This document shows positions 1 to 64,000 of a stretch of DNA of 64,000 nucleotides, piece by piece. The notes under the pieces are model-generated. The model was not told where the DNA came from and did not search any database. It saw nothing but the letters and a program-made list of their open reading frames with translations. The stretch's first letter is position 1, and the number at the start of each line of letters is the position of its first letter. Location: positions 31,912 to 95,911 of the IMG/VR virus record IMGVR_UViG_3300050120_000309; one strand, given 5' to 3'. Both the position numbers and the translations under genes were made by a program. The stretch is from a virus.

Positions 1-63
1 TCCAGACATTTAGATAGAGACCTCTCAGAGACCAGTCTCCTGATCCGAGCCTTCGAGCCAAAG

Positions 64-501
64 TTATGTAGTTGAGGAATGTGCCCGAAGATACATAGCC
101 GCGGCATCGACTACTGTTGGTTCATCCAAGAAGTGAGCGATACCAAGATTGCAGCGGGTACAAAGTAATCCACGTACTGAACCGGTAATGTGATCGTGAT
201 CGACCGCTAATCTCTTACCGTTTGTGCCAGGTTTGAGGCATATTGCGCAGACGCCATTCTGTGAAATTAGAAGGAGCTGGAAGTCTTCCTCGCGGAGGAA
301 TATACCTAGCCGCTGACGATCTCTTTGCTTCTTCTGAGTCGAGTGATGAGGCAGACATGCCCTCGCTCTGTCTACCGACAAGCATCTCCAAGCTTGCTTT
401 CCTGAGGCTCGTATTCCTTTTGTACGAATACCTGCAGGACCACAAACTGAACATTGTGCTGTTCGACCTGCGGCATCGATATTTGATAGTTTGTGTCGCA
501 T
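64..501 (-). CDS. Endonuclease VII-family HNH nuclease (probable homing endonuclease)
   Basis: CAIC...LAVDHDH.TG.VRGLLC..CN.G motif typical of the EndoVII family. Confidence 0.85.
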   Translation of the reverse strand: MRHKLSNIDAAGRTAQCSVCGPAGIRTKGIRASGKQAWRCLSVDRARACLPHHSTQKKQRDRQRLGIFLREEDFQLLLISQNGVCAICLKPGTNGKRLAVDHDHITGSVRGLLCTRCNLGIAHFLDEPTVVDAAAMYLRAHSSTT

Positions 502-503
502 TC

Positions 504-537
504 AAACAAAAGAGGGTGGCGCGATGGCCACCCTCTC
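504..537 (-). terminator. Intrinsic terminator downstream of the major capsid gene
   Basis: Minus strand AGAGGGTGGC-CATCGC-GCCACCCTCT followed by TTTGTTT. Confidence 0.75.
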
Positions 538-561
538 GTGAAGGGTCTAAGACCCGTGTGC

Positions 562-1893
562 TTAGTTCGCGTTGTTGACGTCGAGCGGTGTGGTACCGTC
601 GAAGATCTTGACTGCCGGATCCATGAGGTCCTGGAACGGGCTGTTCGCGTCGGAGAGGTTGAACACCGAGCGTGCCGGCAGAACAAACTCGTTCGGGCGA
701 ACCTTCACGTTCTTGGCCACTGCGACTGCCTGTGCCTCATGGAGGATGCCGAAGCCGTAGGTCTCTTCGATCGCCATGTAGTTCAGGCCGTAACGCTGGT
801 CGGTCCAGTCCTTGACGTGTGCATCCTCGCCGACGATGAGAGCACCGAGGTTACGCGACTCGAACATGAGAATGTCCGTGGTGCGGTTGATCGGGTCAAA
901 GTTGACGAACGGGGATACCAGGATCTTGAACGGCAGGCCGAGGTAGTTCGGCAGCTGCATCGCCGAGTCCTGACGCTGCGGGAGACCGTCTGGGCGAGAA
1001 GTCTGTCCACCGGTCTGTACGCCATTGACGTACTTGCCCTGCTGACCAGCTCCGTTGCCGAGACCCTTGAAGTTGTAGAAGTCGTTGCCCTTCGACGCTG
1101 GGTTACCGCTCCAGTTGGCGAAGTACGAACCACCACCAGCCTGGATCGCGAACTCGCGAAGGACCGGATCCTTGACCCACATGAGCCAGGTCATCGGGTG
1201 TACGAGCATGGTGTCAGGAATGAAGCCCTGTGCCATGACCTGTGCGTACATGTCGAAGACGTCATCGAGCGTCATCGATCCGTTGAGCACGCCCTTGTAG
1301 TTACGGCCGGTCGTGGTGCCCTTGACTGGCTGAACGAGCGAAGAGGTGAGACGAGCAGCTGGGTTGTTGTCATAGACAACGGTGCCGAGCTGGGTGATGA
1401 ACGAGAAGATGTACTCTTCCTTGTGGCGGGCAAGGGCGTTACCGGCAAGACGGAGCCAGTAGTTGATCCAGGGGTAGCTGGATTCCTTGACGAAGCGCTC
1501 ATGGATCTTGAGTCCGAGGCCGTGACGCTTGACGGTCACGCCGAAGCTCTGAGCTCCACCGATGTTGATGTTCACGAACGGAACGTCAGCACCGTCGGCA
1601 ACCTCTTCTGCACGCAGAGGCTCGATCGCCGGGAACACGGTCATCATGCCCTCTTCGTACTCGATGCGCTGAAGGAGGTTGGTACCGATCAACAGGGGCT
1701 CAATACCCTCCTGGACCATCTGGGTCATGGCGCGAGGAATAAGGAAGGCAGCATTCTGGACGTCCATTGCGTCCTTCATGGTGAACTTCTTATCGGTCTC
1801 GGGGTCGTAACCGTTGGTACGGAAGATATTCTCGAGACGCGCAAGGTTCTTGTAGTCGCCGTCAGTCATCGTGATTGTTGGGGTGTGCTGCAT
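562..1893 (-). CDS. Major capsid protein (HK97-fold, inferred)
   Basis: 443 aa with strong AGGAGG RBS; AFLIP...EG..P and LAGNALARHKE segments resemble large-phage capsids; lies downstream of protease and portal; followed by a terminator. Confidence 0.8.
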   Translation of the reverse strand: MQHTPTITMTDGDYKNLARLENIFRTNGYDPETDKKFTMKDAMDVQNAAFLIPRAMTQMVQEGIEPLLIGTNLLQRIEYEEGMMTVFPAIEPLRAEEVADGADVPFVNINIGGAQSFGVTVKRHGLGLKIHERFVKESSYPWINYWLRLAGNALARHKEEYIFSFITQLGTVVYDNNPAARLTSSLVQPVKGTTTGRNYKGVLNGSMTLDDVFDMYAQVMAQGFIPDTMLVHPMTWLMWVKDPVLREFAIQAGGGSYFANWSGNPASKGNDFYNFKGLGNGAGQQGKYVNGVQTGGQTSRPDGLPQRQDSAMQLPNYLGLPFKILVSPFVNFDPINRTTDILMFESRNLGALIVGEDAHVKDWTDQRYGLNYMAIEETYGFGILHEAQAVAVAKNVKVRPNEFVLPARSVFNLSDANSPFQDLMDPAVKIFDGTTPLDVNNAN

Positions 1894-1968
1894 GAGTACG
1901 TGCCTCCTAAAGGCGTTTCAGTCCTGGTGCGGACGGGATTGTGAATTGGGGACAGAGAATGAAGCGTC

Positions 1969-2166
1969 TTAGGATCGGGCGATCCGGACTTCGACACTGC
2001 TCTTGCAGCGATCGCAGCGGAAGTTGCCGGCGATCTGACCAGAGGAATTGGCCTTTGCGAGAAGCTTGTTGCAAGGCTTGCTTGCATCAGCAGCTCGCGG
2101 AGAGTGGCAGCGTAGGCCGCCGTCTTGGACGACGGCCTTACCGCTTGTGATAATCGTCTGCACCAT
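1969..2166 (-). CDS. Com-like (Mu Com family) zinc-ribbon protein
   Basis: RC...CNKLLAK...CDRCK matches the Com pattern RCxxCNKLL...CxRC with an insertion; AGGA RBS. Confidence 0.6.
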   Translation of the reverse strand: MVQTIITSGKAVVQDGGLRCHSPRAADASKPCNKLLAKANSSGQIAGNFRCDRCKSSVEVRIARS

Positions 2167-2187
2167 TCGTGATGGTCCTGTCTCGAC

Positions 2188-3594
2188 TTACAGGTTGATA
2201 CGCACGATCACGTGAGTGGAGTACTCAGGACGGAGCGTCTTGGCCTGATCGATGGCGTGAATGAACAGACCATCGGTCGTGACGGAGATGTGGTACGGAA
2301 GACCGCGAGTTGCGGAACCGCCCATACGGATGGCGACAGGGTTCGGATCAACCATCGGACCAACCATCGGACGATCGAACTGAGTGCGAACGCGGCCGAG
2401 GAAGCCAACTGGGTTGAGGTTCTGGATACCGATCACGCGCCCGACAATGTCGCTCGGGTTGTGGACGGCCGGATCATACGGGGAGAAGTTACCCGCATCC
2501 GTTCCGTTCGCCTGGGAAGAAGCCACTACAGCAGAGCCGTAGGAGAATCCGCCAACGCCCGATGCACCGGTGAAGTGGGTGAAGGAACGACCGAGGCCCT
2601 GGAAGTAGCCCGTGATGCCATCCGTTGCAGCAAGCTGCGTCAGGGTGGTCGGGGTTGCACCGATCCATGGCAGCTTGAGAACAAACTGGGTCTGGATGGC
2701 GGTTCCCATCTCGTGCATGTAGTTCAGGACCAGGAAGCCCACTGGAACAACGCCGTCGAGGACGTAGTTGATGCCGGTTGCGGAGCTGGTGGTGTTGATG
2801 TTCGCGCCGGTGTTCACGCCACCGATGTACTGGTACACGTTACGGACAGCCGCGCCGATGGGGCGGGCCTTACCGGTCGGGAAGAGGTCGCAGGCCTGGC
2901 CGAAGGTTACATCTCCAGTGCGGATCGTGAGGACCTGACCAGAAGGCAGGGTCACGGTGTCGCCGGCTGCAGCGTCCGAAGGAGCTGCGAGAACAGCGAA
3001 CTCACCAGCAGATGCAACGCGTGCGCCAGTCTGGGGGTTGAATGCGAACCGGATGTCCGAAGGGGAGTATGCAATGACGCAATACTGACCAGCGTTCTTC
3101 AGGATGGCAGACCCGCTATCGGTCGCGCCGGCAACGTCAGCCGAAGCTACGTCAACGGTGAACTCAGATGCGCTGGCGGTCTGAACAACGAAGGTGCCGT
3201 TGAGCGCCGCGGTGTTCGTGAGACCAGTGATGACGATCGACTCGCCAGCCTTGAGCTGACCAGACTTGGTCGAAGTCAGGATTCCGGTTCCGCCTTCAAT
3301 CTGCGAATGGGTGATGGCAAGGGCCTTGGCCGGAGCCTGGGTACCGGAGAAGAGACCAGCTGGCACGAGGCCGCCGTTCTTGTCCTGGCCGACGAGCTGG
3401 TGCGCGCCGATCACGATCGAAGCAAGCTTCGGGTGACCCTGGTCCTGACGGAGGGTAGGAAGGTATGGCGCCGGGTATGCAACTGGCAGCCAGGGGCGGA
3501 GCCATTCGGACGACTCAAGGTCCGGGGTGGTCTGACCAATACGATCCTGTCCATACAGGTTGCCGAAGAACTGGCCGTTTACGTCTCTGCTCAT
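2188..3594 (-). CDS. Virion head structural/decoration protein
   Basis: 468 aa, Gly/Thr/Ala rich, with an internal beta module (LKAGESIVITGL...LNGTFVV); located between protease and capsid genes. Confidence 0.55.
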   Translation of the reverse strand: MSRDVNGQFFGNLYGQDRIGQTTPDLESSEWLRPWLPVAYPAPYLPTLRQDQGHPKLASIVIGAHQLVGQDKNGGLVPAGLFSGTQAPAKALAITHSQIEGGTGILTSTKSGQLKAGESIVITGLTNTAALNGTFVVQTASASEFTVDVASADVAGATDSGSAILKNAGQYCVIAYSPSDIRFAFNPQTGARVASAGEFAVLAAPSDAAAGDTVTLPSGQVLTIRTGDVTFGQACDLFPTGKARPIGAAVRNVYQYIGGVNTGANINTTSSATGINYVLDGVVPVGFLVLNYMHEMGTAIQTQFVLKLPWIGATPTTLTQLAATDGITGYFQGLGRSFTHFTGASGVGGFSYGSAVVASSQANGTDAGNFSPYDPAVHNPSDIVGRVIGIQNLNPVGFLGRVRTQFDRPMVGPMVDPNPVAIRMGGSATRGLPYHISVTTDGLFIHAIDQAKTLRPEYSTHVIVRINL

Positions 3595-3614
3595 TGTGTT
3601 TTCCTTTGAAGGGG

Positions 3615-6056
3615 TTACTTGATCTGTGCAGCCTCGAGCCGCATTTTGCCGAGGAATCGCGCTCTTTCGGGAGGCGACATATAACGAAGGCGTGACTGGA
3701 GCAAGTGCTGAGCCTCAAGAGTGGCTTCATCCAGGACAGCGTCTGTTGCCGTAGCAGCAGCTGCTGTCGCATCCGTGATCTGTGTGTGGTCATCAACCGC
3801 TACGGTCGTCTCGATGGGCGTTGTAGCAGCAGTGGAGTCTGTGAACTTGAGGCCCGTGAGGATGTCGGATACCGAGTCGCGCAGGCTGGTGATATGCCGC
3901 TTCGACAGGGACTCGATCTTCTCGTTGGTCTGCTCGGCAGTCAGGCTCTTGAAGCCGTCGTGTCCCTTGAGTACGTTGTGCATGACGATTTGCTGAGCGA
4001 GGGTGTGCTTGGTCGCTGCGAGGATGACATTGCGCGATGAAACGAGCGCCGTGTTCTCGGCAACAAGCGAATCTTTCTCGGACATGAGGCCGTTGAGAAC
4101 CTCGTCCTTCTCATCCAGCTCGGAGCGCATCAGAACGACGTGATCCTTATTGCCGGCGAGACGGGACATTGCCCAGGCGAACTGGTCGTCTGCACTCCAG
4201 TGATCAAGCATGGAACGAACTGCCTGACGAAGAATCCAGGTTGCGTCGTAGTAGCCGTCGGTCTCCTTCGGAAGGGCGGTGTAACCCTTGTCGAGGGACT
4301 TCAGAGTGGCTACGAGCGAAGCCCGTACTTCAGGTGCGATCTCTTTCGGAGCGGTAGCGCCATCCTTGAGGACGACAGAACCAATGGCAGCATCTACGAG
4401 CTTGGTGTACGCCTCGTCTGTCTGGTTGGACCCGTCGGCGACGGCGGTGGTGTCTTCACCCGCCTTGGTTGGAGCAGGAAAAGCCGCTTCTTTGATCGTG
4501 ATGTTGCCCAGGATCTGATCTCTGAGCTCTACTGAGATCTTGGCGCGTCCCAGAACCGTCCGGGCAGCAGCTGCAGAAGCAGCGTCAGCGATCGGGAAGG
4601 TCGAGAGCGGACCACAGTAGGAATCTTTGTTGTCGACAAGCTGGGTGTCGCCCATCTCGAGAACTACTTCAGCCAGGACACCAGCGGCGTCAGCGAAGAA
4701 GTCACGATCGAGATCGTTGGCTGCTTTCCAGTCAGCGAAGTCGGTGGCCGCGGGAGCAGCATCTGCCTTCGTGCATTCGCAGTCATCTCCACCCTCGCAA
4801 CCCTCTTCGTGCTTCATGGCGATTTCCTTGCCCTGAAACTCCTTGGCTGCCTTGGCGGACTTGGTGGAAACACCCTTGGATTGACCGGACGGACCAGCCT
4901 TCTCCTTCTTCTTGGCGTCTTCCATCAGCTCTACGAGTTCTGCTGCTACAACTGGGTCAGTCGCGTCCTGCACGATGGCGTCCCACTTGTTCTTGCGAAT
5001 CTTGGCATTGACGACGGAAACCAGGCTGCGCTTCGAGGTCTTCAGCTCTTCCGTCTCAGGCGCCCAGGCAGCGAGTGAGTCCTTGACGGACAGAGCACGC
5101 TCAGAGGTGAGATCTGGGGACTTCAGTTCGGTGCTTAGCGCAGCAAAGTCAAGCGTCGAAATGTCGAGAACTGAATTCATTGAATCCTCGGCTACAGACA
5201 AATCGGACTCATACAAACCATCCGTGAGTCGTAGTCCGTCAGCGGTTGCGGTGTTCTGCATGTTGATTGGGAGACCCAGGAAGAACATCTTCTCTAGGCT
5301 GTCGGTCAGAACCTTCTTGCTGAGGGTGGTGGCGAATGGGTCAGCAGCGAAGTTGATAAAACTGACTTCCTGGTTGATCAACGAGCCGGCGATGATGAAC
5401 ATCGACTTGCCGTCTTCCATCTCGCCCGGCTTGTGTCCGCACTTACCGTCGGTTGCCCAATCGGTGTGGCACAGAGAGCAGACCGCAGCATCGGTTTTGA
5501 ACCCGACTGAAACTGTGAGGTACTCATCAGCTAGAACTTTGCGGATCGCATCGGGATTCGTGATGCGCAGACCGAGGTCGGTGTAACCCAGACCCGTGTA
5601 CTCGTCAAGCGGAAGTAGATTGTCTACGATCCAGTCAACTGAATCGAACAGGCTCTTTCGCTTGCGACCGTCACGCTGGTAGAAGAGGAAGTCCTTCAGG
5701 ACAGGCATGTCAGTGCTGTACTTGTAGCTCTCGTCGACGTACTTTGCTTCGAGAACTCTTCCAAGAACATCACCATGCTCGTTGTGTCCAATAAGGACCG
5801 GGCGGGCTGTTCTCAGAGTGGTGAGGCCATCTTCAGACTTCTGTGGGAGCCAGGTGTGAATGGACTCCATCATCTTGTCGGGGCGGTAGAATCTCCGGTT
5901 CCCGTTGACGATGCCAGCATGGGAAGCAGCTACATGAACAAGCAGGCTGTGGCCAGTGTCGGACTGAGAGTCCTTGCACTCGAACAGGTGTTGCTTATTC
6001 TCCCGGACTTCCGTAGGGCGGAAGGTCCAGAAGTCGCGCATCTGGATCCAGGACAT
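3615..6056 (-). CDS. Prohead protease fused to scaffold-like region
   Basis: N-terminal ASHAG..N.N.RFY, PVLIGH, LGRV, YLTVSVG and CSLC motifs, then an acidic/Ala-rich helical C-terminal half; position next to portal. Confidence 0.7.
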   Translation of the reverse strand: MSWIQMRDFWTFRPTEVRENKQHLFECKDSQSDTGHSLLVHVAASHAGIVNGNRRFYRPDKMMESIHTWLPQKSEDGLTTLRTARPVLIGHNEHGDVLGRVLEAKYVDESYKYSTDMPVLKDFLFYQRDGRKRKSLFDSVDWIVDNLLPLDEYTGLGYTDLGLRITNPDAIRKVLADEYLTVSVGFKTDAAVCSLCHTDWATDGKCGHKPGEMEDGKSMFIIAGSLINQEVSFINFAADPFATTLSKKVLTDSLEKMFFLGLPINMQNTATADGLRLTDGLYESDLSVAEDSMNSVLDISTLDFAALSTELKSPDLTSERALSVKDSLAAWAPETEELKTSKRSLVSVVNAKIRKNKWDAIVQDATDPVVAAELVELMEDAKKKEKAGPSGQSKGVSTKSAKAAKEFQGKEIAMKHEEGCEGGDDCECTKADAAPAATDFADWKAANDLDRDFFADAAGVLAEVVLEMGDTQLVDNKDSYCGPLSTFPIADAASAAAARTVLGRAKISVELRDQILGNITIKEAAFPAPTKAGEDTTAVADGSNQTDEAYTKLVDAAIGSVVLKDGATAPKEIAPEVRASLVATLKSLDKGYTALPKETDGYYDATWILRQAVRSMLDHWSADDQFAWAMSRLAGNKDHVVLMRSELDEKDEVLNGLMSEKDSLVAENTALVSSRNVILAATKHTLAQQIVMHNVLKGHDGFKSLTAEQTNEKIESLSKRHITSLRDSVSDILTGLKFTDSTAATTPIETTVAVDDHTQITDATAAAATATDAVLDEATLEAQHLLQSRLRYMSPPERARFLGKMRLEAAQIK

Positions 6057-6071
6057 GCTGCCTCTGACTTC

Positions 6072-6266
6072 TTACTGGTTTTGTGTGGAAGGACCGTACC
6101 CGGGGAGAGAAACAGGCGTTGGGCCTTTGCTCGTATCCGTAATCGGGGTTACACGGTAGTGAATTTGCTTAGAGAGATTCTGTGCGTCGGCGATCGGTGT
6201 TTTCCGGATCTGGTGAGGATGCTGGAAAAAGGTCACATTCGTCGGCTTGGTCGGATCTGAGGACAT
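6072..6266 (-). CDS. Hypothetical protein overlapping the portal 3' end
   Basis: 64-aa ORF filling the gap before the protease gene; lies downstream of the motif at 6369-6385. Confidence 0.4.
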   Translation of the reverse strand: MSSDPTKPTNVTFFQHPHQIRKTPIADAQNLSKQIHYRVTPITDTSKGPTPVSLPGYGPSTQNQ

Positions 6267-8397
6267 CGGATGCCTTGAGGCTCAGGCTCGATGACACAAG
6301 CACAGAGACCAGATCGGGGTCGTAGGTTGTAGCCACAAGCGACTTCATGTGGTCTATCCCCGTTCGGTCCTGTCTAGTATAGGAATTCACATCACCTTCA
6401 ACGGAATCACTAAGCAACCGGTCGGCTATCGTGTCGATCACGGCTGCTGATCGCACCTTCCAATCAGCGATATCCATGGAGCCAGTGAGACCGCATTCGC
6501 TCTGCATTGTCTCTGCAAGACTCACCAGTTCATCGGTGAAATCAGATGCTGCTCCTTCAAGCGCGCTCTGTGCCTTCGTTGGCCCGAGTGCAGTACCGTG
6601 CTGATTGGAGGGTGCATTCTTGTTTGCAACGGACTTCGCCGCGGGTGAGCTCTTCTTGGCGGTAGCGCGCTGAGGAGCGCCGCCACCAGCTTTGATGTGC
6701 GCAGTCTTCGCTTCGAGGACACTGACTTTGTGGCCGGAGGTAGCCTCGGAGTGAGCGGTCTTCGCCTTCATGAGACCTTGCTCGATGTTGGCCTGCTTGC
6801 CGGCGTGCTCGGTCTGCAGCGGCAAAGCTTCCTTCATCTGCTCATGCTGCATCTCCATGATGTCCATCTGCGATTTAGCTTTGGCCTTCTCTGTTTCCTG
6901 GACCAGGCGAACGACGTGCAGATCGAAGTGCAGCTTCTTGCGCTGAACCTCTTTGAATGTCTTCTTGCCGATCATCTTGCGCGCTTCATCCTCGTCGATG
7001 AGGTTGTTGAGGAAGAGCTGGATGACGTGGTTCTCGAACTTGATCTTGTTGTCGAGGTCGATCTCGTGGAAGAGGATCCATGTGCGCGCCACGGCCTTCT
7101 GGACGGAGACCGAGTAGGTCGCCTCCATAAAGAGTTCCTTGAAGATCTGCAGGCGCACGAGACCACCAAAGGTTTCGAGGTCAGCCTTGATGGCGTCCTT
7201 CAGGTTCTGAGAGATGTTGTCAGCAGTGGCTCGGTTGGCATTCTTGCCGTCACCCATATCGAGTGCAGACATACCAAGACCGGTGTAGATACGGCCTTTG
7301 TAGTGCTCGATCATGGTCTTTGGATCAAGACCCTTGCCTTCGGCACCGACGACGGCGACTTCGACGCGCTCGTCTGTAACGAACACACCTTCCTTCGGCA
7401 TGTTCTCGATTTGCCACTTGATCAGATCGGTCTCGCTGGTGCCGTTCTCATCCCAGGTGGCCGGGGCGTCCTCGGTTCCGACCTTGATGTGGAAGAGAGG
7501 GAAGAGGTGGTTGATGTATAGCAGCTCGACGTTCTCTTCGAGGCGGCGCAGGGCGAAGATGTCATCCTTGACGCCGACCAGGCGCGGGGTGCCGAAGCGA
7601 TGACCTGGCTTGACGTCCCATTTGAAGTGAATCACGTCGTCGAGGTCGATGTCCTGGAACGGAGCTCCTGTCTCGAAGTAGCGACGCCACTTGGTGGGCA
7701 CACCGTCCTCAAGATAGGGGAAGATCAGGTGGGCTGGGACCAGCCGGTAGCCGGCAACCGGAGGCTTACGGCCCTTCTTCTGTTTGACGGGCGCAGCATC
7801 TTCCTGACGGATCTTCTCAAGGAAGCAGTTCGAGGCGAGCAGGAGGTTGTAGAGAATCTGCGTGTAGAACGACTGTGTGTCGCGCTCCATCACGTACTCC
7901 ATCACCTCAAGCCGACGGGTCAGGTACTCGACGTCGGGATCCTGGTCGCCAATGATCTCGAAGCCGTTGCGGAACATCAGCGACAGCTTGCGACTGGTGG
8001 CCTGGCGGACATAGGGCTCTGTATCGAAGATCGTGAAGGGCTCGAGCAGGTTGTACTCGGGCTGAATGATGCCGGACATGCGCCGATAGGTCTGGTTGGC
8101 GTCATCTGTCCGCTTGGCGATGGACTCGGCGAGGGGCTGCGGAACCTTGATGCGGTCCTGCATCTTCAAAGTTGAGGTCTTGGCCATCGGAATGAAGCGC
8201 TCGCCGTCGGTCATGACCGTGTTCATGGTCAGCCGGTGCATGCCGCGCACGCTGGGCTTGAGCTCTACGCCGTCGACCTTTCGGACGAGACGCTGGGCCT
8301 TGGGAATGGAAAGAGACCCATCCTTCCAGGCGGTGAGCTTACTTTGGCGCTGCAGTTCATGATTGGCTTGTGACGCGAGTTGCTGCTTCGTTGGCAT
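6169..8397 (-). CDS. Portal protein
   Basis: 742 aa; VIHFKW...FGTP.L and FPLFHIKVG segments typical of portals; synteny with terminase and protease. Confidence 0.75.
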   Translation of the reverse strand: MPTKQQLASQANHELQRQSKLTAWKDGSLSIPKAQRLVRKVDGVELKPSVRGMHRLTMNTVMTDGERFIPMAKTSTLKMQDRIKVPQPLAESIAKRTDDANQTYRRMSGIIQPEYNLLEPFTIFDTEPYVRQATSRKLSLMFRNGFEIIGDQDPDVEYLTRRLEVMEYVMERDTQSFYTQILYNLLLASNCFLEKIRQEDAAPVKQKKGRKPPVAGYRLVPAHLIFPYLEDGVPTKWRRYFETGAPFQDIDLDDVIHFKWDVKPGHRFGTPRLVGVKDDIFALRRLEENVELLYINHLFPLFHIKVGTEDAPATWDENGTSETDLIKWQIENMPKEGVFVTDERVEVAVVGAEGKGLDPKTMIEHYKGRIYTGLGMSALDMGDGKNANRATADNISQNLKDAIKADLETFGGLVRLQIFKELFMEATYSVSVQKAVARTWILFHEIDLDNKIKFENHVIQLFLNNLIDEDEARKMIGKKTFKEVQRKKLHFDLHVVRLVQETEKAKAKSQMDIMEMQHEQMKEALPLQTEHAGKQANIEQGLMKAKTAHSEATSGHKVSVLEAKTAHIKAGGGAPQRATAKKSSPAAKSVANKNAPSNQHGTALGPTKAQSALEGAASDFTDELVSLAETMQSECGLTGSMDIADWKVRSAAVIDTIADRLLSDSVEGDVNSYTRQDRTGIDHMKSLVATTYDPDLVSVLVSSSLSLKASDVLRSDQADECDLFPASSPDPENTDRRRTESL
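6369..6385 (-). promoter_or_regulatory. Putative late promoter TTCCTATACTAGACAGG
   Basis: One of three 17-bp copies identical at 16 positions; contains a TATACT -10-like hexamer; upstream of protease-capsid genes. Confidence 0.65.
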
Positions 8398-8411
8398 AGG
8401 ATACCGGGGTG

Positions 8412-10019
8412 TTACAGAGACTGGCTGATGCCGGAGATGGCGGTCTGAACGCCGGCTTTGGAGAGGACCGCTGCGGCGGCGGCAGTTGGAGCGGGGACAG
8501 CAGGCGGGGTGACGGTGATGACACCGTTCGAGACGGTGTAGCTGGCACCGTTGCCAGACTGCGTTGTGGCGAGGATGGAGCCGACGGTGGATAGGAGGGT
8601 CGTCGAGCTGGATGCTGCGGTAGTCGTGCTTTGCTGCTGCTTGAGGAACGAATCAGCCAGGGAAGAGAGGGTTCCGAGGTTGTTGACCATCGTCAGCAGC
8701 TTCACCTGGTTGCAGGTGTCGGACTGCGTGCGGGTCATGAGCTTCTTGAAGGAGTTCAACGACGTGGAGATCTTGCTATTCGCCTTCGCCATACTCCAGT
8801 CGAGGATCGTGGACAATTCCTGCATGCCAGAAGAGAGTCCGAGAGATATTCCCGACGAACTTGACTGAGAGCAGCTCGGAGAGGGTGCCGGCGGAGCGGC
8901 GGGCGGGGGTGGGGTCGCCGAAGAGGTTCCACAGGCTGACGCGGCGCTGTTCGACGTGATCAAACCGGCCAGCGCGCCGCTTGTGACGCGCGCATCTTGG
9001 GTTGTCGTGCGCAAAACACCGATCAAGGAGCTTGCAGCACCGCTCTGGACCGAAGTGAGGCCGGCTCCGAGGCTGTTGGTCATCGATTTCAGAGGAGCGA
9101 TCGCCATTTGAGCGATTCGATCGAGAGAAAAGACCATCGAGGAGGCGTCGCTCATCAACTGGACGAAGACGAAGGAGGTCAGACCGTTGGAGATGTCCTG
9201 AAGACTCTCGCTGGCGTCCGTTGATTGGACCAAAGTGAAGAGACTCTTGACCTGAGCGAGTTCTGAAGTGGCCAGGTTGGCGAATGTGTTCACCATGCAG
9301 CCAATGTCCTGGCTGATCGACGAAATACCCGCCATCATCGAGAAGGCGGACGCATAAGTGAGCCCCATTGCTGCAACGTGGTCAGTGAGGGCGTCATTCA
9401 CGTCGTCTCCGACGTCGACAGTCGATGCTGGAATGACATTGGGTGACGATGCGGTAGCTGCTACCCCGGCCGCGGCCGGATAAGTAGTGAGTTGACTGGC
9501 GATTGCGGTGTAGACCGTTGCCTGGGTCTTGAGACTGCGCAGCATCAGGGGAAGCTGGGAGCTGAAGTCGCCCTGGCCGGCTAGGCCCGCCTCAACTGCC
9601 TTGTTGATCGTGACGACAGCCTGGTTCTGAAAGGGATTGGGCTGAATCGTAGCATCGGTGCCGGCGGCCTGTGTGAGTTGCTGCGCGCCGAACTCCACAT
9701 CGAGGAGATTGGAGTACATCAGCATCGAGACCGCCGGAGGAATGGCCCCGTAGATGGCACTGAGAGCGCGGCCGAGGTCAGGGTTCGATGCAGTGTTGAC
9801 GGTGATGCCGAGGCCCTTGGTCAAACTGAGAATCACGCCCTGCAGATAGACTGCCGTACCGGCCAGGTCGATCAGGTCGGCACTGAGCACTGTGGCGCGC
9901 GAGCTGTTCGTCGCCGTTCCACCGCCCGTCGTCGAAGTCGGAACGACAGAAGGGGTAGCTGACGGTGAAGGCACCGTGAGCGGGGGATTGCGAGCGAACT
10001 TCCATGGAGAGAAGGACAT
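8412..10019 (-). CDS. Ser/Thr/Ala-rich hypothetical protein, probably virion-associated
   Basis: 535-aa ORF between terminase and portal. Confidence 0.55.
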   Translation of the reverse strand: MSFSPWKFARNPPLTVPSPSATPSVVPTSTTGGGTATNSSRATVLSADLIDLAGTAVYLQGVILSLTKGLGITVNTASNPDLGRALSAIYGAIPPAVSMLMYSNLLDVEFGAQQLTQAAGTDATIQPNPFQNQAVVTINKAVEAGLAGQGDFSSQLPLMLRSLKTQATVYTAIASQLTTYPAAAGVAATASSPNVIPASTVDVGDDVNDALTDHVAAMGLTYASAFSMMAGISSISQDIGCMVNTFANLATSELAQVKSLFTLVQSTDASESLQDISNGLTSFVFVQLMSDASSMVFSLDRIAQMAIAPLKSMTNSLGAGLTSVQSGAASSLIGVLRTTTQDARVTSGALAGLITSNSAASACGTSSATPPPPAAPPAPSPSCSQSSSSGISLGLSSGMQELSTILDWSMAKANSKISTSLNSFKKLMTRTQSDTCNQVKLLTMVNNLGTLSSLADSFLKQQQSTTTAASSSTTLLSTVGSILATTQSGNGASYTVSNGVITVTPPAVPAPTAAAAAVLSKAGVQTAISGISQSL

Positions 10020-10022
10020 GAT

Positions 10023-10433
10023 TTACCCGGCTAGCGCCGAGACCTTGGCGCCGATGGCGGACGGGTTCTGGAGATCAGTTGGGGACAGGGCAAACACCTG
10101 ACCGAAGTTCTGGAGTGACTGGAACTGATTACCCACCTGGCCAAGAGCCGCATCGGGGTACATCATGGCAGCGACAGAAGCGTTGTTGGGGATCAGATAC
10201 TTGATCACGGCGTAAGCGGCAGCCAGAATCCAGTGGGTGGAGCTGTACGACGCCATCTGTGACTTGAAGTCGGACAGTCCGTGGAAGGTGGCGTTGTGAT
10301 AACTGAGGGAGCCAGCAAAGCCCAGCTGCTGCTGGAAGGGCCATTGCGTAAGCTTCGACATCACAGACACGGCAATCGGTCTCTCGAAGGAGCTGAGATA
10401 TCCGGCGGCGATGTTGCTTTGGACTTGGCTCAT
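10023..10433 (-). CDS. Hypothetical protein
   Basis: 136-aa ORF whose start overlaps the terminase stop. Confidence 0.6.
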   Translation of the reverse strand: MSQVQSNIAAGYLSSFERPIAVSVMSKLTQWPFQQQLGFAGSLSYHNATFHGLSDFKSQMASYSSTHWILAAAYAVIKYLIPNNASVAAMMYPDAALGQVGNQFQSLQNFGQVFALSPTDLQNPSAIGAKVSALAG

Positions 10434-12553
10434 TAGCGGTTGAAGCGTATTCCAGACGCGATGCCATTGAAGGGGGAGACACCAAAGCGCGACATGCCGC
10501 TGTTGGAACCGCCGGAACGGAAGCCACCTGAAGAAGGCAGGCCACGGGAGGGAACTCGACTGCCTGTGGGAGCGGGACGACCTTGTCCGCCCACCATCAT
10601 GGCGCCGCGACCGTTGTGAAGAACACGTCCCTGTTGGGGCTGAGCGGCAGGGAGTCCACGTGCTGGAACTCCACTGCGCCGGGCCATGACTGATTTGGTC
10701 TGCTCCGTCGTATCGGCAGGAGCCGAGCTCGGAAAGGGAGAAGACGGTGCTGCGGGCTGGTATGCGCCTAGACCCCAGCCTGCCACGTGGGCAATCTGAG
10801 CCAAACGTCGTACTGCTTCCTTGGTCCGGAAGAGGCCAAATTCGATCTCGATACCGAGCATGGCGAGCATGAATGCATCGAGGTCGTGGTCACCTGTTTC
10901 GGCATCAGTCTCATAGCTGGCAGGCACTCCATGGGTCGACCAGCTCTTGACGCGGTAGCCCTGCATCTGTGCGATCAGGATCTTGTCATCATCAGCGGAA
11001 AGCTCGACGAGTTCATTCTCGAGAGCGATGACAGTGCCTTCGACCATGAACGGCTTGGTCCGGCGTTTGATATCTTCTTCATCGTCCTTGCGCTTGCGCT
11101 CACCGATCTCACGATTGGGGACGAGCTTGTTGAACTCCAAGGTGCCACCGAAGTCGATGACCTTGAGGTTCTTCATCTTGTACGTCTGCGCGTCGCCTTC
11201 TTTCCCAGCCAACTGGCCTTCGGTACGGAGCAGTTCATCTTGCGCGAAGCCAAAGCCGGCATCAATGTAGATGTGGTCGCACATCCACTTCTTATTGAGT
11301 CGCTTGATCTCGGCGATGGATAGGGCGACGGTAGACTTGGGGTCATCGACGACGCACCGGTCGACGGCCTTGCGCACGCGGGTATTGGTGTCATATTCAA
11401 CGACATATATCCTGGTTCCAGTACCCTTACCATTCCAGTCAATGCCCATGATGTAACGCTTGGTGTTATCCGGCCGCGCGTCGCGGTGGGCATAGAATCT
11501 CTGCGTTTTATCGAGGAAGAACGACTTGAACACGCCGGCCACTGGGTCACCGAACTCGGCAAGAAACTCATGGATGAAGCGATCCATGGTCTTGGCTTCG
11601 AGCATGTAGTTCTCGCGCTTCTCCTCAGACCACTCGGGGTGGTCAGTGATGGGGAAGAAGAACTCTTTGTACTCATCGAACTTCTGACACATCTGGTAGT
11701 ACATGCCACGCAGACCTGTCGGGGTTGACGATCCGTGGAAGGTCAGCTCTTTGAAGCGGCGCAACAGCGGCATCAGCGCGTCGTAGTCATCCTCGTTGAG
11801 ATAGTCCTGTTCATCCAGGCGGATGCGACGGGGGTTCTGACCTCGAGTGGCTCCGCCCTTCTTACCCGAACCTGAACCGGCGGTGAAGATCTTGATGATC
11901 GACCCGTTGTTGAAGCGAAGGAAGTAGTAGGGGGATTGTTTCTGCTGGGCAAGGACACCGGCCAGGCTGGGGGAATTCTCCAGCTGGCTCAGGATCTCCA
12001 TGTACCACATTTCAGCCTGGGTCTGCTGAGGGCAAACGATCATGGTCTCAAGCTTCTTGCGGGTGAGTGCCAGGTGCAGTTCTTCTCCGATACCGGTAGA
12101 GGACTTACCCATACCACGAGCCCATCGGTCGACCTTGCGCGGAGCGGTGCAGCTCAGCGCTTCCTTCTGATACCACCGGAGGGGCATGGGAATGAAGTCG
12201 CCGTCTGCGTTCTTGACGACGATGTTCTTGCCAACCCAATGGGCAGGGTCGTAGATATCCCGGATCTCATCGATCGTCATGTCCTCGCCGAGTTCAGCCA
12301 TCTGGGCCTGCTTCTCGAGGAACATCTGCTCATCGTTGATTCCACGGCACTTGATGTTGAAAGTGCGACCAGGAAACTTTGACTTGTAGTCGATGTGGCA
12401 CTTGCGGCAGATGTCGTTCTGCATCTGGCGCACGATGCCCTTATCGGTGCCGTCGGCGTTCCGATCGCGTGCAATGGTCTTACTCAGAAACTGTTGCTCT
12501 TCGGCAGGCATGCTCGTAAGCAGCTGCTTGAGAGTCACAAAGTTGTCAGGCAT
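10433..12553 (-). CDS. terL: Terminase large subunit
   Basis: WYQKEAL, Walker A RGMGKSS, Walker B IRLDEQD, SSTP coupling motif, nuclease GIDWN and DHDLDA; start moved to ATG 12553 to avoid overlap with the upstream gene. Confidence 0.9.
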   Translation of the reverse strand: MPDNFVTLKQLLTSMPAEEQQFLSKTIARDRNADGTDKGIVRQMQNDICRKCHIDYKSKFPGRTFNIKCRGINDEQMFLEKQAQMAELGEDMTIDEIRDIYDPAHWVGKNIVVKNADGDFIPMPLRWYQKEALSCTAPRKVDRWARGMGKSSTGIGEELHLALTRKKLETMIVCPQQTQAEMWYMEILSQLENSPSLAGVLAQQKQSPYYFLRFNNGSIIKIFTAGSGSGKKGGATRGQNPRRIRLDEQDYLNEDDYDALMPLLRRFKELTFHGSSTPTGLRGMYYQMCQKFDEYKEFFFPITDHPEWSEEKRENYMLEAKTMDRFIHEFLAEFGDPVAGVFKSFFLDKTQRFYAHRDARPDNTKRYIMGIDWNGKGTGTRIYVVEYDTNTRVRKAVDRCVVDDPKSTVALSIAEIKRLNKKWMCDHIYIDAGFGFAQDELLRTEGQLAGKEGDAQTYKMKNLKVIDFGGTLEFNKLVPNREIGERKRKDDEEDIKRRTKPFMVEGTVIALENELVELSADDDKILIAQMQGYRVKSWSTHGVPASYETDAETGDHDLDAFMLAMLGIEIEFGLFRTKEAVRRLAQIAHVAGWGLGAYQPAAPSSPFPSSAPADTTEQTKSVMARRSGVPARGLPAAQPQQGRVLHNGRGAMMVGGQGRPAPTGSRVPSRGLPSSGGFRSGGSNSGMSRFGVSPFNGIASGIRFNR

Positions 12554-12575
12554 AGAGGAGGTGTTCCAGACGTGC

Positions 12576-12977
12576 TTAGTTGAGGCGGAGGATCTTGACG
12601 GTGATGGCGCCAGGGCCAACAATGGCCGAAACAGTCACCTTGATGGCGCGGCCCTTGAGGGAGATCCCGGTTGGCCATTCACCAACTTCAAGGCCACTGG
12701 CATTGAAGATCGTGACGCCGGTGAAGGTCTTGACCGATACGAAGGTTCCGGTACCGTCATCATTGAGGACCTCAATGGTGCAGGACGTGGTTCCATCCGT
12801 GAAGGAGGGAACTACCTCGATCGAATTGGCCTGGGGATTAATGGCAGCCGACGTTGTACCTGCAGTGATTGCTGTTAGCAACGTGGCAGGAGTTGAGTAG
12901 GACGGTGTGAGATCGCCGACGTTCCAGCGAGGGGGAAGGCCCATTGAAGGGTGCGGACTGAGAGGACTACGACCCAT
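12576..12977 (-). CDS. Small beta-rich hypothetical protein, probably virion
   Basis: 133 aa, Thr/Gly rich, AGGAG RBS. Confidence 0.55.
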   Translation of the reverse strand: MGRSPLSPHPSMGLPPRWNVGDLTPSYSTPATLLTAITAGTTSAAINPQANSIEVVPSFTDGTTSCTIEVLNDDGTGTFVSVKTFTGVTIFNASGLEVGEWPTGISLKGRAIKVTVSAIVGPGAITVKILRLN

Positions 12978-12989
12978 GAGGATCTCCTG

Positions 12990-13490
12990 TTATCTGTGAA
13001 GGAAGAGGGCTTCTTGGCCGAGCCACCTGCGAGAAGTGGTCGATGTGCCTGTGAGCTCGATGGCGGCGCGCTGTCTGCGCTGTTGGGAAGTCTTGGTGTC
13101 GATGTAGTCGCCACCGAACCGTAGCTTCTGAGCAAAGCGCCCTTCAGCGGTGAGTTCGGAGAAGCCACGAATCAAGGTGTGCGTGAACTGGTTGGTCGCA
13201 TATCCAACGAGCAAAGTGCCGGCGAGGGCGGCGGCTACGGGAGGCAGGCCGAAAGTCGCGGTGAGCCCGGCGGCTGCAATTCCACCAAGAACCGGTTGAA
13301 CTGCCAGTGAAACGGACTGAGCTGCCAGTGTGGGGATCAGTTCCCCGCGTTTGGCAGAGGCCACTTCCATAGCAAGGATAGGAAGACCCCAGTACGCGCC
13401 TTCTGAAGCAAACTTGTGTCCCTTCCAATAGGAGTTCTTGATCTCCCTGGAGAAGGTGATGGGTTCATCTCTGGGTGTTAGCCATGCCAT
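12990..13490 (-). CDS. Hydrophobic putative virion/ejection protein
   Basis: Central Gly/Ala hydrophobic helices; C-terminus ...RQRA...LGQEALFLHR. Confidence 0.55.
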   Translation of the reverse strand: MAWLTPRDEPITFSREIKNSYWKGHKFASEGAYWGLPILAMEVASAKRGELIPTLAAQSVSLAVQPVLGGIAAAGLTATFGLPPVAAALAGTLLVGYATNQFTHTLIRGFSELTAEGRFAQKLRFGGDYIDTKTSQQRRQRAAIELTGTSTTSRRWLGQEALFLHR

Positions 13491-13493
13491 TTA

Positions 13494-14300
13494 CTACCTC
13501 GCTTTGTGAAGACCGAACACGAGGTCACCGCCGGCGCCGATGCGCCCCATGCGGTCTCTCACTCCTGAATCGGAGAATCCGTTGTCTTCGGGAGCAGCTC
13601 GGTCAACTCGTTCGGGATCGCCGTTGCCGTGAAGCACTTTGATGGCCCCACCGATGACGGCCGAAGCGGCGACGATGGCGCCGAGACGGGTACCGCCTCC
13701 CCATTTGCCCCATACCTCACTGGCTTTGAAGGCGCGGCCGGCTGCAATACCGACTCCAGTGCCGACGGCGGCGGCTACGACGGTGCCGGCAGTGCTTCCA
13801 TCAGTGGTTCTGTGGCCGACGTAGCCTCCGACGAGAGCACCAAGACCGCCAGAGATCGATGGCCGCTGCAGCGCGGTCTTCCATCCGCCAGGAGACCGGA
13901 TCTCATCAAAGAGACCTTTGCCGTAATCGCGGATCGCGGAAGAGGTGTCTGCTGCGTATTTCGGAGCAGCTTTGGAGAAGTCTTTGCTGAACTGGGCAGC
14001 GCCGTATCCAACTTCTTCGTTGTAGGCTCCTCGGTATCCGTCGGCTCGAGCGCGTTGGCGCGCCATGACAGACCCTACCGCGGCAGCGCCACCCGCAGTG
14101 AGAAGGCCTGCTGTCCCATATTGAAGAGCTGAAGTGGCTCCGGCATCAGCTCGAGTACCGGCACTTCCTTCGGTGGTTGCATACGTCTCAGCTCCGGCGA
14201 ACAGACCAGCGCCGGCAGCGAATACGGCTGCTCCCCCAGTGAGGGGATTTGCCCACAATCGTGAGGTAAAGTTCCCCGCTACTGAGTCAATGAAGGCCAT
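13494..14300 (-). CDS. Glycine-zipper protein
   Basis: Several GxxxG hydrophobic segments; C-terminus GAGGDLVFGLHKAR. Confidence 0.6.
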   Translation of the reverse strand: MAFIDSVAGNFTSRLWANPLTGGAAVFAAGAGLFAGAETYATTEGSAGTRADAGATSALQYGTAGLLTAGGAAAVGSVMARQRARADGYRGAYNEEVGYGAAQFSKDFSKAAPKYAADTSSAIRDYGKGLFDEIRSPGGWKTALQRPSISGGLGALVGGYVGHRTTDGSTAGTVVAAAVGTGVGIAAGRAFKASEVWGKWGGGTRLGAIVAASAVIGGAIKVLHGNGDPERVDRAAPEDNGFSDSGVRDRMGRIGAGGDLVFGLHKAR

Positions 14301-14306
14301 AGAGTA

Positions 14307-14636
14307 TTAGCGAAGCATTCGGACGGCACCACTACTGAGTGCTTTCTGCGCGCCCCAACGTCGGTACCCTCTCATCCCTGCCATTCCCGCGGCGCCCATA
14401 GCAGCTCCACCGATGGCACCTCGCAGATGATTGTCACGATCGGAGACACCTCCAACGACAGCTCCGCCTCCAGCTACGAGGGCTGTGGCGTTGACGAGTC
14501 CCCGGTTGGTTTTGTAGTCATTGGCGACGCCCCGGGCGACGGCCTTTGCTCGCTGCGCGCCTGGTGAGTTGTAGAACTTGCCGGCACGGCTGGCAGTGGA
14601 ACGAAACCCGTTGATGGCGCTGCTGAAGATGCTCAT
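14307..14636 (-). CDS. Glycine-zipper protein
   Basis: AGGGAVVGG and GAIGGAAMGAAG segments; N-terminus MSIFSSAINGF. Confidence 0.6.
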   Translation of the reverse strand: MSIFSSAINGFRSTASRAGKFYNSPGAQRAKAVARGVANDYKTNRGLVNATALVAGGGAVVGGVSDRDNHLRGAIGGAAMGAAGMAGMRGYRRWGAQKALSSGAVRMLR

Positions 14637-14645
14637 GAAAGTCCT

Positions 14646-14882
14646 TTAGTAAGAAGCCTGTTGTGCTTGAGACCGGAGCTTGGCTGAGGATTTGCCGTAG
14701 AGACCTCGCGCTACGAGGCCGCCAGGTACGCCGCCTATGAGTCCCCACTTCTTATGCCCCTGGGGAGCAGATAGATAGCCTGCACCCAGACCAATCCCTA
14801 GACCCGCTCCTTGAGTGACGGCGAACTGCTGGCCTCGAGATAGACCTTTGAAGCCGTTGACAGCTCGACCGAAGATGCTCAT
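14646..14882 (-). CDS. Glycine-zipper protein
   Basis: GAGLGIGLGAG and GLIGGVPGG segments; N-terminus MSIFGRAVNGF. Confidence 0.6.
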   Translation of the reverse strand: MSIFGRAVNGFKGLSRGQQFAVTQGAGLGIGLGAGYLSAPQGHKKWGLIGGVPGGLVARGLYGKSSAKLRSQAQQASY

Positions 14883-14915
14883 GGGAATCCTTTCGCGTCC
14901 GGAGACACGTTTGAG

Positions 14916-14932
14916 CCTGGCTAGTATAGGAA
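14916..14932 (-). promoter_or_regulatory. Putative late promoter TTCCTATACTAGCCAGG
   Basis: Intergenic copy of the 17-bp motif, 33 nt upstream of the 14882 start. Confidence 0.7.
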
Positions 14933-14973
14933 GATGGTCGCTAGTCTCTGACTTGATTGACCCGACAGGGGAG

Positions 14974-15570
14974 CTAGGCTACTTGAGCAAGCGCTCTAGC
15001 ACGCTTGCGATCTCGATACCTACGAGCTTCCAAAGCCATGGGAGATGGATTTGGGTTCTTTGCTCTTGCTGTGGCAGATACTCTTGCTCGAACATCTGAC
15101 GACAGTACTTTACCCAGGTGGGCATTACTGATTCGCCTCTTTGTGATCTCCGAATGTGGGCCACGTACCTTGATGCTCGCGGCTCTGAGCTTTGCCCGTG
15201 CTTCATCGGGATAGGGATTATCTGCCCAGTGGCCAGTCTTTCCAAATCGGTGGTTATCCGATCCAGACCCAGTACCACCGCCTCCGGGAGTCATGTTGTA
15301 TCCCTTCAGCGGATTCATTGAGTCATATTGCTCAATCAATCGGATCTCATGAGAGTCCAATTGGTCTTCAGGAATCTCGATAAGGACCTCTATTATGAAG
15401 TTCTCAGCACCATACTTGACGATTGCCCGATGCAAAGCCTGAGAGGATCTACCGCGTAGGGCTGTTGACCGATGAAGGTTCCATCGGCGCTCAAGCTTCT
15501 TGATCGTTTGACCAACATAAAGTTTTCCGTTGGTCGTATTCGTGATGAGGTAGATCACACCAGTTCTCAT
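14974..15570 (-). CDS. GIY-YIG homing endonuclease with NUMOD3-like tail
   Basis: GVIYLITNTTNGKLYVGQT, GYNMTPGG and HSEITKRRIS motifs. Confidence 0.9.
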   Translation of the reverse strand: MRTGVIYLITNTTNGKLYVGQTIKKLERRWNLHRSTALRGRSSQALHRAIVKYGAENFIIEVLIEIPEDQLDSHEIRLIEQYDSMNPLKGYNMTPGGGGTGSGSDNHRFGKTGHWADNPYPDEARAKLRAASIKVRGPHSEITKRRISNAHLGKVLSSDVRARVSATARAKNPNPSPMALEARRYRDRKRARALAQVA

Positions 15571-15573
15571 GGC

Positions 15574-16014
15574 CTAATCCTTGACTTGATTTATTAGACA
15601 CGGAAGCATCGGGATCCAGAAGTCCAGCTTGGTGCTGAGCTTGCCCTTATCGTCCGACACCTCGCAGATGCCAATCAGGGAGTCTCCCTCTTCAACTCCA
15701 GAGGTGACGTCATGCCTGCTGGGCGAGCTATCAGAGACGGTATGCGTGTGAATGGATCCAAGGGAGAGCCCCTCGGATCTGGCCTGGTTCTTGAGGGCCT
15801 GGTACTGCAGATCGTCATACTCGACGACGTAGGGACTGGTCTTGGTCATACGGATCTTGTGGAAGCTGACGACGTGGTACTCGCCCACACCCCGCCGAAC
15901 AAAGATCACTTCCATGTACTCGTGGCCAGGTTTCTTCCGGTAATGGTAAAGGACCCGGCGACGGAACGAGGCCAGGTCCTTATTGCGAATGTGAACATCG
16001 AATGCGAGCGCCAT
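15574..16014 (-). CDS. JAB/MPN (JAMM) metalloprotease
   Basis: N-terminal E (GHEYM) and GSIHTHTVSDSSPSRHD = HxH-x7-S-xx-D. Confidence 0.8.
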   Translation of the reverse strand: MALAFDVHIRNKDLASFRRRVLYHYRKKPGHEYMEVIFVRRGVGEYHVVSFHKIRMTKTSPYVVEYDDLQYQALKNQARSEGLSLGSIHTHTVSDSSPSRHDVTSGVEEGDSLIGICEVSDDKGKLSTKLDFWIPMLPCLINQVKD

Positions 16015-16021
16015 GGAACCC

Positions 16022-17572
16022 CTATGCAGCGTGAGGAAGTTTGAAGCCGTAGTTCAATGACCTCGAGGGGCTCTTTTCAATGACGGATGAGATGAATAGC
16101 GCGTTGATGCCTTCGGTGAAACTCACCTTGTGCGCATGCAGCGCCCGGCGGGAGAGCACGTATCCCTTCTTCGCATGCCAGCGGTCGGCAGGAGAGAGGG
16201 AGGGAATCTGGTGGTGGATGATGCCGTCGATTTCACGCGAAACCTCGTGGTGCAGGTGACCTGTGAAGAAGTACTGGAAGTCTGAGGCACCCCAACCGTT
16301 GCGGGCTTCGCCGGCCATGAGGCCCGGCAGCATGGTGACCTTCTCGTCGTTTCCATGCGCGAATCCCATCAGGGTATTCCCGTAGAGAGCGTACTGGCGG
16401 GGGTCGGTGGTGACGCGGACTTCGACGTCACTGTCATTTCGGTACCAGGCCTTGAGGAAGTGGAGCAGGCTCAGGGAGTTCTGATAGTCGTGGTTGCCAG
16501 GGCAGGCGATGAGGCAGACCGGACCAATCTGACGAAGCAAGTCAATGTGCTTGACGGCCAGCATGTTGCCCTCAAAGATCATGTTCTCCGGCAGACCATC
16601 GAGGTCCTGGGGAGTGAGAGCAGTGGTTGAGGCGGCAAGGTTGTCGACATGAAACCAGTCGCTACCCACCGGCACGAAGATGACTTCGGGGCGGCCATGG
16701 CGCGCAACCTGCTCAAGCAAGCGAGAGGTGTGGTCGATCAGCAGCTGCTCGGTCTGAACCTTGGAGTAGGTCTGTCCGCCGGCGTCGGTCCAGCCCACCT
16801 TGCCGAAGTGAAGATCAGTGGGGGAGACGATGAGGGCGAAGCGCTCGGCAGCCTGGATCTTGGGCATGGAGAGCATGGGAGGGCGGTAGGAGGGGGCGAA
16901 GCGCTCGATGTGCTCCATGAATGGGGCCACGACGTTGTGCTGCAGGTCGCGGTACTTGTCCGCGTCCGATTGAGTCTCTTTCCACTTCTCTATCTCGTAG
17001 CCCTGGGAGAGTGCCTGACGGCGCATCTGAAGTGCGGTCTCGATCAGCTCTTCGACGGGGCGCGTCATCAGCTCTTCAGCAGAGAACGGCTCCTTGTCGT
17101 GTGTCCATCCGTGGATGGTCTTGTACTCGGCGAACCAGGGGCGAGGGAAGGTGAAGGTGCGGCACATCTCGTTGACGGAGGCAGGCGCGCCGTCCCAGTT
17201 TGAGTAGGCCTTGGCCATGTCACGGTGAGTCGTACCGGACACCACAACCGGCTCCGGCGCATTGCGCAGGAAGGTCACATAGGTGTCGGTCTTCTCGTTG
17301 TAGACGTAGCGGGAAACCTTGGTATCTCCAACAGCTTGGCTGAGCAGGTGGATCTTGCTTTGCTTCTCTGAGACTTCCTTCACAGGCTCAGGCTTGGCGG
17401 AGCTCTTCTTGGCGGCCGGTGTGGCCAACTTCATACGGCGCTCGATTGTGTCTCGGCTTACACCGTACTTCTCAGCAATCTGTGTGACCGTGAGGTTGTT
17501 TGGCGCCGCCAGTTCCGTCTCGATCATCTCGAGTGTGACTTTCGCGCGGGGCCGTCCCTTTTTCATCGTCAT
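16022..17572 (-). CDS. HTH plus calcineurin-like metallophosphoesterase
   Basis: N-terminal HTH (TVTQIAEKYGVSRDTIER); DLHFG, GSDWFH, GNHD, HG and GHLHH motifs. Confidence 0.85.
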   Translation of the reverse strand: MTMKKGRPRAKVTLEMIETELAAPNNLTVTQIAEKYGVSRDTIERRMKLATPAAKKSSAKPEPVKEVSEKQSKIHLLSQAVGDTKVSRYVYNEKTDTYVTFLRNAPEPVVVSGTTHRDMAKAYSNWDGAPASVNEMCRTFTFPRPWFAEYKTIHGWTHDKEPFSAEELMTRPVEELIETALQMRRQALSQGYEIEKWKETQSDADKYRDLQHNVVAPFMEHIERFAPSYRPPMLSMPKIQAAERFALIVSPTDLHFGKVGWTDAGGQTYSKVQTEQLLIDHTSRLLEQVARHGRPEVIFVPVGSDWFHVDNLAASTTALTPQDLDGLPENMIFEGNMLAVKHIDLLRQIGPVCLIACPGNHDYQNSLSLLHFLKAWYRNDSDVEVRVTTDPRQYALYGNTLMGFAHGNDEKVTMLPGLMAGEARNGWGASDFQYFFTGHLHHEVSREIDGIIHHQIPSLSPADRWHAKKGYVLSRRALHAHKVSFTEGINALFISSVIEKSPSRSLNYGFKLPHAA

Positions 17573-17664
17573 CCAAGGTCTCCAAAAGGTGATCCTGACG
17601 GCCGTTGCTGACCGTCAGGCTGTGCAGCCAGGCTTTCGCCTGAGTGCCGTGTGGGGATTCGGTG

Positions 17665-18429
17665 TTACAAGAAATCCGGGTCGAGCTTGCGAAGCTTATC
17701 CCCACGAGCAGACTGTTCTGTCCCGATGTCATTTCCCTTCGCCTTGCCTTCAGCCTTGGCGATCTTCCACTTCTGTTCGGGGGTGAGCATCCAGTCCTTG
17801 AGAATCATCCTGCGCCTGGCTTCCAGTTGAGCCAAAAGCTCAGCGTTGATATGGAGAACTCTTTCCCATGTGAGGGGAAGAACTTGCTGATTTGTGCCAC
17901 CTTCTGCGTCTTGCGTCGCAAAGCTGATGGCATCGGTGACGTTGACCTGGGTAAGGCGGGCACCTTCGCCTGCGGATAGGATGTTGACGCAGCGCTGCTC
18001 CTGGACGTCGATGTAGGTCAGGGTCGAGACCATCGCCCGGGCATCTTCCGTCAATTGATCCGGTTCCTGGCCGATTGTTCTGCACCAGCTGGAGAACCGT
18101 TCTTCGATGAGGTTGCGCTCGATCGGGCAAAGCTTGCCCTCTGGCGCCTTCTCCATACGAAGGAGGGGGCACTTGGCGGCGTAGGCGCAGCGGTCTTCAG
18201 GCTTCACGTTGACCTGGTTGCCTGGGCAGATGAGTACGGAGCCGCCAGCGGGTCCCAGGATGACCAGGGATTGCTGGAAGGCCTTGAGCTCGAGTGCTTC
18301 AGGTTGAGTCAGTCCCAGCTCGGCGGTAGTGCCAAGGATGGATGTGAAGGTGAAGGCGGGCTTCATGGAAGCGAGATCGGCCGCGTCGAGCGAGACCATC
18401 CCGTCCAGTCGAATGTCAGATGGGGGCAT
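17665..18429 (-). CDS. Cys-containing hypothetical protein (possible small terminase)
   Basis: 254 aa with a CP...C...CP...CP cluster and helical C-terminus; function is a guess from context. Confidence 0.45.
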   Translation of the reverse strand: MPPSDIRLDGMVSLDAADLASMKPAFTFTSILGTTAELGLTQPEALELKAFQQSLVILGPAGGSVLICPGNQVNVKPEDRCAYAAKCPLLRMEKAPEGKLCPIERNLIEERFSSWCRTIGQEPDQLTEDARAMVSTLTYIDVQEQRCVNILSAGEGARLTQVNVTDAISFATQDAEGGTNQQVLPLTWERVLHINAELLAQLEARRRMILKDWMLTPEQKWKIAKAEGKAKGNDIGTEQSARGDKLRKLDPDFL

Positions 18430-18431
18430 GG

Positions 18432-19037
18432 CTATGAGTACTCTTTCAGTCGGCGAAGGACTGTATCTTGGCTGATGTGAAACTCTTCAGCGATCTTCTT
18501 AGTGCTCAAGCCTCTATCCCAAGCTGCCTGGACCTCAGATGTTGAGATCACTCGGGGCCGACCTATCCCGGAAGTGACTGATTTACGAACAGTCTGTTTG
18601 ATCGGACGGATACGAACTCGGTGAAGCTGCGCCTCTATTGAGTTTTCGACCCACTGTATTGAACGAGGAGGACGGGATTTGCCTCGCTTTGATAGGCCGA
18701 TCTTTGATTTATGTTCTTCGGATTGAGGACCTATAACGGCCCCTGATGGGCCTTCGCCTCCATCAGTTAGGTTTCGAAGACAGCCTGTTCCAATATCAAT
18801 GCGTCCATGCAGAGCGATTAGTTTTATCTCTTCAGCAAACGCTTCTTGCTCCGTGAGATTGCTCTTCACGATCTCTATGTGAGTGTGATTGGTTGGTCGT
18901 TTGTGATGTCGCCCTTTGGTAAAAGCTCGGTAACCCGAACCTTTACCGATGTAATATGGTGTGCCGGCGCAGCCACTGGGGCTGTCTTTGCTTCTAACGT
19001 ACTGATACACATAGAAGTCGTTGCGCGGAGAGAGCAT
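18432..19037 (-). CDS. GIY-YIG homing endonuclease with C-terminal HTH
   Basis: FYVYQY...PYYIGKG..YR, LRNLTDGGEG, SEEHKSKI, STKKIAEEFHISQDTV; start moved to ATG 19037. Confidence 0.85.
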   Translation of the reverse strand: MLSPRNDFYVYQYVRSKDSPSGCAGTPYYIGKGSGYRAFTKGRHHKRPTNHTHIEIVKSNLTEQEAFAEEIKLIALHGRIDIGTGCLRNLTDGGEGPSGAVIGPQSEEHKSKIGLSKRGKSRPPRSIQWVENSIEAQLHRVRIRPIKQTVRKSVTSGIGRPRVISTSEVQAAWDRGLSTKKIAEEFHISQDTVLRRLKEYS

Positions 19038-19042
19038 GCTGA

Positions 19043-19059
19043 CCTGACTAGTATAGGAA
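19043..19059 (-). promoter_or_regulatory. Putative late promoter TTCCTATACTAGTCAGG
   Basis: Third copy of the 17-bp motif, 5 nt before ATG 19037. Confidence 0.65.
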
Positions 19060-19269
19060 CTTGCCGCAAAAGGCAGGACCCCGAGCCGGCACGTATGCAC
19101 ACTCGGGGTCGATTGGCGGGGTAGGAGAGGAGGTTTGCTTTGGTCTGGGAGGGAGGCGACGGCGACCGTGGCAGGTGAGCTGAGGTTTGTCTTCCTGGAT
19201 TGAAGTCGTTTACCCAATGGGGTTTAGACACAGGAGGGAAGGGAAGGAATAGAGGGAATTGGGTCCCGA

Positions 19270-19776
19270 CTAATCCTGGATGGGGAAAACCTTATGCACT
19301 GCCGAGTCTGACAGGACGGCTGCGACGTGGATCGAGCAAACGTGGCGCTCTTTGAGCATGTCCTCGCCGTATGCGACTACCCATTCCGCCAGATCCATAC
19401 ATTGCGACATGTACTGGTCCACATAGGAGCAGTTCGAGTTCGAGGAGTGCTCCCAGCAGCCATCACCGTTGTTGAAGCAGAGCACAGCGTAGCGGCCGTG
19501 GGAACGCTTTAGGTAGTAGGCCGGCGCATTGAGCGCGCCGCACTTGGTGCAGGCCAGTGTCGTACCGTGGCTTGGTTTGATGGACGTTTGTGCAATCAGT
19601 CCAGCAAAGAAGTCTTCGACACCGCGGATCATAGCTGTCAGGTCGAAAGGTCGGAACATCGGGGACACGCTGGTCTCTCCAGGTGTTTCAGACATTCGAC
19701 GGATGATCTCGTGCGACGCCTGCGCGGCATGCTCTGGGGTAGTGATCTGAAGAACGGGACTTGAGGTATCCAACAT
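19270..19776 (-). CDS. Cys-rich (Zn-binding) hypothetical protein
   Basis: CTKC...C...C...C...C...CSIH; GGAG RBS before ATG 19776. Confidence 0.6.
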   Translation of the reverse strand: MLDTSSPVLQITTPEHAAQASHEIIRRMSETPGETSVSPMFRPFDLTAMIRGVEDFFAGLIAQTSIKPSHGTTLACTKCGALNAPAYYLKRSHGRYAVLCFNNGDGCWEHSSNSNCSYVDQYMSQCMDLAEWVVAYGEDMLKERHVCSIHVAAVLSDSAVHKVFPIQD

Positions 19777-19858
19777 GGGTGTTATCTCCACCATCAGAAT
19801 CAGATAGGGAGGGTACTTAGCCAAAGGTATGAGAAAGAAGGTTTGCTTTTCTACTATT

Positions 19859-20171
19859 TACTCAGAGTAAAACGTCAGAGTAACAATGAAACAGATTGCA
19901 AATAGGGGGTACTTTGATAAAGAGGAACAGCATAATGCCTAAAGCATTATGCAAGGTGAACTATGAGTAAAAGGGTTTGAGTAGAAAGGGTATGTATTAA
20001 GTAATAAGTACTCTGAGTATAGTTTTACTCTGAGTAGTACTTACTCGCAGGCTCGTAACGGTAGGGTAGCACCACCAGACGACGACGCCAAAGGCACAAC
20101 TACACTCTGAGTAAAAGTACTTCTGGAACTCAGAAGAACCCTTTAGACATGGACAGATCTGAGTACTCAGA
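19859..20171. repeat. Array of palindromic TACTCWGAGTA repeats in an AT-rich intergenic region (candidate origin/operator array)
   Basis: Copies at 19859-19869, 20009-20019 and 20026-20036; near copy at 20103-20113; partial at 19875-19882; palindrome TCTGAGTACTCAGA at 20158-20171. Confidence 0.6.
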
Positions 20172-20220
20172 CCCATCCCCCTGTTCCGCGGCTCCCCCTT
20201 CCCATCGCAACCAGGCGCAG

Positions 20221-20245
20221 AAAAGCCCGACACAAGGCCGGGCTC
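20221..20245 (-). terminator. Intrinsic terminator
   Basis: Minus strand GAGCCCGG-CCTTGTG-TCGGGCTTTT. Confidence 0.65.
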
Positions 20246-20268
20246 ATCTGGTGGGTCTGGGTATGAGA

Positions 20269-20553
20269 TTAGAACGGACGTAGCAAGCGCTCAGCGGCCT
20301 CGTGTGCTGTCACAGCGATCAGGACGTAGACGAGGAGCCAGATGAGGCCTGTGAGAGCCAGGAAGCCCTGGATGAAGAACGTGACAACGGATGCAAGGAC
20401 GGTCCCCAGCAAGATCAGTGGCACACTGGAGTAAATCCCCCAGGAAGACTTGATTTGCCAGACGAGACGAGGCAATGCCCAGGTCAGGAGGGTGGCACAG
20501 ATGACTGCAAGCTCACTGATTCGTCCCTGATTAGGATCGAAGGTTATGTGCAT
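20269..20553 (-). CDS. Small membrane protein
   Basis: 94 aa with two to three hydrophobic helices. Confidence 0.55.
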   Translation of the reverse strand: MHITFDPNQGRISELAVICATLLTWALPRLVWQIKSSWGIYSSVPLILLGTVLASVVTFFIQGFLALTGLIWLLVYVLIAVTAHEAAERLLRPF

Positions 20554-20869
20554 CGTCGAGGTCCTTTCCCTGGATCAGGAACGTGCCGTCGGCCGCGTAT
20601 CTGCTGAGGGACGGTCCGAGGTAGTTGATCATCTGCTGCTGAGCACAGAAGCGCTCGCATTCGCTGAGGTACTTGAAGATGAGATCGGCATGCTCACCCT
20701 TGGCTTGGAGGGAGGTACCGTCATCGAGGGTGATCACGTAGCTGATAGCCTTCACCGTCGACAGGTCGGCGAAGTTGACGGCCGGTGCGACAGCGGCTGC
20801 CGGCTTGGCAATAGCGCGGGGCTTTGTAGCGGGACGGGGCGGCAGGACAATCTTCTTGAGGGTGGGCAT
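20531..20869 (-). CDS. Hypothetical protein
   Basis: 112 aa, AAGGAG RBS. Confidence 0.65.
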   Translation of the reverse strand: MPTLKKIVLPPRPATKPRAIAKPAAAVAPAVNFADLSTVKAISYVITLDDGTSLQAKGEHADLIFKYLSECERFCAQQQMINYLGPSLSRYAADGTFLIQGKDLDDAHNLRS

Positions 20870-21045
20870 GTGTTACTCCTTTGAATCGAACTCTTCCTGG
20901 GTGGGCTCTACAACATCGGCCGGCACTTCATCGACAAGGCGCTTGCCACCGACACCGAAGATGTAGAGGACAAATGCAAGCATCAGAAGGCAGAGGAAGA
21001 TGAAGAACCAGAACACGAATGGGTGTGGCTGAGGCATGGGGCTCC

Positions 21046-21384
21046 TTAGTTCTCGAGCTTGGAATTGGTTTGAAGCTGAGGGCAGATAACCGTACATGCG
21101 CGCTGCGCATTCTCAGCAGACATCATCAGGTACCCAAGTTGGGGGAAGATGATGGAGATGGAGGCGGCTAGCGCGCCGCGCGTACCGATGTCCAAGCCGA
21201 CCCGAGAGTCCGGTGTCTTGCCAGCCTTGATCAACTCGTACTCTTCGGCATAGATATGCGTCATCGTCGCTGCAGCTTGACCCAGCTCCTCTTCGAGCAC
21301 AATCAGCTTGCTCTTGAGTCGCTCCAGGTCAAAATACAGATCGATGTACTGCAGGGTTTCTTTGGTGCGGTGTGGGGTACTCAT
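21046..21384 (-). CDS. Hypothetical protein
   Basis: 112 aa, preceded by the CTTTGGCTC motif at 21413-21421. Confidence 0.55.
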   Translation of the reverse strand: MSTPHRTKETLQYIDLYFDLERLKSKLIVLEEELGQAAATMTHIYAEEYELIKAGKTPDSRVGLDIGTRGALAASISIIFPQLGYLMMSAENAQRACTVICPQLQTNSKLEN

Positions 21385-21450
21385 AGATGCAGCTTTGCCC
21401 AGAAGGACTCATGAGCCAAAGCTATATAGTGCGAAAACTTGGACGGGTCT

Positions 21451-21651
21451 TTATGCGGAATCATCCACCAGAGTTGTTGTGATCTGATTCTCGCTGGAGA
21501 GCAAACTGGTACCCCGACATGCCTGAATGTATAGAGGCTTCTCATAGGCAAACGTGTTCGCCTTGAAGAGATGGGCCACGCCCTCCGCAATCTCGGAAGC
21601 AGAGACCAGGCCTTTCGTCTCGATCATGAATTCAACGTGAACAGATGACAT
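21451..21651 (-). CDS. Hypothetical protein
   Basis: 66 aa, AAGG RBS. Confidence 0.45.
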   Translation of the reverse strand: MSSVHVEFMIETKGLVSASEIAEGVAHLFKANTFAYEKPLYIQACRGTSLLSSENQITTTLVDDSA

Positions 21652-21759
21652 GAGCGACCTTCCGTGCTGCGGCTGCCGGCGGTGACTTGGGTTCCGTAGT
21701 TGGGCGCCAAGTGCTGCGTGGAGTCTTAGTGACGCGAATGAAGGATCGGCAGTTGGCCA

Positions 21760-22122
21760 TTACTGAACTACCTCGCCTGTTTTGAGATTCGTCGTTCCTT
21801 CGATAAAGGGCCAGTCCTCGAACTTCTCCAGAAGTGCCCAGGAGATCTCAGAGATTGCTACCCACCAAGGCGCCTGTGGGGCCGAGAAGTCACAGATGAT
21901 GCCATGCTCGTCGGTATAGGATCCGCCAGCAAAGGTCTGACGGGTCTTTTCATGGACAGCTTTGATTGCTCCCTGCATCTCGAAGAGCTCGCCGTTACGG
22001 ACCAGAACGCTATCAGAGGTGACGAGCCTGAAGGTGGCAAGATCCTTCACTTCGCCGGGGATGAAGTTGCTAACGACACGAGGGGCAGACTTCACTTTGC
22101 CCTGGACGACGAAGCGGGCCAT
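21760..22122 (-). CDS. Hypothetical protein
   Basis: ORF with plausible starts at 22122 or 22161; CTTTGGCTC motif upstream at 22190-22198. Confidence 0.55.
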   Translation of the reverse strand: MARFVVQGKVKSAPRVVSNFIPGEVKDLATFRLVTSDSVLVRNGELFEMQGAIKAVHEKTRQTFAGGSYTDEHGIICDFSAPQAPWWVAISEISWALLEKFEDWPFIEGTTNLKTGEVVQ

Positions 22123-22249
22123 GAAATAGCCCGAGGTTTCGAGATTGATGAGTTCTGACATGAGTTGAATATGAACTGCATGTCCGTAGGAGCCAAAGAC
22201 AACGCCCACCTTTATCAGATGGGCGTTGTCAGAGACTACTGATGGTTCG

Positions 22250-22978
22250 TTATGCCGCGACCCGCTCCGGTGAGTTGGAGAACAGTGTGGTCCAGGCTGC
22301 CGCCATCTTGATGCCAGACCCGATGCTGTAGATGATGGTCCGTGAGGCGTCAGCATCAGCTAGGTGGTCGGCATAGTCGGTGATCTCCGTGGCCAGTTCT
22401 TCAAGGCCAACAAGGAAGCCTTCCTCGGTCAGGTTTGGGACCTGGTCGACGAACGCAAGGATCATGTCTTCGACATCATCGAAGGACTCTTCGAGTTCAC
22501 TCTCGATAAGGGAGAGATTTTCCTGTTCATCCTCAGTGACTGCGCCACACGCAATGCCCAGGATGACGTCCGCGAGAGCATCGGACAGCGTGTCGTCACT
22601 CAGCTCATCGTTGAAGCCGAAGTCGGTTCCAAGGGCCTCAGCACGAACCTGCGCGCCATGCACAGGACAGTCGACGTTGTCGCAGTACTCCTCGCCGGCC
22701 CCACCTTGTGCCTGCAGAAGATCCTCTGATGCTGTTCCGGGATCAGTCTCGATAAGAAGGCGCTCGGGGTTGTTGGTCAAGAGCAAGGCCGCGCCGTTGG
22801 GCGGGTAGGAGAAGATGCCAGTCTCCAGGGTCTCACCGATCGTTCCGTCGATCTCTCCAGCCTCTACAGACTCGATGACCGGGATCAGTGCTTTGAGCAG
22901 CTCAAAGGTGGAAGGGGACTTGTAGTTCTGGATCAGGATCTGGGTTCCCGACTCAAGTGCAAATGTGATTGACGCCAT
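22250..22978 (-). CDS. Highly acidic hypothetical protein
   Basis: 242 aa, very Asp/Glu rich, CxxxxCxxH site; GGAGG RBS. Confidence 0.7.
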   Translation of the reverse strand: MASITFALESGTQILIQNYKSPSTFELLKALIPVIESVEAGEIDGTIGETLETGIFSYPPNGAALLLTNNPERLLIETDPGTASEDLLQAQGGAGEEYCDNVDCPVHGAQVRAEALGTDFGFNDELSDDTLSDALADVILGIACGAVTEDEQENLSLIESELEESFDDVEDMILAFVDQVPNLTEEGFLVGLEELATEITDYADHLADADASRTIIYSIGSGIKMAAAWTTLFSNSPERVAA

Positions 22979-23020
22979 AGGTGTTGCCTCCGACTACGAG
23001 ATTGCCGTTTGGTGGGGTTC

Positions 23021-23029
23021 GAGCCAAAG
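23021..23029 (-). promoter_or_regulatory. CTTTGGCTC promoter-like box (representative minus-strand copy)
   Basis: Exact minus-strand copies at 55-63, 21413-21421, 22190-22198, 23021-23029, 24436-24444, 25326-25334 and 26263-26271; variant at 19818-19826; each lies upstream of a gene start. Confidence 0.75.
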
Positions 23030-23172
23030 CTAAGAGCCAAGACCCTTCAGGAACTGGCCCGGTGTGCGCGGCGAACCTCTATGAATCAACTTACGGATCG
23101 TTCGTATGCGAAGCCATCCGGTGATCCCCTGACGTGTGCATAGGGAAAGCAGCCAGAGACGGAACCGGATCG

Positions 23173-23793
23173 TCACAGCCGTTCCTGGAAAGTGACCTGC
23201 TGCTCCAGCATGCCGAGGGCGGTATGAGTGGCACGAGAAAGGACATTGCTCCCTGTAACCCCACAGGCGATATATTTGAGTCCCTTGTTACGGGCCTCCG
23301 TCTTGGCTTGGGTGTACATCTGCCGGTAGAGGCCTCGGCGCCGATGATCTGGATGAGTCCAGACGGTGCCGATCCACGCAGCGTTACCTTCGACCCACTG
23401 AAACCAGACCAGGATCGCTACGGTGACTCCCAGGTGTTGGATGTAGACAACGTGATCCCAAGAACGCGCAAAGAAGGTCTCACCAGTTCCTTCGCTGACA
23501 TGCTCGGCCCCAATCTCGCGGGAGGCGGCATGTGCGATGGCCATCAATTCGCCATCGCCTATTTCATCGAGGCTTAGGGCGCCACTGTAGTCACTGGGGA
23601 TCTCTTGAGGGAGGAACATGGCAGATAGGTTCTCGAGGAGGTTCTCATCGTCCAAGGTAATGAACGACGTGGTGCTGAAACGCAGGTTGAGGACACCAGA
23701 CTCTTCACCTCGGTTCACACCGATCTGAAGTTCAGTCATTGGTCCAAAAGGGGAGGGAACAGGAAGCTTTGCGTCCAGAAGCGTGAAGAGCAA
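23173..23793 (-). CDS. GNAT-family acetyltransferase
   Basis: VWTHPDHRRRGLY acetyl-CoA binding motif A; N..S....ALG motif B. Confidence 0.75.
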   Translation of the reverse strand: MLFTLLDAKLPVPSPFGPMTELQIGVNRGEESGVLNLRFSTTSFITLDDENLLENLSAMFLPQEIPSDYSGALSLDEIGDGELMAIAHAASREIGAEHVSEGTGETFFARSWDHVVYIQHLGVTVAILVWFQWVEGNAAWIGTVWTHPDHRRRGLYRQMYTQAKTEARNKGLKYIACGVTGSNVLSRATHTALGMLEQQVTFQERL

Positions 23794-23796
23794 TAG

Positions 23797-24177
23797 CTAC
23801 TCCAGGGAGGGGATGATTTCGAGGTAGGAAGCGAGACGTCCGCCGCCGCACATGAGTCCGGGTGTTTCGACTTCAGGGTCGTGGATGATTCCAGCCCAGT
23901 TCAATGCCCAGTGGCCGGCAAACGGCTGGCCCTTGGTGTGGAACAGGATGTGCAGCAAAGCGTAGTCAGGTGGTTTGCCCACACCGCGCCAGCGCTGCAA
24001 TCCTTTGCCTTTGACCTCAATGTTCAGAGAATCAAGTGCAGAAACGAGCTCCCAGGTCTTGGTGCCATGGTTGTGTCCGAACAGTTCGATCGACTCCTCG
24101 ACGGAGATGCCGGCTGCCATTGCAACAACGGTCTGACCACAGACCCGGGAGTTCTTTGGTTGTACGAGATGAATCAT
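23797..24177 (-). CDS. Papain-fold C39-like cysteine peptidase
   Basis: Q-x6-CG...GHW...IHDP catalytic pattern. Confidence 0.65.
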   Translation of the reverse strand: MIHLVQPKNSRVCGQTVVAMAAGISVEESIELFGHNHGTKTWELVSALDSLNIEVKGKGLQRWRGVGKPPDYALLHILFHTKGQPFAGHWALNWAGIIHDPEVETPGLMCGGGRLASYLEIIPSLE

Positions 24178-24407
24178 TAGGCGAGGTTGAACGTGATCGT
24201 GTCGCCCTTTTTCATCTGGAACATGGGGACAGAGTCGGGAGGAAGATCGAACCAGATAGCGGCGAGGCCGCGCTGGCCGGTGCTTGAGACGTAGGGTACG
24301 GAGAGCTTGGAGTAGGTGGCGGTCTTCGGTGGGTTGGAGAAAGGCTGATCACGACGTTCGATTTCGGCGGTCGGGGTGTCGGTGGCTGTGAAAGTGACGG
24401 ACTTCAT
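24177..24407 (-). CDS. Hypothetical protein
   Basis: 76 aa, stop/start coupled to the next gene. Confidence 0.5.
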   Translation of the reverse strand: MKSVTFTATDTPTAEIERRDQPFSNPPKTATYSKLSVPYVSSTGQRGLAAIWFDLPPDSVPMFQMKKGDTITFNLA

Positions 24408-24410
24408 GAA

Positions 24411-24683
24411 CTAGAGTCTGCCCGGCCTGGGACCCGAGCCAAAGTGATAGTCCAACGAAGTCTCGCCTTCCGGATCAACGATCTGTTCGATCTTGAAATA
24501 GAGCTGAATGACAACCATCCAAACGTGCCGGTACGCACGCCACAGACGAGGCCACCAGTGCGTCGGAAGCTCCCCGGCACGCAGCTCAGCTACATTCCTT
24601 TCGTACGGATAGGCAACGCCCAAATCGGAGATGTACTGGAGGTGTTCGCTACGGTCTGACATGGCTACCCTCCTCGGCGCCAA
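24411..24683 (-). CDS. Small hypothetical protein, paralog of 24649-24870
   Basis: Shares the LxxGxLPTHxWxRxW motif. Confidence 0.55.
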   Translation of the reverse strand: MAPRRVAMSDRSEHLQYISDLGVAYPYERNVAELRAGELPTHWWPRLWRAYRHVWMVVIQLYFKIEQIVDPEGETSLDYHFGSGPRPGRL

Positions 24684-24870
24684 GCTCCATGATCTGGGCC
24701 ATCTTCAGCCAGAAGCGATACCAGAGATGAGTCGGCAGCTTACCTTCCGCCAAGACCCTCCGGTTGTCCTTGAAGCGATAGGAGAGACCGATCCGGAGCA
24801 TCCGGTCGGTGTGCATCTCGAGCTGCTCTTCTGGGGTCAATGCTGGTGCGAAGTGAAATGGGAAGGTCAT
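24649..24870 (-). CDS. Small hypothetical protein, paralog of 24411-24683
   Basis: LAEGKLPTHLWYRFW motif. Confidence 0.55.
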   Translation of the reverse strand: MTFPFHFAPALTPEEQLEMHTDRMLRIGLSYRFKDNRRVLAEGKLPTHLWYRFWLKMAQIMELGAEEGSHVRP

Positions 24871-25076
24871 GAGATCTCGAAGATGATACGATCGCCGGCT
24901 TTGAGACCGAGAGGTGTGAGGAAGATGCCAGGTGTAGCGAACTTCATGTGGACGGTGCCTGAGATCCGAGAGTCTTCCTGAGTGAAAGCAACCTGCATCT
25001 CAGGGAACTCGCCATTCTCGTTGATAGTGACATCGAGGGAGGGATCAGCAAGGACCTGCAGAACGAGACGCTTCAT
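24867..25076 (-). CDS. Hypothetical protein
   Basis: 69 aa with overlapping start/stop junctions. Confidence 0.5.
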   Translation of the reverse strand: MKRLVLQVLADPSLDVTINENGEFPEMQVAFTQEDSRISGTVHMKFATPGIFLTPLGLKAGDRIIFEIS

Positions 25077-25297
25077 TAGCCCCAGCTGTGTTCAGAGATG
25101 GTGTATTGAGACTCTCGAAAAAGGACGAAGGCCAGATTTGCGGCATCTATCCGTCGAGCAAAGCGCAGTGGTTTGTTCGGATCCGTTGTCCACTCGTAGA
25201 TGGTGTGGAGGTCGTTGTATGGTGCGATACCTAGCCACTCAGGCATTGGTCCTGTCGGCGCCTTCTCAATGAGCCAACCTGTTTCTATGGGTTCCAT
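25076..25297 (-). CDS. Hypothetical protein
   Basis: 73 aa, GAGGG RBS, CTTTGGCTC motif upstream. Confidence 0.55.
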   Translation of the reverse strand: MEPIETGWLIEKAPTGPMPEWLGIAPYNDLHTIYEWTTDPNKPLRFARRIDAANLAFVLFRESQYTISEHSWG

Positions 25298-26024
25298 GCC
25301 CTCGACCCTATAGGGCCAGACGGGGGAGCCAAAGGTTACCGAGCAGGATCATCCTGGTGTAACTGAGCACTCTCTTTGCCGAATGCCCCGTACGGGAACA
25401 TGTACAGGTTTGGTCAGATAATCGACACATTTATCTGACATGTTGAAGAAACATACATGTCGGAAGAACCGGCAACATCTTGCCTCTTATCCCGTAGAAG
25501 CCCGTTTATCGGCAACATTGTGCCTGATAAAGCCAAGTCCCACCATCATGTCGTACTGCCTCTGAGAGACGACGATCGCCGGCGGCTCATGGGAGTAGGG
25601 AACAGGAAGAAGCAGCTCTCTGAGGTCATTGAGCTGGAGAGCCCCGGTGTTCTTGGTGTACTCAGGATCTGACGATTTCATTACCGACTCACCTGATCTA
25701 CAGGCGGCCCAATGTTCTCTATATAAGAGCAGAACCCGTCACCCATTACCAGGGCTGCGTCTTTCGGAATAGAACCAGAGACATCTATGGATATGGAGAA
25801 GGGGAATGCCTTGACGGGTAGTTTCTTACTCTGTTTCCGAGATGCAAATTCCAACCAGTCCACAAAGGATTGGTTCGCTCCATCATTGAGGATCTCAGTC
25901 CCCAGATCGAAATCTCTCAGATCGATCGGCCGGTCAATCTCTGTGCTGTAGATCGTCCAACTAGCTTTCTTGGCAGCTGCCATGGATGTTCCTATCTGTA
26001 TGGGGAGTTTGAGCGGTCGGCCTA

Positions 26025-26297
26025 TTACTTGATGACCCCATTCATCTTGAGTACAGCCTGGAGGTTCTCTATACCAACGGCGACCCGGAAGATCGCAGGG
26101 GTGAGTGCTTCGATTGCCAGCATGATCAGAACCAGGCAGGTCGTTACCGACCAGTGCGCGTGAAGAGCCACCTGGAAGAGCAGAGCTCCTGTGATAATCC
26201 ACCGAATACCACGGATGAGGTGTGCCTTCGTCATTCCTGCAGCGTAGTGGCTCAGAAGGGCTGAGCCAAAGGCGCCGTCACGCGAACCGGAAATCAC
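26025..26297 (-). CDS. Small membrane protein
   Basis: Two hydrophobic helices; true start may be ATG 26234. Confidence 0.45.
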   Translation of the reverse strand: MISGSRDGAFGSALLSHYAAGMTKAHLIRGIRWIITGALLFQVALHAHWSVTTCLVLIMLAIEALTPAIFRVAVGIENLQAVLKMNGVIK

Positions 26298-26685
26298 TTT
26301 TATATATGCAGGGGCGGAGTAAGTGTCTTGATTCTCAGGTTCTTGGCAATGACAGCATGCTCAGGTTCATTGGGATCAAAGACAAGGACATGTACCGCCT
26401 GCTCTCCAGCAACCCATCCCAGATTCTTCATCATATGGAGCAAGTCTATGACATCGTCAGAAGATAGGGACCAGTCGAGCTGGCCCTGATCGTCCGTGCC
26501 TGTGGTGATCCCGAAGACCGGTAGAGCTGGGGGGTGTTGTGAGGTGCGGTGCCCTGGATCCGTGTTGGCTCTCGGGTCGTTGTCAAAGATGACTGTGGCG
26601 TTGTCGATGGCTTCGTTGAATGACATACTCATGGCGCCCATAGTAAGCGGCGCACTACTGCCAGCCAAACTCACTTTTATATATG
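26294..26685. repeat. 15-bp direct repeat TCACTTTTATATATG
   Basis: Exact copies at 26294-26308 and 26671-26685. Confidence 0.75.
26300..26674 (-). CDS. Hypothetical protein, first gene of the minus arm
   Basis: 124-aa ORF bracketed by a 15-bp direct repeat. Confidence 0.5.
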   Translation of the reverse strand: MSLAGSSAPLTMGAMSMSFNEAIDNATVIFDNDPRANTDPGHRTSQHPPALPVFGITTGTDDQGQLDWSLSSDDVIDLLHMMKNLGWVAGEQAVHVLVFDPNEPEHAVIAKNLRIKTLTPPLHI

Positions 26686-26864
26686 TGGAGAATGCTCCGC
26701 ACTGATCGCAGATTGGTGCTCGGAAAACGCTTTGCCAATGGGGATACCAGGGTAATAAGGGTTACCCGATATGGACACTAATCGTTTCGAGCCCACCCCG
26801 GGTGAACCAGGGGTACTGATGTCCACACATCAGCATAACCGTAACACTTACAAGGAGATACACA

Positions 26865-27428
26865 ATGGATACTCATAAGTTCGCAGACGTCGTCGCATCA
26901 GAACTCGGTCTACCCAAATACAAGGTAGTCGTTCAACGTGAGCTCGAGGGAATCAACGCAATGGTTGTTCCTGTAGTCAACGAGATCTGGCTCAGCCAGC
27001 AGATGGTTGAGGAACTCACCAACGAAGAGATCTGTGCAGTCATCACGCATGAGCTTGCTCATCCCTATCACTCGCATCTAGCTAAGCGCAACGCAGTGTC
27101 AGCAGGTCAGTTCATCCTGTCAGGCATCAATCTGTTCCTGCCATTGCCTATCTGGAAGAAAGTAGTCATCGAGCTCGGCATGTCGACGGTCGCTGCGATC
27201 GCCAAGCACAAGATGTTCTGTGCTCAAGAGTATGAAGCAGACGAAATGTCCTTCCGCTATCACCTGCAGGGATCACTGGTCTCTGCATTGAACAAGATCG
27301 AAGCATCAGCACAAGAGCTTCAGAAGAAGTCGGGTCAACCACAGTGGATGCTGGCATTGGGTAGCTTGACTCACCCCAAGACAGCCGATCGTATCGCTCG
27401 TCTCAGTGTGCCCGTGATCAATCGCTAA
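26865..27428 (+). CDS. M48-family (HtpX-like) zinc metalloprotease
   Basis: INA, HELAH, QEYEAD and THP....RI motifs; AAGGAG RBS. Confidence 0.85.
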   Translation: MDTHKFADVVASELGLPKYKVVVQRELEGINAMVVPVVNEIWLSQQMVEELTNEEICAVITHELAHPYHSHLAKRNAVSAGQFILSGINLFLPLPIWKKVVIELGMSTVAAIAKHKMFCAQEYEADEMSFRYHLQGSLVSALNKIEASAQELQKKSGQPQWMLALGSLTHPKTADRIARLSVPVINR

Positions 27429-27462
27429 TAGCCCTATACCTCAGATTCACAAGGAGAATCAC

Positions 27463-27675
27463 ATGGAATTCATCAAGAAGTACACGTCGTATCTCCCGGA
27501 TATGCCCTCAACCTCTGAGGTCATCAAGCACATGGATAGCTACCTGCTCGATAAGAGCAAGGCGGTTACCGAGTTTCTCGATGAACACCCTGGTATCGCT
27601 ATCCTGCTCAGCCCTACAAGTATCACGCGTCGCGCAGCACAGAAGCATGTCGACAACATGCTGCACCAGAAGTAG
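27463..27675 (+). CDS. Hypothetical protein
   Basis: 70 aa, AAGGAG RBS. Confidence 0.65.
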   Translation: MEFIKKYTSYLPDMPSTSEVIKHMDSYLLDKSKAVTEFLDEHPGIAILLSPTSITRRAAQKHVDNMLHQK

Positions 27676-27763
27676 CAATGTTCCACGTGGAACTCACTGG
27701 TCACCCAATTGGGTGGCCTTCGCTGTTTATGGACACATAACCCATGCAATAGGAGAAATCACA

Positions 27764-27877
27764 ATGTTCAGCTACGAAGTAAAAGGCATGTCCCCTCAGG
27801 TATTCGTCTCCCTCATCCTCACCGGTATGTTCATCGCCACGATCGCTATTGGTCTTGGTTTCCGCTACGCAGCGTAG
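27764..27877 (+). CDS. Small single-TM protein
   Basis: 37 aa, AGGAG RBS, one hydrophobic helix. Confidence 0.55.
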   Translation: MFSYEVKGMSPQVFVSLILTGMFIATIAIGLGFRYAA

Positions 27878-27918
27878 TCGTAGTTTCACGGACCATAACC
27901 CAGATCAAGGAGATCATC

Positions 27919-28047
27919 ATGCACGTATTACTCGCCAAAGTAATCGCTACTGTCCTCGTATCTATCGCAACACTCACTTACATAGCGTACGTGTCTTACA
28001 GGCCAAAGAATGCAGGTCCTGTAACTGATTACAAGCACTGGCTTTAG
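27919..28047 (+). CDS. Small single-TM protein
   Basis: 42 aa, AAGGAG RBS, one hydrophobic helix. Confidence 0.55.
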   Translation: MHVLLAKVIATVLVSIATLTYIAYVSYRPKNAGPVTDYKHWL

Positions 28048-28060
28048 TGGTCGGACATTA

Positions 28061-28085
28061 GCCCTCAGAGATGAGGGCCTTTGTC
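28061..28085 (+). terminator. Hairpin/terminator
   Basis: GCCCTCA-GAGA-TGAGGGC followed by CTTTGT. Confidence 0.55.
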
Positions 28086-28117
28086 TGCCCATTGGGGTAG
28101 AGACAGAAAGGAGAAGT

Positions 28118-28564
28118 ATGAAATCTGTCGAGGAACGATTCTGGTCCAAAGTCATCAAGCAGCCTAACGGGTGCTGGATATGGACTGGAGGAGTAAACGC
28201 AATCCATGGCTATGGCAGGTTCTGTCATAGCTCAACTGAAGAGAAGGCACATCGATATAGCTATCGCTTGGCTAAAGGAGAGATACCGGAAGGTCTCAAT
28301 CTCCTGCATTCCTGCGATGTCAGAAGATGTGTAAACCCTGACCATTTGAAACCTGGTTCACAGTTGGAAAACGTCCAGGACTGTGAGTCCAAAGATCGAT
28401 TCAATCACCCACAAGGTGAGAGTCATGGCAGCGCAAAGCTGACTGCAGCTCAAGTTGAAGAGATTAGAGGTCTTGCAGGCAAAATGCCCCACTCAGCAAT
28501 AGCGGCAAAGTTCGGTATGAGTAGATCTCATGTCGGCAATATCTGTCGTGGCGCCAAGTGGTAG
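28118..28564 (+). CDS. HNH homing endonuclease
   Basis: RFWSKV..CWIWTG..YGRF..AHR..LHSCD..CVNPDHL; C-terminal AKLT...HTH. Confidence 0.9.
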   Translation: MKSVEERFWSKVIKQPNGCWIWTGGVNAIHGYGRFCHSSTEEKAHRYSYRLAKGEIPEGLNLLHSCDVRRCVNPDHLKPGSQLENVQDCESKDRFNHPQGESHGSAKLTAAQVEEIRGLAGKMPHSAIAAKFGMSRSHVGNICRGAKW

Positions 28565-28663
28565 ATGTACCTGCGGTGCAAGCCCATAAGCACCGTATGT
28601 GCCAGAGACGTGGTCCAAACACGTCTCTGGCTTACTTCAACTACCAGATCAAGGAGAATGATC

Positions 28664-31453
28664 ATGTCCAACAATACCAAGAAGACCCTCGCCCTCGTCA
28701 AGGAAATGGAACTGAAGCCCCGCGTTCGTGTCCCCTACGTCGCAGGTGTTCACAGCCACTTCCACGCCCCAACCATGTTCCACAGCACCTGGGAAACGTC
28801 GAACTTCTTCGACATGTTCCTCCCAGAGGGTGTGAACTATGTTGAGGTGTCTGTACTCGGCCGTACTGAGGATGAACTGGATGCCAACACATCCTGGTTC
28901 GACCACATCGGACGGGAAGGTCTCAAGATCCAAGGTGTTACGCACCGTGTGATCTTCGGTGACTGGGATGACGACGGAGTTGCCATCATGGTGCCGGCGG
29001 ACGCAGTGAAGGGACTTCAAGACCTCGGTCTATCCCTCCAAATCAATGGACCCGCAGATAAGGCTAAGGTACGCAAGTACTTCCGTCGTATCCGCGCGCA
29101 CCACGAATGGGCCATCTCGGGCGCAATCGTTGCCACCAAACAGGTGGAGAATGGTGAGGTACTGACCGTTGCTCCGGATAGCCAGTCGGACATCCGGTTC
29201 GATATGCTCCATGTCGACCTCAAGGGCATGGACCCAATCAACGTAGCACTCGCTGATGGTGTACACCTCATCGATGTCAACCTGTGCCATACCATTGGCC
29301 TGGCCTACGGCATCGATAAGCTCACCAACGTCAAAGTGGGTGATGCGTTCAAGGGAACAGCACTCTCAGGTCTCGGCCTGGGTAAGGGCTTCTTCCATGT
29401 CGTTGAGAACGCAACCTATGGAATCGTCCTGTATGGAGCGAAGAAGCAAGTCACGTTCAGTGAGTTCTTCCTCGGCTCACTCGGAGATGTCAAGGGTGCT
29501 GATGTGGCCTATTCGGACCTTCAGTCAACCATCAACTTCGACTATCACCAGGGCGAAATGCTCTATAACCAGTCCGTCCTGTTCATGCAGGAAGTCATGG
29601 AGGCAATCCACAACGAAGACAAGATGCGCCACGTGTTCCTGACACACATGGCTCCGATCTCCGAGATCCTCAGCAATGAGGAAGATGGCGGTCGTGAGTC
29701 CTGGGTACTGCTCGAAGCACTCCGCAAGGGTGTTCCGGTCAGCGCGCAGGGACCAATGAATCCCGGCCTGTTCCGCAGGGTGGTGCGTCATCTGTTCACA
29801 CACGTGCTCGATGCAACCAAGGGACGTGTTCCCTTGACTGGTATCGTGGGACGTTTCAACCTCATGCCTGACCTCAACTGCTTTCTCGAAGATGGATCTG
29901 TGGACTATCGTCTCAGCTCTATCCCAGCAGAAGCTGTGGTCTGCATGGATCTCGATCAGGGCCCATTGGCCATGTATCGTCAGCCCTCGGGACACAAGAA
30001 GGAGCTGGTCAGCACGAACAATGTGCATGACCGTCGCTTCAAGAAGTTCCGTGGTCAGAACCGTATCATCCTCGGTGCAGATGCACTAGAGTATCTCGCC
30101 ATCATGGGTGGTGGAGATATGGACGATGCGGTCAATGCAACCGTCAACCTGTCCTGGGTGGAGACAATGGCAACTGGGTCATACCCGTTGACTGCACTCC
30201 CCGCGGCACAGAGCACCAAGGCACTCGACGCAGACAACAAGTATCGTCGTGGTCCTGCCTATCCCCGTCAATGGTCGATGATCGACTTCTTCGAAGCAGT
30301 TGCTGCTTCCAAGGAGAAGGCATCCATGTCCATTGGTGTCGTCGTCAACGCAATCATGCTGGATGAACTCCTGTCCGGCGTGCATAAGGAGAACATGCTT
30401 ACCGATATCGCCGATCGCATCGTTGATGCCAAGGATGAGTCGGAGAAGCATGACCTCCGTGTCGCCTATGACTGGCTCCGCAACCGTGAGGATCGTATCC
30501 TCCGTGTCGTGGCTTCCAATCTGGAGGCATTCATCGATCAGAGCAAGACTGGTGCAGGTGATGCTGCTGTATTGGCATCATTCACCGCTCTCATCAACGA
30601 GGTCCGTAACAACAGCATGGTGATCCCCTCGTCGTTCATGATCAAGAACAACAAGGGCCGTGAGCGTGTGCCAGCTAAGCGTCTCATGGATATGGACTTC
30701 ATCACAGCGCCCTCGCTCGTCTGCGAGACGCTCAACCGTATCAAGTTCGAAGCCGATCAGATGCAGGAGGCTCTGGTCGAGGAGCAGTGGCTCAACGTGG
30801 ACAGCATTCCTGACTCGTTGGACGCAGCATTCCCACGCAGCAAAGCACACCGTGAGGAGGCATTCGAGCTCCGTATGGCATGGGGTGAGGCATTTCAATC
30901 CCAGCCCAATGCAGACCTGGCGATTCGCTATAAGAACGCCATAGATAACGTGGTCAAACCAGCCTTCTTGAACAAGGAATTGTTCGAAGAGGACAAGGTT
31001 CAGATCGCAGTGGAGCATGCTCGTCTCACCTACCGTGGTCGCAAGACTCAGGCAGAGCGTGGCGAGAATGGTCGGTTCCGGAACTACCCTGATGGGCTGC
31101 TCTGGACCAACACCATCGGTCTGTACTACATCAAGGCGCTCGAAGAGGCTGGACTTACCGGTCTGTATGTACCGGTTCAGTTCGATCGCTGGAGCCGCAA
31201 CCTCAGCCGTGGTGCATTTGATGTCCGGGTCGTAGCCGGCATCGTTCTGCGCGCGGAAGATGACATGATGCTCGGAACCACGTTCAATGTCCTCGATGAA
31301 GTAGAGGATGGTATCTATCCCATGATCGATGGCATGATCACCGTCCAGGCACCTGCAGCTGAACTGCGGGCGCCTCGCAACATCGTCAATGAGTCGTTCG
31401 ACAACCCCATGGAGCTGGACTTCGATCTTGATGAAGTCTTTGCCCGTGGCTAG
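28664..31453 (+). CDS. Single-subunit two-barrel RNA polymerase (YonO/QDE-1-like) with DxDD catalytic loop
   Basis: Ordered motifs LADGVHLI, GLGKGFFHV, KK, YRQP, MGGGDMDD, SIGVVVN and AFIDQSKTG parallel the DG, KG, K, RxP, GGDxDGD, LG.I.N and AVDxxKTG motifs of cellular RdRP-family polymerases; AAGGAG RBS before ATG 28664. Confidence 0.75.
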   Translation: MSNNTKKTLALVKEMELKPRVRVPYVAGVHSHFHAPTMFHSTWETSNFFDMFLPEGVNYVEVSVLGRTEDELDANTSWFDHIGREGLKIQGVTHRVIFGDWDDDGVAIMVPADAVKGLQDLGLSLQINGPADKAKVRKYFRRIRAHHEWAISGAIVATKQVENGEVLTVAPDSQSDIRFDMLHVDLKGMDPINVALADGVHLIDVNLCHTIGLAYGIDKLTNVKVGDAFKGTALSGLGLGKGFFHVVENATYGIVLYGAKKQVTFSEFFLGSLGDVKGADVAYSDLQSTINFDYHQGEMLYNQSVLFMQEVMEAIHNEDKMRHVFLTHMAPISEILSNEEDGGRESWVLLEALRKGVPVSAQGPMNPGLFRRVVRHLFTHVLDATKGRVPLTGIVGRFNLMPDLNCFLEDGSVDYRLSSIPAEAVVCMDLDQGPLAMYRQPSGHKKELVSTNNVHDRRFKKFRGQNRIILGADALEYLAIMGGGDMDDAVNATVNLSWVETMATGSYPLTALPAAQSTKALDADNKYRRGPAYPRQWSMIDFFEAVAASKEKASMSIGVVVNAIMLDELLSGVHKENMLTDIADRIVDAKDESEKHDLRVAYDWLRNREDRILRVVASNLEAFIDQSKTGAGDAAVLASFTALINEVRNNSMVIPSSFMIKNNKGRERVPAKRLMDMDFITAPSLVCETLNRIKFEADQMQEALVEEQWLNVDSIPDSLDAAFPRSKAHREEAFELRMAWGEAFQSQPNADLAIRYKNAIDNVVKPAFLNKELFEEDKVQIAVEHARLTYRGRKTQAERGENGRFRNYPDGLLWTNTIGLYYIKALEEAGLTGLYVPVQFDRWSRNLSRGAFDVRVVAGIVLRAEDDMMLGTTFNVLDEVEDGIYPMIDGMITVQAPAAELRAPRNIVNESFDNPMELDFDLDEVFARG

Positions 31454-31810
31454 CACCGCAACCTGTGCGGTGAATAGAAGCCTTATTCACCGCATGGGCA
31501 ACCCAACGGACCGGGTTGAATGCCTCATATGCTGCGCTTATGACCCATAAAGGGCCTATATGCCTCGTATATGAGTCATTCACGCCGGCCTGAGTGGATA
31601 TACCACCAGACTTACCGGATGTTCTGATCCACACCAATACGGGGCCAGTGAAGTCGCCCTGGATGTCGTATTGAATGGAAATAGAGCACATGACACCACA
31701 CCCTGCCCGCTAACGCGCGCATCTGGTCGTGGCCTCCTAGCTGGTGAAGCCCGTGAAACGGAAGTAAGGGTAGTGGAAGTGAGAACTAAACACTTCTCCT
31801 GATTAGCGCT
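31454..31810 (+). ncRNA. Candidate structured RNA element downstream of the polymerase gene
   Basis: About 400 nt without a credible ORF, containing at least six consecutive stems (see findings). Confidence 0.5.
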
Positions 31811-31849
31811 CACACCCCACCCCAATACCTTCAACACAGGAGATTTCAC

Positions 31850-32080
31850 ATGAAAGCTGCCTTCGACATCACATTCGTTGACGTGCGCCTGCCCAATAAG
31901 CAGAAGCGCCAGCACTTAGTCCTTCGGGCCGACAACCAGAAGCAAGCACGGGAGCTATTCGGCTCACAGAAGGGCTCTGACTTCAAGGCTCTGTCTGTCG
32001 ATGAGGTATTGGCTACGGTCAGCCCTGCATCGCTGGAAATGCTCACCACTCGGTTCAAGGACCATCGAATCGCAGCCTAG
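31850..32080 (+). CDS. Hypothetical protein
   Basis: 76 aa, AGGAG RBS. Confidence 0.65.
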   Translation: MKAAFDITFVDVRLPNKQKRQHLVLRADNQKQARELFGSQKGSDFKALSVDEVLATVSPASLEMLTTRFKDHRIAA

Positions 32081-32178
32081 TACATCCCTCAGAGGAGGGT
32101 CGTAGAGCTCCACAGAGCGGCCCTCTTTCTGACGCCTAAATACCATGTATCCACAAGATCTTGTATGGGAGATTCATC

Positions 32179-32568
32179 ATGACCGGTTCAGGTACTGCTG
32201 TTACACGCCTTTGGTCTCACGCGGCATCATGCCCACACTGCAACGCCAATCTGATCCAGTCAGAGATCCCACAGGCTGATCGCCACAACTATCTCCCCAT
32301 GGTGAAGGATGAAACCACTGGCAGATTCGTCGATGGATCGGATGATGGCAGGAAACTGTACTTCTACCGGATCATTGGGATGAGCAGCATGCTGTTCGAC
32401 CGGGTGCTGGCATGGTCCTGCCCTGACTGCAAGGTCACAGACGTGATCCCGGGCATGGAAGCCAAGTGGGCAGAAGAACAGGCCTATTGGGCTGAGCGTG
32501 GGGCTGCTGCGGCTCGCCGTATGCAGGACGCTACCAACAAGGCTATCGATCGAGCATCTGCGGCCTGA
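32179..32568 (+). CDS. Zn-finger hypothetical protein
   Basis: CPHC...CPDC; GGGAG RBS. Confidence 0.65.
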   Translation: MTGSGTAVTRLWSHAASCPHCNANLIQSEIPQADRHNYLPMVKDETTGRFVDGSDDGRKLYFYRIIGMSSMLFDRVLAWSCPDCKVTDVIPGMEAKWAEEQAYWAERGAAAARRMQDATNKAIDRASAA

Positions 32569-32738
32569 ACCTGCCCTCGCGCGTGCGTGAGATGTGATTT
32601 GGTGTGTGGGAGGTGAGGCACCTAGTCTAATCATCACCTTCGGTCCTCTAATTCCCATACCACCTCACCAAAGCCTTCCATATCTATGACTTCTCATAGA
32701 TCAACGCTTCGCTCACCACATACTCAGAGGAGATCTAT

Positions 32739-32924
32739 ATGCCTGAGAAGGACCGCATGGTCCCTGCTACCGCTGCATGTACTGAGGACAAGTTTGCCTT
32801 CAAGGATACTGTCCTTCAGTTCCCATGGCCTGACGCTGCTGTATGGCTTACGGTCAATCGAGGTCTTAGCCTGAATGGGGCGATTTCATACCTTACAGAG
32901 TTGGAAGCTGAAGCATTCAGCTAG
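32739..32924 (+). CDS. Hypothetical protein
   Basis: 61 aa, GAGGAG RBS. Confidence 0.55.
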   Translation: MPEKDRMVPATAACTEDKFAFKDTVLQFPWPDAAVWLTVNRGLSLNGAISYLTELEAEAFS

Positions 32925-32929
32925 GAGAG

Positions 32930-33232
32930 ATGATGTCTGATAGCTATGAGAAACCCTTCAAGCTTTCACCTCTTCCAATGAATGCTGACTACACTCGGAT
33001 TGAGCAGAGGTTGATTGCTCATTATGTCACTATGTTGGGTAGTCTCATGGGACCTGCTCACAAGTGGATCTATGATCGCTGTGGGTTCTATATCATTCAG
33101 GGCACAGTGTTTACCGCGCCGAATGCTGATGAGCCCATGACCTTTCATATCCCAACTGGTCGAGAGATCGCTCTCTACAACATGCTTCTGATCTGCTATG
33201 AACAGTCAGATGCTCGTTTGATCAAGTTCTGA
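32930..33232 (+). CDS. Hypothetical protein
   Basis: 100 aa, AGGAG RBS. Confidence 0.55.
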   Translation: MMSDSYEKPFKLSPLPMNADYTRIEQRLIAHYVTMLGSLMGPAHKWIYDRCGFYIIQGTVFTAPNADEPMTFHIPTGREIALYNMLLICYEQSDARLIKF

Positions 33233-33355
33233 AAGGAGATCCATGCATGAACTGTGGGTCTCGTTGAAAGAGATTGGTGTTTGGGCCTGGCCATGGATCC
33301 TATTATGGCTAGGGACCTGTTTACTGGTTCATCGTATGGATCGTAGGAGTACATA

Positions 33356-33568
33356 ATGGCTGAAGCTCGTGCTCAGGAATTTCAAGCTGAGCAGCGTGCC
33401 TTCTTTGATAAGGCATTGCTCGCAGGTTTGGTAGCAGTCACGGCTGGTTGGCAATCCGGCGGACGTCTCAATACAACCCAGATGGAGAAGATCACGGATG
33501 ATGCTGTCCTTATAGCTCTGGAACTGACTCGTAAGCGTCAGGTGCAGTTCGACAATGGAGAGATCTGA
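33356..33568 (+). CDS. Hypothetical protein
   Basis: 70 aa, AGGAG RBS. Confidence 0.6.
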   Translation: MAEARAQEFQAEQRAFFDKALLAGLVAVTAGWQSGGRLNTTQMEKITDDAVLIALELTRKRQVQFDNGEI

Positions 33569-33790
33569 TGAGGTTACTTCGCTGGCTTCATCCATTCCAT
33601 TGGTGGTCTCCTTGGACTACCGGATCTCATCCGGGATTGTCTCGAGAGGAACGGTTCTGTTACCTCTGTGGTGAGTGGCGTGGAAGGCTTGCTTAGGCTG
33701 CCGAACCTCACACAACACATTAGATCCACAAGTTTGTAGGGCGGGCTTTACCTGTCATTCGTCGGAAACTATCCGGATTCGAATGAACAC
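33568..33790 (+). ncRNA. Candidate structured intergenic RNA
   Basis: Closing stem TGAGGTT/AACCTCA around hairpins GGTGGTC/GACTACC and GAGG-AACGG/CTGTT-CCTC, then TCATTCG/CGAATGA. Confidence 0.35.
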
Positions 33791-34098
33791 CGTCTTTGAT
33801 GTGCCATGAGCAGGTGTGTGCCGAGCCAATCCTTCGCAATCATGAGGGGCAAAGTATAGGGGCAATCCCTCTGTGCAATCGAACCGTTGAGACGTACAAG
33901 GGGCCTTGGTGGCCGAAGACACCATTGAGAATACAATCCCTCGCTGTTCCGAGCACATCAGCCGGGCATGGCTTCAACGAAGTGGGCAAGTGGCTAACGC
34001 TGATATAAGCCATGAAGCATCGAGGCATTCCCGGTACTAGTGACGGGTCTGCCCTACAAGAACTATCTGTTCTATCCCAACACTCAAGGAGATTCGTT

Positions 34099-34320
34099 AT
34101 GGCAGGTTCGCTTTCTGTACTTCTACAGGTCAATGAAGCTCGTCATGCCCTGTGCCGCGCTCAACAGCTCTGGGGTGATACAGCATTCGTTCTCGATCAG
34201 TCTGACCTGAATACCAAGATGTTCATTGTCTCTGCCGGCGGTAAGACTATCCGTGCATACGGTGAGGGTGAGTCTTGGGATGAGGCATTCATTGCAGCTG
34301 GTGAGTCACTGTTCCCTTGA
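34099..34320 (+). CDS. Hypothetical protein
   Basis: AAGGAG RBS before ATG 34099. Confidence 0.6.
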   Translation: MAGSLSVLLQVNEARHALCRAQQLWGDTAFVLDQSDLNTKMFIVSAGGKTIRAYGEGESWDEAFIAAGESLFP

Positions 34321-34659
34321 ACCTAAGGTGTTCTCTGTATGGTACGTGCTGCTACGGAAAGGGAAGATCAAAGAACGATATGAACGCTATCTATCACTCT
34401 GTGTGGGCTTTGCTCGCCATGCTCTTGCCGAAGCATGCTCACTAATGGTCGGCCGGAGAACCCGGTCACTACCGCGCGCATCGAGACCGCCAAGCTGAAC
34501 CAATACATCAATCAAATGATCTTTGAGATCGTTGGTCCAGTTCATATCCTCAACATCTTCAATCCAGTAGAGAATGGCCCAGCCGATCTGGCTTGGAAGA
34601 AACTGCTGGTCGGTCAATCTCTGTAATCCGATCCCACAATTCAGAAAGGGGCTACGCCA

Positions 34660-35187
34660 ATGCGTCGTCTATGTATCAGTATGCTTGTCAGTTTGGCGAT
34701 GTTGGTTCCCACCACATCGTTTGCACAGAACGTCGCTATGGTTGATGCACCTTCAACTGTTTCGTCGTCCTCGATGGACAACAATACCAACCATGTCATC
34801 TCCTATGACGCCTTTGGTGTCATCCTGCCTCCACATGTGAGTCCCAAGCCGAAGTTCGACAAGGTACTTGGTGGACTGTGGGCTGTTGATCTCACCGCCA
34901 GACTGGTGGATGCACAGACCACGCACACTTTCCTCTCGAATCCATGCAAATGCTTCGCTGAGGGAGATCCATTGGCGCCTGGTAGCCCAAATTGGGGACA
35001 TCTATTGCCGTTCCAGTTCGGTATATGGGCGGCAGTAACTGTTACCAGCTATGAGCTGAGCAAGCATCGACATCGGCAAATAGCAAGGCTCCTTGCTTCT
35101 GGCGACAGTGGAATGGAGATCCAAGCGGATATCCACAACATGGGGTTGCATGCACCTTTGGTTCAAACGGCAACTTCAGTAAAGTGA
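34660..35187 (+). CDS. Secreted/membrane protein
   Basis: Signal peptide ending SFA-Q, DAPS linker and hydrophobic helices. Confidence 0.65.
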   Translation: MRRLCISMLVSLAMLVPTTSFAQNVAMVDAPSTVSSSSMDNNTNHVISYDAFGVILPPHVSPKPKFDKVLGGLWAVDLTARLVDAQTTHTFLSNPCKCFAEGDPLAPGSPNWGHLLPFQFGIWAAVTVTSYELSKHRHRQIARLLASGDSGMEIQADIHNMGLHAPLVQTATSVK

Positions 35188-35495
35188 GCTCCATGACCGC
35201 TGCATATCCTGAAGAGCATCCGGAGAAGAAGACGCCGGTGCTCGATGTTGAGATCGATACTTCCAATACAGTCCAGCTCGAAAAGAGCATGGCTGAAGTG
35301 GATGCTATTGCCACCCATAAACCTGATCAACTCGAGAAGGATGTTCGTGCCAGTCTCAAGGAGATCCATGAATTCCATGGAGCTAAGTTCTTGAAGAACC
35401 CACCTGCCGAGAAGTTCATGAAGGCCACTTATTTGGCCGATCTGAAGTTCCGAGAGATGGATCATCTTCTGTTTGCTCAGCAACATCAGGGGTAG
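35184..35495 (+). CDS. Hypothetical protein
   Basis: 103 aa, coupled to the upstream gene. Confidence 0.55.
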   Translation: MSSMTAAYPEEHPEKKTPVLDVEIDTSNTVQLEKSMAEVDAIATHKPDQLEKDVRASLKEIHEFHGAKFLKNPPAEKFMKATYLADLKFREMDHLLFAQQHQG

Positions 35496-35670
35496 GAACG
35501 CCCCAGATACTGCAGTCTCCTCTGCAGTGGACAGTTCCCATCCGCCGGTATGTATGACCGGCACCCTTTAGTACTGCGACTGTTGTCACATGTATCGATG
35601 AAGTGAAAGGAGTTCTAGCCTATGGCTGGTTCCGGCTCGCTTGATGATTCATTCAAGCCAACGTAACCAC
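35493..35670 (+). ncRNA. Candidate structured intergenic RNA
   Basis: Hairpins ACTGCAG-TCTCCT-CTGCAGT and GCCGGT/ACCGGC inside longer-range pairs GATAC/GTATC and ACAGT/ACTGT. Confidence 0.35.
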
Positions 35671-35727
35671 TACACCTCACTCACAACCTAATTCGCGCTG
35701 CACCACACAGCATCAGCAACACCAATC

Positions 35728-35751
35728 AGCTCACCCTAACCGGTGGGCTTT
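35728..35751 (+). terminator. Hairpin with CTAACC loop
   Basis: GCTCACC-CTAACC-GGTGGGC-TTT. Confidence 0.65.
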
Positions 35752-35795
35752 CGTCGTTCTACGCACCGTTCACTGAAGATCACAAGGAGATCATC

Positions 35796-35981
35796 ATGGC
35801 AAGCAAAGGCTGGACTGCATCGCAATCGAGGGGTTTTCTGCGCAACAATGCGCCTGTTGAGTACGCGCAGCGCTACACCGACACCACTCCCTCAAGCCAC
35901 ATGCCAGTAACGCTGGCTCAGGTTGTTTTCGTCCCCAACTCCAGACTTCGGCCGAGAGCTGATCGCCTGGTCCGGGCTTAG
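35796..35981 (+). CDS. Hypothetical protein
   Basis: 61 aa, AAGGAG RBS. Confidence 0.6.
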   Translation: MASKGWTASQSRGFLRNNAPVEYAQRYTDTTPSSHMPVTLAQVVFVPNSRLRPRADRLVRA

Positions 35982-36121
35982 TACTAGATACAGACATTGA
36001 GAAGCCGTGTGCTGCCCTTGGTTGGACGAGTAATCGATTTCCAAGGGACAGCAGCTCTGTGGTAGCAGGGCGCGTTCGTTGAGGACTGCCTATATCCTCA
36101 ACACCATTCTGAAAGGGCCTC

Positions 36122-36349
36122 ATGGCTAAGAAGACATTCATTTGCATCGAGGGTCCTTTGGCTGGTCAACAGCTGGAGGATCCTCAGACCGATTACATGC
36201 GCTTCAGCCGATCAACGGACACCTTCAACAACACCTATCCCTCGGGGATTTGGACCAAGGAATATGCCGATGGCAATTTCCCGTCCGGTGTGCTCATCCA
36301 CCGCTCAGTATTCGCTGAGCTACTCGCTGGTCTCGCAACTCAGGAGTAA
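36122..36349 (+). CDS. Hypothetical protein
   Basis: 75 aa, CIEGPLAG N-terminus common in small phage proteins. Confidence 0.6.
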   Translation: MAKKTFICIEGPLAGQQLEDPQTDYMRFSRSTDTFNNTYPSGIWTKEYADGNFPSGVLIHRSVFAELLAGLATQE

Positions 36350-37233
36350 CAATGATCTGCTCACTCTGTCGTGATGCCATCTTTTTCCAGCCTGATCGAC
36401 ATCGTGATCGTTACTACCACTCTGGTCAGGTCAGTAAGGAACGGTATCTCGTACACGTTCAATTCGGATGCTTCAACAAAGCAGTGCCTGCAAAGTGGTA
36501 GCGATGAACGGCGATCTAACCATTCCTGCAATCACGTCTCTTGAGCCGTGCCATTGCCATTCGTCCACAGCAATCTGTGGATGTATCTCGAGAGGTTCCG
36601 GAGAACTGGACTTTCTTGGTCTCTGGGAGAATGAGTGCCCTCATGGGCATGCATTCCAACCATGGGATCATCCCTGCATTATTCACCCTGGTGTGCTCTT
36701 GAACCCACCTCTTCCGCCGAAGCACCGAGCGATTCTTGGTGCCATTATGGCGACCGTATTGGGAATCTGGGTGGCTTTGATTCATCCCCACCTCTCATCC
36801 CTCCTCCACTAATATGGCCCGCAGAGTCCCCATACTCGGCATGACAACAACAATCTGTTCGATGGCTCATACGGTGGAAGAGCACGCTGACTGCTACAGC
36901 TCAGCCTTCTCCAGTGGCCGTGTGTTCCAGTGCAAATGCAAGTGTCACCAGTCCAAGCAGATCAATCTGTTTGGCTCAAAGAGAAGATAGGAAACACTCA
37001 GCTATGGAAACACATCCCGGTTTATGCATCGCAGCCTTCTTTACCTTCGTCGTCGTTGGATGGATCGGGCGGTGCATTTGGATATGCAGGCATGACGTGG
37101 TCACAGTCAATACCACCTGTAAGGGTGGATGCTCGCTGAAGTCAACAGTTTAGCTGGTCTGGACTCCTTGGGACCGGTTATCGAGGGGCAGTTGTGGAAC
37201 TGCCCCTCTCAATCACCTATTCGCAGAGGCCCT

Positions 37234-37512
37234 ATGAAACCCAGCATCATCGACGTCGTGCAGCGCTATGGCTTCATGCCAGCCAAGCCAATCATTGAAG
37301 CTCAACACTTCTCTGAATGGCAGCACCCTTCTGTTCGCAATGCAAAGGACAGACAGTGCTCAGTCATGGTCTTCGGCAATCGTGCCGTTGTCCACTGTGC
37401 CAAGGGTGATCCGCACTACACAACTTCAGCCAGTGACGTTGAGTTCATGCTCCGTACTGAGTTCCCCATGTTCATGGCGCAACCAGCAGTACTTCAGGCT
37501 GCTAACGCCTAA
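37234..37512 (+). CDS. Hypothetical protein
   Basis: GAGG RBS before ATG 37234. Confidence 0.6.
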   Translation: MKPSIIDVVQRYGFMPAKPIIEAQHFSEWQHPSVRNAKDRQCSVMVFGNRAVVHCAKGDPHYTTSASDVEFMLRTEFPMFMAQPAVLQAANA

Positions 37513-37537
37513 CGATGTATCAGCAGATGAGCCACTT

Positions 37538-37568
37538 GAGCCCGCCCTAACCGGCGGGCTTTCTCTTT
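37538..37568 (+). terminator. Hairpin with CTAACC loop
   Basis: AGCCCGCC-CTAACC-GGCGGGCT-TTCTCTTT. Confidence 0.7.
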
Positions 37569-37599
37569 GCCATTCAACCGAATCACGAAAGGAACCACC

Positions 37600-38007
37600 A
37601 TGTCACAACATGGCATCAAGCTCTCGCGCCCACAGAATGCTCTCCCCGTAGAGCTCCGTCAGCGCAATAGCGATCTTGACGTCCTCATCTCTCTCGCGGG
37701 TACCGCAGCAGAGAACCAGTCCTTCGGCTTCCAGTCCCAAGTTCGTGTGGCTCGCCGACTCATTCGACAGAACTGTTCCAGCTATCGCCCCAGCACTGCA
37801 TTTGCAGAAGCAGTTGTCTGTGGCTCTGGTGAGAAAGACGGCACCCCAGCAAAGGGCAGCCAGTGTTTCACCTGCCGTGCAGGCCAGTTCTCTCAGAGCG
37901 GCTTCTTCACCGGTGAAGAGCAGCCACCTCAGTCCCCCCGTGACTGCATAGTTCCACCTTGGAACGATCCTGACATTCAACCAGCAATGGTTCAATCCGT
38001 TACCTAG
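37600..38007 (+). CDS. Cys-containing hypothetical protein
   Basis: AAGGA RBS; C...C...CxxC...C pattern. Confidence 0.6.
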   Translation: MSQHGIKLSRPQNALPVELRQRNSDLDVLISLAGTAAENQSFGFQSQVRVARRLIRQNCSSYRPSTAFAEAVVCGSGEKDGTPAKGSQCFTCRAGQFSQSGFFTGEEQPPQSPRDCIVPPWNDPDIQPAMVQSVT

Positions 38008-38048
38008 ACGGTCATCTGGGCAAATCAAACAACGAAAGCAGGCAACAC

Positions 38049-38399
38049 ATGAGCGGTATCCTTCTCAGCAACACTCGTCGTCGCATCTCCGCCACCATCG
38101 GCGGCAAAGTCGTTTCCTCCCTTGAGTCTGGCCCGGCTATTGTCGGTGGCAAGCTCTTGCGCATCTCCGAAGGCCGCGAAGGCGGTAGCAAGACCGACGG
38201 CTCGGCGTATGTCGTCGCGCATGTGCAGGTGAATCCCGGCACGGTTATCCGTGTTGCGGGGTATGGACCGGATCAGGTCGCGCAGATCAATGCCATCCAG
38301 CCGGATGGTACTTTCAGCGCATTCCTGAGCGGTATGGGTCGTGGCGGCTACAAGCTCGTCGAGTTCGACAAACCGGCTGATTCTCAGCCGGCGGCGTAG
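38049..38399 (+). CDS. Hypothetical beta-rich protein
   Basis: 116 aa with strong codon bias. Confidence 0.65.
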   Translation: MSGILLSNTRRRISATIGGKVVSSLESGPAIVGGKLLRISEGREGGSKTDGSAYVVAHVQVNPGTVIRVAGYGPDQVAQINAIQPDGTFSAFLSGMGRGGYKLVEFDKPADSQPAA

Positions 38400-38626
38400 G
38401 CTCAGGACGACTCCCTGAATGATGCAAAGATTCTGTGCAGCGGGCTTCAAGTCTGCTGCACAGATTTCTGCATGTAAACACCGAAAACAGGGTGTTTCAA
38501 ACCGAGCATTGGGACTTACGTGACGGAATCAGGTCTTTTCCTGATCGAATTGCCCGACCTAGTATAGGAGAATCAGGCTCACGTCCCGGATTCGCTCTTT
38601 GGAAACTGGAAACTGAGGCCTTAGAA

Positions 38627-39373
38627 ATGGCTATTACAGCCCTCGAATTATCCCTCATCGCAGTGCCTCTCGGACTACGTCACGGGTTCGATTACGATCA
38701 CCTCGCGGCGATCGCAGACATCTCAAGTCTCCAGACCAACTGGAAGCAGGGAATGAAGCTTGGGTTGCTCTACGCACTCGGTCATGCCCTGACTCTATTC
38801 ATCCTCGCAGCACCAATCTTGCTGTTCGGCATCCATATTCCAGCGCTTCGATTCCCCTTGGCTGATCGCCTGGTCGGAATCACGCTGATCGTGATGTCAC
38901 TTTGCATCTTCATAAGTGTGGTCAGGAACAAGCATTCTCATGCTGCTCCAACCAGTCGCATTGCGATGCTAGTGACCTGGACGCAATGGGCAGCGTGGCG
39001 TATTCGGGCCTGGATGGGTTCCGATGCATTACCACCTGTCCCGTTCAGATTCACCTATGATCGTGGTTCGGTCTTTGTAGTCGGCATTATTCATGGCCTC
39101 GGTGCCGAGACACCCAGTCAGCTCGCTCTGTTCATGCTCACCGCCCAAGTTGGCGGAGCAGCCATGGGCGTGGTTGGACTCTTGTGTTTTCTCGCTGGCC
39201 TATTAGCCATGAATACGTTCATGACGGCCACAGCCTCGGGCCTCAAAACCTCGAGTCTGCGTGCCCCATGGATGAATCGGGGATTCAACCTGTTGGTGGC
39301 CAGCTATAGCCTGGCTGCCGGCGTGATCTTCGCAGCAGCGCTGGCTGACAAACTCCCGCCATTGGGACACTAG
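38627..39373 (+). CDS. HoxN/HupN/NixA (NiCoT) family nickel/cobalt transporter
   Basis: GLRHGFDYDHL (the RHAxDxDH signature), ALGH and GIIHGLG motifs; six to seven TM helices; GAGG RBS before ATG 38627. Confidence 0.8.
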   Translation: MAITALELSLIAVPLGLRHGFDYDHLAAIADISSLQTNWKQGMKLGLLYALGHALTLFILAAPILLFGIHIPALRFPLADRLVGITLIVMSLCIFISVVRNKHSHAAPTSRIAMLVTWTQWAAWRIRAWMGSDALPPVPFRFTYDRGSVFVVGIIHGLGAETPSQLALFMLTAQVGGAAMGVVGLLCFLAGLLAMNTFMTATASGLKTSSLRAPWMNRGFNLLVASYSLAAGVIFAAALADKLPPLGH

Positions 39374-39380
39374 GAGCAAT

Positions 39381-39650
39381 ATGCGAGAGATTCATGAACC
39401 TTTAGATTCTGATGGAAGTAAGATTCGTCAAGGCGTGATTGCCACAATAGAAGCACTCAGCAAAGTTGACTTTAGCGCATACACCTTGCAGGGCAACCAC
39501 GGTGGGATCGTCAAGATGGCAAAGGTATGCTGTCCGAAAGACTTTCCAAGTTCAGTGGTAGAAGCTGTGACCAAACGTGTCATCTCAGCATTGGGATTTG
39601 ATTCTCTCGACTTCGTTGAGTTGGAAACCAACTCAGGATTCATTCAGTAG
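39381..39650 (+). CDS. Hypothetical protein
   Basis: 89 aa, AGGAG RBS. Confidence 0.55.
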   Translation: MREIHEPLDSDGSKIRQGVIATIEALSKVDFSAYTLQGNHGGIVKMAKVCCPKDFPSSVVEAVTKRVISALGFDSLDFVELETNSGFIQ

Positions 39651-39662
39651 ATTCGGAGCAGT

Positions 39663-39920
39663 ATGAACGATACGCCACAAGCCCGACATGAACGTGATGT
39701 ACGTGCAGCTATCCTATTGATAATGCAAGGTTTTACGAACTTTGACTTCACCGCAACAGCGCATCCTTGGATCAGACTAAGTATGGTATGGTGGGCCGGC
39801 GCTAACCTTCGAGACATTTCTCATGACGTTATTTATGAAGCTTTGGATCGTTGTTACATCTGCCTTGGCTATACAGACCAAGTTGATCCTTTGCAAGCTT
39901 TGGCTCCAACTGCCCCATAG
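39663..39920 (+). CDS. Hypothetical protein, possible distant paralog of 39381-39650
   Basis: Similar pattern VR.AI......DF.A...V.EA..R....LG...D. Confidence 0.5.
   Translation: MNDTPQARHERDVRAAILLIMQGFTNFDFTATAHPWIRLSMVWWAGANLRDISHDVIYEALDRCYICLGYTDQVDPLQALAPTAP
39898..39906 (+). promoter_or_regulatory. CTTTGGCTC promoter-like box
   Basis: Exact copy; CAATCT lies 17 nt after TTGGCT; gene start at 39954. Confidence 0.7.
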
Positions 39921-39953
39921 GTCAATCTGAGACTGCAATCCCCGGAGGATTCA

Positions 39954-40526
39954 GTGTCAAAGCATAACGACCAGAAGCAGGAAGGCCTGCCCCGCAGCAA
40001 ATCGTCCCGTCAGAAGCTTCGCCGGTGGTCATTCATCACTCGCATGAAGATGGAAACCGGTGACGTTCAGACTCATCAGTTGCCCGGACTGTCGTACGGC
40101 AACTCCGCCCAGGCCCAGCAGACTGCTGATGATCTGCTCGCGCAGTTCAAACAGCATGAAGGCGCGCCACAAGACGTCACCCTCATCCCAGTTGGTCATG
40201 AGACCATCTCGGAAACGACCATGCGTCAGCTCAATGGGCTGCAGGCACAGGTCAATCTCATCACCAAGGCAGCATTCATCTTGGCTGAGAAGTTCAGACT
40301 GGCAAGCACCACCGACAAGTCCATTGAGGATCTGGTTGGTGAGGCTTCCAATCAGGCCCGCGCGCACCTGTTCCCACGTTGGGCAGAAGCGCAGGCCAAA
40401 ATCAACGACCTGGACGTCGAAGCCGTCACCTCAGTTGAGGCAGATGTTGTTGCACCGAAGGCCAAGCGTAAGCTCGGTATCGATGCAGTCAATGCGATCC
40501 TCAATAACCCAGTCGAAGTCGACTGA
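39954..40526 (+). CDS. Hypothetical protein
   Basis: 190 aa, GGAGG RBS. Confidence 0.7.
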   Translation: MSKHNDQKQEGLPRSKSSRQKLRRWSFITRMKMETGDVQTHQLPGLSYGNSAQAQQTADDLLAQFKQHEGAPQDVTLIPVGHETISETTMRQLNGLQAQVNLITKAAFILAEKFRLASTTDKSIEDLVGEASNQARAHLFPRWAEAQAKINDLDVEAVTSVEADVVAPKAKRKLGIDAVNAILNNPVEVD

Positions 40527-40556
40527 GCCAAGACTTTACGCTAATAGCTATAACCC

Positions 40557-40582
40557 AAGACCCCTGAGAAATCAGGGGTTTT
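40557..40582 (+). terminator. Intrinsic terminator
   Basis: AAGACCCCTGA-GAAA-TCAGGGGTTTT. Confidence 0.75.
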
Positions 40583-40619
40583 CCTATGCCCCTCTCAACC
40601 ATTGTCAGGAGAACGAATC

Positions 40620-41087
40620 ATGCCACTTGCGCAAGAATTAGAGCAGAAGATCGATACGGTTATCGGTCAGTTCAGCAAAAGCGGTCCGGTCTCCTGGCTG
40701 TCCACTCAAGTCAAGTCCTCTCGTAAAGCATTAGCTCTACGCAGCCTCGAAGGAACGCTGGCCAAGGTCATTACCACGGCCAACGGTCATCGCAAACAGA
40801 ATGTGAAGAAGCACTCCGCCGTGTATGCAGCCCTCTGGCTCACTGCCAAGGACGAGATCGCGGCCTATTGCCTCAAACAGGATGCGACCTTCGACGATGT
40901 ATACGCCCAGATGCCAGCTCTCAAAGAGCTGGAGCTATGGGCTGAGCCCGCACCTCCCAAGCAGTCGCCGATCGCACTCACTGTGCTCGGAGTAGCAGCC
41001 TGGGTTGGTGGAGCATTCGGCATCGGCGTTCTCATTGCCGTGACGGAGATGTTTTACAAGTGGGGCCATCACCTCATCGCACGATAA
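40620..41087 (+). CDS. Protein with C-terminal membrane anchor
   Basis: AGGAG RBS; C-terminal hydrophobic helix. Confidence 0.65.
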   Translation: MPLAQELEQKIDTVIGQFSKSGPVSWLSTQVKSSRKALALRSLEGTLAKVITTANGHRKQNVKKHSAVYAALWLTAKDEIAAYCLKQDATFDDVYAQMPALKELELWAEPAPPKQSPIALTVLGVAAWVGGAFGIGVLIAVTEMFYKWGHHLIAR

Positions 41088-41094
41088 GGACACC

Positions 41095-41313
41095 ATGGAA
41101 ATCTTCACGATCGTTCTCAACGTCCTGTTTGGCTGCAAGCATTCCGAGAATTGGATGACACGCCCGTTCACCGACATCAAAGGTGTGACGTACGCCAACT
41201 GCCTGAAGTGTGGCACCCGGCGTCTCTACGATATGGACGCTGGCTGCTATTACACAGAGCGCTCCGGCAAGCCCAAGCTGAAGGTTGTCCCCAATACCCG
41301 CATCGCAGCATAG
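41095..41313 (+). CDS. Small Zn-binding protein (LFGCxH...CLxCG type)
   Basis: LNVLFGCKH...TYANCLKCG...YD. Confidence 0.65.
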   Translation: MEIFTIVLNVLFGCKHSENWMTRPFTDIKGVTYANCLKCGTRRLYDMDAGCYYTERSGKPKLKVVPNTRIAA

Positions 41314-41321
41314 GAGCAGTC

Positions 41322-41651
41322 ATGTTCGGATCAGTGATGTTCGGTGCCCTCATCTTTGAGGCGGGCACATGGCTGGGCTTCGGAGTCTCGAAGTTCGGCT
41401 CTCGCGATAAGAACCAGAACATCCTGATCAATGGCTATGACGCTCGGCGATCCATTGCCGGCGTCGATGGCATGCTGGCCAAGAAGTCCACGCATGCTAC
41501 CAAATGGCAGCGTACAGCGGCCGAGCGCCTGGGTCAGATGATCCGGGCGTTCGTCAATACTCGGGCCTTCGAGCTCCTGCTGCTGCAGAAGATCAGCGAA
41601 GCATGGCCGGGCAAGAAGCAACTCGATGAGGAGGTCAACCTCTTTGTCTAG
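41322..41651 (+). CDS. Membrane-anchored hypothetical protein
   Basis: AGGAG RBS; N-terminal hydrophobic segment. Confidence 0.55.
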   Translation: MFGSVMFGALIFEAGTWLGFGVSKFGSRDKNQNILINGYDARRSIAGVDGMLAKKSTHATKWQRTAAERLGQMIRAFVNTRAFELLLLQKISEAWPGKKQLDEEVNLFV

Positions 41652-41764
41652 GCTTCAGCAACTGCATACAGGCATGTCAAACGTCGCCGCCGGCTTCAGT
41701 TGGGTGGGCCTCATTGGGCTCGCCTACTTCTACTACCGCTGCATCATGCCTCACTAAGGACACC

Positions 41765-42415
41765 ATGAAACATCTTGATGGTCTAACTGACAGACCAGCC
41801 ATCAAGATCGTGGGTCAGATGAAAGATCTGACTAACAGACGATCAGGTAAGTTGGTATCTCTTCGACCTGTAGCACGTAATGAGCAAGGCAACGTCCTTT
41901 GGGAATGCCGTTGCGATTGTGGACGCTATTTGGATGTCGTTGGAGCGCAGCTTCTTAGACCAAACAGGCCTACGAGATCATGCGGATGCTACAAAGACGA
42001 AGTCATGTCTCAACGCTATGGCCTTCCGACAGGTAAAGGTTTGGCCTCCGGAGAAGCCGCACGCAATCAGGTCTTGATCGGCTACAAACGTCACGCCAAG
42101 CGACGAGACAACCCCTGGACGCTAACCGCTGAGCAAGCATTCGCACTCTTCGAAGGGGTTTGTCACTACTGTGGTATCCCACCCTTCCGTGAGCGAACTA
42201 ATACTCTCGATACAGGCCGCAAGGGCATGAGCGGATCCTACAAGTACAACGGGATCGATCGTGTTGATAACAGGCTGGGCTATACAGCTGAGAATACCGT
42301 GAGCTGTTGCTCTCATTGCAATATGGCCAAACGACAACTCCCATATCACGAGTTCATTGCTTGGATTCACAGAGCTGCAAAGCATCTTCGAAAGCGAGGC
42401 CGACAATTACTCTAA
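41765..42415 (+). CDS. HNH homing endonuclease
   Basis: WECRCDCG..SCGC N-terminal domain; CHYCG..NGIDRVDN..GY..EN.VSCC..CN..K. Confidence 0.9.
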   Translation: MKHLDGLTDRPAIKIVGQMKDLTNRRSGKLVSLRPVARNEQGNVLWECRCDCGRYLDVVGAQLLRPNRPTRSCGCYKDEVMSQRYGLPTGKGLASGEAARNQVLIGYKRHAKRRDNPWTLTAEQAFALFEGVCHYCGIPPFRERTNTLDTGRKGMSGSYKYNGIDRVDNRLGYTAENTVSCCSHCNMAKRQLPYHEFIAWIHRAAKHLRKRGRQLL

Positions 42416-42747
42416 CTCCTACTGCACAATCGTCCGCCATCGCAGGCTTTGCGCTGTGGCTGGTTGGCTGGGCTACATTCTTCAAGATGCATGCCATCCC
42501 TGTCATTGGTAAGTTCGTCAATCAGGAGAACGCTACAGCCTGGATTGCCAAGAACAAAGTCCTCACCATGCTTATCACCGAGATCTTCAACTTTGGTGTG
42601 CATGGCATCAGTAATCCAGCAAGTGTGACGTTTGCACTCGGTGGCACAGCGTTCAACACGCTGATGATCTTCATCATTCTTCCTGTGACTCAGTGGTCCA
42701 AGAAGCGGCGCTCACACCACGACATACTACAAGGAGTACCAGCATGA
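42307..42747 (+). CDS. Membrane protein (start uncertain)
   Basis: Three hydrophobic helices in the 3' two-thirds; the 5' part overlaps the HNH gene. Confidence 0.5.
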   Translation: MLSLQYGQTTTPISRVHCLDSQSCKASSKARPTITLTPTAQSSAIAGFALWLVGWATFFKMHAIPVIGKFVNQENATAWIAKNKVLTMLITEIFNFGVHGISNPASVTFALGGTAFNTLMIFIILPVTQWSKKRRSHHDILQGVPA

Positions 42748-42914
42748 AACTACTCGCAGTCATGGCATTCATCTACACAGCTGTGATCAAAACCGCGGTC
42801 CTGCTGGTTGCTCTGTTCCTCGGTTCATTGGCCGTCGTAGGCCTCTACGATCTATTCATACTGCCCTTCGTGAGTGCATATCACCGCGCCCTGAGGGAAA
42901 GGAGGGTTGGTTGA
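42744..42914 (+). CDS. Small membrane protein
   Basis: AAGGAG RBS; hydrophobic. Confidence 0.55.
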   Translation: MKLLAVMAFIYTAVIKTAVLLVALFLGSLAVVGLYDLFILPFVSAYHRALRERRVG

Positions 42915-43101
42915 AAGCCTTAGGCTTATTCATTCTCCGTCTCCTGTTCATTGCAGCTTATTCCGTCGTTGTTGGCCTACTGACAGGCTGGCTATGGAAC
43001 AAGTTCATGGAACATCAGTACAGCAAGCTCGGTCGCTCCGCGCGCTACGTCCAGCCCATCGCAGCATAAACTCATCCATCTCAGATCTGAAGGAGCATCA
43101 C

Positions 43102-43323
43102 ATGTTCAAGTTGCTTGGCGCCATTGCATTCGGCATTCTCTCCGTCTTCGGAGTTACCTACCTCATCCTCAAGAAACAAGAGGATAAAGCTATCGCCAAT
43201 CAGATCGATTGCCATGTCTTCAACTTCCTGAAGACGATCCAGCGCGGCGTCACCGGCTTCGTTGGTACGGTCAAAGATCAGATCCAGACCGGACCGCTCC
43301 CTGTTGAGGTACCGGTTAGCTAG
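43102..43323 (+). CDS. Small single-TM protein
   Basis: AAGGAG RBS; N-terminal TM helix. Confidence 0.6.
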   Translation: MFKLLGAIAFGILSVFGVTYLILKKQEDKAIANQIDCHVFNFLKTIQRGVTGFVGTVKDQIQTGPLPVEVPVS

Positions 43324-43449
43324 ATTGAAACCCTTCCTGTTCCTCCTGGGCCTCATCGTGGTGCTCGCAGGTTTGCTGGGCACCACGATACGCAATCAGA
43401 ACAAGCTGATGAGACGCTTCGTCGGCGTGAAACAGCACGAGGTATTCGC

Positions 43450-43641
43450 ATGAAGATTCTCTGTGGCCTATTGATCATGATAGGCGGCATCTGGTTGTTC
43501 GTGAAGACAGATCGGAAGGGCGAAGCATTCTGGGCTGGCGTGACATTCTTATGTGGCCTGCTCATTACCCTGGCTACACCATTGCCTGAAGGATCCAGCT
43601 TCACAGTCACGAATGGAGAGTTCATCCCCATTCAACCGTAA
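43450..43641 (+). CDS. Small two-TM protein
   Basis: GAGG RBS; two hydrophobic helices. Confidence 0.55.
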   Translation: MKILCGLLIMIGGIWLFVKTDRKGEAFWAGVTFLCGLLITLATPLPEGSSFTVTNGEFIPIQP

Positions 43642-43656
43642 CGATAGGAGTTACCT

Positions 43657-44058
43657 ATGAAGACCGTTCTGGCCTTCTGGGCCGCGACCATCGTGTTCCT
43701 CTCAGGGCTTTTACTCTGGAGAAATAAGCGCAAATACCCCGGCAAACGGGCTGTTTGGCTGATCACCAAATCCTTCACAGAATTGACAATCGTAGTTGTG
43801 TCTGCACTTCGTATGCCCGCATTGCTGGTGGCCTGGATCACGTTGTGGATCACGCGCCCCATCAAGGAGCCTTGGCTCCGTACCACTGTGGGCGTACTGC
43901 TAGCCATAGGGCTCGGCTACCTCGCAGTAGTTGCCATGGAAGTGATCCTGTTACTTTCCGTCTTCTCGATCGACGAGATCACCGGAGAGGAAAACGGTTT
44001 CCTGAGGAACTACAAGCACGCGCGGCAGTCAGCTCAATCTCGTCCCGTGGCGGCATAA
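43657..44058 (+). CDS. Membrane protein
   Basis: AGGAG RBS; three hydrophobic helices. Confidence 0.6.
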   Translation: MKTVLAFWAATIVFLSGLLLWRNKRKYPGKRAVWLITKSFTELTIVVVSALRMPALLVAWITLWITRPIKEPWLRTTVGVLLAIGLGYLAVVAMEVILLLSVFSIDEITGEENGFLRNYKHARQSAQSRPVAA

Positions 44059-44338
44059 GCATGCGCGTTGGAATTCTCGGCAACTCTATACTCACCAGCA
44101 CTCTGATGAGTCGAATCCTTTCGAACGATCAACCGGAACACATCACTGTGATCCGAGAACCGGAGCCCGAATTGCCACCTATCTTTGGTATGTCTTCAAT
44201 GGACCACATGTTTCGCGGCGGTCGCACCAACGTCGAGGACGCTGCACAGGGCCTGATGGCTCGCAGCAATCGTATCAAGGGCAAGCGTAGCGCTTCGCAT
44301 CGCGCCCGCTCCAACAAGCGCAAAGCCAACAACTAGCC

Positions 44339-44713
44339 ATGAACACTCAGAACCTCCTCAAGGTTCGTCAGGCCATCCTCCAGAACCCTATGGAGTTCAG
44401 TATCTCGGTGCATCACCTGGATACGGAGGATGGCAGAGTTGTTCACGATATCGGAGGCTGGGCTGATGCCCTGTTCCTCCCCAACTGGCGCGTCACACAC
44501 CTCGAGCATCCAGAACGTCGTCTCGATCGCGCTGCCAATCTCCTCGGTCTCAACAGAGCTATGGCTCAGAGACTCATGTGCCCCTTCCAATGGCCAGCAC
44601 ACCTACGCGTTGAGCTTCTCAGGCTCGAAGATCTGCACGATTGCCTTCAGATCGCTACGCTCACCGCTGCTCGTATCGAGCACTTCATCGGAACGGATGG
44701 CTACGACGCATGA
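44339..44713 (+). CDS. Hypothetical protein, paralog of 44913-45479
   Basis: MN...L......IL..P N-terminus, A..LL.L and WP motifs shared. Confidence 0.6.
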   Translation: MNTQNLLKVRQAILQNPMEFSISVHHLDTEDGRVVHDIGGWADALFLPNWRVTHLEHPERRLDRAANLLGLNRAMAQRLMCPFQWPAHLRVELLRLEDLHDCLQIATLTAARIEHFIGTDGYDA

Positions 44714-44912
44714 AGAATACTCTCAGGTTCTTCCTGGACACCACTGGAACTGAGCCACAACTCAGCATTGGCCAATCCATTGGAGAAGAGTCGATCGTGT
44801 TCTCAGTCAAGGACTCTGCTGCGGTGATCGCCGAGATCATGACTCTATCGGCAATGTCGGACATGGGTTTGTGCGAGAAGTATGTTCGAACAGAAGTTGA
44901 GGTCACCTACGA

Positions 44913-45479
44913 ATGAACATCGAACGATTACATCTTCTCAAAGCGCAAATCCTTGCCGAGCCCCAGCATTATGAACAGCACACCTGGGGCGGTGTATACG
45001 CAGACGTAGAGGAAGAGCTCCTTGAGACAGACAAAGGCAGTCTGCTGGATATGTTTCGTCTTCGGCTGAAGCTTGATGGGCTTACGAGTACTGAGAATAG
45101 CCCTCTTTTCCCAACTGCTGAAAAGCCTCTGTGTGGAACAGCATGCTGTATGGCTGGCACAGCTTATGCGATGTTTGACTTCTCAAGCTTCCTGTCTGAA
45201 TTGGACCTTGGACATGGACTCGGAAACTCTGTATATGCTGCACGGTTATTGCTTGATTTGACCGATTCAGAAGCTGGGTTTCTGTTCTCATTACCTTACG
45301 GCTGGCCTGCGCCATTCAACATGCACTACCAAGCTGCGACAACACCATTCGCGGCAGCGACGGTCGGCGCTGCCGTCATCGACTACCTGATTGCCCATCC
45401 TGGGTTGTCTCATGCTGAGTATTTCGGTTGGGATTTGGATACTGCGATCAAGGAATGTGATGAGGAGATTCCCTTCTAA
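44913..45479 (+). CDS. Hypothetical protein (CGTxxCxAG type)
   Basis: CGTACCMAG...ARLLLDL...LF..WP. Confidence 0.65.
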   Translation: MNIERLHLLKAQILAEPQHYEQHTWGGVYADVEEELLETDKGSLLDMFRLRLKLDGLTSTENSPLFPTAEKPLCGTACCMAGTAYAMFDFSSFLSELDLGHGLGNSVYAARLLLDLTDSEAGFLFSLPYGWPAPFNMHYQAATTPFAAATVGAAVIDYLIAHPGLSHAEYFGWDLDTAIKECDEEIPF

Positions 45480-45820
45480 TGAGTCTCTTTCAATGTGACA
45501 ACTGCGGGGTGTGTGAAAACACATCCTGCAGTAACGCGAGTCACGCCTACCATAACAACCATCTTTTCAAGGGTGAGAACGCCCGTTTGGCCATTGAGTC
45601 CTACCGGATAGTCCTTGGTCTACCTGTGGGAGCGGCACTTGGCGCCTACTGCAGTGTCTGTACTCCGTTCTGGTTTACGGCGAAGGGTGACCTGGGTATA
45701 GGTCCCAACCCAGATCCACGGCCCGGATCAGGTGTATGGCATAACCGGTTCCCGATGGAGTTCTTTCCCAAGGGCACCATGAGGACGGACCAGAACGGTA
45801 ACCTAGCTGTACGTACCTGA
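45479..45820 (+). CDS. Cys-rich small phage protein
   Basis: MSLFQCDNCGVCENT...CSVC...G.WH..F. Confidence 0.65.
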   Translation: MSLFQCDNCGVCENTSCSNASHAYHNNHLFKGENARLAIESYRIVLGLPVGAALGAYCSVCTPFWFTAKGDLGIGPNPDPRPGSGVWHNRFPMEFFPKGTMRTDQNGNLAVRT

Positions 45821-45837
45821 TTAGGTAAATGTATAAG

Positions 45838-45871
45838 AAAGGCCCTGTCTATTGGCAGGGCCTTTGTGTTT
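45838..45871 (+). terminator. Intrinsic (possibly bidirectional) terminator
   Basis: AAAGGCCCTGTC-TATT-GGCAGGGCCTTT-GTGTTT. Confidence 0.75.
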
Positions 45872-46194
45872 CAGGTGACCCTCATGACGCTCGATTACAT
45901 CTTTGATCAGGTAGATTCTCTCAATCTGATGCACGAATTCTTTGTTCAGTACTTGGAAGGTGCCGATAGAAAATCAGGCATCTTTCATTGGCGAGATCTA
46001 ACTATTCCTGAGATACCTGAGTATCTCAATCGAATCAGCAAATCAAAGGATATGGCTCATAGTACGTGGAGACAGCTGCAGAAATCTCTGCGCTGGCTAG
46101 TGCTATGCGCCTATGACAATCAGATTTGTAGTTTACCTGAACACTGGTTTGTTGAAACCAATACACGCGATCGCCGTACGTTGTGGTGTGTTGA

Positions 46195-46587
46195 GTGGAA
46201 AGAGACCGCGATTGCAACCATAGCAGTCAGACGAATGACTCCGGACAATGCGTCCGACGAAAGGATTCAAGAATGGGTTCAGCTTACAAGAACAAAGAAC
46301 TTGCTACAACAGGCCAGGAAAATGATCGCAAGGCCCGCTCGACAGAGATTGCGAAACGTGGGATCAACACCACAGGCGAACTCGTTGAGTTTGCGAGCGC
46401 CCTTATTACTGACATCATGACCGGTCGAGTCTCCTATGAGACTGCAACCGCCGCAATTCGTGCAAGTGAGAATATCTTGCGCGGAGTCATAATCAACTAC
46501 CGGTTTGGCAATGTTCCGCTGAAAGATACTGGTAAGAAGAATGCAAAGATCTTGACATTGGTTCCAGACCCATGTCCACCTAAGTAG
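46195..46587 (+). CDS. Hypothetical helical protein
   Basis: Amphipathic helical C-terminal part; start uncertain; overlaps ORF 45866-46420. Confidence 0.45.
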   Translation: MERDRDCNHSSQTNDSGQCVRRKDSRMGSAYKNKELATTGQENDRKARSTEIAKRGINTTGELVEFASALITDIMTGRVSYETATAAIRASENILRGVIINYRFGNVPLKDTGKKNAKILTLVPDPCPPK

Positions 46588-46631
46588 TTTACTGGATGGT
46601 GGCTGCAACCTTATAGGGAGAAGATCATAGC

Positions 46632-47462
46632 ATGCCCAGGAAAGGTGACCGGCCTAAGCCGAAGCTGCATATTGCAGTTCTGATGGCTGAAGCATTAGCT
46701 GCCAGAAACGGCGGTGTACTTCCTTCTATGACCTACTTGTTTGTAAATGAGTACAAACAAGTCGCATCCGCCATATACCGACATCCTGATGCATTTGTGC
46801 ATATAAAACAGGAGAGTTTGTACGCCCATCGCAAGTATTCAGCTTCCGGTTGGGTCAAAGAGGCAGAAGAACTTGCAGCAGAAAATGGCGGTTTGCTTCC
46901 TAGCTCTAAGTGGTTGATAGGTAATGGCTATGTCACTCTTGTTTCCAAATTGACGAGATTTCCCGATCGATTCAAGCACATACCACGTCATATGCTCCAG
47001 ATCACGAGAACTCCAGAGGAATGGGTGCTCGTTGCTCAGAGACTAGCCGAAGAGAATAACGGCATCCTGGACTATCACAACGTGATGGCAAACCACCATG
47101 GTTTGTACAATGTGATGCTCAGGAATCGATCGTTGTTCTCTCATATACCGCTTTTTGTGAATCGTAAATTGCCAATCACAGCTGCGGAGTGGGTTCCAAT
47201 TGCAGAAATGATGGCAAATGAGAACAACGGCATGCTGCAGCACGCAGGCTGGTTACTAAAGAACGAGTACACAGGTCTATGTGCTGCTTTGTATCGCTTC
47301 CCAGAACTATTCACACACATTGTTCAGCCTGTATTGGAATGCATTAGGGGAGATTACTCCCTGCTTGGTCTTCGAGGCGGAACTAAAGCTCAACGTGATC
47401 GTGTTATGGACCGATATTTGAACTTCACCCAAGATAAGCTTCAGGAGATATTCAATGGCTAG
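46632..47462 (+). CDS. Tandem-repeat protein (four units of about 55-58 aa)
   Basis: Repeats of (W)V..A..(L/M)A..N.G.L.....F.HI. Confidence 0.7.
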   Translation: MPRKGDRPKPKLHIAVLMAEALAARNGGVLPSMTYLFVNEYKQVASAIYRHPDAFVHIKQESLYAHRKYSASGWVKEAEELAAENGGLLPSSKWLIGNGYVTLVSKLTRFPDRFKHIPRHMLQITRTPEEWVLVAQRLAEENNGILDYHNVMANHHGLYNVMLRNRSLFSHIPLFVNRKLPITAAEWVPIAEMMANENNGMLQHAGWLLKNEYTGLCAALYRFPELFTHIVQPVLECIRGDYSLLGLRGGTKAQRDRVMDRYLNFTQDKLQEIFNG

Positions 47463-47946
47463 TGCCGGTAAGGGAATATCAGATGCAGTCCGCAACGCCG
47501 TAGGCGAGTGGATGACCGACAAGACCTGCGACGTCCTCTTTCAGAAGCTTCAAACTGAAGGTGGAACGAACGGCTGGAACCTGAATCAGTTCCGTAATCG
47601 TGTGCGCGGAGCCGACAACTGGGTTCGGATCGTTCGATCCCGTGGTGTATCCGGCTGGCGCAGGACCTATTACACCAAGAGCTTTCCCAGTCGTGGTGTC
47701 ACACTCGAGGTCAACTCGAACGAAGCTGACGATCTCATTGAGTATGTGACTGTCAAGGCCAATGGCAAACCCATTGGGGGTGGCAAGGTCAAGGTGCCTT
47801 CGATGTTGGGGTCTCAAGCTGGCCGTAAGGCTGGGCTTGTACTCTCATTCACGGCATTCACCGATGACGAGCTCTTGGCCCTTCAGGCTGAGATGGAGCA
47901 CGGTGCAAGCAGCAATCACTTCCTGCTGGAGGAACGCATTGGCTGA
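47455..47946 (+). CDS. Hypothetical protein
   Basis: 163 aa, AGGAG RBS. Confidence 0.65.
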   Translation: MASAGKGISDAVRNAVGEWMTDKTCDVLFQKLQTEGGTNGWNLNQFRNRVRGADNWVRIVRSRGVSGWRRTYYTKSFPSRGVTLEVNSNEADDLIEYVTVKANGKPIGGGKVKVPSMLGSQAGRKAGLVLSFTAFTDDELLALQAEMEHGASSNHFLLEERIG

Positions 47947-48397
47947 GCCGTTCAAGTTCGAGATCGATCGCTCCTTATGGTACCGAGGTAACGGTACCTC
48001 CAGACTCAAGATGAAGGACACAGAGCAATACTGCTGTCTTGGCCTGGCATGCCTCACTCAGAACTACACGCCAGCTGAGATTGAGGGACGGCAAACTCCT
48101 GCCTCTCTCATTAATGCCCCGGGACTGGACCGCTTTCTGGGTCCATTCACGTTCACTGTGGAAGCTCGTGCGTCCGGGTACACCGCTGTCTCATCGCGGG
48201 ATGCCACCGACCTCATGTCTCTCAATGACACAGTTATTGGTTCGGAAGCGAGCTTTTGGAAGAAGTGGACAGGTGCTGAACCTTGCACTTCGAACTCAAC
48301 CATCCACACTGCGGTCATCAAGACAGAAGAGCAGCGTGAAGCTCTTATTACAGAGATCTTCGCTGCAAACAGCATCGAGGTGACCTTTGCAAACTGA
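47939..48397 (+). CDS. Hypothetical protein, paralog of 48387-48794
   Basis: DR..W.RG...CC.G.AC...ND...RE.LI motif shared; GGAGG RBS before TTG 47939. Confidence 0.65.
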   Translation: MAEPFKFEIDRSLWYRGNGTSRLKMKDTEQYCCLGLACLTQNYTPAEIEGRQTPASLINAPGLDRFLGPFTFTVEARASGYTAVSSRDATDLMSLNDTVIGSEASFWKKWTGAEPCTSNSTIHTAVIKTEEQREALITEIFAANSIEVTFAN

Positions 48398-48794
48398 AGC
48401 CCTCGAAGTTGTTGTTGATCGCACGCGCTGGGCACGCGGGGTGCCCGGCAGCCTGTTGCTCAGTTCTATAACAGGAAAGTGTTGCATCCTCGGATTCGCC
48501 TGCCTCTCGGCCGGCGCCACCGAGGAGCAGATAGAGGGTATCGGAACTGTGGATGAGCTGGTTCGTCATCGCAAGTTCAAGTATGCCGCCCTCGGCGCCA
48601 TGGGATTTGCCATGAATAATGCATCCTGGGAGCAGAAGACGACTGACGAAGCCGCGATGATTATGCGTTTCAATGATCAACGTCTCGGCACCAATTTCGC
48701 CGAGTGTAATGGTCTGTTCACAGAGGCCGATCGGGAGCTAATCATCTCTGATTTGCTGGCAAAGCAGAAGATCGCAGTGACGTATATCAACTAG
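48387..48794 (+). CDS. Hypothetical protein, paralog of 47939-48397
   Basis: VDRTRWARG...CCILGFAC...ND...RELI. Confidence 0.65.
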   Translation: MQTEALEVVVDRTRWARGVPGSLLLSSITGKCCILGFACLSAGATEEQIEGIGTVDELVRHRKFKYAALGAMGFAMNNASWEQKTTDEAAMIMRFNDQRLGTNFAECNGLFTEADRELIISDLLAKQKIAVTYIN

Positions 48795-48803
48795 CTTTGG
48801 CTC
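48795..48803 (+). promoter_or_regulatory. CTTTGGCTC promoter-like box
   Basis: Exact copy immediately after a stop codon, upstream of the 48847 start. Confidence 0.7.
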
Positions 48804-48846
48804 CAGTGGGGAATCTCGTACAAGCAAAGTAGGAGATCTCCCCGCT

Positions 48847-49800
48847 GTGCCTATTCACCCCGAAAAGCTCTACGTCATCGCCGTCATCTCGAACCCCCGC
48901 CGTTACCAGTCCCGCTACGCGCTCTATCGTTCATTCGAGAAGTATGTACAGGACTCAGGTGCAACGCTCTACACCGTTGAAGCTGCCTTCGGTGAGCGTG
49001 ACCATGAAGTCACAAGCAGCGACAATCCTTTCCATATCCAGGTCCGTAATGGACACGAGATTTGGCAAAAGGAATCGATGGCAAACATTGCCCTCTCTCG
49101 TCTCCCCAAGGAAGCCAAGTACATTGCGCTCGTCGATGCTGATGTTCGCTTTGAACGGGAAGACTGGGCAGAGGAAACCATTCACCAGCTGCAGCACCAC
49201 ACCGTCGTGCAGATGTTCTCACACGCGATCGACCTCGGCCCTAGCTCTGAAGTAATTCAGAACCATGCAGGCTTTGGCTTCTGTTTCCGTCACGGACACA
49301 AGCGGGAGAACATGGGTAAGTATGGCCCGTTCTGGCATCCCGGCTTTGCCTGGGCATACCGTCGTGAAGCACTCGATGCCGTCGGCGGATTCATAGACAC
49401 CGCTATCCTGGGTGCAGGTGATCATCACATGGCCTTGTCCCTCATTGGTAGCGCTGACGTGTCCTTCCCAGGCGGTATCACCGACTCCTACAAGAAACCC
49501 ATCCTGCGCTGGCAAGAACGCGCTCGTGGGGCCTTCCAGGCGAATGTAGGCTATGTTCCCGGGCTTCTGCGCCATCAGTTCCATGGTTCCAAGGCTGGCC
49601 GTCAGTATGAGAGCCGCTGGAAGATCCTGACTGAGGAGCAGTTCAACCCTGAGACGGATATCGTGAAGGATCTGCAGGGCCTGTGGCGCCTGGCTGGCAA
49701 CAAGCCTCGACTCCGCGATAGGCTCATGTCCTATTTCGCGAGCCGCAACGAGGACAACATCGGTGTCGAACCGTTCTTCGGCGATAGGTACAAGCACTAA
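48847..49800 (+). CDS. GT-A fold glycosyltransferase-like protein
   Basis: WQKE..AN, VDADV (DxD), GFAWAYRR.AL..VGG, GAGD and H.FHG motifs. Confidence 0.65.
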   Translation: MPIHPEKLYVIAVISNPRRYQSRYALYRSFEKYVQDSGATLYTVEAAFGERDHEVTSSDNPFHIQVRNGHEIWQKESMANIALSRLPKEAKYIALVDADVRFEREDWAEETIHQLQHHTVVQMFSHAIDLGPSSEVIQNHAGFGFCFRHGHKRENMGKYGPFWHPGFAWAYRREALDAVGGFIDTAILGAGDHHMALSLIGSADVSFPGGITDSYKKPILRWQERARGAFQANVGYVPGLLRHQFHGSKAGRQYESRWKILTEEQFNPETDIVKDLQGLWRLAGNKPRLRDRLMSYFASRNEDNIGVEPFFGDRYKH

Positions 49801-49820
49801 AGCTCAGCTCGAGCCATACA

Positions 49821-49844
49821 CCCTCCCTAACCGGAGGGCGTTTT
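49821..49844 (+). terminator. Hairpin with CTAACC loop
   Basis: CCCTCC-CTAACC-GGAGGG-CGTTTT. Confidence 0.65.
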
Positions 49845-49887
49845 GCTTTGTCTACACATAATTACTGATGGTTGGGCCGAGGAGAGC

Positions 49888-51504
49888 ATGGGATTCTTGC
49901 GAGTAGTGACACACGCTCTTGCACTCACGGCGATCGATAGAATCCATGATCTCTCTACGATCCTCACCAATCAGAAGAGTGTGAAGCTTCCCACTCTTCG
50001 ACGTATCAACACATCCAGTCCCTGGCTGACCTCTAAGTTCTGGTCCAGCAAGACTGTTGATGGAGCAGTCCTATTTGGTAGAGCTGAACGCTCTGGTGCG
50101 AAATATGCACTACCCAAGGGATTGCCCAAGGCCGGCGAGAAGACGCTGGCCATCGAGAACGAGCCCCATACGGTCGATGCCTTCTCAGGTGTGATCGAAT
50201 CGGGCTACGGCAAAGGCGTGAAGACCTTGCTTGCAGACGAAACCGTCGTGCTCAAGATCAAAGGCAAGTCTGTTCTAACCCGAATGAACTATCACGTCCA
50301 CGATGCAGATGTTGCCGGTCTGCATTACGACCTTGTTGTCGAAGGTCTGCCCGAAGGAACCCGTCAGTTTGAACTGAACATCCCTCGTGGCGAATACAAG
50401 GGGCGATATGCCTTTGTCACTACTGGCAAAGGCATGATCGTTGTCCCCATGAAAGATCGCAGCATCGTGCTGCCGAAGCCTGATTACAAGCTCAAGACCG
50501 AAGACTGGCTACGCGATGTCGTAGCCGCCAACCCACAGGACTATGTAATTGAGAGGAAAGTAGATGGCTCTTTGGGAAATGTTGTCATCGAAGGCGAGCG
50601 AGCATACTTCCGTTCGCACCGTGAGGGTGGAGAAGCGTACGTGGATAAGCTTCCCGGTCTCGAGTTCCTTTCCAACCGTAGTCCGTTCAAGGTTCTTAGA
50701 TCTTTAGAGCCAGCACCTAAACTGAGCGGCACCATCCTCAAGGGCGAACTCCTCCATGCGGATGGTGTCTCTCGTGTCAGTGGCATCCTCAACTCCCATC
50801 CAGAGCGAGCGCAGGCCATGCAGGCCAAGCGTGGCAATGTCTGGTTCGAGGCCTGGGATGTCGTCAAGATCAAAGGGAAAGATGTAAGCCACCTACCCGC
50901 TGCCGAGCGACGTGTGTTGCTCGACGAGGTGATAGGTGACATACGAAGGTTCAATCAGAACTGGAAGACCGTCGACCATTACAAGGGTAACGATCCTGTT
51001 GGTTTCTATCATGATGTTATCGGTGATGATCGCGGCCTACCTTACTCAGAAGGCATCGTCGTCAAGTCCGCCTCCGGAGTGTCAGGTGAACCCTGGTTCA
51101 AGATCAAGAACCGGGACTTCGAGGACTTTGTTGTACTAGACATCCTGCCATCGAAAGGAATCAAGTATGCCACTTCAATGGCCGTTCTGGTGGTCCAAGA
51201 TCCAATCACAGGAGGCATCGGAGAAGTTGGAAGCTTTGCTATTCCTGATGCCCAAAGACAATGGATCTGGGACCATCGAACCGACCTTATCGGAGCGGTT
51301 GCGAAAGTATCTGTAATGGAGAAGACAGCATCTGGAGCACCCCGAGCTGGGGTGTTTCACGGATGGCATGGTGATCCTCGTTACGGTGGAATGGGAACAG
51401 AAATGTCGCTGGCCATGTACTCAGAGAGTCTGGCCGGCGGCGATCCCGCAGAAGCGCAGCGCATGTTGTATCGATTGAAGAGTTCAGCTGGTTGGAAACG
51501 CTAA
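49888..51504 (+). CDS. ATP-dependent DNA ligase with N-terminal LigD-type 3'-phosphoesterase elements
   Basis: Motif I ERKVDG, III KGELL, IIIa FEAWDV, IV EGIVVK, V WFKIK, then an OB domain; N-terminal ALPKG..LAIENEPH..GYGKG and LHYDL. Confidence 0.85.
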   Translation: MGFLRVVTHALALTAIDRIHDLSTILTNQKSVKLPTLRRINTSSPWLTSKFWSSKTVDGAVLFGRAERSGAKYALPKGLPKAGEKTLAIENEPHTVDAFSGVIESGYGKGVKTLLADETVVLKIKGKSVLTRMNYHVHDADVAGLHYDLVVEGLPEGTRQFELNIPRGEYKGRYAFVTTGKGMIVVPMKDRSIVLPKPDYKLKTEDWLRDVVAANPQDYVIERKVDGSLGNVVIEGERAYFRSHREGGEAYVDKLPGLEFLSNRSPFKVLRSLEPAPKLSGTILKGELLHADGVSRVSGILNSHPERAQAMQAKRGNVWFEAWDVVKIKGKDVSHLPAAERRVLLDEVIGDIRRFNQNWKTVDHYKGNDPVGFYHDVIGDDRGLPYSEGIVVKSASGVSGEPWFKIKNRDFEDFVVLDILPSKGIKYATSMAVLVVQDPITGGIGEVGSFAIPDAQRQWIWDHRTDLIGAVAKVSVMEKTASGAPRAGVFHGWHGDPRYGGMGTEMSLAMYSESLAGGDPAEAQRMLYRLKSSAGWKR

Positions 51505-51533
51505 CCGAATCACTACTGAAGTTGAGGTAACAG

Positions 51534-52160
51534 TTGTCATATCAAATCGAATTCACTAGCGCGATCTCACTTCATAAGGATAAACGGGATCCGCTTGACG
51601 AGTGGGCAGCGGAGTCCTTTTTCCCAGCAATTCATGGTGTGATCAAGGCAACGGACAAACACGGGGAATACTTCGAGATAGGTACCATCGATGCGCTTTA
51701 CCTCGATGTTTATCGGGCTATGAGTGTAGGTATCGATCTCCTCAACACCGCCGATATTGTGAGTTCAGAGCTGTCGGACCTAGTCGTGGATTTCTATGAT
51801 CAGCAATACTATCGATTCAATCCGTATGTTGAGGGCATGCTTGAGCCTGCGCATCTGAATCTGCTCTCAGTTGAGAAGATCAAGATCGATGAAAAGTACC
51901 GCGGGAAAGGTATTGGCCTAGCGGCCATACAAAGGCTCATTGACCTCCATAGTGCGAACTGTGGACTAGTCTGTTTGCGGCCGTTTCCTCTTCAATACTC
52001 CGGTAAAGTAGCTGACTTTGATCCCGAAGTCGTTGCTGCCGATACCAACAAGCTGTCGTGTTATTACACCAAGGCAGGATTCGCTCCATTTGTGGGCTCG
52101 AATTATATGGTGCTTGATCCAACCTTCAAATCTAAACCGGTTCTGCTTAGGAATCGATAG
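51534..52160 (+). CDS. GNAT-like protein
   Basis: IDEKYRGKGIG and L..YY...GF motifs. Confidence 0.6.
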   Translation: MSYQIEFTSAISLHKDKRDPLDEWAAESFFPAIHGVIKATDKHGEYFEIGTIDALYLDVYRAMSVGIDLLNTADIVSSELSDLVVDFYDQQYYRFNPYVEGMLEPAHLNLLSVEKIKIDEKYRGKGIGLAAIQRLIDLHSANCGLVCLRPFPLQYSGKVADFDPEVVAADTNKLSCYYTKAGFAPFVGSNYMVLDPTFKSKPVLLRNR

Positions 52161-52185
52161 TTCAACAGTCATGAAAGGAAACACC

Positions 52186-53115
52186 TTGAATCAGACCGAA
52201 ACACAAGCAGACAATATCCAAGCTCTCACTGCGCAGCTCACGAGCGACGCCCTGGCAACCTGGAGCGACGACAAGCGCAAGCTGTTCACCGATACCTTCG
52301 ATGCACGTATCCGTACCGCGCGCTACATCCTGATCAAGACAGCCGCGCATGTTGCCTATAAGGGCAAAGAGAAGCATTTCATCTCTGACAAGCACCTGAA
52401 CGCTCTGCCGAAGTATTGGAATCATACAGGCGACGAGCTCAATGACAAGAACACCACGGGCAGCTACCATAGCAATCACACTATCGGCGGTCGCCCAACA
52501 CCCGAGCTGGATCTTATTGCCGTCGACCGCGCAATGGAGATCATCAACACACTGCCCCAGCTGAATGAAGCTGTTCGCATCATCAGCCCAGAGGTCAGTG
52601 CCATGATCGAGAAGCGGAGCAAGCTTCTGGCCAAAGGCAAGCTACTGCTCACTGAGGCTGAAAGTCTTGCTGGTCATCTCGACATGGAGGACTTCGATCA
52701 GAACATGACGATCGCTGCCTTCCGTGCCTCCATCAAGGATCGCGAGAAGAAGCGCACGTCTCTCTTGAACAAGCTCGACGACATCGGTGCTGAAGGTGGA
52801 CAGCTCGACAGCAGGATCAACAAGTTCCTGTACAACGGTCTGCCTGGTCTCTCTGAGGCTGTTATCAAAGTCATCAGCGATTATGTCGATCGCGCAGCAG
52901 CATTCTCCGGTCTCAATCGCCGTGTCGCGGAGCAGGTTCAGTTCGGTGATTCGGATGCAGCTCTTGAGTTACTGAAGGGATTTGAGCAGGATGAGGTCAA
53001 GGTATCGACCGACGTCAAGGCTCAGTTCGATGCAGCGCTTGAGGTGCTGAAGCTGGCTGGCAAGAAGAAGCTAGGCACCGGAAGCAAACAGAAACTCCTC
53101 ACACGAAAGGCCTAA
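52186..53115 (+). CDS. Coiled-coil hypothetical protein
   Basis: About 310 aa, helical; AAGGA RBS before TTG 52186. Confidence 0.65.
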   Translation: MNQTETQADNIQALTAQLTSDALATWSDDKRKLFTDTFDARIRTARYILIKTAAHVAYKGKEKHFISDKHLNALPKYWNHTGDELNDKNTTGSYHSNHTIGGRPTPELDLIAVDRAMEIINTLPQLNEAVRIISPEVSAMIEKRSKLLAKGKLLLTEAESLAGHLDMEDFDQNMTIAAFRASIKDREKKRTSLLNKLDDIGAEGGQLDSRINKFLYNGLPGLSEAVIKVISDYVDRAAAFSGLNRRVAEQVQFGDSDAALELLKGFEQDEVKVSTDVKAQFDAALEVLKLAGKKKLGTGSKQKLLTRKA

Positions 53116-53116
53116 C

Positions 53117-53638
53117 GTGTCTCATCAGCCGCAAGATGTAACTCTGACCCTGTTGAAGAACGGGTCAATGCGTACCGGGGTGCTGCATACGAGGAGCACC
53201 CCGTTCAATACCTTCGTGGCTGCTGTTGAGCCCGAATTCGCTCGGGAGATGCATGCATGGCCGGGCTATAAGGGTAGAGACGATGAGGACGAGGACGTCC
53301 GCGAGAAGTCTCAGGCAGCTCATTTCACCACCAACAAACGCCTGGGTAAGTATCACTTCGGCTTTGGATTCTTTCAGAACTACTCTTGGAATCGAAGAAG
53401 TCTGATCCAGCAATTCTGTGACGCAGGATGCAGCAATAGGGGATTCACAGAAGAGGAAATCGTAGCTTACATTCTGGAGAAGAATCCGTTGATCCAGATA
53501 TCCAAACCGGATATGTACGATGGCGCAACTACGTATACACAAGGTTCTTTCGATCGAAGTAAAGCCGGCTGGGATTATCACTTCGGCAGAACCGATGTGG
53601 TTGTTTCCAAAGGCCCCAAAGCAAAGTTAGTCGACTGA
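53117..53638 (+). CDS. Hypothetical protein
   Basis: 173 aa directly after the preceding gene. Confidence 0.6.
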   Translation: MSHQPQDVTLTLLKNGSMRTGVLHTRSTPFNTFVAAVEPEFAREMHAWPGYKGRDDEDEDVREKSQAAHFTTNKRLGKYHFGFGFFQNYSWNRRSLIQQFCDAGCSNRGFTEEEIVAYILEKNPLIQISKPDMYDGATTYTQGSFDRSKAGWDYHFGRTDVVVSKGPKAKLVD

Positions 53639-53805
53639 AACCAGCACGGAGAAACCTTGACTATTATTACTCTCGCAATCATGTTGTTCGGTACCCCAAT
53701 CATTCCGGCGCCTAAGCCAGTCCCAACCGTCATTCATCTGCCTACTCTTCCATCGCCAACAGCACCTCGGAAACCTGTTCGAGTTGATCTGGGTCGGAAG
53801 AACGC

Positions 53806-54180
53806 ATGAACAGTCGTCCTGAGGTGCCTGTAGTGAAAGCCACATCTCCCTGGCCGCGGTGCGATTGGAACATCGCCAAGGACGAACCGCGGGAACCAGG
53901 CGCTACCGTTCAAATGGGCGACTGCATGAACATGGTCAGTCGCTCTTTTGGAACTCGCCGGCCATACTTCAGAGCTTGCGAGACCTGTAGTACTTTGTCC
54001 CGACGTCTCCGACGCTTCATGAAGAGTGAACGACGTGTTGAGAGCTACAGCTACCACGTCTATGACCTCGGAGTGTTGACCGAGATTCGAGAATTGCCTC
54101 GCCCGGAAGCTGCCATCATTGCTGAATGCAAGGCTGGCAACTTTGGATATAGACCTGGATATGGCTGGGAGGAACAGTGA
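53806..54180 (+). CDS. Hypothetical protein
   Basis: 124 aa with several Cys. Confidence 0.5.
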   Translation: MNSRPEVPVVKATSPWPRCDWNIAKDEPREPGATVQMGDCMNMVSRSFGTRRPYFRACETCSTLSRRLRRFMKSERRVESYSYHVYDLGVLTEIRELPRPEAAIIAECKAGNFGYRPGYGWEEQ

Positions 54181-54623
54181 TCGATCTGCTGGCAATGCTT
54201 CTGATCTTGGGATGTCTGTCCCTTTGGACAGTCATCCTCGTGCTGCTGGCGGGTCTTTTATATGCCATGACCAATCTGTTTCCTCGTAAAGAGATTGGCT
54301 GGGAAGAAATCGGGGAGAAATTCACTCGCTTCTCTCTTCTCAAAACTCCATGGCTCAATATATATCTCCACAAACTCGATGCTCCCAGCTGGCACCCGGA
54401 GTGCCATGATCATCCCTGGAACTTTGTGGCTTTCCTCATCTGGAATGGCTACCTGGAACGCATCGGGGATATCGACTATCGCCGGCGGCCAGGAACTTTC
54501 CTCTATCGGCCTGCGGAGTTTGCTCACAATGTGATCACGCCATACGGTACCTCTTGGTCAATCATCTTCACCACTTCCAAGAAGCGGGAGTGGGGATTCA
54601 AAGCTTGTCAACTGGAGGGATAG
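54177..54623 (+). CDS. Cupin-fold protein with N-terminal TM helix
   Basis: YLH..HDHPW.F...GY.E...H.V pattern. Confidence 0.65.
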   Translation: MIDLLAMLLILGCLSLWTVILVLLAGLLYAMTNLFPRKEIGWEEIGEKFTRFSLLKTPWLNIYLHKLDAPSWHPECHDHPWNFVAFLIWNGYLERIGDIDYRRRPGTFLYRPAEFAHNVITPYGTSWSIIFTTSKKREWGFKACQLEG

Positions 54624-55019
54624 TTGGACGACTTCGTATACATCGAAGAGATCTCTGGAACGACAGGTGGGTTAGACAAAGCAGCCAACCTATTCAAGGA
54701 CATGAACGATGCGCTGAGTACGACACTGCTGCCTCTCTTGTTCAACGGCAACATCGACGAGCTCCAAGCTTTCGATGCCGACTGCAACAATTGCAAGTAC
54801 CTCCAGCGTGTTCCCTTCGATCGCATCAAGCACCCTCCTGGAATTTGGGGTATGCCCGGCATCTGTGGTCAGTTCAATCGTCCGGTTTCAGCTTTTGGGC
54901 CTGGCTTGTTCTCAGGTCATCCCTGTTTTGTCCATCGTAAGACTGGCAGACTATCTGCTCATGTCGATAAGCCACCTTTTCACCGACGCTTCTACGACGG
55001 CCAGGAGAACCAACTGTGA
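54624..55019 (+). CDS. Cys-rich hypothetical protein
   Basis: CNNCKYL...G.C...CF.HR. Confidence 0.55.
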   Translation: MDDFVYIEEISGTTGGLDKAANLFKDMNDALSTTLLPLLFNGNIDELQAFDADCNNCKYLQRVPFDRIKHPPGIWGMPGICGQFNRPVSAFGPGLFSGHPCFVHRKTGRLSAHVDKPPFHRRFYDGQENQL

Positions 55020-55456
55020 GCACCATTACATTCGATCGAAATACCCGCGTGGTAAATCGTCGTGTTGAACTCGAGACCAAGTACATCGGCCGTGGATCTG
55101 ACTGGGGCAACCCGTTCACCAGCATCAAGGGTAGGGATACCAAGGCCGAGTTCGTCGTAGGCACGCGCGATCAGTCGGTCTCTGCCTACAGGGAATATCT
55201 CCTTCGATCTCCTGTCCTGCTTCATCGGTTACTTGAACTGAATGGTCATAAACTGGGCTGCTTTTGCAAGCCCCAGTCCTGCCATGGAGACATTTTACGA
55301 TGGGCTCTGCGCGGCATGATCAAGATGTATCAGGTGCGCGCTGTGCCTGATGGCTTCTTCGATTGGAAAGATCAGACCAATGTAGAGGACCTGGTGTCCT
55401 TTGCAGATTCGGAGGAGCGACGTGGTTTACACATCGGCACCGACTGCGGGCTATAA
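55016..55456 (+). CDS. DUF4326-family protein
   Basis: YIGRGS.WGNPF...L.G..LGCFC.P..CHGD.L signature. Confidence 0.85.
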   Translation: MSTITFDRNTRVVNRRVELETKYIGRGSDWGNPFTSIKGRDTKAEFVVGTRDQSVSAYREYLLRSPVLLHRLLELNGHKLGCFCKPQSCHGDILRWALRGMIKMYQVRAVPDGFFDWKDQTNVEDLVSFADSEERRGLHIGTDCGL

Positions 55457-55760
55457 GACCATCGAGGACGAGTTCGAAGCCAGTCTTCGGCGAGCATTTC
55501 TTGGGGACAGGCTATCTCCCGGCGCATTCATCGTTGTCTACGATCGTCGTCAGACGTTCCGCCTAGAAGGAATGGGCTATGGCGAAGCGATGGGCTGGCT
55601 TCGTGTGGAACTGGTAGAGCTGGATGAACAGTCCAGTGAATATTGTGGCTATTTGACCGAGGCAGGTCGCACTCATTTCTCTCAACCGAAGACAGCAGAG
55701 TCTGTTGTCGTACAACGCAATCCTGACTTCATGGATCGCCTCCAGGGTTCTGTTATGTAG
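55401..55760 (+). CDS. Hypothetical protein ending in PDFMDRLQG
   Basis: Coupled ORF; start may be slightly downstream. Confidence 0.55.
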   Translation: MQIRRSDVVYTSAPTAGYKTIEDEFEASLRRAFLGDRLSPGAFIVVYDRRQTFRLEGMGYGEAMGWLRVELVELDEQSSEYCGYLTEAGRTHFSQPKTAESVVVQRNPDFMDRLQGSVM

Positions 55761-55972
55761 AGGTGAGATGAGAAGGAATAGACGGTCTAAGACCACACGG
55801 TCTCAGTGGATCAACCTATTGTCGAGAGTACCTGTTGGCAATAGCCTGATTGTAGTTCTAGTATTCCTTCTCTTATTGTGGCTAGTCTTTCCATTCTGGA
55901 GTGTCCTCCTCTTTGTAGCAGGTCCCTTCTGCTATGCGGTCTATGTCTTCTTCAGAGCCCCAAAAGGATGAC

Positions 55973-56296
55973 ATGCCGAAACCACCAGAGATCAGTACGG
56001 TCACTCTTGAGAAGCTAAGGATCATTCATCAGCGGCTCGAGTTCGAAGACGCGATGGACGAATTTGAAGTGCCAGCTGACAAAGGTTGGCTCGGCAAAGT
56101 AATGCATGCTGTAGAGACGGAGTCATTGACGAGAGGACTCATCGAGGAATTCGGTTCGCCTCAACAGTTTCTCCACGCTCTTACAACATTCTTGATCAAC
56201 AAGAAGCTCATCACCAAACCACCAGCGTTCAAGCGGCCCGCTGCTCCTCGAGCACCGGACTTCATGGATAGAATGCAGGGCCATGTTGCTGAATAA
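55973..56296 (+). CDS. Hypothetical protein ending in PDFMDRMQG
   Basis: AAGGA RBS before ATG 55973. Confidence 0.6.
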   Translation: MPKPPEISTVTLEKLRIIHQRLEFEDAMDEFEVPADKGWLGKVMHAVETESLTRGLIEEFGSPQQFLHALTTFLINKKLITKPPAFKRPAAPRAPDFMDRMQGHVAE

Positions 56297-56948
56297 GCAA
56301 GAGATCTTACAACCACATCTTCTCCCTCAAGTTACGGACCGCATTGAATCAGGTCCGCTGCAATTCGGAGAAGACTGGCCAGGACTTTACCTCCGCGGCG
56401 ACAGTGCATTGGGTTATGCCCAGAGCCTAAGCGCAGCGTTGGATAAGAACAGGCTCAATTCGGTTGATCGTATTGTCTTACAGGGATTGCTCGAGGAATT
56501 GCAATCCTGCCAATCGCTTCGCAATGGAACGCGTGAAGTGCTTGGTTTACCGGAACAGCTGACTCGCGCTGAGCTCCTCAAAGAGCGCGCGGAGCTGCAA
56601 GTACACCTCAGATACATCGCCATCGATGGTCGTCAGTTCCCAGATAACGAATCTCCTTTTCTATGGGTATTCAACCATGAGAAAGACATTCGCTGGCAGG
56701 AAACTCAGCGCCTCAAGTCTGCCGTGCGGGCCACGAATACGGTCAGCGAGTTTATGCAGCTTGCAGCTGATTATCCAGAAGCAGCGAAGGAAACATTACA
56801 GCAACTATGGCTCGACGATCCCACTGGAATGCGGGACATGATCGACCATCTCGAAGCAGTAGGAGTATTTCATGGAGTCAACAACGGAACTGACAGCGCC
56901 GATCGGCGTCTTGAAGCCGCCACCAGCTCCACAGACGAATCCCTATGA
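56283..56948 (+). CDS. Hypothetical protein
   Basis: 221 aa; RIESGPLQFGEDWPGLYLRGD N-terminal motif. Confidence 0.6.
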   Translation: MLLNKQEILQPHLLPQVTDRIESGPLQFGEDWPGLYLRGDSALGYAQSLSAALDKNRLNSVDRIVLQGLLEELQSCQSLRNGTREVLGLPEQLTRAELLKERAELQVHLRYIAIDGRQFPDNESPFLWVFNHEKDIRWQETQRLKSAVRATNTVSEFMQLAADYPEAAKETLQQLWLDDPTGMRDMIDHLEAVGVFHGVNNGTDSADRRLEAATSSTDESL

Positions 56949-57038
56949 GACTCGATGTGGTTGCGGGAACATAATGTTCTTCACCAAACCTTTGACAGAT
57001 TGGACTGCCACGTTTTGTGGGAGATGTGAATCCACAGT

Positions 57039-57698
57039 ATGGGTACGCTAATCGGCACCTGGTTTCTCTATGCAGCAACCATCATCATGGCGGTTCTTCC
57101 GCCGGCAACCCTGGAGGGAATTCCTGAGCAATTGGGACGGAATTCCTTCTTCTATAGATATACCGCGACTGATCCATCCTTCATGCCCTCTACGTTGATC
57201 TTCGGACCATGGGAGCCAATGGGGTACGCACAGTTCGGCGCGCTGCAGAGGCCAGCGAGGGTACGAATCGGTATTGTGTGTCCTGGCAAGGTCATGGAAT
57301 GCCTGCCGGATGTGGTTTACTTCGAGGCCGAAGTCTACACCTATGAGCCCGAGTATTTGTATCACACCACGAACCTGAATCTTGATTCTGGCGACAGGGT
57401 AGTAGAACCCTTTGGCGGAACACACTCCGTGACCGATCGTGTGTTTTGGACGAAGAACTTGCCCAAGAATTGGATGCCCGGCAGCAACACCGCTCCTCAG
57501 CTTCCCATTCTCAAGTACACCTCTGGGGGTGAGTTTGTCACTGCTGATTTCAGCAGAATGCTGACGAATCCAGACACCTCTATACATCTTGGGGAATGGA
57601 CCATTCGCACACCTACCAGTCTCAGTACGGATCTTCACGATCTCATCTATTACGCACCATCAGCCCCCAAGGTAACCCATAGGCATGGCAGAAAATGA
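57039..57698 (+). CDS. Putative exported protein
   Basis: N-terminal hydrophobic segment; 219 aa. Confidence 0.5.
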   Translation: MGTLIGTWFLYAATIIMAVLPPATLEGIPEQLGRNSFFYRYTATDPSFMPSTLIFGPWEPMGYAQFGALQRPARVRIGIVCPGKVMECLPDVVYFEAEVYTYEPEYLYHTTNLNLDSGDRVVEPFGGTHSVTDRVFWTKNLPKNWMPGSNTAPQLPILKYTSGGEFVTADFSRMLTNPDTSIHLGEWTIRTPTSLSTDLHDLIYYAPSAPKVTHRHGRK

Positions 57699-58095
57699 CG
57701 TCTTCGTCTTCGGTTCAAATCGCGCAGGGAAACACGGCAAAGGTGCCGCAGCTGACGCACGTGACTTTTATGGCGCTATCCGATGGCGAGGTGAAGGGAT
57801 TCAAGGTCCAGGTCTATTTGGAACCAGTTATGGAATCCCCACCAAGGACCGATGGCTCCAGATCCTGGAACTAGATCAGATCAATCGCCATGTTGATCGG
57901 TTCCTTCTCTATGCAGTGATGCATGCAGAAGATAACAACCTGATCACTCGGATTGGATGTGGTCTATCCCTCTACACCAATGAACAGATCGCCCCGATGT
58001 TCCGCGGCGCTCCTGACAACTGTAGCTTCGATCCCGAATGGCTTCCGTGGGGTCTCAAGACGTGGATCAAACCACCACATAAAGGAACACAGTGA
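57685..58095 (+). CDS. A1S_2505-like phage protein (macro-like fold, inferred)
   Basis: VFVFGSN.AG.HG.GAA..A...GA..G.G.QG..Y.IPTK...T.IGCG signature. Confidence 0.75.
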   Translation: MAENDVFVFGSNRAGKHGKGAAADARDFYGAIRWRGEGIQGPGLFGTSYGIPTKDRWLQILELDQINRHVDRFLLYAVMHAEDNNLITRIGCGLSLYTNEQIAPMFRGAPDNCSFDPEWLPWGLKTWIKPPHKGTQ

Positions 58096-58952
58096 TCAAG
58101 CTCCTCAGTATGACTAATACAGAAGGTCATTTGACCTTCCCTGCAGGTAAAGAGATCAAGTTCAACAGCTTTGTATTCTCCGGAGGGGAGATCCAGGTCC
58201 AGGTTGGACCGAAAGATTGTCCCCATTGCTCGCTACCGCGCGTCGTAAAGATCGTCGCTGATGTGTTCTCAGCTATCGACTTCATGACCTTGATTCATAC
58301 GGTGGATGCACTTCGGCGCCGTGGTACCGAAGAGATTCACCTGGTCTGCAAATACCTTCCGTATGCGCGCCAGGATCGTGTAATGGAAAACGGTGAATCC
58401 CTTGGAATCAAGGTTGCTACCGATCTCATCAACTCCCTTAACTTCAAATCTGTCGAAGTCTGGGATGTTCACAGCGATACCTCGCTGGCCCTGATAAACA
58501 ACGTCCATCACGTGGACCAGGGGTCCTTTGCCCGCTTTGCTTGGCCGGCATTTGAGCCAGGTGTGGTCCTCGTTGCGCCCGACGGCGGCGCCTTGAAGAA
58601 GGTGTTCAAGACAGCTAAAGGTTATGACCGCGACATGGTCGTTGCCGAGAAGCATCGGGACACCAAGACAGGTGAGATCACCGGAACAACTGTTCACTCC
58701 GAGCATATCGGAGACCGGAACTTCCTGATCCTCGATGACATATGCGACGGCGGTCGTACATTCACTGAGTTGGCCAAGGTCCTTCGTCCCCTGACGAATG
58801 GCAAGGTCTATCTCTATGTGACCCACGCCATCATGTCGAAAGGTCTCGATGTGTTCAAAGGTCTGATCGACCACATCTACACGGCTAATCCGTTCCCGGG
58901 TGTGGATCTCACAAACCCCATCATCAGCAAGATTCAGATGCCTACGGGCTAG
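58092..58952 (+). CDS. Ribose-phosphate pyrophosphokinase-like enzyme (probable NARP1 Adps)
   Basis: FSGGE, YLPYARQDR, DVHS, APDGGA, K.RD, ILDDICDGGRTF and YVTH motifs. Confidence 0.85.
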   Translation: MIKLLSMTNTEGHLTFPAGKEIKFNSFVFSGGEIQVQVGPKDCPHCSLPRVVKIVADVFSAIDFMTLIHTVDALRRRGTEEIHLVCKYLPYARQDRVMENGESLGIKVATDLINSLNFKSVEVWDVHSDTSLALINNVHHVDQGSFARFAWPAFEPGVVLVAPDGGALKKVFKTAKGYDRDMVVAEKHRDTKTGEITGTTVHSEHIGDRNFLILDDICDGGRTFTELAKVLRPLTNGKVYLYVTHAIMSKGLDVFKGLIDHIYTANPFPGVDLTNPIISKIQMPTG

Positions 58953-58959
58953 GAGCTTC

Positions 58960-60654
58960 ATGTTCAAGATCTTCGCACCGCACGCGGCCGACTTCTATAA
59001 GACCGGCCACCCCTTCATGTTCCCCGAGCAGCTTGAAGAGCTCTATGGCAACTTCACGCCCCGCGGCGACAAGCTGGCCAAGGTTCTACCGGACTTCGAT
59101 CACAAGATCACCTGGGTGGGCTTTCAGCCTGTTCTCCAGTATCTGTTGATCGATCTCTGGAACGATACCTTCTTCAACGTCCCGAAGGAGAAGGCAATCG
59201 CCAAGTACAAGCGCCGGATGGATCTCGCGCTCGGTGAAGGGGAAATCCCAACCTGGAAACTGGCGGATCTGCACGATCTCGGCTATTTGCCGCTGACCAT
59301 CAAGGCCCTGCCCGAGGGTGTTCGCGTCGACATTCGTGTCCCGCCCTACACCGTCAAGAGCAATCAGCCCAAGCATGCCTGGATCGAGCAGTATATCGAG
59401 ACCCAGATGTCTGCTGAGGTCTGGAAACCTCTCACCACGGCGACCAGCGCCTTTGAGTTCCGGCGGCTCTTCACTCGCTATGCGATTGAGACCGGGATCG
59501 ACCTGGGCTTCGTGGACTGGCAAGGTCATGACTTCTCCATGCGGGGAATGTCTGGCCTGATCGACGCCACGACATCTGGTGCAGCTCACCTGATGCTCTT
59601 CAACGGAAGCGACACGATCTCTGCGATCGACTTCCTTGAGGACTACTATCCCGACACACAGCCAATCATTGCAGGGTCTGTTCCTGCAACTGAGCACGCT
59701 GTCTCCTCCAGCAACATCATCATGATCGCTGCTTCTCTTGAGAAGTATGGTCAGTGGAATGGCTGGACCACGGAGAGTCTGAACCCTCGCCTCAGCGATC
59801 CGTATTTATATCAGATCGCACCAGAGAATCGCCAGGCCTACTTCGATGCATGTCCGATCATCGAGATGGCGGAAGTCGCCTTCCTCAAGCACATGCTGGT
59901 CAACGTCAAGCCCAAAGGGATCTTCTCCTATGTGGCAGATACGTATGACTTCTGGGCTGTGGTTACGCGCATCGCCAATCACCTCAAGAAGGAGATCATG
60001 GCCCGTGAGGGTAAAGTGGTCTTCCGTCCTGATTCGGGCGATCCGGTCAAGATACTGGTTGGAGACGTAGAGTCAAGACTGATTGCCAGTCCAGAGTATG
60101 AAGGTGCAGTCCAGGTTCTCTGGAGCATCTTTGGCGGCAAGGTCAACTCGGCCGACTATGCAGAGCTTGACAGCCACGTGGGTCTCATCTACGGGGACTC
60201 GATCTCGCTCGAGCGCGCCGGCAGTATTCTTGAGGGTCTCAAGCTGAAGGGTTTCGCATCCAGCAATGCTGTCTTCGGCATTGGATCGTTCACCTATCAG
60301 TTCGTCACGCGCGATACCTTCGGAACCGCTATCAAAGCTACTCATGCCGTCATCGCCGGCCAAGAACATGACCTGTTCAAGGATCCGAAGACCGATAACG
60401 GTATGAAGAAGTCCGCTCGCGGATTCATTCGTATTGAGAACGAAGACGGGCACTACGTGATGTATGACCGACAGACCCGGGAGCAGGAAGCCCAGGGTGA
60501 ACTGAAGGTTGTGTTCGAGAACAGCAAGATGGTCAAGATGCATACGGCCAATGAGGTTCGAGCACGCATTCGTAACGCAGTTCTGGATATATGTGAGATC
60601 GATAAGGCACCCATATGGCAAAGAGTAAGCGCAAGAGTAGCAGCAGCAAAGTAA
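58960..60654 (+). CDS. Nicotinamide phosphoribosyltransferase-like enzyme (probable NARP1 Namat)
   Basis: DFYK.GH, HDFSMRG, GSDT, SVPATEH, DTYD, RPDSGDP, GLIYGDSI, GIGS and KDPKTD..KKSA.G motifs; AGGAG RBS. Confidence 0.9.
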   Translation: MFKIFAPHAADFYKTGHPFMFPEQLEELYGNFTPRGDKLAKVLPDFDHKITWVGFQPVLQYLLIDLWNDTFFNVPKEKAIAKYKRRMDLALGEGEIPTWKLADLHDLGYLPLTIKALPEGVRVDIRVPPYTVKSNQPKHAWIEQYIETQMSAEVWKPLTTATSAFEFRRLFTRYAIETGIDLGFVDWQGHDFSMRGMSGLIDATTSGAAHLMLFNGSDTISAIDFLEDYYPDTQPIIAGSVPATEHAVSSSNIIMIAASLEKYGQWNGWTTESLNPRLSDPYLYQIAPENRQAYFDACPIIEMAEVAFLKHMLVNVKPKGIFSYVADTYDFWAVVTRIANHLKKEIMAREGKVVFRPDSGDPVKILVGDVESRLIASPEYEGAVQVLWSIFGGKVNSADYAELDSHVGLIYGDSISLERAGSILEGLKLKGFASSNAVFGIGSFTYQFVTRDTFGTAIKATHAVIAGQEHDLFKDPKTDNGMKKSARGFIRIENEDGHYVMYDRQTREQEAQGELKVVFENSKMVKMHTANEVRARIRNAVLDICEIDKAPIWQRVSARVAAAK

Positions 60655-60920
60655 TCACGATGGCTGTCCGGCAACCTGTCGGGCAGCCCGTGAACCACGC
60701 CAAGACCATCTGGGAATCGCAGAATGTCCCAGAGGACAAGGCAGCTGAGTGGTTCGAAGGTGAAGCTGAACGCTGGGCCTCCTGGTCTGGTTACAGCTTG
60801 GAGTCAACTCGCGGGGTGTTATCTCGCTGGTTGTCTTTCATGGCCCTGATGAATGGCCAGGATACCAAACGAATCGCAGTGCTCTTCGGTCAACACGCAC
60901 CAGTACCAATGGCAGCCTAA
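60615..60920 (+). CDS. Hypothetical protein
   Basis: 101 aa. Confidence 0.55.
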   Translation: MAKSKRKSSSSKVITMAVRQPVGQPVNHAKTIWESQNVPEDKAAEWFEGEAERWASWSGYSLESTRGVLSRWLSFMALMNGQDTKRIAVLFGQHAPVPMAA

Positions 60921-60930
60921 GGAGGCAAGC

Positions 60931-61284
60931 ATGGGAACCAGTTTTCGTCCTGTTAGAGAGACCTGGGGAGTTCACTCCTCAACCTTCGTCAAGCCCTTCG
61001 AGTTGGAATCTATTCTCGAAGAACTCGGCGAGGTAGCCTTCTGTGGAAATGTCGATACCCTCGATTACGGTGAGGTTCGCTCCGTTGCATTCGAAGAGGG
61101 ACAGAAGCTCATCGACTACCTGACTGAGAAGACAACGGATGAACTCGTTGCAGTACTCATCGACGTTTTCGACGAGGAATCTCCCTTGCGATCCCTAATT
61201 ACCAATTTGAAGGGCATGTGCGTGAGCTTTCAGGACCTTCTTGGTAGCGACGGGGAATTGACCTTCTACATCGACGCCTACTAA
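60931..61284 (+). CDS. Acidic hypothetical protein
   Basis: AAGGAGG RBS before ATG 60931. Confidence 0.65.
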   Translation: MGTSFRPVRETWGVHSSTFVKPFELESILEELGEVAFCGNVDTLDYGEVRSVAFEEGQKLIDYLTEKTTDELVAVLIDVFDEESPLRSLITNLKGMCVSFQDLLGSDGELTFYIDAY

Positions 61285-61285
61285 G

Positions 61286-61294
61286 CTTTGGCTC
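61286..61294 (+). promoter_or_regulatory. CTTTGGCTC promoter-like box
   Basis: Exact copy; TACCCT lies 17 nt after TTGGCT; upstream of 61371. Confidence 0.7.
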
Positions 61295-61370
61295 GTCTGC
61301 CAAGCCGTCATACCCTGAATTTGCTTCCAGTTGTATCGGAACAATAACCCTGCAACACAAGGACAACACC

Positions 61371-61652
61371 ATGGCAAAGAACAACTTCACCACCCGTGAG
61401 CGCAGCGCTCTGATTTCCCTTCGTAGCAATGGCGTTTCGGCCAAGAACCTCGCAACCGCATTCGGCGTTACCCTCGGCAGCGTCTACTCGACGACCGTCG
61501 ACGCCGCTCCTGCGCGTACCAGTTCGCGCCAGTCTTCGGCCAAGCCCCTTCCGACTGCTGTTGCGGCGCCTGTCGCAGCCAGCAAGACTACCCGTGCCCG
61601 CAAGGTTACGATCAAGCCGGTCAGCCGGATGACCAACAGCCTCTGTAACTAA
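61371..61652 (+). CDS. Small HTH protein with basic Ala/Lys/Arg-rich tail
   Basis: GVSAKNLATAFGVTLGSVY HTH pattern; flanked by a promoter box and a terminator. Confidence 0.65.
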   Translation: MAKNNFTTRERSALISLRSNGVSAKNLATAFGVTLGSVYSTTVDAAPARTSSRQSSAKPLPTAVAAPVAASKTTRARKVTIKPVSRMTNSLCN

Positions 61653-61669
61653 GTCGGTTCAATCATCTC

Positions 61670-61698
61670 AGGGGCCAGAGTATTCTCTGGTCCCTTTG
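61670..61698 (+). terminator. Intrinsic terminator
   Basis: AGGGGCCAGAG-TATT-CTCTGGTCCCT-TTG. Confidence 0.65.
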
Positions 61699-61756
61699 TG
61701 ATCTCTACACACAAACACCGATGTGATTCTGTTCTACGACTGGATACAGTAGCCTC

Positions 61757-62908
61757 ATGCCGAAGCAATACACCCGTGTCGAATTAGTTCTTGCTTCACT
61801 AAATCGCAAGACCGGCGATATCATTTATACGTTCAAGCAGACGTTTCCCCGGTTGATCCTTGCTGAACTGAACACGCACACTATCGCTTCGAAGAGCGCC
61901 GCCTCGAGCCGCGCTATCCCGACATTGAAACAGCTCTGGAACATTCTCCGTGATCCGTTCCTTCCGATCTCCATTGGTTCCTACCAGGCGGGCATGCAGG
62001 CCGGCGATGAGATCCAGGGCTGGAGACGCACCACCTGTGAGCAATTGTGGCTCCTTGCCCGGTATCCTGCTCTCCTTGCGGCATGGCTCAGCTTTAAGCT
62101 GGGCGCGCCCAAGCAGTTCTCCAATCGCCTCGTGGAACCGTGGATGTGGGTAGAACAGCTCTGGACGTCTACTGACGTTGAGAATGAACTTCTGCTTCGC
62201 AACAGCTATATGGCTGAACCTCATTACGAGCTCTTGGCCCAGCAGAAGCAAATCCTGATCAATCGGATCAAAGCACACTTCGCAGGAACAATTGACCCGC
62301 CACTTGCAAGAAAGCTACAGGTTCTTGAGCATGGCGATTGGCACATGCCATTCCTCAACAGCGGGGACTTCTATCTGGATCTTGAGACCTTGATCCGGAA
62401 GAACATCATTGGTTTTACCGAGAACGGCATCCGTGTTCTCGATCGTAAGACCGCCGAATTCACGATGATTCCCAATCTTCATCTGCCCTTGGATATCGCC
62501 AAAGCAGTCTCAGCTGCACGTTGTGCTTGGATCAGCTATTACATGCCCGGGGACGACAGTCAGCGCATGGGTAATACTGCAGCCGCTCTCCTGACCTATG
62601 CCAAGCTGTCTGCCGGCACTATCCGGCATCTCAGCCCGCTTCAGCATGTCGCTACGCCTCTGCCCTTCAGTGTCAGAGTTGGCTCTCATGTGGGTTGGAT
62701 GATGTTCCGCAAGCAGATTCCGAACGAAGCGGGCGGCGACAAGGTCGTCCCTTCGATCACTCCACAGATGGCCTTCCGCTTGTTACAGGATGTCGAAGAG
62801 GGATCGGATTCCATCACTCAACTCCATAACTTACAGCTCGGTTTCCTGGACGAGATCAAGGAACAACAGTCGATCTTCCGATCGCAGAACGGAGCATATA
62901 TTGCCTAG
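61757..62908 (+). CDS. thyX: Flavin-dependent thymidylate synthase-like (phage ThyX/Thy1 type)
   Basis: PR.I.AE.NTH...S..AASSRAIP, KQ..NRL.EP, SAARCA.ISY and H.SP..H motifs. Confidence 0.75.
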   Translation: MPKQYTRVELVLASLNRKTGDIIYTFKQTFPRLILAELNTHTIASKSAASSRAIPTLKQLWNILRDPFLPISIGSYQAGMQAGDEIQGWRRTTCEQLWLLARYPALLAAWLSFKLGAPKQFSNRLVEPWMWVEQLWTSTDVENELLLRNSYMAEPHYELLAQQKQILINRIKAHFAGTIDPPLARKLQVLEHGDWHMPFLNSGDFYLDLETLIRKNIIGFTENGIRVLDRKTAEFTMIPNLHLPLDIAKAVSAARCAWISYYMPGDDSQRMGNTAAALLTYAKLSAGTIRHLSPLQHVATPLPFSVRVGSHVGWMMFRKQIPNEAGGDKVVPSITPQMAFRLLQDVEEGSDSITQLHNLQLGFLDEIKEQQSIFRSQNGAYIA

Positions 62909-63302
62909 CTACGACGAAGAAGTACACGAAGAGACCCATGCCCATGAACCAGAGACTTTGCAGGTCGTTGACCCCGTCGCCATCGCCTTTACCGAAACTC
63001 AAGAGGCAGATGTTCCCTTTACCATGGCAGCCGCTTCCGCCGTCCTCGCCAAGGTGTATCCCGAGCACGACAAGATCGCTGCAAGTGTAGATCAATACGC
63101 CACGATCGAGAAGTTCATGTCCCATCTCGGCAACCAGGGTATCTTCCTGGCTGAGGTTGCTGCTCGTAATGATAGGCAACCTGGCACCCTCAAGTACTCG
63201 CGCACAAGTCTGGATCACCACATCAAATCGTTCCTTGGTGTGAACCTTCCAGCATTGGCCAGCGAGAAGCAGGAGATTCTGCTAGAGGCTGCAAAGGGAT
63301 AA
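62901..63302 (+). CDS. Hypothetical protein
   Basis: GGAG RBS before TTG 62901. Confidence 0.6.
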   Translation: MPSYDEEVHEETHAHEPETLQVVDPVAIAFTETQEADVPFTMAAASAVLAKVYPEHDKIAASVDQYATIEKFMSHLGNQGIFLAEVAARNDRQPGTLKYSRTSLDHHIKSFLGVNLPALASEKQEILLEAAKG

Positions 63303-64000
63303 TGCTCACTCTCGTCGATCACGTTATGGAGGCCGGTTATCCCGGCCTCCACTCCGATATTGTCCATGCCTTTGAGGCTGGATCAGCGCTGCACGGCGCA
63401 CGCATGCTTGGTAAGTCAGACTTTGACGTTGCTGGTGTGTTTATTGAATCCCCTGTTCGTAGGGTTGGGCTCCATAAGATGGACCACTTCGTCACTTCTA
63501 CCGGCGACAATACCAGCCGGAACACGAAGGACGACAAAGACTTTCAGTTTCAATCCTTAGGACATTGGGCGATGCTCGCCGCTGCGGGCAACCCCACAAT
63601 CCTTGCGTCTGCCTTCGCTCCACCTTTGCCTGGTGTATCGAATGTGTGGACAAATCACATTCTGCCCAACATCCACCATTTCATGGCGAAGAAGCACACT
63701 AACGCTTTCATGGGCTATGGAACCAACCAGTTCCATCGTATGCAAAAGACCAAAGGTGCTGGAAAGCATGGTCAACGCCTCGAACTTGAATCTCAATTTG
63801 GATTTGATACCAAGGCAGCAATGCATATGATCCGCTTGATGTATGAGGGGATCGAACTGATGCAGACGGGAAGGATTACATTTCCTCGACCGGAGAAAGA
63901 ACTACTCCTCGAGATTCGAAAGGGTGAATGGAGCCAGCCCAAAGTGGAAGCGCACTTTCTGGACCTGGAGCAACGTCTACGTGAGGCAGAAGCAGAGTCG
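63302..64000 (+). CDS. Pol-beta superfamily nucleotidyltransferase (runs off the window)
   Basis: My translation from ATG 63302 gives ...AGSALHG...SDFDVAGVF...GNPTIL...GFDTKAAMHMIRL, matching GS/DxD; no stop before 64000, so absent from the ORF track. Confidence 0.8.
   Translation, partial: MLTLVDHVMEAGYPGLHSDIVHAFEAGSALHGARMLGKSDFDVAGVFIESPVRRVGLHKMDHFVTSTGDNTSRNTKDDKDFQFQSLGHWAMLAAAGNPTILASAFAPPLPGVSNVWTNHILPNIHHFMAKKHTNAFMGYGTNQFHRMQKTKGAGKHGQRLELESQFGFDTKAAMHMIRLMYEGIELMQTGRITFPRPEKELLLEIRKGEWSQPKVEAHFLDLEQRLREAEAES

Follow-up and report, generated by a model that had tools for sequence, protein, structure and literature searches.

The gene at positions 28664–31453 on the plus strand of the window, that is, of the whole stretch of 64,000 nucleotides analyzed here, probably encodes an active single-chain two-barrel polymerase with the QDE-1/RDR2 architecture, most likely a non-virion DNA-dependent RNA polymerase (RNAP) that serves the phage genes. 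Its catalytic loop reads DxDD instead of the DxDxD of the two-barrel superfamily, and the sequences of its relatives identify this loop as a trait of the whole family, neither an error nor a sign of decay.

The gene is an open frame of 929 amino acids with no internal stop in translation, which bears out the ~930-aa ORF described in an earlier, sequence-only reading of this DNA. The gene and its flanking elements are as follows.

28664–31453, plus strand: predicted coding sequence of the single-subunit two-barrel polymerase (P0001), based on the open frame, the AF2 model and fold matches.
28651–28656, plus strand: Shine–Dalgarno sequence AAGGAG, 7 nt before ATG 28664, read directly.
28601–28631, plus strand: perfect hairpin of 12 bp (loop of 7 nt), lying 33 nt ahead of the start codon, found by repeat search.
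31466–31494, plus strand: perfect hairpin of 11 bp (loop of 7 nt), lying 13 nt past the stop codon, found by repeat search.

ATG 28664 is likely the true start, in preference to ATG 28565, which opens the longest ORF and directly adjoins the stop of the upstream gene, because of the position of AAGGAG and because the N-termini of the homologues coincide with ATG 28664. One more candidate, ATG 28658 (the 931-aa database form, P0002), stands only 1 nt after AAGGAG. Rfam and tRNA searches yielded no Rfam families and no tRNAs in the window.

The AF2 model of the 929-aa protein (pLDDT 91.3, pTM 0.88) contains two double-psi beta-barrels forming an active-site cleft, the hallmark of the two-barrel superfamily, and its top fold matches are QDE-1, RDR2, P74-26 gp62, P23-45 gp96, and the phi14:2 vRNAP. 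In the Foldseek comparison, QDE-1 (E 2.6e-16) and RDR2 (E 4.9e-14) are aligned over more than 900 columns, and the family profile finds QDE-1 in PDB at E 4.5e-4 with RxP and the Asp loop aligned (HMMER). Thus the assignment to single-subunit two-barrel polymerases of the QDE-1/YonO type, for which the sequence-only reading had suggested structure prediction as a check, is supported by fold, motif order, and family-wide conservation. The proposed likeness to QDE-1 holds in both profile and fold, whereas YonO proved more distant: comparing the family profile with YonO in hhalign yields a probability of 27% (E 6.7e-4, 232 columns), a very weak relationship, although RxP, the Asp loop and the IG..N helix are aligned, with YonO IGEYSNN falling at SIGVVVN. 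There was no match to YonO in tblastn against GenBank phages, SPbeta included, and no solved YonO structure is among the fold matches. Judged by profile and predicted fold, the protein is nearer to the eukaryotic RdRPs QDE-1 and RDR2 than to YonO.

Each of the known relatives differs from the phage protein. QDE-1 (Neurospora/Thielavia; PDB 2J7N, 5FSW, 7Y7P-T) and plant RDR2 (7W82, 7W84, 7EU1, 7ROZ), which belong to Pfam PF05183, show ~12% identity to it; they are eukaryotic and have a DxDGD loop, whereas the DxDD protein comes from a phage of bacteria and its template is probably DNA. YonO of the Bacillus prophage SPbeta is likewise a phage single-chain DNA-dependent RNAP of the two-barrel superfamily (Forrest et al., 2017, PMC5467207), but with the loop DNDGD. 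The Thermus phage enzymes, non-virion P23-45 gp64 / P74-26 gp62 (8F5M) and virion P23-45 gp96 (8H2M), are ~600 aa long, lack the N-terminal slab-like region, and carry a DxDxD motif (Chaban et al., 2024, PMC10770324); no sequence similarity of the P23-45/P74-26 RNAPs to our protein is detectable. Finally, phi14:2 gp66 of a crAss-like phage (PDB 6VR4) is a virion-packaged protein of 2180 residues with a DFDxD motif (10.1101/2020.03.07.982082).

The template cannot be read from the fold, because the closest solved structures are RNA-dependent (RDR2) or dual (QDE-1). Hence an RNA-dependent or dual-template RNAP of the QDE-1/RDR2 kind, using transcripts of the phage or the host as templates for dsRNA or antisense RNA and acting in regulation or counter-defence, not as a phage transcriptase, has to be considered. 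We regard it as unlikely; YonO, P23-45 gp64/gp96, and phi14:2 gp66 are all DNA-dependent RNAPs (PMC5467207, PMC10770324).

All six motifs noticed in the sequence-only reading were recovered in the same order and at the same coordinates, namely, LADGVHLI (residues 196–203), GLGKGFFHV (238–246), RQP (439–441), GGGDMDD (482–488), SIGVVVN (556–562), and AFIDQSKTG (622–630). Conservation in the 111-sequence family alignment peaks at these motifs, which are therefore not due to chance. The corresponding features are listed below.

29201–29503, plus strand: first barrel (beta/Rpb2-like, QDE-1 DPBB1), approximate, residues ~180–280, a strand-rich model segment inside the full-length QDE-1/RDR2 alignments.
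29831–30163, plus strand: second barrel (beta'/Rpb1-like, QDE-1 DPBB2), residues ~390–500, holding the "Pro-gate" and the metal loop.
29978–29986, plus strand: R439-Q440-P441, the predicted "Pro-gate", equated with Rpb1 R446/P448 and QDE-1 R962/P964 from conservation and the HMMER alignment to QDE-1 "ARSP".
30107–30127, plus strand: catalytic loop G482-G-G-D485-M-D487-D488, encoded by GGT GGT GGA GAT ATG GAC GAT (DxDD at 30116–30127).
30329–30349, plus strand: SIGVVVN (G558, N562), at the start of the long helix that follows the second barrel (region of the bridge helix), helix 557–569 in the AF2 model.
30533–30553, plus strand: I624-D625-Q-S-K628-T-G, from column conservation.

The first barrel carries D198-G199 (in LADGVHLI), K230, K241-G242 (in GLGKGFFHV), and K260. 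By motif order, and not by residue-level superposition, D198, K230, K241, and K260 would correspond to D709, R738, K743, and K767 of QDE-1 (PMC9508822); on the same basis, we find the Asp and two basic residues characteristic of a beta-like barrel (D837, K979, K987 in Rpb2; D709, R738, K743 in QDE-1). The DG and KG motifs are aligned weakly to QDE-1 (HMMER domain 1, family profile). In the second barrel, P441 precedes D485 by 44 residues, within the ~35–45 residues expected between R-x-P and the Asp loop, and in QDE-1, R962 forms hydrogen bonds with two 2'-OH groups, that of the NTP and that of the 3' end (PMC9508822). I624-D625-Q-S-K628 is likely equivalent to V1115-D1116-x-x-K1119 of the QDE-1 trigger loop, again from motif order and not from residue-level superposition.

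The DxDD loop sits between helix 474–480 and strand 489–493 of the AF2 model, these blocks having mean pLDDT 95–97. All three Asp of the superfamily signature are present, with the third shifted by one (D485-M-D487-D488): in the HMMER alignment of the family profile, DxDD differs from QDE-1 DYDGD by a single gap placed at Gly, as anticipated from the codons GAT ATG GAC GAT, where the metal-binding loop had been read as one residue shorter than DxDxD with the frame intact.

The polymerase family comprises 119 representative clusters, all from metagenomes and uncharacterized; conservation was counted in an alignment of 111 members (20–68% identity). D485, D487, D488, and P441 are present in 111/111 sequences each, R439 in 109/111, K241 in 107/107, G199 in 106/106, and K260 in 104/107. 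The D198 column holds 95 Asp and seven Glu out of 106, and 74 of 106 sequences have Lys or Arg in the K230 column. Further downstream, conservation is high at G558 (108/109), N562 (106/109), D625 (108/108), and position 624 (Ile or Val in 108/108), while K628 is retained only in 47/111.

Thus, DxDD is found in all 111 members, with no loop insertion in any of them, and the question raised in the sequence-only reading, whether homologues share DxDD, is answered positively, no DxDGD homologue having been found. An assembly error or an inactivated copy is rejected, as the loop length and the Asp residues are identical in 111 independent sequences. The DxDxD spacing has been described as invariant in all two-barrel RNAPs, bacterial beta' and RNAi RdRPs alike (PMC2919709), and the Asp residues are individually indispensable in QDE-1 and YonO (PMC9508822, PMC5467207). 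Catalysis by DxDD is therefore a prediction, and the deviation could also suggest a catalytically dead remnant, retained as a structural or nucleic-acid-binding protein, or a sequencing or assembly artefact. Both seem very improbable given 111 independent sequences from many metagenomes, a constant loop length and an intact frame; moreover, R439, P441, K241, K260, and D625 are just as conserved at ~20% overall identity, as expected of a functional active site.

The query has no Pfam match at E ≤ 1, nothing meaningful in PHROGs or in the single-sequence PDB search (QDE-1 was reached with the family profile only), and no match in tblastn against 50,697 GenBank phage records, which also gave none for its divergent relatives P0039, P0063, and P0045. 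Pfam likewise gave no match for nine of the most divergent members, and a profile word-search revealed no relatives outside the close clade and none with DxDGD. The Pfam RdRP family PF05183, to which the query cannot be assigned, is matched by seven out of 49 relatives at E ≤ 0.1 (best E 1.5e-10), with P0044 (22.7 bits) and P0064 (23.3 bits) just under the gathering cut-off of 23.8 bits. In the literature searched, no paper pairs DxDD with double-psi barrels.

From the modelled fold and the observed residue conservation and loop length, we infer the likely catalysis, template, timing and promoter class of the enzyme. The active site would lie between the two barrels, where D198 and the basic residues K230, K241, and K260 of the first barrel may bind the product and NTP phosphates, the R439-x-P441 gate of the second barrel may contact ribose 2'-OH groups, and the carboxylates D485, D487, and D488 would hold the catalytic Mg2+ ions, with the third right after the second in the absence of the DxDGD glycine. 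The enzyme would be expressed from the plus-strand arm and would transcribe from phage-specific promoters with no need of the host RNAP.

The source is an uncultured peat-soil phage. The phage is a dsDNA, myovirus-like one; its 96-kb record, a fragment with CheckV completeness of 45%, carries portal, terminase, sheath, and baseplate genes. For relatives, contigs of 110–160 kb are available. Counting along the plus-strand arm from the divergent junction at ~26.7–26.9 kb, where the arm begins, the polymerase gene comes fifth or sixth among the ORFs, in agreement with the placement near the arm start proposed earlier, and this position is conserved in related contigs. The arm may be "early", the enzyme presumably transcribing later genes on DNA. 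Sigma-70-like sites are absent from the 26–33 kb stretch (0 vs. 5.9 ± 2.6 expected). At the same time, there are 10 copies of CTTTGGCTC (one of them at 39898–39906 of the window) where 0.57 would be expected; it is also seen in related contigs, in one of which (L006) it precedes the orthologous gene with almost unchanged spacing (48 vs. 49 nt). TTCCTATACTAG occurs six times (for example, at 6374–6385 of the window), each ahead of structural operons. These are two candidate phage-specific promoter-like boxes, neither assignable to the DxDD polymerase.

One of the ORFs in the tail-gene region, 1665 aa long (P0160; genome positions 9700–14697, minus strand), contains KFNVGSQKG, REP, and a canonical DMDGD loop, and is a candidate for a second, virion-associated RNAP. 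Its model is of low confidence (pLDDT 58.5), matching only beta'/Rpb1 chains (E ~1e-4, TM ~0.16). It was not found in the Acidobacteriota MAG holding L033, which is incomplete, or in the 46-kb record of L003, a fragment. Virion/non-virion RNAP pairs in one phage genome are known from P23-45, phiKZ, and AR9.

Least likely of all is a PolD-like enzyme that makes DNA or primers for replication, the short loop being part of a changed sugar specificity: the altered loop, the ability of the two-barrel core to evolve DNA synthesis, as exemplified by archaeal PolD (PMC7708050), and the failure to detect a DNA polymerase of family A or B in the 96-kb record would favor it, but a missing DNA polymerase means little in a record ~45% complete (PF00476 and PF00136 were not found there, nor did the PF00940 control give a match anywhere, so that absence is not implied), the strong fold matches are RNA polymerases without exception (PolD DP2 is not among the 50 best matches of either VIA-align search, which is not evidence of differing folds), and the conserved R439 and D625 have QDE-1 counterparts that contact both ribose hydroxyls of the NTP (2'-OH and 3'-OH) and favor an RNA-like sugar pucker (PMC9508822).

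At least 119 clusters keeping three Asp at a different spacing under strong conservation pose a question for the DxDxD rule: a remodelled loop may be compatible with the catalytic metal site, or else the DxDD enzymes work differently. Being full-length QDE-1-like and phage-borne, the family bears on the proposed phage origin of eukaryotic RNAi polymerases. A bolder reading, possible though on the improbable side, is that the DxDD clade is a large, ancient phage two-barrel branch with a different metal geometry (adjacent second and third carboxylates, no Gly hinge) and that no other prokaryotic-virus lineage is closer to the eukaryotic RNAi RdRPs. In that case the fold would not chemically require the "universal" DxDxD, and a phage lineage ancestral to QDE-1/RDR-type enzymes would be open to direct study; the altered loop might also confer a new trait, for example, a different metal preference, template range, or independence of primers. 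The family also marks large soil phages, probably infecting Acidobacteriota, with likely host-independent transcription and short exact promoter-like boxes, and may be a source of compact new RNA polymerases for biochemistry.

The polymerase gene occupies 28664-31453 on the plus strand and encodes 929 residues in a stop-free frame. The longest mechanically called ORF opens at ATG 28565, right behind the stop codon of the upstream gene. ATG 28664, the start chosen by the sequence-only reading, is the better one, because AAGGAG (28651-28656) lies 7 nt ahead of it and the homologues begin at the equivalent residue. The translation contains all six motifs that had been named for it, in the claimed order and at the claimed coordinates:

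Conserved motifs of the polymerase
residues 196-203: LADGVHLI
residues 238-246: GLGKGFFHV
residues 439-441, nt 29978-29986, plus strand: RQP
residues 482-488, nt 30107-30127, plus strand: GGGDMDD, the catalytic loop, encoded by GGT GGT GGA GAT ATG GAC GAT
residues 556-562: SIGVVVN
residues 622-630, plus strand: AFIDQSKTG, with IDQSKTG at nt 30533-30553

The query has no match in Pfam or PHROG, and neither it nor three divergent relatives have a tblastn match among 50,697 GenBank phage records. A word-index search yielded 28 relatives, and scanning all 1.84 billion representatives with HMMER gave 119 clusters at E <= 0.001, 62 of these at E <= 1e-30. In every retrieved relative covering the loop, it reads G-G/N-x-D-x-D-D. 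The family alignment comprises 111 sequences, which share between about 20% and 68% identity with the query; its sole invariant columns are P441, D485, D487, and D488, so that DxDD is indeed conserved in the homologues, and none of the sequences has inserted columns across 482-489. Taken together, the invariant aspartates and the lack of loop insertions show that the shortened loop is a family-wide fixed trait under purifying selection. Assembly error and a decaying copy are both ruled out as the source of DxDD by the constancy of the loop across the family. Other columns are nearly as constant:

Counts in columns of the family alignment
R439: 109/111
K241: 107/107
G199: 106/106
D198: 95 Asp and 7 Glu
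K260: 104/107
D625: 108/108
G558: 108/109
N562: 106/109

The template-free AlphaFold2 model, built from a 72-sequence alignment, has mean pLDDT 91.3 and pTM 0.88; loop 481-488 connects helix 474-480 with strand 489-493, in a part of the model whose blocks average pLDDT 95-97. The matches of this model bear out the predicted two-barrel polymerase fold:

Foldseek matches of the polymerase model in PDB
QDE-1: E 2.6e-16, TM about 0.5, >900 columns
RDR2: E 4.9e-14
P74-26 gp62: E 1.3e-4
crAss-like phi14:2 virion RNAP: E 2.1e-3

The six best rows of an independent all-against-representatives structure search were RDR2, QDE-1, gp62, P23-45 gp96 (two crystal forms), and phi14:2. Among predicted viral structures, uncultured Caudovirales proteins match best, and two of these best matches bear the automatic label RNA-dependent RNA polymerase. 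The C-terminal beta-rich domain (residues ~834-929, window 31163-31450, plus strand; strands 834-895) falls outside most of the structural alignments with QDE-1 and RDR2.

The family profile matched QDE-1 in PDB at E 4.5e-4, pairing yRQP with ARSP and GGgDmD.Da with GGDYDgDMA of QDE-1, and the single gap between the two loops falls exactly at the Gly of QDE-1 DYDGD. The Pfam RdRP family PF05183 was matched by seven out of 49 relatives at E <= 0.1 (best E 1.5e-10), and two relatives inspected singly were just under the cut-off. The hhalign comparison of the family with YonO of SPbeta was weak (27% probability, E 6.7e-4), aligning the RxP, Asp-loop, and IG..N regions; the YonO loop is DNDGD, whereas that of the family is DxDD. 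Thus, by these sequence scores, the family is no farther from eukaryotic RdRPs than from any characterized phage enzyme.

In QDE-1, cation A is bound by D1007, D1009, and D1011, and cation B by D1007 and D1009, with D709 adding via a water molecule; R738, K743, and K767 bind phosphate, and, in the trigger-loop subdomain, D1116 and K1119 form bonds with the 3'-OH and gamma-phosphate (PMC9508822). With residues mapped by motif order and the published structures, the candidate counterparts of the QDE-1 catalytic residues are D485/D487/D488, D198, K230/K241/K260, R439-P441, and D625/K628. The conserved R439 and D625 favor ribonucleotides as substrates.

The IMG/VR record, a linear contig, is 95,911 bp long. 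CheckV puts its completeness at about 45%, so the whole phage may be of jumbo size, about 200 kb. The contig encodes a portal, large terminase, tail sheath, and baseplate wedge, as well as DNA ligase, PRPP-synthetase-like and NAPRTase proteins, and thymidylate synthase. The PRPP-synthetase-like gene adjoins an NAPRTase-family gene (Pfam E 4.9e-34; window 58092-60654, plus strand), which suggests phage NAD+ salvage; an RlaP-family nucleotidyltransferase gene starts at window 63302. Peat and soil metagenomes supplied the relatives, as did two contigs from Acidobacteriota MAGs, one with the label Terracidiphilus; the contigs carrying relatives reach 159 kb, and the protein-atlas neighbors also mostly bear Acidobacteriota labels.

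Up to about 26.7 kb the genes are encoded on the minus strand; from 26,865 onward they are on the plus strand, where the polymerase is ORF number five or six. Synteny with related metagenome contigs extends to a small ORF 5' of the polymerase gene (27463-27675) and to several ORFs 3' of it. Immediately 5' of the polymerase gene is an HNH_3 homing-endonuclease ORF (window 28118-28564, plus strand; Pfam E 7.3e-8), not found at the related loci compared, where the conserved small ORF is much nearer the polymerase; the HNH_3 ORF is probably a mobile insertion.

Window 26000-33000 contains no sigma-70-like sites on either strand, vs 5.9 +/- 2.6 in shuffles. Two boxes and two hairpins were found:

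Putative transcription signals
window 55-63 and others within 21413-26271, minus strand, seven copies in all: CTTTGGCTC
window 39898, 48795, 61286, plus strand: CTTTGGCTC
window 6374-6385, 14921-14932, 19048-19059, minus strand, with three more upstream of the window: TTCCTATACTAG
window 28601-28631, plus strand: perfect 12-bp hairpin, 7-nt loop, 5' of the polymerase gene
window 31466-31494, plus strand: perfect 11-bp hairpin, 7-nt loop, 3' of the polymerase gene

The ten exact copies of the first box in the window (0.57 expected) all precede genes and sit on whichever strand is coding locally; the box also occurs in related contigs, and its spacing before the gene at 39954 about equals that before the orthologue in contig L006 (48 vs 49 nt). 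It looks like a phage-specific promoter. The second box has six exact genomic copies, each on the minus strand and preceding structural gene blocks; most are followed by nCAGG. This box is a candidate late promoter. Neither box occurs between 26.3 and 39.9 kb, the region holding the polymerase gene. A non-coding stretch of about 350 nt follows the polymerase stop codon, and the hairpins match no Rfam family. The missing sigma-70-like sites, the boxes, and the hairpins fit phage-specific transcription, whichever enzyme reads each signal.

A second polymerase may be encoded by P0160, a 1665-aa ORF on the minus strand at genome 9700-14697, beyond the window. P0160 is one of three consecutive giant genes next to the tail genes. 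It carries beta-like KFNVGSQKG, beta'-like REP, and, 36 residues on, DMDGD. One of its seven homologues is on a 141,917-bp contig, and a 64%-identical DxDD polymerase is also on a 141,917-bp contig; two other records with DxDD polymerases, both incomplete, yielded no P0160. Residues 700-1400 gave a poor model (pLDDT 58.5), whose best 50 Foldseek rows are nonetheless nearly all largest subunits of multisubunit RNAPs (beta'/Rpb1-type; E about 1e-4, low TM). P0160, whose loop is canonical, is a candidate for a virion RNA polymerase. Phage P23-45 has a virion and non-virion RNAP pair (PMC10770324), and the motifs, homologues, and fold matches of P0160 make a similar pair with the DxDD polymerase plausible.

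Fold, motif order, and family conservation all support the proposed two-barrel polymerase with a DxDD loop. The protein is very likely an active two-barrel polymerase, as predicted from its model and conserved residues, and its most likely role, which we consider fairly probable, is that of the phage's DNA-dependent transcriptase. The literature searched on YonO, QDE-1, and two-barrel enzymes describes the loop as DxDxD/DxDGD only, and no paper joining "DxDD" with "double-psi" was found there. The interest of the family would lie in the chemistry of a DxDD loop in a two-barrel polymerase.
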